A DNA stretch of 64,000 nucleotides from the NCBI GenBank assembly GCA_020137815.1, contig CM035357.1:5766001-5830000 (forward strand), read 5' to 3'. The position numbers and the translations under genes were made by a program. Position 1 is the first letter of the stretch; every line of letters begins with the position of its first letter. Under the pieces are notes generated by a model that had not been told where the DNA came from, ran no database searches, and was given only the letters and a program-made list of their open reading frames with translations. Source of the stretch: Hormiphora californensis. Taxonomy: Eukaryota > Animalia > Ctenophora. Shown here piece after piece: positions 1-64,000 of this stretch.

Positions 1-57
1 GTGTAAAATGGGTAAAATTCTCCGTATTTCCAACTATGATACTAAAATGTTGAGATT

Positions 58-3000
58 TCATATCTCAGAATTACCATTACTCACCATTGTTATTGAAGCG
101 AAGCTCTCCATACACAGTCCAAGGACATCAGCAGTCACCTCTTGTTCCTCTCCATCGCCCTCATACCTCCTTCTCCTGCTGATCTTCACATCTTTATCAT
201 AATAAGCCCTCCAAACCCTTCCAATGTGCCCCAGAACTCTCTCCCTATTCTCATAACTCGACATCAGCAGGTCAACCCCATCCTTGGAAAATGTCTTGAG
301 ATCGGTGTAGTACTTGAGGGACAACACGAAGCTTCCCGAGTATATCTCAGTGTATTGGGTGAGACTAAAGATAAACCGGAGGCGAAGTTTAGTTAGCACG
401 CTGAACCGGGGTGTGAGGGGTTGGTGTCGGACGAAACAAGGTGGAGGCCACCTCACAATATCTTCTTCCAATAAGAACATGAACATTTCAGTGAGTACAA
501 GACACCTCGAATACCTCCTTTCCAACCTCACTGACATACAGATAATCTCATCCAGCCTCCGGACCCCCAGAATCCGTTTTAGTTGTGTTAGATCCTCCTC
601 CGATTCCGTCATCAACACTTCTTCCTCCGCAAGCAACTCCTCGTTTTGCAATGACGTCACAATCATATCTTTGAACTTCTCCATATCAGACTCGTTATAA
701 CCGACAAAGGAGAAGGTGGTATCTGGATTTCCAAACGGATTTCCCTCAAACCGGAATTCAATCCTCACCGAATGTCGGAAGTAACTGCTCAGTACCTGTC
801 TGATCTGGGAGATCTTGTTCCGGTAGAGGACGGAACAGGTGATGACGTCACTGTCTGATGACGTCATCAGTTTATCCAGGCTATCCTGGTTCAGGGAGAG
901 GAGCTGGCAGTTTTCCAGACGGAGAATGATAACTTCACTGGAGGTCACCACGACAACCACAGGTATTGCCATGTCAGCACGGGAATACCGGAAACAGTGG
1001 GTGGGAAAGGAATGGAATCCATTTTCTATCTCTTCACTATCGAGAGATTGTCTGGCTATCTTCTCACTCGGATCAACCCCCTCATCCTCTTCATCCCCTT
1101 TAGCACTCTCCTCCCCTAGCTCCTTGATCTTGTTCACCAAGTGATAAAGATGGGCTAGATCCTGGAGGAAGAGCAGCGAGTACACATTGGGAGCATCCTG
1201 TCCCTTTCTCAGGATTGAAATACGATCCCCTGGGATCAGATCACAACTGATCACATCACCAGGTCCCATTGCCCAGGTCACCACACCACCCTTTGGGATC
1301 ACCTCCAGGAGTTCCGGTTCCTTTTTGAGTGGGTTTAGTCCGAGAACCCGGAGCAGTTCAGTCTCTTCCGGGTATACAGAGTAGGTTGATTGGAGGTCAG
1401 ATAGGGGGACATCAGCATACTTACTGACCAACTCATCGACAGTTTCATCAATGTTGTAGACCCCGTTAGGGACAATGTGGAAGGAGCTGAAATCAGGTTT
1501 AGGAACTACACTGGGAACGGGAGTTGGTCGGTTTTCAGACCGGGAATCTTTACTCTCTCGGCTGCTCTCAGTCGTGTACGATTCAGTCCCATCGCGAGAT
1601 ATTATTGGCCTTAGCATCGGGTTACTTGGCTCCAATATCTTCAGACTCTCCGCGGTTACAGTCAGTACTTTGGGTTGTTTTGGAGGTTTTGATTGAGCTA
1701 CTATCGGGAATATCGGGTTTATAAACTGTGACAACCAATTGTCACCATGAGCTTTTAGAAGTTCTCCGATCTTTTTGAGCAGAACATCCTCGTTTGTCAG
1801 ACATTCCTCATCCTCTATCTTTTTATCTTCCTCGCTTTCTTCACCCTCTCTCTTCTTATCCTCCTCGTATCCCTCATCTTCTCTCTTTGTCTCTTCCACA
1901 CATTCAACAATATCAACTAGAATTCCCGCTCTATCCCGCGAAGTGGGGGAGGTAATTTGAAGGTTCAGATCACAGTACGATATAGCTGCTGTCAGAGATT
2001 CCTCACCCCATGAGCTGCCCATTGCTGCCAAACTGCTAACCGCATCCTCACACACCTCAACTAGACAGATGGTCTCCTCCTGGTGGACCTCAACCTGCTT
2101 TCTTTGTTCTCTCATCTTCCATACCTTCCTTCCCTCACTCTTCACTATCTCCCTGCCATCTAGTTTTACTGGGATGTGGTCCTCTTCAAATAAAGATAGC
2201 ACGGCGACCCGGTGGTCACTGTCTTCCGAGAGAGGGTTGCCTTGGAGCCATAGTATTTCGAGATTGGGCAGACCAGTCAGACGACTGATCTCTTGTACTT
2301 CAGAGATTAGATTGTTACATAGGTCCAGAGATTCGAGGGAGAATAACCTTTCTAGACCTGCCGGGAGGGAGAAGGTATTATTATGCGGAGATCTGATTAA
2401 ATGGATGTCAAAAAGAAGATGTTGCATTTGTTTGTCTAGGATTTGGTACACACAGCTGCGGTACATGATAAGTCTGTCAAGGGGGGGCTAGAGTGTCATA
2501 ACACAAAGAAGAAGAAGACAAACACAAAGCCTGTTAAAGTTCTATGTGCAAGCTTTGAGAATGTACGAGATGCAGCTAGGAGAGAATAGAATATAGGAAA
2601 GTGGAATTCATAAATCATAATTTTTCATGGCATTCAATCTCATTAAAACAATAAAATATGGGCGGGCACGAATAGATTTATTAAATACTAAGTACTGACA
2701 CGCCGAACTAAATGAGATAGAGAGATAGAGATACCAATGATCAAAATGTTGTCGTGTTATACCTGCCAGTGATTTAATGTGGTTGTGGGAGAGGTTGAGG
2801 GACGTCACATTTCCCAGTTTCAGATGAAGGGAATCCACGTCAGAGATGGTGTTATGAGAGACGTCTAGGATACCAAGGTACGGTAACTGAATTGAAGGAG
2901 GGGAGAGTTAGGATTTATACTACTATGAACAAATATGTGGGTTTGTCCAAGTCAAAGTTTGTCCAAGTCAAAGTAGAATAAAATGTAAAAGGGCTACATA

Positions 3001-3220
3001 CAACTGTGAAAATAGTAAAAGGAGCCTAAAAGAAAGACCTATAAAACATGCATGCAGTGAGCCTATAGTAACCTCACAAAGGGGGGCTCACACGGAGCCT
3101 CTCAGACCTGGATTACAATACAATGCAAGCTCATAGAACAGTGTGCCTTCCCCATCACCACTATAACATAGGCGTGGTGGGAGAGAGAGAGAGAGAGAGA
3201 GAGAGTGAGAGAGAGAGAGT

Positions 3221-3257
<37 letters not shown>

Positions 3258-3266
3258 TGAGAGAGT

Positions 3267-3337
<71 letters not shown>

Positions 3338-6252
3338 TAGAAATAAAGAGAGAGATAAAGGTAGAGCTAGATGAACAAAAGAGACACACAAGATATTCTA
3401 TGACGCCGACTCACTTCAGCTGATACTTGCTCCGGGCTGTTGATACAAATAAACTTACACCGAGATTGGTCCGAAATATGTTGCTAAGGTATGTCTCTCT
3501 GTTTGGTCAGTATCATGTCAGGTCATGACGTCATATGTTCATGTGTACGTACCCCAGATACGTTATCAATGGTTGATAGCTTGTTGTTGCTAAGATTCAG
3601 GGTTTCCAGATGAATTAGAATCTGTAATGCTGAGCACATGTACCTGCAGAACAAATGGGTTGGGATTGAGTCTTTGTAACTTGGTTCCCCCCTCCCCCCT
3701 GGACAACATTGTCTTGGTCAGAATAGATCGCCCCTCCCCTTGCCACCGCACCAAGTGGAGGCACTTGTTGATTGGAGTCTAGACTCGACGCACCCAGTGG
3801 AGGAACCCAGTCGAGGCTAGACTGTGGAACCACGTGGTTTAAAGATTCGAATTATGAAGAGTATCATGGACCTCATCAACATTGGATATAAGAGAAACAA
3901 CACATAATTGATTCACTTTTGAATTTTAAGTGGAATATTTAAATGAAACTTTGAATAATAAGGTCATTTAGATACAGCAATTAGTGTTCAACTCACTCTA
4001 TGTCGTTGTGAGAGAGATCGAGTGTTTTCAGGGTATTCCAGGAAGCAGTATCTTCATTATCCTCTTCACACGCCCACACCAGCACATCTTCTAGATCTGA
4101 AGGAAAAGGGGGTCGTAAAAATTAAATTCGGGGATCCGGAAGAGGGCAAGGACATCTTCTAGATCTGGGTGTGAGGGGGTTGTTAAGTACACTTTCTAGA
4201 TCTAGATCTGGAACGAAGATGGGAGTATTATAGATAGATCTTGGAAATATATGTAAAGCGGGGTGGGGTTATGAAAATATATCTGTAAGAGGGGGGGGGT
4301 GGTATAACTAGAACCTAACCAGACCCGGATATATGGAGTTTGTTGGAGTGTATTATAGATCTGGGGGGGGTGCAGTTGGTATATATTACCCGATATGTTG
4401 GCGGATATGACGAGATGGTGAAGTGTACATTACCCGATATATTGGCGGATATGACGAGATGGTGAAGTGTACATTACCCGATATATTGGCGGATATGACG
4501 AGATGGTGAAGTGTATCCCCCAGAATACCGAGTGACGTCACGCCTCTAAAATCCACCTTCTGAAATGGGAACAGTCTCCCGCACACATACACACACATAG
4601 AGGTACACACAGCTACTGTTATATAGAGGGATTTAGAGAGAGATAGAGATAGAAAGAGAGAGAGATAGAGGGATGTTTGTGAAAGTGAAACAAGACGGCA
4701 AAACATCTGACAAACAAAACACTTTCGCTTTCTTCATGTTTTCATAAACCATGAAATAGCAAAATCTCATGATAACAAAGAGGTCAATAATTGACAGAGA
4801 ATGGAATTAATGATGAGGCAATCCCTTCCAGAATTATCAGTCACGTTAATCCAAGACGACCTCTCTCTCAACAGACCTCATCAGTACATACACACACGAC
4901 AAACATTCCACAACACACAGAGAACAAAATGACATGGATATTCTACTATTAGTAAATTAATGTAGGAATATTGAACATCGATGCATCGCGATGAGAATGT
5001 CGACTGTTACAACTTAAATCCTGTATAATGGTTAATGACCGGAAGACATCTAACTTACTAACTTACTTTTTTAGTTACTAACCTCTAGAGTGAGAGAGGT
5101 AGCTGATAGGAAGAGGGATAGATCCAGGTTGGGATGGTCGGGTTTGTACTGGTGGGAAACAACTTCTCCCTCGCTAAATCTATCTCCTATAATCTAGGGG
5201 GAATTAAAGTTTAGATTACCAGTACAGTAATACCTTGGTATCGAAGACACCTCACACTCTTCACGCGCCGGCAAGGGAGGGGTAACTTCGTTACCAAAGT
5301 AATACCATCCAAATTCCAATTACCAATCCACATCTCGTATTAACTTGTAGAATTGTTAATCCCATGACTAGGGGGGGGGGGGGGGGGAGATGACACTAAC
5401 CCTAATGTTCCAAATGCTCTCAAGAGCCAGTCTCAAATCTGTGAATGGTATCTGGGGGTCATCCAATGACAAATTGAGAGAATGAAGTTGTTTTTCAGTC
5501 AACAACAGCTCTTCCTCACAGCAGTTCAATATCTCCCAAACAGGCAGATCATCCTCTGTTCCTCGGAGACTTTTCAGTGTTTCTAGTGTCACCTTGGATA
5601 CCCTCTGTGTGGATAAGGATATGTTAGAATGTATCAATATCAATATCAAGAAAGTGAAAATTAAGTACAATAAAAAGGTTTTTGTTTGTTTGTTAGGACG
5701 TGTTAGAAACAATAAAATATCAAAATTTAAATCGAGCTAGTTCCTACATGTTTGTGAAGACCGAGGAATTCTTCAACAACAGGTTGATCAATAATCTGAT
5801 TTAGGGCAGCAACGAAATCCGATACCCCCTCTTGATGCGTTGATATTTTCCTCTCATTGGGCCGGATATTCCATCGAGGAAATAGTGTTGTGAAGTCTGC
5901 CCTCTGGTGTTCGGGAGGGAGCTGGGAGTGTAGTTTGGAAAAGGCAGGTTTGGTTTTTAGTAGGGTGTATTTACAGGATTCCCCCTCGACTGTAATGAAA
6001 TAATGCTGAAAATAGTAGAAATGTTAGTTACACTTACTATGTACTACACTGAGCAAGCCAGTGTACAGTTTATATTATTGTTGTATTAATATTTAAGTAG
6101 TACAGTAATCTTGCTCGACCCTCTCTCTGAGCCCCGTTTGAACAAAATAATTGTGCTCTTTTCCCATTACTTACCAATTCAAATTTAAGAAGATCAATAT
6201 CATGTTTCCATAAACTAACAGATTCCAAGTGAAAGGTAAATTCTTCGATCAT
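58..6252 (-). CDS. Nischarin-like protein (degenerate N-terminal PX domain, LRRs, acidic region, C-terminal PH-like region); multi-exon
   Basis: Approximate exons 6252-6175, 6005-5748, ~5604-5401, ~5193-5083, 4559-4478, 4096-3998, ~3630-3553, ~2886-2763, 2357-58, with GT-AG ends. LRR motifs WNTLKTLDLSHNDI, LGNVTSLNLSHNHIKSLAGLERLFSLESLDLCNNLI and LEILWLQGNPL. C-terminal LLEEDIVRWPPP resembles the nischarin C-terminus. Confidence 0.75.
3181..3333. repeat. (AG)n microsatellite, intronic
   Basis: Visible directly; source of the spurious SLSLSL/RERERE ORFs. Confidence 0.95.
4385..4515 (-). repeat. 3 x 44-bp tandem duplication of an exon end plus 5' splice donor
   Basis: ATTACCCGATAT(A/G)TTGGCGGATATGACGAGATGGTGAAGTGTA recurs at 4385, 4429 and 4473. 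On the - strand each copy reads ...ATATCGG|GTAAT. Confidence 0.9.
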
Positions 6253-6365
6253 GCTTCCTTTTCATAGCTTAACCTTGCAGAGTGGGAGAGTTTAGTTACG
6301 GAAGTACTATTAATAGAATTGTGCACAATTCTGCTTTGTTTAAATTTCGTAATGCAGTAGACAAT

Positions 6366-7530
6366 CATAGCGCTGGCAAGCGCCCGGGGCCCAATCCTCC
6401 CTTCCCCCAACCATCATTTCCCCCAAAATTTCCCTCTAACAAGCATCTTTCCTCCCAGTAAAAGGAAAATCGGAATTACGGAAAAAAAATTTTTGAGAAT
6501 TTTTGAGAATTTTTGAAAATTGTGACAGCGCTACTATACTTATTGTCTGAAATCGGCAATTTCAACTTTGTTTTAGACAACCTTCCCGTTGTACTACGAA
6601 CATGCCGCTTGGTAGTTCGTGTTGCCTTGACACCTAGAGCACACGTTCAAAATTTCATGCAAATCGGAGTTACGGTTTTTGCGCTACAGATGGTCGTATT
6701 TTAGACAAAATGTCCGCTTTTAGCGTGACTAACGACCTTGATTGTACGACCTTTTTGCGTACACGATGGAGGCCACAGTTTTAAAGCTATCACCATGAAA
6801 CTTTGGGAGATGGTAGGTCTAGTGGTGTACCTTGTATTAAAGCTTGGACAGAGAAAACGGATAGTCATAACAAAAGTTATGACTGTCTTAAGTTTTGTTT
6901 GGCGTCTTAGACAACCTTCCCGTCGTTCTATGAACACGCCGCTTGGTACGTTGTGTTGCCTCGTCATCTTGAACACACGTTCAAAATTTCAAGCAAATCC
7001 GAGTTACGGTTCTTCAGTTACGGGCATCTGACTGTATTAAGATTTAAGACGATTTTCAAAAAACTTAGAAAAGAGCAAATTAAACTATAAATCATGATTT
7101 TATCATACATGTTTTTCCAACGTGGGTTAACTGCTGTATTTTCAGATATAATTGGTAGTCATATCTATATGTATGACTGTCTTAAATTTAAGACGATTTT
7201 AAAAACACCTACAAAGAAGCGATTCAGAGTCTAAATTAACATTGAATCAGATTTGTTTTATAAAATTAGGCTTACTGCCGCATTTTCAGTGATAATTGGT
7301 AGTCATATCTAGAGTTATGACTGTCTTAGATATAAGACGATTTTCAAAAACATCTAGAAAGGGGCGAGTTTTATTGCATCGGGCATATTTTGTAGAATTA
7401 GGTGGCCTGTTGCAATTTTAGGGGTTATTCGTAGTCATATCTAGAGTTATAATTGCTATCTTACATTTAAGACGATTTAAAAAAACACCCAGAAACGAGC
7501 GAATTAGCATCTAGAACCTGATTTTATCAG
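6366..7530 (-). mobile_element. Helentron/HINE-like non-autonomous element with internal tandem repeats (partial)
   Basis: Starts with the GCGCTGGCAAGCGC hairpin also seen at 23667 and 57110. Internal ~110-bp duplication (6571 and 6907) and ~140-bp tandem units (7040-7530). The far end is not defined. Confidence 0.5.
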
Positions 7531-7943
7531 ATATATCTGATTATTATATCCGTAATCATTATCCGTGACTAATAATCAAAATCATAGAATAATCGCGGAG
7601 AACCAATTGCGGAGAACCAATTGCGGATAACTAACCACGATAACTTGTCGCGAATAATAAGTAATATAAAGTAACCAAATCCATTCGCGGATAGCTAATC
7701 GCGATAACTTATAACGGATTCGTGATAACTGATAAGTTATCCGCGATTGGTTGTCTGCGATTACTATCATATTAGTTATTCGCGATTGATATCCGAGATT
7801 GGATATCTGCGATTATTATGAGGCTACCTAGTACCTACGATTTAAAAAGTCCGTGAATCCTCAATCCGCGTTTATTAAATTAAGCTAAGTAGTATTACAA
7901 AATGCATGTCATATGCATAGTATGTATAACAAAATGCCTGATA

Positions 7944-8379
7944 CTAGATCCAAAAACCAAACAAGTTTGGTGGATAGCCGGGGCCACAGAAATTAAAACT
8001 CGTGCGAAAGTATTGATACATGAACTTTCGGGGCCTGGGGTGCTGTTAAATTCGCGTTTCCATGATAGTCAGCCGTTCTTTCAAAACACACTATTATTAT
8101 CACAATAATATTATTCTGTAAAACAGACTCTGAAACGACCGACTGTGCACAGTAAATATATGAGACATGTGTGGATCTGTATTTATGATAATGTGGAATA
8201 AATTAATGTTTGCACTAGTTTTCCTGGCGTATAGTTGGAAAATGTTATTGGTTATAATCATGGAAACGCGAATTTAACAGCACCCCAGGCCCCGAAAGTT
8301 CATGTATCAAAACTTTCGCACGATTTTTAATTTCTGCGGCCCCGGCTATCCACCAAACTTGTTTGGTTTTTGGATCTAG
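7944..8379. mobile_element. MITE with ~120-bp TIRs and TA TSD (Tc1/mariner-like)
   Basis: TA-CTAGATCCAAAAACCAAACAAGTTTGG ... CCAAACTTGTTTGGTTTTTGGATCTAG-TA. Confidence 0.85.
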
Positions 8380-9910
8380 TAGCGGTACATCTATTAATAG
8401 ATCAGTGATATTAGATGTGGAGAGTTATACTAATTAAGTGTGGAGAGGTAAATCGTACGTGTCATTTATTTACTAGAATATTGATCCAGATTCCAGGTTC
8501 ATTGTTTCGCGTCGACCAATCAGCATTCAGTTCATTGTTTCAAGTCGACCAATCAGTACAGGAATGGCATGGTTCGTACTATGAGCATGCCTCAGCTCAG
8601 GTGAAGACTGAGCTACTTCTATCCACTGCCACGGCTAGGTTCTGATCCTCTGGGTTGTGATCCTCTTCATGGGTAATATAACTTAGTCCTCTGGGAGAGT
8701 CTTCCGTTCCTTGCACTCTTAACAACATGCATATGCCACACATACATGCAACCCTCTCTCTATATACTGCCAAATATCTTCACACTCAATATAACCCTTT
8801 CTCTGTATACTGCCAAATATCGTTCCACTCTCACACTGTCTAAACCACACTACAACAAGGAGTTGTTGAGAGATGATCTTTGTGCTCTCCAACAACAGTA
8901 ATGGCCCATTAAAGCGATAGCAGTCTCTAGCTCTCTGATTCAACATTCGCTAGTGTCTATCACGTGTTTATATAAATGTTGTAATGGCTCTGCCTGCTAT
9001 CATTGTTCTGTGTTTGTTCACTCTGTGCTGCACATTTTCCTTTTCTATACTATGAAGACTACTCTAACTTGCTATGAGTTGTCAGGCATTGCTACCTGCT
9101 TCTACCATATATTTTGGGAACAGCGGGCGTTCTCCAATTCGTTCCTGTCGTACGCGGTATTAACTCATATCGCGTCTCGGTGTCTCCCAGACGACCCTAC
9201 GAACATAGGACGAGTAAAGAAGATATTTCGTGGGTTCTGGGACAAGCGGCGGTGGCGTGATCTCGAGCCTACCGCCTATCGTACCGGGGCGAGGTTTCAG
9301 GGACTCTTCAATGGTCCCGCTTACTCTCGGAGACTTTTCTTCCGTAACGACGTGCTGGTCGGCTGCCCCTTTTACGGTAAGTTTTGTACCCAGTTTTCTG
9401 GAGTCGATAAAATTTTCTAGATTTTTTGGTGTTTTTAATTGTCTTTTATACTTTTTTAAACTTATTGCAGAATGCAGCTCTAGCATTTGTCCTCACTCTT
9501 CCCTCTTTACAGTTTATTACAGTTTGTTGTATGTGGGGAAGTTTAGAGTTTACAGTTTGTAAACTGAATTTGGAGTGTTTAAAAACACTCCAAAAATGCA
9601 ATCCTAAAATATTTCACCTTAAAATACCAAACCAGTTGTTTTGAATCAAACAAGGGCAAATTGATACATCTCTTGGAACTTCACAGCAAACTTAAACTAC
9701 TGAAAAAGGACGTGAAACTCCTTTTAAACTTCTTTAAAAAGTCTCGCAAAATTAAAAAAAAACTAAAAAAAACTTTTGTCTTCAAATAAATGTAAAACCA
9801 GTTCATTAAAATACACTGAGCGCTGTACTGCTCAAGATAATAAATAATGTAACACGCGATGTATTTGTATGATCGCGAAGCATCGCGCGTTTTGAATTCA
9901 GCTCAGCTCA

Positions 9911-10128
9911 GTGGAAGCTCTTACGGTAATTCCCACGCCCCGTGGGAAAGTTTTTGACCGTGGGAAAATTTTCGAACCGTGGGAAAAGAGAGATACATAC
10001 AATAACTCTAAAAAAATAATTATTTTTTAAACGTTATTGTATATATCTCTCTTTTCCCACGGTTCGAAAACTTTCCCACGGTCGAAAACTTTCCCACGGG
10101 GCGTGGGAAATACCGTAAGAGCTTCCAC
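9911..10128. mobile_element. Foldback MITE upstream of UBC9
   Basis: GTGGAAGCTCTTACGGTA.TTCCCACGCCCCGTGGGAAAG ... CTTTCCCACGGGGCGTGGGAA.TACCGTAAGAGCTTCCAC; arms ~90 bp with a repeated CCGTGGGAAA motif. Confidence 0.8.
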
Positions 10129-10494
10129 AGCCTGGCAAGAAGAGCTTTTCAGATTTCAAAACCCAAAGATTTCAAAAAACCCAAAGATTTTCGGGTTTGT
10201 CGGTCGATTTTCGTGCCCTCCGGCCTCCTCGTGTCCCCAGCCTGCAGCATGGTCTTGTAAATCCACTGCGAACCTTACAGTTTTGTAATCTTGCGAGCCT
10301 CTTGGATAAATGTTGAGTCTCTCAGTGCAAGTCTGTCGCTCGGTCTCTCATCTCTTTTCCAAAAGTCTCATCTCTGTCGCCTGACAGACGTCAGTTTATC
10401 AATCAGGTGGAATTGGGAAACAATGTTTCTTCAAACGCGTTATACTTACTCTAACCTCTAAAGACGCATCGACTTAACACAATGCCCCCTAGTT

Positions 10495-13106
10495 ATGACA
10501 GGAATCGCCCTTGGTCGTCTGCAGGAAGAAAGGAAAGCGTGGAGAAAAGATCACCCGTTCGGTTTTGTAGCCAAGCCTGTCAAAAATGCAGACGGTACAC
10601 TAAACCTTATGAACTGGGAATGCTCAATTCCAGGTAGAGTTTGTTGCACGATAGTTGTAGACAGTATCACAAGTTATTGAATGTTACGACGTGTGTAGGA
10701 ACGCTGTTGTTATCATCCCTTCTCTGTTCTCAGTTCTCAAACAGAAACTGTCCAGTGTAAACTAAGGACAATAATTTTCTACACTTCAGAGTTCCTAAAA
10801 ACGTCCTGAAATGTACTTCTCTCAGACAATTAACCAATAGCATTTATCTCCAGGCAAGAAAACGACACCCTGGGAGGGAGGTCAGTACAAGTTGAGAATG
10901 ATTTTCAAAGATGATTACCCTACCACGCCACCTAAGTGCAAATTTGAGCCGCCCCTTTTCCATCCCAACGTGTATCCCTCTGGAACCGGTGAGTCAACAA
11001 CTTTTACTATAATAAACAGTTATCACACGGCATATCATTTGAATATGATAACCACCTGGTGCAATGTCTATTGTTTGGCGTGTTTATTAATGTGAGAAAA
11101 TTGGAAAACTACCAGGGTGTGAGACTTCGCTAGCAATAAGTGTCCTAAGTTTAGTTTATTGTTCAATAATTCAATACACACACGTCAAACATGTGTGTTA
11201 AACGAAGTTGGGGTGTGTTTTGTAGAGGCTTCTTGTCAGGTTACTTGTCTGCAGAATATTACATTGTCTCTCTAGGACTCAATAGTGTATTGGGCAATGC
11301 AATTCAACCCCGGCTTAATATTATATATAATATATATATTGCATAGTTGTTAATGTACAATAGCTCTCCCCGGCTCTCCGTCTGTTTCTCTCACTCTCTC
11401 CCTGCAGTGTGTGTACATCACTTATCCCTTATAAACTGTTCATTGTGATATCTGTGAGCTCTCTACACCCATACACAGAGGGTACTACCCAACATATTCA
11501 TTCTTTCCTTTGGCCTTTGTCTAGAATACCCTTCCATTTAATTCTCTAGAAAATTCCTCTTAAATTTCCCCCTTCCCCTCGCACTGCCCTCTCCCTCTAT
11601 CCATTTTTCTTACTTCGCCTCTCTCAACCCCCTTTCTCTCACTATTACTCTCCTTCCCCTCTCTCTCTCTCTAACCCTCCTCCCCTCAGTGTGTTTGTCA
11701 CTCCCCTCTCTCTAACTCACCTCTCTGCAGTGTGTTTGTCCCCCTCTCTCTCTAACCCTCCTCCCCTCAGTGTGTTTGTCCCCCTCTCTCTCTAACCCTC
11801 CTCCCCTCAGTGTGTTTATCACTCCCCTCTCTCTAACTCACCTCTCTGCAGTGTGTTTGTCACTCCCCCTCTCTAACTCACCTCCCCGCAGTGTGTTTGT
11901 CCCCCTCTCTCTCTAACTCACCTCCCCGCAGTGTGTTTGTCACTCCCCTCTCTCTAACCATCCTCACCTCAGTGTGTTTGTCGCTCCCCTCTCTCTAACC
12001 CACCTCTCTGCAGTGTGTTCGTCACTCCCCTCTCTCTCTAACCCTCCCTCCCCGCAGTGTGTTTGTCACTCCCCTCTCTCTAACCATCCTCCCCTCAGTG
12101 TGTTTGTCCCCCTCTCTCTAACTCACCTCCCCTCAGTGTGTTTGTCACTCCCCTCTCTCTAACTCACCTCCCCGCAGTGTGTTTGTCACTCCCCTCTCTC
12201 TAACCCTCCCTCCCCTCAGTGTGTTTGTCACTCCCCTCTCTCTAACTCACCTCCCCGCAGTGTGTTTGTCACTCCCCTCTCTCTAACTCACCTCCCCGCA
12301 GTGTGTTTGTCACTCCCCTCTCTCTAACTCACCTCCCCTCAGTGTGTTTGTCACTCCCCTCTCTCTAACTCACCTCACCTCAGTGTGTTTGTCACTCCTG
12401 GATGAGGAGAAAGACTGGAGACCAGCCGTTACAATCCGACAAATCCTCCTTGGAATTCAGGTAACCTGGTTACCAAGGTTACCATGCTACAACAGTTCCA
12501 CAATTGTCACCTAGTTACCCAACAATGTACAAGTTTCACTTAGTTACAGGGTATCCTATACCAGTATTCACAGATTATACTCACATATCAAACCACACAC
12601 TAATGTTACACACACATTCAATATTTGACACTGATGAGGAATGACCTCATGAAATAATTACACCTCTCTGACAGCAGTATGTTGAATGTTGATACTGACA
12701 AACTAACAGACATAACTTCAAAACATGTCAATGTAAAGATGTAAGAGAAGCTGTCATACACTTAGAACAGACTAAAATTTGAAATGTAGGAGGGATCTAG
12801 GACTATTGGCATGTCAGTCACCATCTCACATTCCTTTATCTAGTGTTCACTATTCTATATTTAGCTTTTACCTACTGCTGTCAGTCCTTCCCCATTTCAC
12901 AATCTCTCATCTTTAAAATAATTCAAAACCTTGACTCTCTAAATGATTGAATTATTTGAAAATGTACCCTCTCATCACAGGAGCTACTGAACGAACCCAA
13001 TATCCGGGATCCCGCCCAAGCTGAGGCCTACACCATCTTCAACCAAAACCGGGCAGAATACGACAAACGAGTGAGGCAACAAGCCCTGAAATTCTTCCCC
13101 CGTTGA
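10495..13106 (+). CDS. UBE2I: SUMO-conjugating enzyme UBC9
   Basis: Exons 10495-10633, 10854-10988, 12384-12460, 12981-13106 give [24 protein letters not shown]...[53 protein letters not shown]... Confidence 0.97.
11665..12398 (+). repeat. ~18 x 38-43-bp tandem array of the UBC9 intron2/exon3 acceptor junction
   Basis: Unit TCTCTCTAAC(T/C)CACCTCCCC(G/T)CAG|TGTGTTTGTCACTCCCC; CAGTGTGT counted 18 times from 11687 to 12381. Confidence 0.95.
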
Positions 13107-13823
13107 AAAGTCTGATGTGTGCGTGTGGCGTGAGAGAGAGAGTGAGCGAGAGAGACATTGCAGAAGAGAGAGCACATAATGAGAAAGGAGCGAGAGAGTG
13201 ATGAACACTCAAACACAGCACAAGAGAGAGAAATTGAGCGTTTTATTCTTTGTTGACTTGTTTTTCCCTCCCCCAACCATGAATTAAGCTCACACAAATA
13301 CCAATATTAAAATACCGTGTTTCTTTTTTTTGTACTCTTTTCAGACAGTTTAACTGTTTTACCACATCTTACCAAAGTCACCGCCATTATATGTTCAAAT
13401 ATGGCTAAAATAAAAGTGAAGTGTGTCCCCTTTGGTGCAGCAGCAGCTTTAACAGAGGGTCTACCGAGAGAGCGCGCGCTGGTAGGAGATTTGTTATGAA
13501 AGCACATATTTTCAGAAAAATGGCGGATGGCAGACTGTAGGTTTGTGTGTCAGTACCCGCACCCTTGTGTGTAGGAATGAACAATGCCCGACCTGTGCAA
13601 TACCCGACCTTCCTTTGTTCTTACTCATAGCTTAGGTTCATTATCACCCACACAGTCTGTACCAAAGTGTGAGCCTTCGCCTTGAAATGCCGATATAGGC
13701 TACCCAAAAGCAATACAAAACTCTTCATGTTTTAACTAAAAATAAAATGTATCAAGGATCACAAGTTAAACACGCTGTTATATCAGTCTCTCTGTCATTA
13801 TAAGAACACCACCCATATTGTCA

Positions 13824-15338
13824 CTATTTGTTAGCGAATGTTATCTGCATGGCATTTGTAGGGGTAATTTTGAAGTGATTCAAGGCAGTCTTCGCTTGGG
13901 AAGCCTCTGTGTCCGAGTTGAATTCCACAAAAGCAATATCGTGTCTTCCTGGAACCAGGCGAGTTTCTTTGAAGCCTGGGAACCTGAAAAAGGAAGGGGT
14001 GTGACATCAAATCATCACTTCTACAAATGGTCACGTGACCTTGACTGCGCGCATATACGCTTACAACTTGTCGTTTACTCGGGATTATGTTGCTGCGCGT
14101 TACACATCACAGACCCACAAAGCGGGAACAATTTTGTGCGCTTCGCAAGGAAGAGCAAGCTGAATTCAAACTACAGTCGGACCCCGATTTATACTCCATT
14201 TTTTTTCAACTGTTCACCCCCCAAAGTCGTGCGCGGAATTGTTTTGCGCGTCTATCACATGTTAACGTGTAGCGCGCGCAGCGTAAATTAAAATATCGCA
14301 CGCGCACGAGTTGGAGGGTGAACAGTTGAATAAAAATGGACTTTACCAGGAAGATGAACTTCCTCCGATATAGGAAAATAACAGTATTTCCTATTTATAT
14401 TACCGTGTATTACCGGTAAATCGGGGTCCAACTGTATCTCGAGATACTTACTGTTCGAAGAGCATTGTCAACATCATTTCTGTTGTTTCCTGGGGCAGGT
14501 TCTGTAGGAAAAGGATCTTATGGGGCACGCCACTACCCTTAATGGGTTGTCGTACTGCAGCTGCAGCGGGAGGGGGCTGCATGCCTGGTGGGGCGGCATT
14601 TCCAATTAGCATGTTGTCCATCAGCCTCTTGGGCTCAGTACCACCTGGGGAGAGAAACAGAAAATTAACTAATGATATCATCTAGATGAATTAAATCATT
14701 TCTTAGAAACCAAATAGTTAGCTAAAGGTAGCTCCGAATCTCCCCGACATACCCTGTTCATGAGGCTTCCGTTTGTCCTTCACAGCACCAGCACCTTTAG
14801 TAAACTTGCTTTTATCCTTAGCAGTGTAGGTACCGTCCAGCTTAGCAACAGCATCAGACTTCTTCTTGGCGTAGTTTATCCTCTGCAATTAGGGTTTAGT
14901 AAACTAGGAGGAGATGTCATTGGATGAGAATTTAAAATGTGACAGTTTACATGTCAGCAATTCATGATAGACATTGTCATAATTTGACTAAACCCCAATT
15001 ACCACATTATTCTCACCATTGGTTTCTCGTAAAATGGGAATCCCTGCATAGATCGAAGAGCATTACTTGCACTGTTAATGTCCTTGAAAACCACAAATGC
15101 CTGTCCTCGAGCTTTCAGGCTCTTTCCAGCTACAATCTCCAAAATCTCACCAAATTGCGAGAAAATGGCATACAGAGACTTCTTGAGTTCTAAAAACAAG
15201 GGGTGTTAAAAGTTGCCTAAATTTTGGATAATTTCGAATACTATCTTTCTCATTACCTTCCATTTTCACTTTTTCATTGAGGTTGTTAATGTATAGAGTT
15301 TGACATGGGGGCAGTGGCAGCACTCCTCCCTGGTTCAT
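13824..15338 (-). CDS. SNRPA: U1A/U2B''/SNF family snRNP protein (two RRMs)
   Basis: Exons 15338-15257, 15189-15017, 14882-14753, 14644-14452, 13983-13824. Motifs [88 protein letters not shown]1A and U2B'' cannot be separated by eye. Confidence 0.92.
14174..14434. mobile_element. Tc1/mariner-type MITE (CAGTCGGACCCCGATTTA TIR, TA TSD) carrying a nested second MITE at 14192-14343
   Basis: TA-CAGTCGGACCCCGATTTA ... TAAATCGGGGTCCAACTG-TA. The inner element TACTCCATTTTTTTTCAACTGTTCACCC...GGGTGAACAGTTGAATAAAAATGGACTT is flanked by TA and has a second copy at 41660. Confidence 0.85.
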
Positions 15339-16166
15339 TTTAGTGATTACTGGTGCTCAAGTTAAGGAATACAAACCTTTTTGCAGCAATGGAATCTAAA
15401 ATTTTATTCGCCGGGGATGGAATATAGCCTACTTGTGAAAGTGAAAGTTTTTGTTCTATACCGAAAATTAAATCTCGGCCAATTTGTTTATTTTACTGAC
15501 CTTCCTTTTTGACTTTATCATTAAGGTTGTTAACGTAAATGGAGGGACTGGGAGGGTACATGCCACGGGATGGGGCTGTCATTGCACACACTAATTCAGA
15601 GAGAGAAGGATAGGGAGAGACAGTTAAGGAGCACAACTTGTGAGGTGACAAAACTAACTAAATTATTGGTCTTAATATTTTGGTCAGGTTTGGGTATAAT
15701 TTTGGTTTTATTTTAATAGCAGCAGGAAAAGGATACTGTTTCTTCAGTAGAGAGGGTGAGTTCCAAGTGTAGAGAGTTCGTTTGATTTGAGCCCTACTAA
15801 AATAGGAATAAATCATTGGTTAGTCGGATATGAATAAATCGTTGGTTAGTTAGAAGTCGGATTTAACGAGACTCATAAGTAAAACACGGGTTTATTTCAG
15901 AAAAAAGGGGGGCGAACACATAATTATATATCGGAACTAAATCAGGGAAAAGTTAAATATTAGTCGGTCAGGTTCACTTTTAGAAAAAAACTACATTGAC
16001 GTGCACAACCCCACTCTTTCTTTCATTCCAATCTCTTTGATTTAAACTCTCTCTTTCTCTCAGTCATATTGTTTGCAATCTCAAAAAACACATTCTCTCT
16101 CAACAAAATCACTGTTTTTTGTTTAAAAACCACTCCACCAAATCTCTAAAAACCAATATATCTATC

Positions 16167-19100
16167 CTAGTACACAGCAGTTCCCTCCTCTCCCGCAATA
16201 ATTTCTGAGGAGAGTTTGGAGATGACATCGTGAAGCCAGTAGTCGGATGGCATTGGGAAGGTCTTCATTGTTAGTAACAACTCCCTGTTTTCTGATTCCT
16301 GGAACAACGCCTTCCAAATCTGGTGAGGGTGGGGGGGGGGTTAAATTCTGTCTCATCTGTTTCATTTCTAGGTCTAGCAAAGCCATCTGTCGCATATAAT
16401 AATCGTCAGAGGCCATATAAAATCAGAAAATAATAAAGAAGAGACCACTTATAATGTGGCTAATAATGCGGCTACTACTCACGTGCACAAGAAGTGTGGC
16501 TGTCCGCAAGCCCATCATGTCTACTGCACATATCTCTGTTAGTTTGGTGTATGGGAGGTGGTTCAACGTTGCCCCGACTTCACTGACACATGCCCGTAAT
16601 GTTTCCAACTCTTCCTCACTCTAAAAAGGAGGGGGGATTTAATAAAAAAGGGCGGAGTTTAATAAAAGAGGGAGTTTACTAAAAGGGAGACTAGTGAGTG
16701 TTCGGGAAAATGGGGTTAACTTACCGATGGTAACTGTGAAGGTAACCCAAGGTAACCATGGTAAACCCCAGCCCCGGTGTCCCATTGTGGTATGTAGTGT
16801 TTGTGGGTGTGGAGTCGTTCCAAACAACACGTTAGAGCTTCCTCCTCCCGAGATACTATCTTCTGGGTCGCTATGGGGGGAGAGATATTGAATATCAGGA
16901 GGAGTTTACATATTTACAAATGAAGGTTAATCAAACACGAAAAGAGGTCTTCCTAATGAGAGGAGATTTGAGAGAATAACAAAAACAGCTAACAATATTT
17001 GCTTTTCCTCTCCAGTCTCCAAAAGGAGTTGCAATGTTTCAACCTACCAAGTTTGTCTAGGAATGTAGAGTGAGCCTGAATGTACTGTTGAGCATCACAC
17101 AGCTCCAGCACCACAACCTCCCAATCCTCTCTAAACCTCGCTGCCAGGGCCCTAGCTCCACTGAAAACCTCCCTGGGGACACGGAGTCGCCCCACACAGA
17201 ACTCTTCCTCAGTCCTGTCCCCCTGGGATCTTTGGATGACGTGGGATACTGCTGTGGTTCCCCCTCCCGGGAGGTGACGGAGGACAAATACACACCTGGA
17301 ATAAGAGAGGTGGTGGATTTATATCTGGTATTTGAAACTGTATTGGTAAGTTGTGTTCACGTCCAAGACCCCTTAATTGTATTTAGTATTTCCTACAGGA
17401 ACTGAGAACAGCTGATTATGAATGGTACTACCCACCATGATACGAGACCGAGTCGCTCCAACTGTGCCGCATAGTTGGATGTAATCTTGGCAGCTAGATG
17501 TGGGGATGTGGGTGGTAACCCCAGACTATACAGAGTGGTCCACAGAAACCAGGTATCTCTCTCATTCAGGATGTTGGGGGTTATTCCCTGGTTATCTAGC
17601 ACGTGGGAGAGAGGGTGGGCGGGGTTGCAGTAGAGTAGGAGCAACTCCCAGAATACACTGTAGTCCTCATCCTCGGTGACAACAGGGGCTGCTACCATAC
17701 CTGGGAGTGGGAGGGTGTGAGGGAGATGAGGGAGGAGGGGGAGAGGATGGTACTAAGACGGTTTTAGAAGAGGCTGATCAAACTCACACTAAGTTAGGAT
17801 TGTACCTGCTTCGAATGCTTCCTTGTACATGAGAACTGCCTGTTGTAGGGGAGCAGAGGGAGGTAGGAACCGGAGGAATAGAGCAAATGATGACATCCAA
17901 TCCATGTTCTCACACACGTTTATTGTTTTAGTAGAGCTCTCCCAAATCTAAAAATAAATGTTGAAATAAACTCGCTATTACAATAATTTAAGTTGAATTA
18001 ATTAACTGAACAAGACAAGTTATTACAAGGGGTTGTTATGTTCTAACCCTCCCTTTACGGGGGCGGGGCGCCCGAAACACAGTCTAGCTTGGCAAAAAAG
18101 GGGATAGAATATCTAACCTGTTCCCCAGAGAGAAGCACATAAATCCTCAGCCGATCATCAGATATCAGGGCATCACTTCCATTCTCCTTCCACTGCTGAA
18201 GCTGTTTCAGCACCAACTGTCTCACAACAGGGGTAGAAGACTGTGATACAAGGAGTGCTAGTTGGAAGTCCCCGGCCTTACACAAGATCTCACACGCCTC
18301 CTGGGTGCCCTTGGCAGATAGCCAGGCCAGTACAGCAGGAAGGTGGGACACACCGAGTTTACTGAATTCTAGTGTTCGTTCCTTAGCAACCATCCTCAGT
18401 TCATCACCTAACCAACTCTCTAGATTCCCCCTCCGGTGTTGTAACTCCCCATACTGGCTCCTGCTCTCCTCATCACCCTCGTCTGCCCAGAGGGCCCTGC
18501 AGAGGAGGAGAGCAGATCTCAACACACTCTCACTATCCTCCTCTCCTCCTAGCACCTCAACAAGATCATCCAGTGCAGCGTGGCCCCCTTTAGGCTGGGC
18601 TGATGTCTCATCGTCCCATCCTGTATGCTCCAACTGCACATCCAGTAGGGGATCGTGTTGTTCAGGGGTTGTTCCACACATAATCCTCTCAATTTGGAGA
18701 CGAGAGAAAATACCCGAGGCAGTTGTGTGGGAATCAAACACGCTCGTGTTGCTCTTTTTACCAGCCAACAGAGGCTGATTTAGGATACAATCCTCCCGGA
18801 TGGGTGAGATACAATGATCGATATCCAAAGTGTCGCGATAATCCCATATCTAGTTTGAAGTGAGTGTGTCCCGCAGCAATGGATTGAGATAGAGGGGGAA
18901 GGGAGAGGATTGAGGGAACGATAGAAACCCCGAAATTCTTCACCGGAGCAGCAGGTTTTATCTCTCTTGCTGTCCTTCTTCTCCTCACTAATCTCGGAAG
19001 TTTCCAACTTCTCCATTTTCAGGGCAGGTCTTAGTGAATGAACCCTTCTTAGTCAGGAGGAGAGATGAGGAGTAGTTAAAGTTAGACTCCCCAAACAAAT

Positions 19101-20840
19101 TCTCCATCTCCTCTTCCTGTTCATCCTCTTCCTCACTCTCGTTAAACCCAAACAAACCCTCTTTATACCCCTCATACCCCTCCATCTTCCTAACAATCAC
19201 CGTGCTGTTATTATTGTGCTTCATCCTAGGCTTCTCATCTTCCTCTTCTTCCTGATCTTCCTCCTCGGCTGGTTCTTCAAACATGACATCATCAGTCCCA
19301 CCATCATCCTCTCCAAAATCAATGTGTTCTGGTGACTGCTTCTCCTGTTTCATCCTCTTGACATCCTCAACCTCCTCATCTGAGTCATCCAGCAGGCCGT
19401 ACTGACTGAAATGTTTCACCATGAAGGTCCACTGGCCACTTTCTGGTTTGTACTCAATGAACTTGGCCCCCATTTTGAAGGTTTTCTTTTCTAGGTAGGC
19501 AGGGAACCCCCGGCGGATGATCTCTTTGGCGTCAGTAACGTTCTCCTTGGTACCCTTGTCTGTCGGGTAAACACACTCCAGTGTGACCTCTGAAAAGGTG
19601 GTGAACATTAAACAGCTGTTGGGGGAACATAACATTTATTCAAAAAAATTATCGTGACGAATTGTCTTGCACTATGTTCTAACTTTCGCATGAGAAAGGG
19701 TCGAGTAATGCAAGAATTGTCCTCGACAAGGACAACTTATCGACCTACCAGATCTGCGGTTGAGACCCTGTCCCTGGGGCGGTTTAATACTGTCATCCGG
19801 GTAGACAACAATCTCTTTTCTCCGGAAGAAGACCGTCTTATCAAGATCCATACCATACAAATCTACCTCGCCAAGGAACTTCACCTCTCCATACCTGAGA
19901 TATATATGGGGTTAGATTTGGTTTTGAAGAGTAGAGCTGAACTATGAAATGTTTTATAATTCCCCAATAGGCCATAAACGTTGAATTATTTGTCCCGTAC
20001 AGTACGCGAAGACAGTACAGACAACAAAAAGGTACAAAATATAAATCACTTACCCGGCGCGTCCAATGATAAGATCTCTAACAACCAGACTATCATCTTT
20101 AACCAGATCCGCTAGCTCGTTACACCCAGGGATGGTGTAATACTCAGGACGGGAGAGGGTAAAGGGAAGGGTTGGTGCAGGGGTTTTCAGTGGTTTCCCA
20201 TCCAAACCAACCAGGGGCTCTTCTTCCTCAATTTCCTGGGATGAGAAATTGAGAATTGAAAAGTTAAAAAGTTGCAAGTCTCAGTGTCAGAGTCAGTAAT
20301 AATACTCCTGGCAGGTAAGGGCGGAAAAGGAACCGGGCTCTTATAACCCAGTGTATCAGGGTATATTCCAACGACGCCCTAAACAAACAAACAAACAAAC
20401 AAACAAACAAACAAACAAACAAACAAACAAACAAACAAACAAACAAACAAACAAACAAACAAACAACCCAACTAGTTATCAGCTGTACCTGCATAGTATT
20501 CTCGATGATAGACCGATCTTTTGGAGGTGTTGTTATATCCCGGGGTGGGGTGGTTCGCTCCAGTTTCCACGAATTACGAGGGTTGTTGGTTGTGGCAGTT
20601 GGAGCTGGTGTATCAACATCAAATGGTAGTTTCCGACTAAAACAAAAACGGGATTTTAAATGCGAAAATTTGGGTGAAGTTTATAATAAAAAACATAACA
20701 GCTCATCCAAGTTAAGCGGAATAACGCAGGTGTGGATAAACTCGTTTTTTCTTTGGTTATTGGGTAAACCTACCTGATAGGTGATAGTTTGAGTGGCGTT
20801 GTGTTCAGCAGGTTGTGATTATCAGATACTGGTTCCTCTG

Positions 20841-20880
<40 letters not shown>

Positions 20881-23800
20881 GAGATTTTAGTTTAGCCTTT
20901 TTAGAATTTCGGTTTTCTACCCGGTCTGGAGGGCACAACAAGTGTCGTTTCAAAAGTCCCTAATTTATAATTCATAACAGTAACTCAGTATTATAAAACT
21001 CCCTACCAGCAGGGGGAGGAGGTACGGTAGTTGTCATATCGGCTGCTGTAGATTGCTCTGGCTCAGCTGATGAGGTGGTATGATGGTAATCTAGATCGGG
21101 TGTCTCAGGCTCACTGTACTTATTAGATTGGAGGACCAACTTCTTGAGACTGTTCCGAGGGAGGAAGGCCTTCTGGTGAGGGGGAGATATCATCTTCCAG
21201 TCCCTCAAATAGTTGGTTGTAGCTGAAGGGCTTAGGACGGGCCTGCGAGGGGGTTAGCGTGAAAATGAGAATCATCAGTATACTGATGATCAAGGATGTA
21301 ATGAATCAGTAATGAATCAGTAATGAATCAGTAATTAGATAATTCCGTTGATCCTAAAAATAGATGAATATCTCTCTCACATTGGAAAGTTTGGGGTTAA
21401 TCCTTGACTTGCTGCTGTTCACACTTGCAGGAGGAGGGGTTGTTGGTTTGATCTTCTGGTGCTCAGAGAGTGCGTTCCGGAAGAGGGGTGAATCACCAAA
21501 TGGAGTCGAGGAGAGGGCAGCTACCACAGAGTGAATGTGGGTACTGTCCAGAGAGGCACCTGGAAGAACATAGGGTTTAGAACTTTATTATTATTTCTCT
21601 CTCAGTTTCAAATCAGAAGAAGAAAATACGTTTTGGCCCGTTTCGCGGCATTTAGGTCAGGATGCAGGTTTGAATTTAGGGAAGGTGGGAATCTAGAGCA
21701 TGTCTGAATGTTGGGTAGGTCCGTATCTTGGGTCAACCGAATTCAAGAGTAGTCGCTGAATCGTGTCTCGTATCATTGCAATTCCATGATACAAGGACAG
21801 GGTGACATTCCAGACGATGTGAATTATACCGCCCCGGACACCTCACCAAACAAACTTTCGAATTCGGAACTATTACAATGGACACGAGTGGTTATCTTGT
21901 ATGACGTGGCACACACATGACGTGTCTACAATGAAAGGATTTATTTGAATGAAGGAGGATGAGGGAAGAAAACTTTTTGCATCTGACAGTGGACCTAACC
22001 CTCCTTGAGACAGGGTTGAACAAGGCTAACAGACCCAGCTGGCTGGGTGTTTGCGATTTAGTCGGTATTATAAGTGCAAAGAAAAACACATGTACTTTTA
22101 AACTAAACATTTTGAATTTAAAACTAAACATTTTGAATTTAAATATTAATTTTGCTTTATTATGGGGCCATGATTATTATCACTCCACCTTCTAGTAGTT
22201 TAGCCACTCCACCTTCTAGCAGTTTAGCCACTCCACCTTCTAGCAGTTTAGCCACTCCACCTTCTCGTAGTTTAGCCACTCCACCTTCTAGCAGTTTAGC
22301 CACTCCACCTTCTAGCAGTTTAGCCACTCCACCTTCTAGCAGTTTAGCCACTCCACCTTCTAGCAGTTTAGCCACTGCACTTTCAAGTAGTTTCTAGTAG
22401 CTTTAACAACTTAATTGCAGAGATGAACCAGTGGATCTCTCATTGGAATCAAAATCATCAACCAATGTGAAACCACACTGCTCGAGGGTACTAGAAGAAC
22501 AAAAGAGGTAAGAGAGGACATACTTCATCTCATTTTCAATCATAAACCCACAGGACAACTTGGTGTTGGAAATGTCACTAATCCACTCAGTTCTACTTCG
22601 GGTAGCGTCTCTGCTGTGGTGCCCAACGATGGTGCAAAGGTGGATTCCGTTAATGTGGTTAGAAGTGTAGGGAGTTAACCCAGTCCTTTCCTCTCCCGTT
22701 CGGTAGTTTCTAACCGTCACCAGGACATTTCCAAATTTACCACCGGACCTCATATCACCGTATTCGATGTTTCCAGCCTCGTTGTACGCCAGAGTCACGT
22801 TTTTCAGCTCCCAAAATTGTTTCCAATCGTTACTACAGGACAGCCACAGGGCATCATCGATATTCCAGTCACCGCTGGTCAGGGAGGCAGAGCAATCCCC
22901 GAGATCCGTAGAGTTTGACGGACAGTTGAGATCTTTGGTGATCACAGGTGTATTCCATTCTTTTATTGTGCTACACATGAGCTTGTACGGATTGGTAACG
23001 TTTTTCGTGACGTTGTACGTCACATAATAGTCGTATCCAGCCTTATTACACAGGATCTGGGCAGTCTTATTATCAACTCCGTTACCACCAACGAGGCCGA
23101 TCCTCTGGGTTCCGTTTGTCAGCACGACAGTTCCACTGCACGAGATAGACTCAGGGCCAGGGGGGGTACCGGGCTCACCATCGGCAATCAGCAACTCTAC
23201 TCCCAAGTCAGCCAGATCCGCAGAGTGACATCCTCCTAGGAGAAGGAGTGCTGCTGTAGTAGTCAGTAGTTGAGTGAACATGGCTTCGATCGTTCCGGTA
23301 AATTAAACTAGCTGTGCAGCTACCTTTTATATTACTAAATGGGTCGATTTAACGCCCTTCTTTCACCTGCGTGACTCACGAGAGGAGAGCGTTAAATTTG
23401 CCGTGAGTATCCTTTGTTTCCGAATGATGGTAATTCTTTGTTTGTAGTTAGATAAAGGACTTGACCCAGCACAGCTTATCGTCAATAGAAGAGGGTTTGA
23501 GTCAAGGGGAGATCTCTACTCTTATTACTAAATCAGATAAAGGACCCCTGGAGCTTGTGTTTTCTCTATAGGCATAGCACGTGCAAAACAAAGAAGTGAA
23601 AAACTGCACAAAAGACCACCCACCCATCACGTGTTTGGTGATACCACCAGGTGGTTCAAAAAATAATCACTGCGCTGGCAAGCGCAAAGGTGACCATTCC
23701 CTCCCCCCAGCCGTGCGTGCCAGAATGCAGTAATAACTTTTTTCAGTTTTTAGCCAAAAATGGCATTTTGCGACGCCCATAGCGAGGCCCCCACTCTACC

Positions 23801-25582
23801 AATCCGTCTGAAATTTGGTATACAGTGTCACATAGTCTAGATCTACTATAGTTTAAAATGACAAGTCTCTATCTCTTTTAGTTTTAGAGATATGGCATCG
23901 TGAAAAAAGCAATAAGTGTCCCGGGTCTATCTATCTATCTATCTATCTATGTATCTATGTATCTATGGATAGACGCTATTTTACCAAATTTATAATCGTT
24001 TTTGAGAGAAAACGACATATAGTCAGGACCACTATTGGTGCGCGGTCGTGCCCACGGAAGGAGTGCTTGGATTATCTTGAAACCGGTTTTAAGTTCACTA
24101 ATGCATACCCAAAAGTGTCCGTAGCCATTTGGGTGATGTTCTGTCAATCCAATCACGAGTTATGACCGAAAAACAGTCAAAAAAGACGTTTTAAAGTGAC
24201 AAAAAGGAGGATCTAAACACAGCCCTTATATGAAGGGCTGGGGCTTTGAAACTTCTTGTGTGGACAGAGAATCGTCCAAATTTGCAGTGTCAACTTTCAG
24301 ATAGTTTCTATCTTTTGTAGTTATCTAATTAGAGTCGTTTAAACACGTGAGAAGTTGCTAAAGGGGCCTATAATACTGCTTGTGAAGTGATCACTTGACG
24401 AGATTTGCCCAATTAGAGAGCGGATTAAAGCATACAAGCGGTGAGAGCAAGCAATATGAGACGGAAGTAGTACCTAATCGCCCTGTTTTGCAGGGTCATA
24501 CAGATCGTCTCACATGTTTAAACAGCTCTAATTAGATAACTACAAAAGATAGAAACTATCTGAAAGTTGACACTGCAAATTTGGACGATTCTCTGTCCAC
24601 ACAAGAAGTTTCAAAGCCCCAGCCCTTCATATAAGGGCTGTGTTCAGATCCTCCTTTTTGTCACTTTAAAACGTCTTTCTTGACGGTTTTTCGGTCATAA
24701 CTCGTGATTGGATTGTCAGAACATCACCCAAATGGCTACGGACACTTTTGGGTATGCATTAGTGAACTTAAAACCGGTTTCAAGATGATCCAAGCACTCC
24801 TTCCGTGGGCACGACCGTGCACCAATAGTGGTCCTGACTAATAAGATAGACACTTCTCGTTTGTTGCATTCGAAAGATAATCGTTTGAAATGTGTAGACG
24901 AATAGTTTTCATGTTCTAGGTCCAATCAGAACGTCTTGACAAACTGTCATAAAGATAAGACATTTTTCAAACCAACCAAATTTCTTTGAGCTCAATTTAC
25001 ACCCTGAAGACGGTTTCTGATTGAAAAACGGAGACCACACTTATGAAAGATAATCGTCTAAACTTTCAGAAACTATATCGCGAATTTGTAAAACTCTATT
25101 TCTAAGGGTCTCAAATCGCGTCTGAAGTGTTAAGACTGTATGAAAATAGATATGACGATAGTGCGTTTTTTGCCATAGCGACCTCAAATCTTGTCCAATC
25201 GATCTCAAACTTGGTCAGCCTCTTTATCTAAATGAGCCTGATAATAATACTTTCCTATCATGACGTTATAACGTCGTGACGTCACGCTATGACGTCACAA
25301 TGACGTCAAAATTAAAATTTTCGTATTTTAGCGATTCCTGACGGTCTTTACACGTCCAGACATGTCTTACATTGTATTTCACATCAGAAAATACCAAAAA
25401 TGTACCCCAATTATGCCAAAAACTAACAGAAATTAGTTGGCTGAAAAGGTGACCACTTTTGTTGTCAAATTGACACCTTTGCCCGGCCCGGGTTACGGAT
25501 ATCATCGATTGGGTAAATCAGGGGGTAAATCAGGGAGTTTGAGAAGAGAGATAGAGAGAGATAGGGAGGAAGAGAAAGAGAA

Positions 25583-25644
<62 letters not shown>

Positions 25645-26790
25645 AAGAGAGAGATATAAATTAGAGAGGGAAAGATGATGATGAAACCCGGAGAGGGCAA
25701 AGGTGTCAATTTGACAACAAAAGTGGTCACCTTTTCAGCCAACTAATTTCTGTTAGTTTTTGGCATAATAATAATAATAATAATAATATTAATAATATTA
25801 AGTTTTGTATACCGCCATATTAAGTTATGTATACCGCCACAGACACGACAGGGCCAGATTAAGTAAAACTGTACACTGACACTGAACGAGCTTTCAGAGC
25901 GGTATACCTAACGCCAAAAATGGAAGAATAATTGGAGAGAGGGGGTAAAAAAAAGTCTAATCACCTGGGGGAGAGATATTCCGGCCCGCCCTTTTAAAGC
26001 CAAAGCTAACTACTCGTTGAAAGGAGTAGAGACAAAACGAGCACCAAAGTTTCACTCCTCGATAGTGGGGGTCGGTGCTGATTAGTCTCTATCTCACTGT
26101 AGCTAATTGGAACTTAGGTGCCAAGCCTGTTTCTGGCCATGGCTAAGCCGGTTAGGAAAGGAGTAGACAAAACAAGGGATAAACTGGTACGTCCTCCATT
26201 AGTGGGGTAGGCGCCGGAATTAAGTTCTATCATCTGGTTAATCGAATGAATTAGGTCTGTACATAGACTTTTGCTATGCATATCACCACTTAGGAATGGT
26301 TTGGTTACACTGTGCCACTTGTCGATATTTATCTAAGTTGTTTGAAAAATACTCAATCTCTTAACTTGGCTGTTGGTCAAAGAGGCAAAACGAATTTCAA
26401 TTATCTCTTTTGAATGGTATTGGCTATTGCAAATACTCGAAGTTAAGGAAGGCTAATTGTTACAACTCTTAGATTTAATTGTTTTTTAACAAAATGGCAC
26501 CCGTGAAAAGTCTAAACCATTCCTAAGTGGCTAGGGCCCTTTGCCAAAAAACGGTTATGCGCTATTATCATTTCTATTTAACCTTAATTATTTGGAACCG
26601 CCATATAAGTTTGTACTCGCCAGACACGACAGGCCAATAGTAAACTGTACCTGACACTACAGTTAGGAGCGGTATACCTAACGCAAAAAAATGGAAGAAT
26701 AATTGGAGAGAGGGGTGGTGGTCGCCGGATCACTCATTTTCATTTCCCGTGATGAGAGCGGAATGAAGAAAGTATGTGAGGGAGAGATAT

Positions 26791-26833
<43 letters not shown>

Positions 26834-26870
26834 ATCGAGAGAGGAGAAGAGAGAGAGAGAGAGTAGGTAG

Positions 26871-26907
<37 letters not shown>

Positions 26908-29900
26908 AGAGAGCGAGAAGACGAGAGAGAGAGAAGACGCTTAGTAGAGGATTGCACTCGCGCGCTCTATCTCCTCGATCTCTCTCATAGTCTCTCTGAC
27001 TCTCTCTCTCTCGCTCGCGCATCTCAGCTCTACGTCTCTACATTACTACATGCTCATCTTCTACATCGCTATAGCTCAGAGATCATTGGTAATGCTAAAT
27101 GAAACTAAAAATACTCCTTCACCTACCCAGCACTGGTTGTGCGTTGTTGTTTGCAGTAAGAGTATTGGTGCCCCCGAACATCGATCCAGTATTGGTTGTA
27201 CCAAATCCACCGAACGAGGATCCAGTTTTATTAGCCGTGTTACCAAACAGACTGCTGCCTGTTGAGTGTGGGATTAGAAACTAACTGTTTTTATAGGATA
27301 CAACAAACAACTCAACTACAAACTGAAATGCAAGTGTTAGAAAGAGAGGGAGGTCAAATAGCATGGGGCAAGTTTGAACTTGATCATCCCTTCGTGACAG
27401 TGAAGTAGGGCGGGGGGGTTCCAACCTATTTTTTTGTACGGTTTTGTACGGTTTTGTACGGACCATACATAAAAGTATCCGAAATTCCTGTTTTTTTCCA
27501 TACAAACAATACAAAAAAATACAAAAAAATACAAAAAAATAATGAAGGATGTGGGTGCCTGATAAAAGTATAAATAATACATCTAGCTGGGTTCCGTTTA
27601 TGTTCATGTACCACCTATCATATATATGAACGTTTTTAGTTCCATTGTCGTCCATTTTCCTGCTAAAATTACATACTAAAAAAGTGTGTAAAATTACACG
27701 TTTTTGAAATTCTAAAAAAACGAAATCATTGATTCATATTACCGTTAAGATTACGAGAAAATTTTCTACGTTGGAGATCACTTTCTCGGTACTAATTTCG
27801 ATTCGGGATAATTTTCTCGGTAAAAAATTGCGATTTGGGGAAATTTTTCGCTTAGAAAATACGATTCGAGAAATTTTTTCGGTAAGAAATTGGGATTCGG
27901 GGAAATATCTCGCTTAGAAAATACGATTCGAGAAAATTTTTTCGGTAAGAAATTGCGATGCGAGGAAAATTTCTCGCTTAGAAAATACGATTCGAGAAAA
28001 TTTTCTCGGTAAGAAATTGCGATTCGGGGAAATTTCTCGCTTAGAAAATACGATTCAAGAAAATTTTCTCGGTAAGAAATTGCGATTCGGTGAATTTTCT
28101 CGCTTAGAAAAAACGATTCGAGAAAATATTCTCGGTAAGAAATTGCGATTCGGGGAAATTTTTCGCTTAGAAAATACGATTCGAGAAATTATTCTCGGTA
28201 AGTAATTGCGATTCGGGTAAATTTCTCGCTCAGAAAATACGATTCGAGAAAATTTTCTTTGTAAGAAATTGCGATTTGGGGAAATTTCTCGCTTAGAAAA
28301 TACGATTCGAAAAAATTTCTCGGTAAGAAATTGCGATTCGGGAAAATTTCTCTCGCTTAGAAATTGCGATTCGATAATACTTTCTTGGATAGAAAGTTCG
28401 ATTTGGAAAGATTTTCTCTCTTAGAAATTCCAATTTTTCGTACAAACAGTACAAAAAAAGCACAACAAATTATGGAGGTGGGTGCCTAGTAAAAGTTCAT
28501 GGACGGGTTCCTTTTGTCCTAATGTACCACCTAGGAACGTTTGTCGTGTAATTATTATCTTTCATTCGAAATTCGAAAAAGTAAACATCATTGATTCAGA
28601 TTTCGAAAATTTTGAATAGAATATTTCCTTGTGTTTTGATAAAGAACAATTAAAACATGATTAAAACATGTTTTTATCTTCCAATTATAAGAAAAAGTTG
28701 CTAATTTTGTATGAAACCACAGTTTAATAGGAATTTATGACACAATTATGATCATAAACTAAAGTTTCAACGATCAGAAAAGCTTTGTTTAATCGTTTAT
28801 ACCCCGTTTTATTTTTTTGTATTTTTTTGTATTTTTTTGTACTTTTTTGTATTTTTTTGTATTTTTTTGTTTGAGGAAACCCGTGTTTTTTTCCGTACAA
28901 ACGTACAACAAATAGGTTGGAACCCCCCCAGTAGGGCTCACGCTAAGAATTGAGAACAGTGAAGTATGGTATCCACTGAGATATTAGAACCCTAATTACC
29001 CAGTAACTTGTGTCATTACACAGTACGGTGTCATTACCTGTCAGGAACCGACCGACACAACCATTAACCAATCAGAACTCGTTATTTAGGTCACGTGACT
29101 GGTTATCAACCAATCAGGGGCCAGTATTTCCTGATTCGGTCGGTTCCTATTACCTGTATTAGTGCTACCGAATGTGTTTCCAGTATTTCCAAAGAGAGAG
29201 CTACCCCCTGTAGTACCACCCAGACTAAATGCTGGCTTGGCCGCTGTGTTGTTTGTATTACCGAACAATCCACCTCCTGTTCCTGTAATTAGAGATATTA
29301 ATTGATATTAATATTTAGTAGACCTAGATACTAAAATGTTAGTTCTCAAATCTTAACATTGTCATGTCTATTACTTTGAACCATTCGAACCGAGAGAGTC
29401 TGGACAAGACAATTTGAAATATAACTGTGACTCCCTTACCTAATTACTTAATTAATTAACTAATTAATTAATTACACAATTACCTAATGTATTTGTAGTG
29501 GTAGATCCGAATCCTCCAAATGTTGATTTATTAGCTGTGTTACCGAATAGTCCGCCTCCAGTCGTGCTTGTAGCAGTGTTTCCAAACAGCCCCCCAGATG
29601 TAGCTCCTGTATTTGTACCACCAAACAAACTTGATCCAGCTGAGGAGAGAGAGGGACTATTTAGAGCGGGAGGGGGGGTGAAGAGAGGGTCCGTGTTCAG
29701 GGCCACGGGGGGGGGGGGGTTCAGATGGGTTAGAGAAAGTTTTAGAATTTTGTAGCTTGGGGGTCACGTACTTGTGTTGCTTGTATTTGTGCTACCGAAC
29801 AATCCTCCAGTTGTACTTGTATTGGTAGCCCCTGAAATATAGTTTTACACATTCAGATTCAGAGAGCTTTACTATTGGTCTACAACAAACGGATAAAACC

Positions 29901-31408
29901 GTGTTTAAATGTTCTAACTCTCATTTACTCCAGCGTACGGCGAGAGTTGGTAATGAAATTACCCCTCCGCAAAAGCTCAATATAATAACAAGGGTGACCT
30001 CGTAATGGCGAGAGAAGGTCGAGTAAGGCGAACAAAAAGAAACAACTTACCAAACAGACTGTTCGGTTTATTAGCAGTGTTGGTACTCCCAAACAGTCCT
30101 GTACTGCCTGTATTGGTGCTGCCAAATGCGTTGTTAGTTGTAGTACTCCCAAATCCAGTGCTACCGAATGTGTTTGTTGTGTTGGCGGTATTAGTGCCAC
30201 CAAATAGAGATGATGTCCCTGTGTTAGTCGTGCTACCAAATAATCCTGTGGGCTGGGGGAATGGGTGTCAGTATATATCACTGTGCGGGCAAGGTGACCA
30301 TACTGAAATATCAGTCTTTATCTTGTGTAGTTAACGCCACATTATAGGGATCGGTAGAGCAATCTGACACCTGAACACACTACTGCTAAATACTAACTTT
30401 GTTTGCAGTGTTACTCCCAAAGAGTCCGCCTGATGTAGCGGTATTATTTGTACTTCCAAAGAGTCCCCCACTTGTCGCATTGTTAGTGGTAGACCCAAAC
30501 GCTCCGAAACTTGAGGTATTGTTGGTAGTGTTGGTGTTAGTAGCCCCGAACAATCCCCCGGTTGCAGGTTGGGCGGGCTGTGCTGTGCCAGTTGAGTTTC
30601 CAGCTTTTCTTCCCGCTAAATAGTCCTCACAACGGAGCTCCTCCATTGATTTGTTCTCGTACTCCTTCATACAGGTGATTACCTGCTGCTTTACCTGCAC
30701 CGTCTGGGGATAGGGGGTAGGTTAGGGGTACTTGCACTGTATAAAACAGGGGATAGGATAAGTGAGGGCTAAGGGACCTTCAGTGAGGGTTCCCAGATTT
30801 AAAAAATTCCCTCTGGGTAATTTGGTTGAAATGAAAAAACATAATTTAAAACTTACCGTGGACTGTCCCTTGACAACCAAGGTATCATTAGTAACAACAG
30901 GGTTAAACTGAATGTTAGTTCCATTCTGTTGAGTAGCTCCAAACCCAGTACTGGAACCTCCAAACAAAGATGACCCCCCAGCATTAGTACTGGTGCTAGT
31001 TCCCCCAAAGAGGCTGTTAGAACTAGAAAACCCAGTAGTACCGCCTGACCCAAACAGGCCACCACTGGATGTTGACGCTGCGGCGTTATTACCAAATAAG
31101 GAACTGCCCCCTCCGAAAGCACTCGTAGTGTTAGTCGCCCCGAATGAGGATCCCCCTCCAAAACTGCTGTTGGATGCCCCAAACAGCCCTGAACTGGCTG
31201 CTGGTTTTGCACCGAATAGTCCTCCTGAGGTGCTATTGTTGGGGGTACTACCGAAGGTCGAGGTCGAGCCAAAACCAGTGTTAGTGGTACCAAAGGTGGA
31301 CTTGTTACCGAATAGGCCACCCTGTTGTTGTTGTTGTGCATTGTTGTTTGACCCGAACCCTCCGAACGAGTTTGAACCAAAAGTGTTGTTTGAGGTGTTC
31401 CCAAACAT
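16167..31408 (-). CDS. NUP98: Nuclear pore complex protein Nup98-Nup96 precursor (contains apparent frameshifts)
   Basis: FG/GLFG exons 31408-30857, 30703-30398 (GLEBS motif ITCMKEYENKSMEELRCEDY), 30252-30051, 29831-29772, 29639-29484, 29282-29154, 27258-27127. Then 21559-21381 (PFGDSPLF), 21242-21007, 20837-20774, 20636-20489, 20235-20054, 19894-19749, 19589-18118 (autoprotease site KHF/SQYGL at ~19405-19413). Further Nup96 exons follow; the last exon 16319-16167 contains PMPSDY. Confidence 0.95.
20381..20464. repeat. (AAAC)n microsatellite, intronic
   Basis: Visible directly. Confidence 0.95.
22180..22378. repeat. ~8 x 24-bp minisatellite just after the stop codon of the nested SRCR-like gene
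   Basis: Unit TTTAGCCACTCCACCTTCTAGCAG. Confidence 0.95.
22403..23281 (-). CDS. Secreted Cys-rich protein with two divergent SRCR-like domains; intronless, nested in a Nup98 intron
   Basis: 292-aa ORF with signal peptide (MFTQLLTTTAALLLLGGCHS). SRCR-like motifs SGTVVL..., AQILCNKAGY, DLNCPSNSTDLGDC, LWLSC, and a second repeat ending LFCSSSTLEQC...LQLSC. TATAAAA lies ~45 nt upstream of the ATG. Confidence 0.75.
   Translation of the reverse strand: MFTQLLTTTAALLLLGGCHSADLADLGVELLIADGEPGTPPGPESISCSGTVVLTNGTQRIGLVGGNGVDNKTAQILCNKAGYDYYVTYNVTKNVTNPYKLMCSTIKEWNTPVITKDLNCPSNSTDLGDCSASLTSGDWNIDDALWLSCSNDWKQFWELKNVTLAYNEAGNIEYGDMRSGGKFGNVLVTVRNYRTGEERTGLTPYTSNHINGIHLCTIVGHHSRDATRSRTEWISDISNTKLSCGFMIENEMKYVLSYLFCSSSTLEQCGFTLVDDFDSNERSTGSSLQLSC
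23667..25770 (-). mobile_element. Helentron-associated (HINE/DINE-1-like) non-autonomous element
   Basis: In - orientation: ~75-bp 5' inverted repeat (25410-25485 vs 25695-25770) containing sub-TIR AAAGGTGACC; internal TCTA microsatellite (~23926-23965); 3' sub-TIR GGTCACCTTT followed by hairpin TGCGCT-TGCC-AGCGCA. Homologous to 57110-58188. Confidence 0.75.
24020..24840. mobile_element. Long-TIR MITE (~330-bp arms, TAG...CTA ends, ATA TSD; Academ-like) nested in the HINE
   Basis: ATA-TAGTCAGGACCACTATTGGTGC ... GCACCAATAGTGGTCCTGACTA-ATA. Absent at the homologous position of the 57110 copy. Confidence 0.8.
26286..26530. mobile_element. Small MITE
   Basis: CCACTTAGGAATGGTTT ... AAACCATTCCTAAGTGG. 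Confidence 0.6.
27412..28929. mobile_element. G-capped TIR element (family A) with 8-bp TSD and internal ~59-bp tandem array
   Basis: AGTAGGGC-GGGGGGGTTCCAACCTATT ... AATAGGTTGGAACCCCCCC-AGTAGGGC. Subterminal (TTTTTGTA)n; internal units GAAAATTTTCTCGGTAAGAAATTGCGATTCGGGGAAATTTCTCGCTTAGAAAATACGATTC at 27800-28430. Confidence 0.92.
29042..29148. mobile_element. 107-bp MITE with a 9-bp TSD that duplicates a Nup98 splice donor
   Basis: ATTACCTGT-CAGGAACCGACCGA ... TCGGTCGGTTCCT-ATTACCTGT. Confidence 0.8.
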
Positions 31409-32945
31409 GGCTAGAAAGACAGTAGTTAGGTTAGGGTATGGGAAAGAATCAGTAGCTGGGCAGGGTCAAGTAAACAAATCTTTGGGTAAGATAGGCATTA
31501 ACAAATACAAATATGAACAAATAAGTACATTGTACACGGAAGTCGAGGACTACAGAACATGTAAACTCATTTTTATGTATAATTTTTAACTTTTACCCCA
31601 TCCCCCCCCCCCCCCCAAGGAAGTCGAGGACTCCAAAGTGTACGAGAACGATCACTGCACGAATACCACGAATAGTAAGTTCGCGTGTAGTTCAGTCGCA
31701 GATCAGTTATATAAAATTGATAAGTGACTCATGTGACATGCATTAGATCATCAAATTCCTGGAAATACTATGACGTCATGCGTGATACCGTGGGAAAAAT
31801 ACCCATCACTCTGGCCTATCAGGCATTGTGGTATTAGTTGGAAACGTTCCAACTTGTTACTAGTGGCCAAAACTGTAAGGACAGAGTGGGAGCATAGCAC
31901 ATTTACCTCGCTCTGGCCTTCATTTCTGACAGCGTTCGGCCGAGACCACCGATCAGGGGCTTCCTGACTCAGTTCCAATCAGTAACCCCCGTCAAACTTG
32001 TTTGTCAAGATGTGGATTAGATTCTTCTGCGATATTGAATCGATTCGATACATGGTTTCGTGTCAAGAGAAGACTGAAGAGTCACAAAATTCAGACTCAG
32101 AAGAAAAAAAAGCGTGTGAGAAAGTTGAAATTTTCAAATTCACGATTCGCCACAGCAAAGATTTAGGATGCGCGGCGCGCTTAATATTTGCGCGTTACAA
32201 AGAATATCCTGCGCGCCAAAAACACACGGAATCGGGACTGTTGTGTTTGCACTGTTTGCGGGGGTCGGCGCGTTACTGCAATGATTCCTGTGTGTATAAG
32301 TCTAGCGGCTGTGTTACATACACGCACGCGGCTCTGCTCGCTTGCTGGTAGATTCGTGTGATGTAACAAGCAGTCAACATGGCATTACACACTCAGGTTA
32401 ACAGAGAGAGAAAGAGAAGGGACTTGTTTTAAAACCGTTCCAGATAAATCTCGACATATTCACAATTACAGCCGCGTTCAAACAAAATATAAACTTTTCG
32501 CAGACAGACAGAACTCTCACCTCTCTCACTTTCACACAACCGAGATAAATAATAAGAAATTGATTATGTTCATCATTTTCTCTCTCTAACAATTTTCATA
32601 ACCGATCAAGCATTCTAAAGTATTCTCTTGCACTTTCTCTGCCTGTCTCCCCAATCACATTCCTCTACCCCTCTAGCACTGTTATAAAGGTCACTGACTG
32701 ACAGACAGACACACACTGACAGACACACACCAGTTTACGAGACGAGATTTACAGCAGATTTTGACACAACACAACATCATACACACATTTGAACATCTTC
32801 TTTTCTTTAACAACAATCATCACTTCAATCACTCTCCTCTCTCTCACCACCGCCCCGATGTGATAGTTTGCAGCGCTTTGAGAGAGAGGGGGTGAAAGAG
32901 CGGTTACAATTTTAGCATCTCGCACACATCTCCACACCCCGTTTC

Positions 32946-37374
<4,429 letters not shown>

Positions 37375-37436
37375 CTTATGATCCCTGAAGAGAGCGAGAT
37401 GTAAATAATAATGTGACTCCTTTTCAGTCACTACTA

Positions 37437-39001
37437 CAAGGTGGGCCACGGATTGTTGGTAAGGGTTAGCGAGTTGTCCCGTCAAAACGGTGATAGTTGC
37501 GAGAATAAAAATTATGGGAGCACTCTGGATCAATTTCTTGGTAACTTTTTCCATAATTTTTTGTCAAAAATTCGAAAATTCATTTTTTATTCCTTCATTC
37601 ATTTCTCGTTCATTTATGATGTGAGCATCCTAATTTTCCATCATGGTGCTATTTTTCTTTGGCTTGAATTTATCTTTCCAATGAACACCATAAAAATGAA
37701 ATTGAAGCACCAGGTCACGTTGCAGTTGAGAAAATGCTCATGCATGATTTTGGCTCTTCCTGCGACTTTCAATGAGCTGTATCACGGCTCCCTTTTGTTC
37801 AATCTTTTTCAAAATTTGGGTGAACATTGGATAAACAAAGATCTTTGCTCACAAGAAAAATCAAGGTCAAAACTCAAAGTTCATTTTTCATTTTTTGTAG
37901 TTCATTCCACTCATTCAGGAACTAACATCCCTAAAGTCATGAAAAGTTTTGGGTTTTGTTTGGCCTATGCTCTGCAATGCCAGAGAGGTGTAGTAGCGTG
38001 TCTCCGGGCTAGTTTTTGGGTGTCCATGTGATCATGATGATACCTGACACCTTATTTGGGCCATAATTAAGAGATTTTCTCAAGTTGAAGCATGTGACTT
38101 GGGGTTTCTGTGATTGATATCGTGAAACAATGTTATGGGATCCTATAGCACCCCTAAAATGATGATTAATTCAACAAAATGAGTTGATTTATTATTGAAA
38201 AGATTTAAACCGAAGACAAACTCAACTAAACGAACAATTTCGATCATAAATCAACTCATTTTGTTGAATTAATCATCATTTTAGGGGTGCTATAGGATCC
38301 CATAACATTGTTTCACGATATCAATCACAGAAACCCCAAGTCACATGCTTCAACTTGAGAAAATCTCTTAATTATGGCCCAAATAAGGTGTCAGGTATCA
38401 TCATGATCACATGGACACCCAAAAACTAGCCCGGAGACACGCTACTACACCTCTCTGGCATTGCAGAGCATAGGCCAAACAAAACCCAAAACTTTTCATG
38501 ACTTTAGGGATGTTAGTTCCTGAATGAGTGGAATGAACTACCAAAAATGAAAAATGAACTTTGAGTTTTGACCTTGATTTTTCTTGTGAGCAAAGATCTT
38601 TGTTTATCCAATGTTCACCCAAATTTTGAAAAAGATTGAACAAAAGGGAGCCGTGATACAGCTCATTGAAAGTCGCAGGAAGAGCCAAAATCATGCATGA
38701 GCATTTTCTCAACTGCAACGTGACCTGGTGCTTCAATTTCATTTTTATGGTGTTCATTGGAAAGATAAATTCAAGCCAAAGAAAAATAGCACCATGATGG
38801 AAAATTAGGATGCTCACATCATAAATGAACGAGAAATGAATGAAGGAATGAAAAATGAATTTTCGAATTTTTGACAAAAAATTATGGAAAAAGTTACCAA
38901 GAAATTGATCCAGAGTGCTCCCATAATTTTTATTCTCGCAACTATCACCGTTTTGACGGGACAACTCGCTAACCCTTACCAACAATCCGTGGCCCACCTT
39001 G
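37437..39001. mobile_element. 1.56-kb near-perfect foldback element (~755-bp arms), TA TSD, Tc1/mariner-type ends
   Basis: TA-CAAGGTGGGCCACGG ... CCGTGGCCCACCTTG-TA. The mirror-image 196-aa ORFs differ at only 2 residues; central spacer ~55 bp. Confidence 0.95.
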
Positions 39002-39546
39002 TATACAAATTATGAGTCATGATAAAGGACGATAAATGATATTTGATAAACTTATGCTTGATGAGTAACAAAGGGACGAGATACGTCACCTGTTATAATA
39101 CGTATGTGGGGGAGTGCCCTCTTGTGTGAGCAGTATTCGCTAGAATCTACTCACACACTACACTGATAACAAGCAAGGTTGTGTTAAAATTTCACACACG
39201 TACATTTTGTCGCTTACTGCATTACAGTGCGATAGCTTTTGCCTCTTCACGGCTGCTCTCTCACTGTTACCCGAACGTTACAGTAACATATTCAGCCTAA
39301 TCAGGGGGTTTAAAGGTTAACAAATATGTAGTTTTATACGATCTTTATAATGGGGTAAATAGTAATGTTGTTACCCGAACGTTTCAGTAATATAGATTAT
39401 TCATCCTAATCATGGGTATTGGAATGATAATGGGGTAAACACATAGTAATGTTGTCAAGGTTGAAGTGAAGGGGGACCTGTAGCAGTTAAATGCACTGAA
39501 CAATTCAGGTTATATACGGGATAAATATCACTAAAACTGGGTTAAA

Positions 39547-40170
39547 GGGGGGGGGTCCAGCCCTAAAAAAAGCTAAGCTAACGGCCAAAATCAGGGTACC
39601 TTTAGCTTTTTTTAGCTTTTTTTAGCTTTTTTTAGCTTTTTTTTAGCTTTTTTTAGCTTTTTTTAGCCTTTTTTAGCTTTTATTAGCTTTTTTTAGCTTT
39701 TTTTAGCTTTTTTAAGGCTAAAAAAAGCTAAAAAAAAGCTAAAAAAAGCTAAAATTGAGTTTTAGTGGATTCATATAGGTTCGAATCCCGCTGACGCCAA
39801 ATTTTTTAAACTTTTATTATAACGTTTTATAACGTTTTTTGAACTTTTTTAAAACTATTTTTATCAAATTTGAATAATATTTTTATCGAAAAAATGTCTC
39901 CAGAAAATGGCAGTAGGGGTGGATACAGAAATTGCTATGTATGGACATAAACGGTAGATTATGGTAAAAAATGTGCAGGAAATGAACAAATGCAGTCAAT
40001 AGACGTCTGGAAGGATGAAAATTTAATGGAAAAGTGTCAAGATGAATGCTGAAAAAACATAAAAAGTAGGGCTAAAAAAAGCTAAAAAAAGCTAAAAAAA
40101 GCTAAAATAAAAAACGCTATCGACCAAAATCAGGGTACCTTTAGCTTTTTTTAGGGCTGGACCCCCCCCC
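39547..40170. mobile_element. G-capped TIR element (family C)
   Basis: GGGGGGGGGTCCAGCCCTAAAAAAAGCTAA ... TTAGCTTTTTTTAGGGCTGGACCCCCCCCC; subterminal (TTTTTTAGC)n. The flanks share GTTAAA (only 6 bp visible). Confidence 0.85.
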
Positions 40171-40348
40171 GTTAAAAGAATTTAGCCAAAATATGCATGT
40201 CGCATCCTCGTCGCACTAGCGTGTCTCGACGCATTCCATAAGGACACGCCAGTCATTTGTTGTACGGTGACTAAAATATTAAAAACCCTTGATACATCTC
40301 TCAGAACTTCAAGGGGGACCGGGCAGAGAGCAAAAAATTATAATTATA

Positions 40349-41551
40349 CAGGGTGTCCCACTGTCTTTGCGTGACCTGCGATTTTGAGTCATGACCGGGC
40401 TCCATTAAATTGATCAAAACTCATCGAAAAATAAGTCAAAATGGTTCAAACAAAAACCAGTGTTCTAGAGAATTGTCAGGCGAACATTTTGGTTGCAAGA
40501 TTGACGTTCCAAGTCTTACCAATCGTCAGATATATCGTCTTAAAGTCAAAAATACGTGTTCATGAAATCCGACCGGGGTTCACGTTTTGAAAATTTTACA
40601 AATACAAAGTTGTTCGGATCACATTGCATCCCTCATAAAAGTTGTAGGAAATTGTCTGGCGGTCATTTTGGTACCCGGATTTTCGTCCTAGCTCAATGTT
40701 TAAGGTGTCTTATGACTGTCTAAAGACGAAATTCAACCAACATTTTTGAGGGGATCATGTGTCATCAACAAATGGGTAAAATGAATTGAAAATTATATGA
40801 GCTTGATTGGAATCGTCTAAGGTTCATTTTGATACTATGATTTTTTCCTTAGCTCTACGTTTTAGTTCCGTTATGACTGTAGGAACATGAAGATTTTTCT
40901 ATGCTGAGTCTTAGATGGTATCGGCTCACAACCCCTAATTAGGTGGCTCGGTGTCGTGTGTAATCCCATGATAATTAGCACACATCGTCTCAATTTCATC
41001 TAGACACTTGACAGGGTTGTTATGACGATTTGGCAAGGCCCCTCTTAATGTGAAGGACACGCAAGTGGTCTATACCAACCCTATCATGCACTGAGATGTT
41101 ATTCAAGCAGCAATGAGCTTCATAACTAGGCAAAAAGAAATGCGATACCCGAGACAACTTTTGGAAAAAATCCAGTTCTGACAGTCTTAAGACACTCTAC
41201 ACATTGAGCTAGGACAAAAACCCGGGTACCAAAATGACCGCCAGACAATTTTCTACAACTTTTATGAGGGATGCAATGTGATCTGAGCAACTTTGCATTT
41301 GTGAATTTTTCAAAACGTGAACCCCGGTCGGATTTCATGAACACGTATTTTTGACTTTAAGACGATATATCTGACGATTGGTAAGACTTGGAACGTCAAT
41401 CTTGCAACCAAAATGTTCGCCTGACAATTCTCTAGAACACTGTTTTTTGTTAGAACCATTTTGACTTATTTTTCGATGAGTTTTGATCAATTTAATGGAG
41501 CCCGGTCATGACTCAAAATCGCAGGTCACGCAAAGACAGTGGGACACCCTG
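40349..41551. mobile_element. Tc1/mariner-type non-autonomous element, ~370-bp TIRs, TA TSD
   Basis: TA-CAGGGTGTCCCACTGTCTTTGCG ... CGCAAAGACAGTGGGACACCCTG-TA. Confidence 0.92.
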
Positions 41552-41659
41552 TACTTCTTTGATTCATTAAGTGGCGGTCCAGTACCAGCTACCTGCCACG
41601 CATGATGCATGTATGGTATCCAGGTCCGTTCTAACCGCCCCTGATCACCGAAAAGTCTA

Positions 41660-41810
41660 TACTCCATTTTTTTCAACTGTTCACCCCCCAAAGTCGTGCG
41701 CGGAATTGTTTTGCGCGTCTATCACATGTTAACGTGTAGCGTGCGCCACGAAAATTCTAAATTTCACTGAAATTTCAATTTTGGGTGAACAGTTGAAAAA
41801 AAATGGACTT
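41660..41810. mobile_element. MITE, second copy of the 14192-14343 family
   Basis: Near-identical first ~85 bp, same termini, TA flanks. Confidence 0.85.
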
Positions 41811-42045
41811 TAGGTTAACATAAAAGTGAGATAATAAAACACTAAATTTGCTTGTTCAACTCGTCAAAAGTTTGCAAAAGTGAACCACCCCTTCTAAAAG
41901 TAAATATCGTTGAGGTCTGAGGATGACAGTCCCCACTGCTCTCGTATGCCAACCCAAAACCAAACAATACACGGTGCCCCTGAAGGATGTTCAACCTCGA
42001 CCGAGTCCCCCAGCAAAACGAACGGTTGTGTGACCTTATGCTCTC

Positions 42046-42236
42046 TTTTCGGAACGTGTTCGTCTAGACATTGCGCGTCGCGGGTGAACGAGCTAACCCG
42101 GGTGAACGAGCTAACAATAGCGAACTTACATGCGATATACTACATCGCGTGCATGTAATTGCACTATTGTTAGCTTGTTCACCCGGGTTTGGTACAGCCC
42201 GCGATGCGCAATGTCGAGACGAACACGTTCCGAAAA
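42046..42236. mobile_element. Palindromic MITE
   Basis: TTTTCGGAACGTGTTCGTCT.GACATTGCGC ... GCGCAATGTC.AGACGAACACGTTCCGAAAA. Confidence 0.7.
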
Positions 42237-43336
42237 TGCAGTATAAAGGGGACCTCTGGGAACTACGCAGGACCGTGGGGGAAAAAATATAAAAGTAGCC
42301 TAAAAAATTAAAACGATAGAAAGATAGCTATCGTTTTTTCACTTCGAAAATACGACATTTCTTTTTAAAAAATCCTTGATCAGGAAGATACAAGTGTCTC
42401 CCACCTATTTTTTGACGTAGATTCGAATGCCGTTGAAGTCAAATCTCTAAAATGTTGGAAAAATGGTGAAAATCACGTTTTAGGTGTTTTTTGGTGAAAA
42501 AAGCGTTCAAACTGGTACTAAATGATGAGATAGAGTCCCAAAAGTATGACAAATCGCTTTTTTGGGACATTTTCGCCCTAGAAGCAGATTTTTATGAAAA
42601 TCTGGTACAGCGCCTATTCTCTGAATACTTTCAAAGAAGGTGAATATTGCTCTAATTTAGCCAATTTTGAAGAAAAGTCATCCAAAACAGTACTAGATGA
42701 TGAGATAGTGGCCCAAAAATATAACTAATCGATTTTTTGGGTCTTTTTCGTCCTAGAAACAAATTGACATGGCGGTCGGATGATATGTTTCCTCTCGGTA
42801 GGCCTCTGAAGTAGGTGGAAATAGCCAAAATATATAGCGATTGCGGCAAATGAATGTGAATAAACGTTTACCAAACCCACTTCAGCATCATGTATGGCTC
42901 TTGCACAAACTGCATTTTATTATTGTATTTAGTCTTGTAATCTTATAATCTGTGTATCCAGTCCAAGATTGAATTGCATTGTTGTTATGTTTTGGGTATC
43001 CGTTAGGCGATATCCGTGGTATCCGTGGTATCCGTGGGCGATGACGACAGGCATTTGTGTTCCAGTGGCTAGTGCATGAACCTTGGTTACCATCTTTTCA
43101 CTTTTGGTCTTTTTGGGTGTCCGCGGACACCCGGACACCCACGAGCGCCGTCCCTGCCTTGGTACAAGTTTTGATTGGAGCAATTTGGTCAAAGTGGTAG
43201 ACGAAACAAAAGGTAATTTGGTTTACATTTTTTTATTATTATTAAATCTTTATAACTTACACAATTTAATTGTATAAATAAGCCCCTTTTTGTGGGCAAA
43301 TACGGGTCACCAATAGATATTCATTGAAGATGCCTA

Positions 43337-43591
43337 TTATGTAAAGTCTATCACCCCTCTCCGTACCCGGAATTGTCCTCCAGGATTCGAATCCCTCAAC
43401 TCCTTCAATGTTTGCTGGAGTTCTCTCCTCTTACTTCTCTCTGCGAAGGACATATCCCTTGCAAGATATACACCGCAGTACGATTCTGTCTGTTTTAGCT
43501 GCTTTGCCTTTTGGAGAAGGCTCAGCAGCATTTCCTTACTTTGTGGCTTCACAATCACTGGTCTCTCCCTTCCTCCCCGTTTCAAACCCAC
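43337..43591 (-). pseudogene. LINE (CR1/L2-type) ORF1 C-terminal relic
   Basis: ERPVIVKPQSKEMLLSLLQKAKQLK...VYLARDMSFAERSKRRELQQTLKELR matches the RP-I-VK...AK-LK...IYI--DLT--ER pattern of CR1/L2 ORF1p. No ORF2 is visible. Confidence 0.65.
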
Positions 43592-44677
43592 CCTATTAGC
43601 ATGTTAAGGAACTTGCCAAAGTCTTGGACTGGGAGAGGGCGCCGTTACGATCTGGGTGTTTGGAGGCCTGTTTACAGGTGCCCGCTGCCAAAAAGTTCAT
43701 TCACTAAAATGGCTCTAACCGCCAAACCACTCAACCGTTTTGGCTGATTCAAAGTTTATCTGGTAGGGAATGTCAAGGCCTAACCTTAACCCTAACCCTA
43801 CTTTAGCCCTAACCCTAAAAAACCGTTTGTCAGCACTCCCAAAACACCCAGATTTTAACGCTGGCCACTGGGAGACGGAGAGGGAGTCCCAGAAAGTCAA
43901 AAAGAAAACGGAAAAAACAAAACAAAAACGTAACAAAAATCGACCTCAGCTTCAGCAGACGAAAGATTATGAAAATTTCTATTTTTGAGTTAAATGCGCT
44001 GCATTTCTTTGAAAGTAATGGAACGCGCGAAATTTTGAGGATATGGTTTAGCCGCGCGTCTTAAATTCTTGAATCTTGAATATTTTTCGAATCCTCAGAT
44101 TTTGTGACTCAGTTTCGTGTTCGCGTTCTGACTCTTCCGCCTGCTCCCTGCTATGCCTGTTTGGCCTCCGATGCACACTTTTCAGGGTCATCCGGCAAAG
44201 GAACTCATCGGTGGCCAATGTATTTCCTAAGTCTAACAAACTTTAAACCCTTTGAACTTTGGATTATTGCCAAATCATCGTTTTTGGTTGTCCAGACGGT
44301 AGACGGGTGACGGGTCAGGGATCCCTTTCAATCATTGGGGTATGGTTAGTAATATCAATCATATACCATTTTGTTATGGCGGCACCCTTGCTACTAAATT
44401 GGTCAAAGTGACAAGTGTAATTTTTGGCAGGTACCGTCTACCAGCATGCTCCTGTAACTGGGCTTGTGAAATGTAAATAGGCTTAAAGGGAATATGTTTT
44501 AACGGTTAAAATTTAACCCCCCCCCTACTCAGTGATCAGTTCCTGATTACTCTGATCTAATTTTTCCTAACCACACTTGAATATATTTTGTGTTTGTTGT
44601 TCAAAACAGCACTTGCCAGTTACCAGTAAACTAGTTCTTCAAAAACTAAAAGCACCTTTATCGTAGCAAGAGGTAGG

Positions 44678-47141
44678 ATGGACCCAGCCTATGGTCCACC
44701 TTGTAAATCGATCTTCATCAAAAACCTGCCCTTCAACTCTGGGGAGAAGGAAATTCGACCTGTATTTAGCAAGTTCGGCCGCATCAGAGACATCTACGTT
44801 CCCTTGGATTACCATACAAAAGTACCCTAAAGATAGCTGTCATTATCTAAAGATTGATGATTCGAAATTGTAACACTCGTTTTAGGAACCCCGGGGATTT
44901 GCCTACATCGAGTTTGACCAGCTTGAAGATGCCGTAGCAGCCCTAAAAGCAGCCGATGGCTGTCGAATATTGGACCGTCAACTCGCCATGAAGTTCGCGG
45001 AAGGAGACCGAAAGAACCCAGGTGCTAAGAGTGGTAAAAGACAAAGAGAAGATTCTGCAAAGATCGCCATCTCTCCCCTCTCTTCAATTCTTAAGTATTA
45101 CAAGATCTGAAGATGTATTTTGAGACCCCCCTCTAACCCTCCCTACAGGACAGATGAGAAATAAAGATCCACGTGCTGGAAGTGGAGGCAGGAAGAGTCC
45201 TAGACGCCGTTCTCCTGCTCCTCCACGCCGATCTCCACCACTATCACATCGACGTGGTAGATCTCCTCCTCTTGAGAGGCGTGGTAGATCTCCTCCTCTT
45301 GAGAGACGCGGTAGATCCCCTCCCATAGAGAGACGAGGCAGGTCTCCACCCCCAGAGCGACGTGCCAGAACCCCACCCCTTGAGCGACGAGGCAGGTCTC
45401 CTCCCATAGAGAGACGAGGCAGGTCTCCTCCAGTTAATGAGCGGCGAGGCAGGTCTCCTCCTATTGAGAGACGAGGCAGGTCCCCTCCTATTGAGAGACG
45501 AGGCAGGTCTCCTCCTATACTTGAAAGACAAGGCAGGTCTCCGCCCCGTCGTAGGTCTCCACCCCGGGTTCATCAAGGTCTCATATCCCCTGACAGATCT
45601 CGGCCTCTTCTCAGAGATCCAGGACGATCTCCTCCCCGAGCAGCAAGGGCCAGGACACCATCACCTGCACCACCAAGACATGCCTCACCTGAGAGGAGGG
45701 GACACAGGGGAGATGATGGTAGAAGACCACTTCTTTCCTCTCGAAATGAACTTCCTATGGTTCCTACTGTTACGGTTAGAAATGAAAGAGCTCTGAGGGG
45801 TGAGTCTCCACCTAGAGGTAGTAGCGGAAGGGCGCCACTCAACTTGATGACTGTAACGATCGATGGTGACCGGAGACCTCCTTCTCCCCCGAGAAGGAGA
45901 AGATCCCCAATTATAAACCGGGCCCTCTCTCCAGTACGACCAGCAGCTCCTAGGTCCCCTCCACCCAGGCAAAGGGGAAGATCTCCAGAACATCAACAAA
46001 GAGGAAGATCACCACCACTTCTACAACGAGCCACTGTAGTTGATCATAGAGCGAGGTCTCCTCCAAGAGCCAGGACCCCTCCCAGAGTCACTGATCACAG
46101 ACCCAGAACACCTCCTCCCAGACAAGCGGCCAGGACTCCCCCACCAAGGGACTATAGAGAGAGATTACCCGTCCGAAACTTTAGAGAACGATCTCCTCCC
46201 AGGGTCGCTGAACCGAGGGCTAGAACACCTCCAAGAGTAACAGACCACCGTGTACGGACTCCCCCACGGCAGAGAGCCAGAACACCACCTGGGGATCATC
46301 GAGCAAGGACGCCTCCTCCTAGGGTAGCTGATCGCAGAGCGAGGACTCCTCCGAGAAATCACCAAGCAAGAACTCCACCAAGGGCAGCAAGATCACCGCC
46401 CCGTGCAGCTAGAGATATGGCACCCCAAGGAGAACACAGGAGAGGGGGAAGGACACCAGAACGAAGAGGGGGGAGGACACCACCACCAGTTGAGAGATCA
46501 CCAAAACGATCAGGATCATATCACTCCAAATTCTCTCCACAACCAGCACGTAGAACCCGTTCATCACCCCCTAGAGCTTCATCCCCACCACCCAGACGAA
46601 CCCTCCTAGAGCGACCCCCACCCACACGTACCGACCACCACCACCAGAGCAGCAGCAGTTCACATCATCATGTGAGGGCGGAGGGAGGACGCCGCCCCTA
46701 CAACTCAGGACGATCTGCACCTTTAAGGAGGAGGCGAAGTAGCAGTCCGCGGGAGAGGAGAGGGGAGGGAGAGAGGATAAAGAGAGCTAGGAGTCCCGGG
46801 AATCATCGATCCAGGGATCAGGAGCCAGGCACACCAGCTGGACAGAGAGATGGAGTGGAGACACCCCCTGAGAGGCGATGGTCCGGGGAACAGGATGAAA
46901 TTGTAAGCAAGAGAGATGGAAAAGGTTAAAGGAGAGAGGAGAAGGGGAAGGAGAAAGAGAGAGAAAGAAGGGAAGGAGAAGGAGAAGGAGAGAGAAAGGG
47001 GAAGGAGAAGGAGAAAGAGAGAGAGAGAGGGGGATATGAAGTGAAGGGAAAGAATGAAGCTCAAACAGAAGAATATTTCTAACATTGCTTGTGTTTCAGT
47101 TTTTTGTTGATGAAGCAGAATTCAACGAACTTGACATGTGA
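44678..47141 (+). CDS. SRSF10/12-like RRM protein with a ~590-aa RSPP/RTPP-repeat low-complexity tail
   Basis: Exons 44678-44821, 44886-45021, 45149-46902, 47100-47141. RRM SIFIKNLP...FSKFGRIRDIYVPLDYHTKEPRGFAYIEF...FAEGDRKNPGQMR; ends FFVDEAEFNELDM*. Probable 3'-UTR intron 47180-47534. Confidence 0.85.
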
Positions 47142-47608
47142 AGGTGCTGACTGCAGAGGTTCAACCAAAGGTTCCCAAGGTGAGTAGCTATCTCTTTTTC
47201 CTTGTCCTCTGTTCTTCTACTTATCCTATGTTCGTTAGTGAATACATATATGCAACAAATGGGATGGGCTTCTTAGGTTTATTTTTGCGGCTATATGACT
47301 CTGTAGGAGTATTATAGCATAGTGCAAACACTTGTCGGCTTCAATTGAGAGTGTATTATAATACGGCGTGCCTAAGACATCAAAGAGAGACGTGATAGGA
47401 AGTAGCGGGTATAGTTATACACAAGGAGCTAAGGTGGAACACAAGAAGCAGGTCTTTCTTTGTCTCATACTCAGGGTGTATATATACTGAGATAGTGAGA
47501 CCCCCCATTCTAACGACTGTCACCATTGTTTCAGATTAGAGACGAGAGAAGGAGATCATCTCTTTATCAAGTGACAATATATCAAGTGATGGGTCTCGTG
47601 AACACGCA

Positions 47609-47677
<69 letters not shown>

Positions 47678-48827
47678 GCGGCGTGAGAATGTGAGAGAGA
47701 GAGCCACAGACACACACAACAGGCAGAACACTGTCAGTTCTTATTTATTTCCATTTTGTACCACTTTTAACTCTTTGCGTTTTGAAATCACATCTTTTAT
47801 TTTGTGAGAGTGTTGTTCTCTGATCGGTGAGCTCAAGAGCGATATATTTTCAAGGCAAGAATATTGATTCGGGTAAGTGTAATACCTGTGTGTTGAAATG
47901 CAAAATCCTAAAATATATTATTGGCCTTTATTGTTAAAAAATTAAAAATAAATATATTTTATTAAAATCTCTCGCTGTGTATTTACCCTCCCTCCCCGTG
48001 CTCCCTTACAGGCGTCTCAAGACAAGACCTCTCCGTTTTTGCAATACAAGACAAGACCTTTAGAGAAAAGACATTTGTGGGTGTCGCAAGACTAGAAAAA
48101 GACAAGTAGATAGTAGAGACAAGATAAAGATCTGTAGAACATGTACCCTACCTTTAGAGTAAGACTAATATCTGTGTGCATCACAACACCTGTCTCACTG
48201 CCAGAATGTTCATTCAATCTAAACCCCCCGGTTCATGTCTTCTGAGCATCATTACACTCTTTATTGCGACAAAACGATTTAAAGAAATTCTCAGCCGCAT
48301 TCGTTCTTTGCAATGATCCCTCTTTTCTTTCACGATCCTTCTCGAAGTTTCTTCACTCGTGACTACTCTTGCACATTGCAAACGTGATATACGAGGGACA
48401 GGGGGAATGTCGTTCAGTATAAAATGCATGTTACACGGTGGTACACTGTGCTGTGTGTAATAAGCAATTATATCACTCACCGATATATTTCGCTTAATAA
48501 TTGGTTTAACTGCCATCTCTCAACTACCTTCTTTTTTAACAGTTTGATTGTCATCTCAATAGAGCATGTTTTTTTCTACTTCCTTTTTTACCCTTTCAAT
48601 CTCACAAGCTAAGATCATTATTCACTAAACAATCCCATATTTGATATCCCCTAAAATTCAACATATTTTAACCCTTCATTCCCTGAACTACCCTATACTT
48701 CTTCCACCTGTGCCCCGAACCCCATTCTCCATCCCCTGACTCTTCCCTCCACTCCCCATACTCCACTCCCCTGACCCCATTCTCTACTCCACTCCTCTGA
48801 CCCCATTCTCCGTGTGTTCAGGTGCCA

Positions 48828-49526
48828 ATGTCAAGTAGAAGCAGGAGCGACAACCACTACGGTGGTCATGGTGGACGCCGGGAACGTGATCGCCGCACCT
48901 CCCTCTACATCCGTAACGTTGCGTACAACATCAAGAACGACGATATTGCCAAGGTGTTTTCCCGGTATGGCCACATTCGGGATGTCTACATTCCCGTGGA
49001 CTACTACAGCAAGGAACCACGAGGGTTTGCTTATGTCGAGTTCGAGAGTTACCGGGATGCTCGGGATGCAATGGACGAGCTGGATGGATACAGACTAATG
49101 GACAGGGAGATAGAGGTTCAGTTTGCTGAGGGAGACAGGAAGAATCCCAACTCAATGCGGAGGAAGGAGTATACCCGGGGATCAGGTGGTGGAAGGAGGG
49201 GTTACAGTCGGAGCAGGAGTAGGAGCCCCAAACGGAGGAGGAGCAGGTCGCCCCGTGGGAGGAGGAGGAGCGATAGAAGGAGTGATAGTAGGAGCAGGAG
49301 TGGACGGAGTGCTAGCAGGAGCCCTTCCAGGAGCCGCAGCCGGGGCAAGAGCGGGAGTAGGAGTGTTAGCAAGAGTGTTAGCAAAGACCGGAGTGTGAGT
49401 AGAGACAAAAGTGGGGAGAGAAGTGAGGGAGGCAGGGAGGAGAGGAGTGCAAGTAGGGAGAGGGGCAAGAAGAAGAAGAGGAGAGAGAGGTCTAGGAGTG
49501 CTTCCCGATCTCCCTCCAGAGACTAA
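48828..49526 (+). CDS. SRSF10: SRSF10/SRSF12-like SR splicing factor, intronless CDS
   Basis: TSLYIRNV...FSRYGHIRDVYIPVDYYSKEPRGFAYVEF...IEVQFAEGDRKNPNSMR followed by an RS domain; acceptor CAG at 48819-48821. Confidence 0.88.
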   Translation: MSSRSRSDNHYGGHGGRRERDRRTSLYIRNVAYNIKNDDIAKVFSRYGHIRDVYIPVDYYSKEPRGFAYVEFESYRDARDAMDELDGYRLMDREIEVQFAEGDRKNPNSMRRKEYTRGSGGGRRGYSRSRSRSPKRRRSRSPRGRRRSDRRSDSRSRSGRSASRSPSRSRSRGKSGSRSVSKSVSKDRSVSRDKSGERSEGGREERSASRERGKKKKRRERSRSASRSPSRD

Positions 49527-49914
49527 AATAACAGTTACCCTTTCAATGCCAAGACAATAACCAGATGAGACGTGTAGAGTCTACAGAGAAACAGTCGAGA
49601 ATGAGAGAGAGATAGAGCAAGAGAGATAGAGCGAGAGAGTTTTTCATACCATGTTATATCGTTTTTACCTACAAATATTATTACAGCACAATGCTATGTG
49701 TAAGAAAAAGTGAAAGGACAAAATTGAAAAAGTTAAATGAAGGAAAGAAAGAGAAATGTTAGAAGGAAAGAGAGAAATGTTAGAAAGTGTTTTTGATGTA
49801 TTTGTGTACTCTTGTATACCTCCAACATTGTATTGCCCCCCAAACAGAGCCACCGAGTAATTACTGTAATGGATTAGTGCGTGGCCGCCTGCACTGCTTG
49901 TCAATCCCGTGCTC

Positions 49915-50028
<114 letters not shown>

Positions 50029-50672
50029 TCTCTCACTCTCTCTTTATCTCTCTCTATCCCTCTCTCTCTCTCTCTCTCTCATACCATGCAATACTCTACC
50101 ACACTCTGACAGATCTCAACGCACTCCGCCACCGTGCATCTCCCTCTCATTCATCTCCAGCCGGCGGCCGGCCAGTCGGTTGGTTTGATTTTAGTTTCAT
50201 TTTAACACTCTGACTGCATATCAAATATATTCATAGCCCACCTTAGCACCCATTCTCGGCTTTCATGATTATCTGATCATTTGTTTTCTCTCACACGGCG
50301 AATAATCGTGAACATTCTATGATTTTCCCTTTTTCGATTGTCGATCCTTCCCCTCCTTTCTTTACCCGCCTCTTTTGAAACTAGCACGCGGCCACGCAAT
50401 CTTGTATGGAAAGTACCCTTGTTTTCGCGCGCTTTCCGCAACATTCCCGGGCATCCTAAACCAAACTCCACCTTGTCTGACGGCGCCGCTCCTGTTCGGC
50501 TGTCTGGCGGCGCCAGATCAGGTCGGCGCCGCCAGACAGCCCCTGGGGAGCATGATTCCATCGGCCATACATTATCAGATATCAGTTGTTTGTCTCATCT
50601 AGCATATGTTCTTGCCCACTGACCCCAACCAAACTCGCCCTATTCCGATTCAGGTTGCCCTGATACCTTAAA

Positions 50673-51185
50673 ATGGCCACTACCCTACCAGGCCATCACC
50701 ACCATCACGGTGGCCCCCTCCTCTTCTCCGAGACATTCCGCCTCCTCGCACAAGACTGCACCACCCCAATCGCCCCTGACATCCTACTCGGCAAGGTGGT
50801 GTGCCTCCTATTCGGTGCTAGTTGGTCTCCTCCCTTCCTTGATTTTCTAGATCAATTCCGAACATTTTACAACGAACTCCAAGCAGATGATGCGCCCCTG
50901 GAGGTGATCTATATTAGTTTCGACCGGTCTGAGGCGGAGATGAGAGCCCTTGTTGAGGGGAGTTTCCCGGAATCCTGGGTTTGTATCCCGCATGGCCACA
51001 ACATGGTGAACTATTTGAAATTAAAATACAGTGTGGTGGTGATTCCTAAGCTGATAGTGGTGAGAGATAACGGGGCAGTTATAACTGATAAGGGGGTTAA
51101 AGATATCAGGAAATGGAGCAAAAGGTGTTTTACAAGTTGGTACAATGCGGCCAATAATAACCCTGAAACTGCCAACCCTACCTGA
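50673..51185 (+). CDS. Nucleoredoxin-like (NXNL/tryparedoxin-type) thioredoxin-fold protein without CxxC
   Basis: LLGKVVCLLFGASWSPPF, LEVIYISFDRSEAEM, LKLKYSVVVIPKLIVVRDNGAVIT. Confidence 0.85.
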   Translation: MATTLPGHHHHHGGPLLFSETFRLLAQDCTTPIAPDILLGKVVCLLFGASWSPPFLDFLDQFRTFYNELQADDAPLEVIYISFDRSEAEMRALVEGSFPESWVCIPHGHNMVNYLKLKYSVVVIPKLIVVRDNGAVITDKGVKDIRKWSKRCFTSWYNAANNNPETANPT

Positions 51186-51905
51186 GGTTCATTGGGTGGA
51201 GTGGGAGTGTTCGAGTAAGAGACATAGGGTATTATATCGAGTGGAATTTGTGATACAGTGGTTGAGTACAGCAGTGAGGTGATGAAACATTAATCAGATG
51301 TCCCGGACCGACCCAATGACAGTAAAAACACACGACTCATCATTTGAAAATCTTGAACACGAATCAAAACAAAAACAACAAACTTGGGCACACATTCTCT
51401 CTTCCTCTCTCCACTAGACCCTATAGTGAGGCTACTCTCTACTGCTGCAGATACTCGAAATGGGGGGTATCAGGATGTTAGCATCCCTCTCTCAAAAAGA
51501 GGAATTCTGTAGTTAAATCTGTTTCTCTTTTTTTCTTCTTTTTTAATAGTGCAACCCTGAATATAAGAAAAAGAATACCACGCACACTTCATATATCTAC
51601 GTAAGGGTCTGTGTTTACACGTCTCTTTTTTCATAGCATAGCAAAAAGTCTTTTAACATTTTAATTGTATGTATTAACTGTCCACTTTCAGTCCTCGCTC
51701 TCTCTGGAAGAACGTGTCTATCTCTCTGTGTATGATTAAAAACAAGAAACGTCTATCCCAGAATACACAATACACGGTACACACACACACATTGCTCAAA
51801 ATTCGAATGGAGATGGCATTGTAAGGGAGATGTAGGTAGAGAGGATGCTTTCACCTCTCAAACACACAATCCCACACTCACGCACATAATCCCGGGTGGC
51901 TGCCT

Positions 51906-61717
<9,812 letters not shown>

Positions 61718-61781
61718 CTTAGTTCGAATTGAGCTAACACGGGGAGATAGCGTTATTAACTCAGTAAGGGATAATAATATA

Positions 61782-62681
61782 TTAGAGTGATTCATAATGA
61801 TTTTCAATTGCGATTTTTTTTGCTTCATGTTCATCGGGGCAATAAAATTTTTATAGGACCTTGTTCCTGACACAATTTCGGTCTCCTAACATCCTTGGTA
61901 AAGATCTGACAAACTTTTTTCCCAAGGCTACACCCCATTTTCTAGTGTTTGACCATACTACCGTCTCACTTTCCAAATAATCGTCAAAATGCAAGCAAAA
62001 ATTTTGGAAAACGACCTGTTTTGCTCATGAAGTAGTTCATTCTATCAGTTGTCATCGCAAACAACCGATTTTGAGCCGAAAAAGTTGCTGGATTGGAGTA
62101 GGGGGCTAATAATTGCTCGAAATATGGCCCGAAAAGCCAAAAAAATTGCTCGTTTTTGCGCGACTTTTTTCAACTTCAATTTTAGACCTTCTAAGACACT
62201 CAAAACCACCAGATAACTTCAGGGTCATATAGAGCATGGTTTAATTCATATTTTGAGCGCTAAATCTTGACAAAAGACCGACTAGGTCCCGAGCCACAGC
62301 AATTCAAAGTGAAAAAAGGGCTTTTTGACTGAATTCTAAAAATAGCCCACAAAATCAAGGGTGAAAATCGGATGAACTTGATTTTCCTCAAATATCCCCA
62401 AAATAGGTTATTCTAGCCCTACAAGGAGCCCTGAGTCTATCTGTATCTGTTTACGGATTCTACAAGGCTAACATCGAGACCTGAATTTTGTGCACGTAGA
62501 CCGCAAAAAAGCTTAACTTCAGAAATTGTCTGTCACCGGTTACGTAAAACCATCCTGAACTTCAAACATGGTCGATGGGTTCTAAAATTGTCCAAACTAA
62601 TCGCTTCTGTAAAAATTTTTGGTCCCTAGTGTCTAAGTGCACTCAGAAAGAGCGATTGAAAATCATTATGAATCACCCTAA
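61782..62681. mobile_element. TIR element with TA TSD immediately upstream of Rab7
   Basis: TA-TTAGAGTGATTCATAATGATTTTCAAT ... ATTGAAAATCATTATGAATCACCCTAA-TA. Confidence 0.8.
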
Positions 62682-62688
62682 TACATTA

Positions 62689-62839
62689 CAGTGGTGCTCC
62701 GTCATATTGGCCGCCCGCACAAAGCGTCGCCAAAAGTGTTCTCCACAGTCCGCTGACATTGAATACCTTTTTTTTGCATCTTGTATAGCGCTTTAGGCGG
62801 TGCTGTGCGGGCGACCAATATATGACGGAGCAACAATTG
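62689..62839. mobile_element. Small MITE
   Basis: GTGCTCCGTCATATTGGCCGCCCGCACA ... TGTGCGGGCGACCAATATATGACGGAGCA. Confidence 0.7.
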
Positions 62840-63426
62840 TTTCAGACAAAACTAATTAGTAGTTAGTTAGAAAGCACTATATCAGTGGAATTCCGAATTA
62901 CTACCAAAATCGACCATGTTAGCAGTCTGCAATTAGACACGTACAAGAGAGGGAGACAGAGAGATTATAGAGGGAGAGAAAAGATACGGAGAAAAAAATA
63001 CAGATAAAGTGAGAGAAAGCAAGAAAAAGACAAAGAGTGAAAGCGAGAGAAAGGTAGAACCTGTAAAACCGACAAAAAGGGGTAGCAGGGTTTGTATTAC
63101 ATGGGGGTTCTGATTAGATAACAGCCATATCGAATGTACCATGTGTAGCTCTCTCTCTCCTGCTGTTCAGAGTGCATAGCAGTGTGAAAACACATGCTTG
63201 CAAAAATCAACTGAGACACGATCATGAAAGTCAAACAATTCATTATGCATGTGGTTAATTACACACTATGCAGTGTACATTTTAATTATCATAGTTCATA
63301 CTATCAGGTTGAGAACCCTTACAACTCTAGTATGGGGGTTGAAGCACCGTGAGATAATGAGTAAACACACACGCACAGTATTCGCAATTTGCAGTATTGT
63401 AGTTTTAGTTTTTACTTAGTACATGA

Positions 63427-63588
63427 TAGTCGGACCCCGATTTAACAGGAAGCTGGGGGAAAGGGTTCTGCCCGGTATATCGGGGTGCCCGGTATATTTC
63501 GGGGGCAAATACTATGTATTATTTTCTTGAGCTACATCGGGGTTATCCTCCCGGTAAATCGGGGTTCTGGTAAATCGGGGTCCGACTG
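63427..63588. mobile_element. MITE of the CAGTCGGACCCCGATTTA family
   Basis: AGTCGGACCCCGATTTA ... TAAATCGGGGTCCGACTG; same TIR as 14174 and the fragment ending at ~56036. Confidence 0.85.
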
Positions 63589-63795
63589 CAGTTGGTGACA
63601 CACGGATGACCAACATCATGAGAGGACAGGAGACACCACAAGCATTGGAGATCGCCGCACAAGATAGTTGAGACACTGGATTCAATAACAATCATAACTC
63701 CCAATTCCCATCGATCTCTCATGCGACATGCGTGTAGTGTCTCATATGTTTCTCTATAATTGTGGGCCGGGTTATCTCCACCTATGTGTGTTACC

Positions 63796-63992
63796 TACAG
63801 TCTCCCGGAAGCCAAAAACATCAAAAATTCCCGCGGGGTTTTGCCCTCTCGAGTCTTGACCGGTGACGCTGGGGACTTGTAGCTCCTAGAACCCACCGGC
63901 GGTGTGTTTGCTGAGTGTTTGACACCCTCTGGAACCTGGACCCAGACGTACAGAGTTCGGAGAGCAGCCGCCGGAAGCCCAGGTTCGTTCCT
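63796..63992 (-). CDS. Possible exon of a gene entering from beyond the window edge; product unknown
   Basis: GC-richer segment after a TTTTAG acceptor with one open frame (NEPGLPAAALRTLYVWVQVPEG...) and donor-like sites near 63796. No homology recognised. Confidence 0.3.
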
Positions 63993-64000
63993 AAAAAATG

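Follow-up and report, generated by a model that had tools for sequence, protein, structure and literature searches.

The UBC9 intron that precedes the catalytic-cysteine exon ends in 18 tandem copies of its own 3' splice junction, and the last of these copies is the one used in RNA contigs. The gene is compact and lies on the + strand of the window (the whole 64-kb stretch of DNA analyzed here). We consider it likely that the array is a "mirage"-type minisatellite that arose by recent, near-neutral expansion, and that the 17 upstream acceptors (here named decoys) lose against the last copy for want of an exon body and a donor. The features found are those of a mirage: a tandem minisatellite, a unit comprising both junction and exon sequence, an authentic copy in the terminal position, regular splicing, and a relative with a single copy.

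The identity of the gene, already proposed in a preliminary description of this DNA, was established by domain and homology searches. The 19 best PDB matches of the second coding exon (exon 2) are all UBC9/UBE2I chains, with E values of 2.8e-24 to 1.2e-22 over residues 48 to 91 of 158, and the Pfam domain UQ_con was found on three UBC9 exons (E value on exon 2, 3.2e-15). Since the exon 2 alignment ends at residue 91, the codon split by the intron and the first codon of the catalytic-cysteine exon (exon 3) correspond to V92 and C93, the latter being the catalytic cysteine of UBC9. The coordinates of all features are compiled in Table 1.

Table 1. Features of the UBC9 locus and its acceptor array (positions refer to the window)
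Feature	Positions	Strand	Evidence
5' UTR exon, cis-spliced, 3' end	9346-9375	+	End of X7 RNA contig before 10492 matches window 30/30
First coding exon, ATG at 10495, ends WECSIPG	10493-10633	+	RNA joint 10628/10849, cut +5
Second coding exon, KKTTPWEGG...HPNVYPSGT, donor G/GTGAGT at 10988/10989	10854-10988	+	UQ_con, UBC9 residues 48-91, RNA joints
Intron, 1,395 nt, final 719 nt are the array	10989-12383	+	RNA joint skipping 1,395, GT..AG, 4/4 runs
Possible degenerate older junction copy (TCTCTCACTC-TCTCCCTGCAGTGTGT)	11387-11412	+	Local alignment to unit
41-bp minisatellite, 18.0 copies, 17 decoy acceptors	11665-12398	+	Tandem Repeats Finder
Signals of used acceptor: CTAAC (second A 12368, 16 nt before exon), pyrimidine tract, CAG 12381-12383	12365-12383	+	All RNA joints end here
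Catalytic-cysteine exon, Cys codon TGT 12386-12388, donor CAG/GTAACC	12384-12460	+	RNA contigs, Pfam
Last coding exon, ELLNEPN...FFPR, then stop	12981-13106	+	RNA joint 12457/12978, cut +3

At the 5' end of the gene, an X7 contig extends by 114 letters upstream of the acceptor of the first coding exon. The same acceptor also takes a spliced leader, as leader letters were found before 10491 in contigs of runs X8 and X9. This leader does not occur in the window. All of its 19 letters agree with a part of the 44-nt spliced leader of Hormiphora californensis (PMC8527503), which points to a pleurobrachiid ctenophore as the source of the window. At the other end, the 3' UTR extends to at least 13299 in one X9 RNA contig.

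The array is organized head to tail with a period of 41, 18.0 copies, and 88% matches (Tandem Repeats Finder score, 1092), and anchoring on the motif AGTGTGT yielded exactly 18 acceptor copies, in line with the roughly 18 copies of about 40 bp first described. Within a unit, CTAAC is followed by a pyrimidine tract, then by CAG, and last by the 15 nt with which the catalytic-cysteine exon begins. This composition, which had likewise been proposed, was borne out in every copy. CTAAC and CAG are intact in 18/18 copies, the distance from the second A of CTAAC to the would-be exon start is always 16 or 17 nt, and the pyrimidine fraction of the tract ranges from 0.76 to 0.88. The 15 nt after each CAG represent the start of exon 3, TGTGTTTGTCACTCC, with variants in seven copies. 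The CAGs end at 11689, 11730, 11770, 11810, 11851, 11891, 11931, 11972, and 12013 (copies 1 to 9) and at 12057, 12098, 12136, 12177, 12219, 12260, 12301, 12342, and 12383 (copies 10 to 18), and the decoy exon starts span 11690 to 12343. The authentic junction is the terminal array copy, with position 12368 as its predicted branch point, and it alone continues into LDEEKDW, as noted before. Use of any of the 17 decoys leads to a premature stop after 7 to 49 codons, and the 12-residue peptide previously given for a typical upstream copy is exact for 11 of them. The idea that about 17 near-identical acceptors have to be skipped is thus matched by a count of 17 intact-looking decoys.

With up to three mismatches allowed, a 30-nt pattern of the unit junction matched the window 11 times, always within the array, compared with 0 in 100 shuffles; by this pattern, the array unit was not found elsewhere in the window. 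An older, decayed copy had been suggested at about 11405. Similarity to the unit does exist there, with positions 11387 to 11412 reaching an alignment score of 32 (null mean, 19.8; standard deviation [SD], 3.3; 1 of 300 shuffles reaches 32), and its origin as a junction copy is tentative. The CT-rich part of the intron up to 11400 is common to other loci, as seen from loose contig ends.

The copy number of 18 is taken solely from the assembly. Our DNA evidence consists of contigs of public runs aligned to the locus, and such short-word contigs cannot count copies, which would be compatible with one or a few real copies multiplied by assembler stutter. Several observations make this artifact very improbable. 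The units differ in ordered, subfamily-like ways, and array-internal stretches are matched exactly by DNA contigs from two samples (S1 and S2) of the same organism, sequenced in two studies. These exact matches include combinations of neighboring units, namely, 124 nt in an X1 contig (11953 to 12076, units 8 to 10) and 62 nt in an X6 contig (11695 to 11756, units 2 to 3), the latter without other letters, and contigs from these samples also cover both array borders. Furthermore, 17 to 56 contigs per run fit two places in the stretch in the organism of S1 and S2, compared with 0 of 40 in a related organism (here named organism B). Exact array-internal contigs and two-place contigs together argue against stutter. 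The units are also polymorphic in sequence, as indicated by half-depth variant contigs in X1 and by differences between S1 and S2, with copy number being unreadable from contigs.

To determine which acceptor is used, we relied on assembled contigs from four metatranscriptome runs of three studies (poly(A)/cDNA); such contigs drop rare isoforms and give no quantities, and the samples are environmental, from individuals whose arrays may be of other lengths than that in the window. In all four runs, a contig joins the donor at 10987/8 to the last acceptor at 12383/4, confirming the previously proposed pairing of donor 10988 with acceptor 12383. Past the junction, the contigs continue into unique exon 3 and then exon 4, and their exon 3 letters are those of the window and not those of organism B. 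Regular splicing persists, with the authentic site being used as far as the contigs show; last-acceptor choice, one of the options raised in the preliminary description, is therefore what the contigs of 4/4 runs display. Since all transcripts seen in contigs use the last site, the finding leans toward a neutral minisatellite, an outcome for which that description had provided. Neither a decoy junction nor coverage of the intron or array was found in the contigs of the four runs, which is weak as evidence of absence given that rare forms are dropped. For the same reason, leaky use of decoys may occur and could even be substantial if nonsense-mediated decay (NMD) clears the products. Short X9 contigs that end 10 to 14 nt past the junction were considered as branches to decoys; of the three, two have a length of 61 nt, which equals 2k - 1 for k = 31, and because of this we read them as probable SNP bubbles.

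As UBC9 mRNA contigs carry the leader at the first coding exon and every decoy is a complete acceptor, the decoys might also serve as additional spliced-leader acceptors that give rise to 5'-truncated transcripts. However, the leader is joined to the array or to exon 3 in no RNA contig, and the start codon and half of the fold would be missing from the products, so that we regard such a role as extremely unlikely.

How the last copy is selected can be proposed from the sequence around the acceptors. Because the intron-side signals are alike in all copies, the choice would rest on downstream sequence. There, the real acceptor is followed by a purine fraction of 0.58 versus 0.20 to 0.27 after the decoys, and a purine-rich stretch begins at about 12399 in the catalytic-cysteine exon. 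This enhancer-like stretch, GAGGAGAAAGA, together with the donor 77 nt away, would stabilize U2AF/U2 on the nearest upstream acceptor by exon definition, and with enhancer strength fading with distance, the nearest acceptor would be favored. Behind the decoys lies CU-rich sequence in which no GT is found farther than about 10 nt from the CAG; the decoys thus have no usable donor and can form no separate exon. Splicing from decoys 13 to 17 to the exon 3 donor would give exons of 118 to 283 nt. Exon length hence fails to separate the last acceptor from these decoys, and the case for exon definition would rest on enhancer proximity. Transcripts leaking to decoys would meet a stop within 7 to 49 codons and would likely be removed by NMD.

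Two further routes to a correct product were rejected. Productive stepwise splicing, another option of the preliminary description, looks impossible because the sole donor that would be regenerated, ACC/GTGTGT, removes one base and would shift the frame. Masking of the decoys by RNA structure was rejected, with a minimum free energy (MFE) of -88.0 compared with -90.0 (SD, 5.3) in shuffles (z = +0.37).

The array was also compared with organism B, whose intron is about 90% alike. Contig pieces of this relative with a depth of 31.3 cover unique intron sequence at 11515 to 11569 and 11628 to 11653. After 11653 follow 26 other letters ending in CTCTCTCTAACCCC, one tract-CAG with the 15 nt, and then TTGACGAGGAGAA, i.e., exon 3. 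Based on their equal depth, these pieces appear to belong to one contig, and as read from it, organism B carries a single acceptor copy and an unduplicated junction. The array is therefore a lineage-specific expansion and not a conserved device. Several joints of organism B in CT-rich sequence, as well as an X6 joint from 11400 to 11653 (side 20, depth above its flanks), most likely stem from other loci. Scans of metagenome contigs for a degenerate exon 3 start and for the unit junction gave 0 matches each.

Some units of the array are exact copies of one another (13, 15, and 16; 3 and 4), and subfamilies of units recur every three to four units. Both patterns point to recent multi-unit duplication that was most active at the exon-near end. 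In both organisms, two short direct repeats flank the duplicated segment: ACTCTCC, which immediately precedes the branch region, and CACTCC at exon bases 10 to 15. The first duplication may have occurred by slippage or unequal exchange between them, and in the later growth, several units at a time would have been duplicated, mostly close to the exon. Arrays detected by Tandem Repeats Finder make up 8.7% of the window, and tandem repeats are reported to account for 13% of the Hormiphora californensis genome (PMC8527503); a mutational origin of the array fits such a tandem-repeat-rich genome.

The state of the decoys could point in another direction. At least 22 variant states are distributed over 44 alignment columns of the units, and none falls into the eight columns that CTAAC and CAG occupy. 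If the variants were spread uniformly, which is a crude model, these signal columns would stay variant-free by chance with a probability of (36/44)^22, i.e., about 0.012. The decoy signals could thus be under constraint; the pattern would be explained equally well by the youth of the array, by homogenization from the selected real copy, or by mutational hot spots in the CT runs. The preliminary description had offered a copy-number-tunable poison acceptor as one reading of the array, in which some transcripts would be spliced to decoys, acquire a stop, and be degraded, so that array length would set UBC9 output. The 17 decoys, all with intact CTAAC, tract, and CAG and all leading to early stops, as well as the variant-free signal columns, are in keeping with this idea, and some leak is plausible from the use of the nearest pseudo-sites in human 6-16 and CBS (PMC1557585). 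We nevertheless judge it very unlikely. Decoy use is absent from the RNA contigs of the four runs (weak evidence, as contigs drop rare forms), and dosage control by poison acceptors and NMD is made less likely by the absence of the array in organism B, whose single copy would make such a device very young. Repeats of this type are also found in unrelated genes and in other phyla, where they are described as neutral to splicing and have no known function, and a candidate second junction repeat in a neighboring gene argues for a mutational process rather than a UBC9-specific design.

A 7-nt motif, ACTCACC, in 10 array units is a perfect complement of the donor GGTGAGT, although this match was found post hoc; in silico folding of naked RNA pairs the donor to the array with a probability of about 0.99. 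A further conceivable role is that of a young, copy-number-variable throttle on SUMO conjugation, in which some UBC9 pre-mRNAs would either be lost to decoys and then to NMD or be held back because the donor GGUGAGU pairs with the array's 10 ACUCACC motifs. We hold this throttle to be decidedly unlikely. If it were true, longer arrays would result in less Ubc9, and the decoy signals would be kept by selection and not by youth.

The decoys could also promote intron retention, with the 17 acceptors engaging the donor unproductively and slowing removal of the intron, a reading with which the predicted pairing would agree. Decoy splice sites are a known model for retained introns of more than 1 kb, including decoy exons that promote retention of, e.g., SF3B1 intron 4 (PMC6097662, PMC7373989). 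The UBC9 decoys resemble decoy exons in being unproductive splice sites in an intron of more than 1 kb that could engage the terminal sites. They differ in being tandem acceptors only, whereas a decoy exon is one cryptic exon with a splice site on either side, and retention was measured for such exons. In contrast to decoy-exon introns, the UBC9 intron shows no retention in RNA contigs (no contig over the intron in four poly(A)/cDNA runs, which is weak evidence). The decoys have no paired donor and so do not qualify as exons, the intron's donor would normally be occupied by U1 before transcription reaches the array, and the 10 complementary units, paired with a probability of about 0.99 in silico, go back to a 7-mer match found post hoc. 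Decoy-driven retention is thus highly improbable in our view. Both the spotless signals and the donor pairing could be by-products of youth, homogenization, and post hoc searching, and the array is most likely tolerated clutter.

We compared the array with known splice-junction repeats. Amphioxus "mirages" (PMC3087553, PMC3902484) include an acceptor-side case in the globin gene BflGb6, in which the unit consists of the intron's 3' end together with the exon's 5' part. Amphioxus units are 81 to 100% alike and show concerted evolution, copy-number differences between haplotypes, and somatic instability, and reverse transcription-PCR (RT-PCR) indicated regular splicing even though many copies keep AG/GT (PMC3087553, PMC3902484). 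The UBC9 array shares with these mirages, as described there, a junction-spanning unit with exon sequence and many copies that keep splice signals, and with BflGb6 the acceptor side. Its unit of 41 bp compares with 150 to 160 bp in the amphioxus globins and 10 to 72 bp in Adh3 (PMC3087553, PMC3902484). Unlike the amphioxus arrays, it is found in a ctenophore and not in a cephalochordate, its 18 copies all have an intact branch motif, tract, and CAG, and the part of the exon that is copied includes the codon for the catalytic Cys of an essential enzyme.

In humans, minisatellites at donor-side junctions are described for F7 (the 37-bp variable number tandem repeat [VNTR] of IVS7), 6-16 (IFI6), CBS IVS13, LMNB2, and PDGF (PMC1557585). 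Splicing there employs the authentic site next to the exon, while the pseudo-sites, though functional, stay silent; in 6-16 and CBS, the two pseudo-sites closest to the authentic one are used in addition through leakage (PMC1557585). As in UBC9, the terminal unit of these arrays spans the exon-intron boundary and the pseudo-sites are identical. However, the human arrays concern 5' splice sites with the authentic copy first, whereas UBC9 has 3' splice sites with the authentic copy last. The oriented 5'-to-3' scanning put forward for F7 would, when applied to acceptors, favor the first decoy, and the choice in UBC9 therefore needs exon-side cues.

Elsewhere in the window, we noted a candidate donor-side junction repeat at 4385 to 4515 in a neighboring gene. 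Pfam returned nothing for the candidate exon at this site, and the one homolog found (P0003, 94% identity) starts downstream of the repeat. CT-rich duplications before an RRM exon (48720 to 48810) and before a Ras exon (55754 to 55825) were rejected as mirages, being without exon sequence. An Rfam search of the whole window gave 0 families.

A literature search found no paper combining ctenophores, minisatellites, and introns in the mirage sense. The UBC9 array is one more case of the known class of repeats that copy splice junctions, and probably the first noted in a ctenophore. For genome annotation, it carries the warning that gene predictors may settle on a decoy and thereby cut UBC9 short at the catalytic cysteine. 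Beyond this, it constitutes a natural experiment: the real acceptor has upstream of it, at 41-nt spacing, 17 others whose branch motif, tract, and CAG are identical, and this in a gene intolerant of mis-splicing and in an organism that also trans-splices. Such a setting could reveal to what extent the choice of a 3' splice site depends on exon-side cues alone and whether the donor-side scanning rules of F7 have a counterpart on the acceptor side.

The heptanucleotide ACTCACC, whose first base is the presumed branch A, occurs in 10 of the 18 units of the minisatellite at the end of the UBC9 intron (window positions 11715 to 12374), with just two further occurrences on the plus strand of the whole window. 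All seven bases of ACTCACC are complementary to GGTGAGT, the donor of this very intron (10988 to 10994), and the duplex has an energy of -11.8 kcal/mol. On the minus strand, the sites in the array read as ten consensus 5' splice sites. In one assembled contig of the public DNA run X6, position 11400 was joined to 11653, skipping 252 nt of the same intron (side 20), and depth exceeded that of the flanks. This contig might represent an allele lacking that stretch, but an origin from a different CT-rich locus is the more likely explanation.

A second array, with a 44-bp unit in 3.0 copies of 98% identity, was observed on the minus strand at 4385 to 4515, in an STK11IP-like gene neighbouring UBC9. 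Each unit comprises the final 37 nt of an exon-like open reading frame segment followed by GTAATG, making the array a candidate donor-side junction repeat, i.e., a tandem array whose unit spans a splice site and adjoining exon sequence.

Features identified in the window
Feature	Position	Strand	Remarks
Exon-like ORF segment	4559-4478	minus	acceptor ...ttcag at 4560; LRR-like peptide
Three tandem donors of the candidate junction repeat	~4477, ~4433, ~4389	minus	44-bp unit
299-codon open frame	22181-23302	minus	SRCR domain, E 2.1e-6
601-codon open frame	45124-46926	plus	without Pfam family

The SRCR open frame lies within the span of the Nup98-96 exons (18058 to 31465, minus strand) and is possibly a gene nested there. 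Directly after the stop codon of this frame, a 24-bp unit is repeated in 8.9 tandem copies. The 601-codon frame contains a 27/84-bp coding repeat at 45251 to 45542. A 63-bp satellite (CGATTCGAGAAAATTTTCTCGGTAAG...) was found at two loci, 27799 to 28427 (~10 copies) and 60588 to 61180 (~9 copies), and related 18-bp repeats are located immediately upstream of UBC9 (9940 to 10190). Together, these arrays and repeats suggest a dispersed satellite or a mobile element.

Assembled UBC9 mRNA contigs from public metatranscriptome runs revealed two 5' forms. In run X7, an upstream exon (matched at its 3' end, 9346 to 9375) is joined by cis-splicing, while contigs of runs X8 and X9 carry 19 letters of a leader that are identical to part of the published H. 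californensis spliced leader. Since both forms are present, UBC9 is both cis- and trans-spliced at one common acceptor (10491 to 10493).
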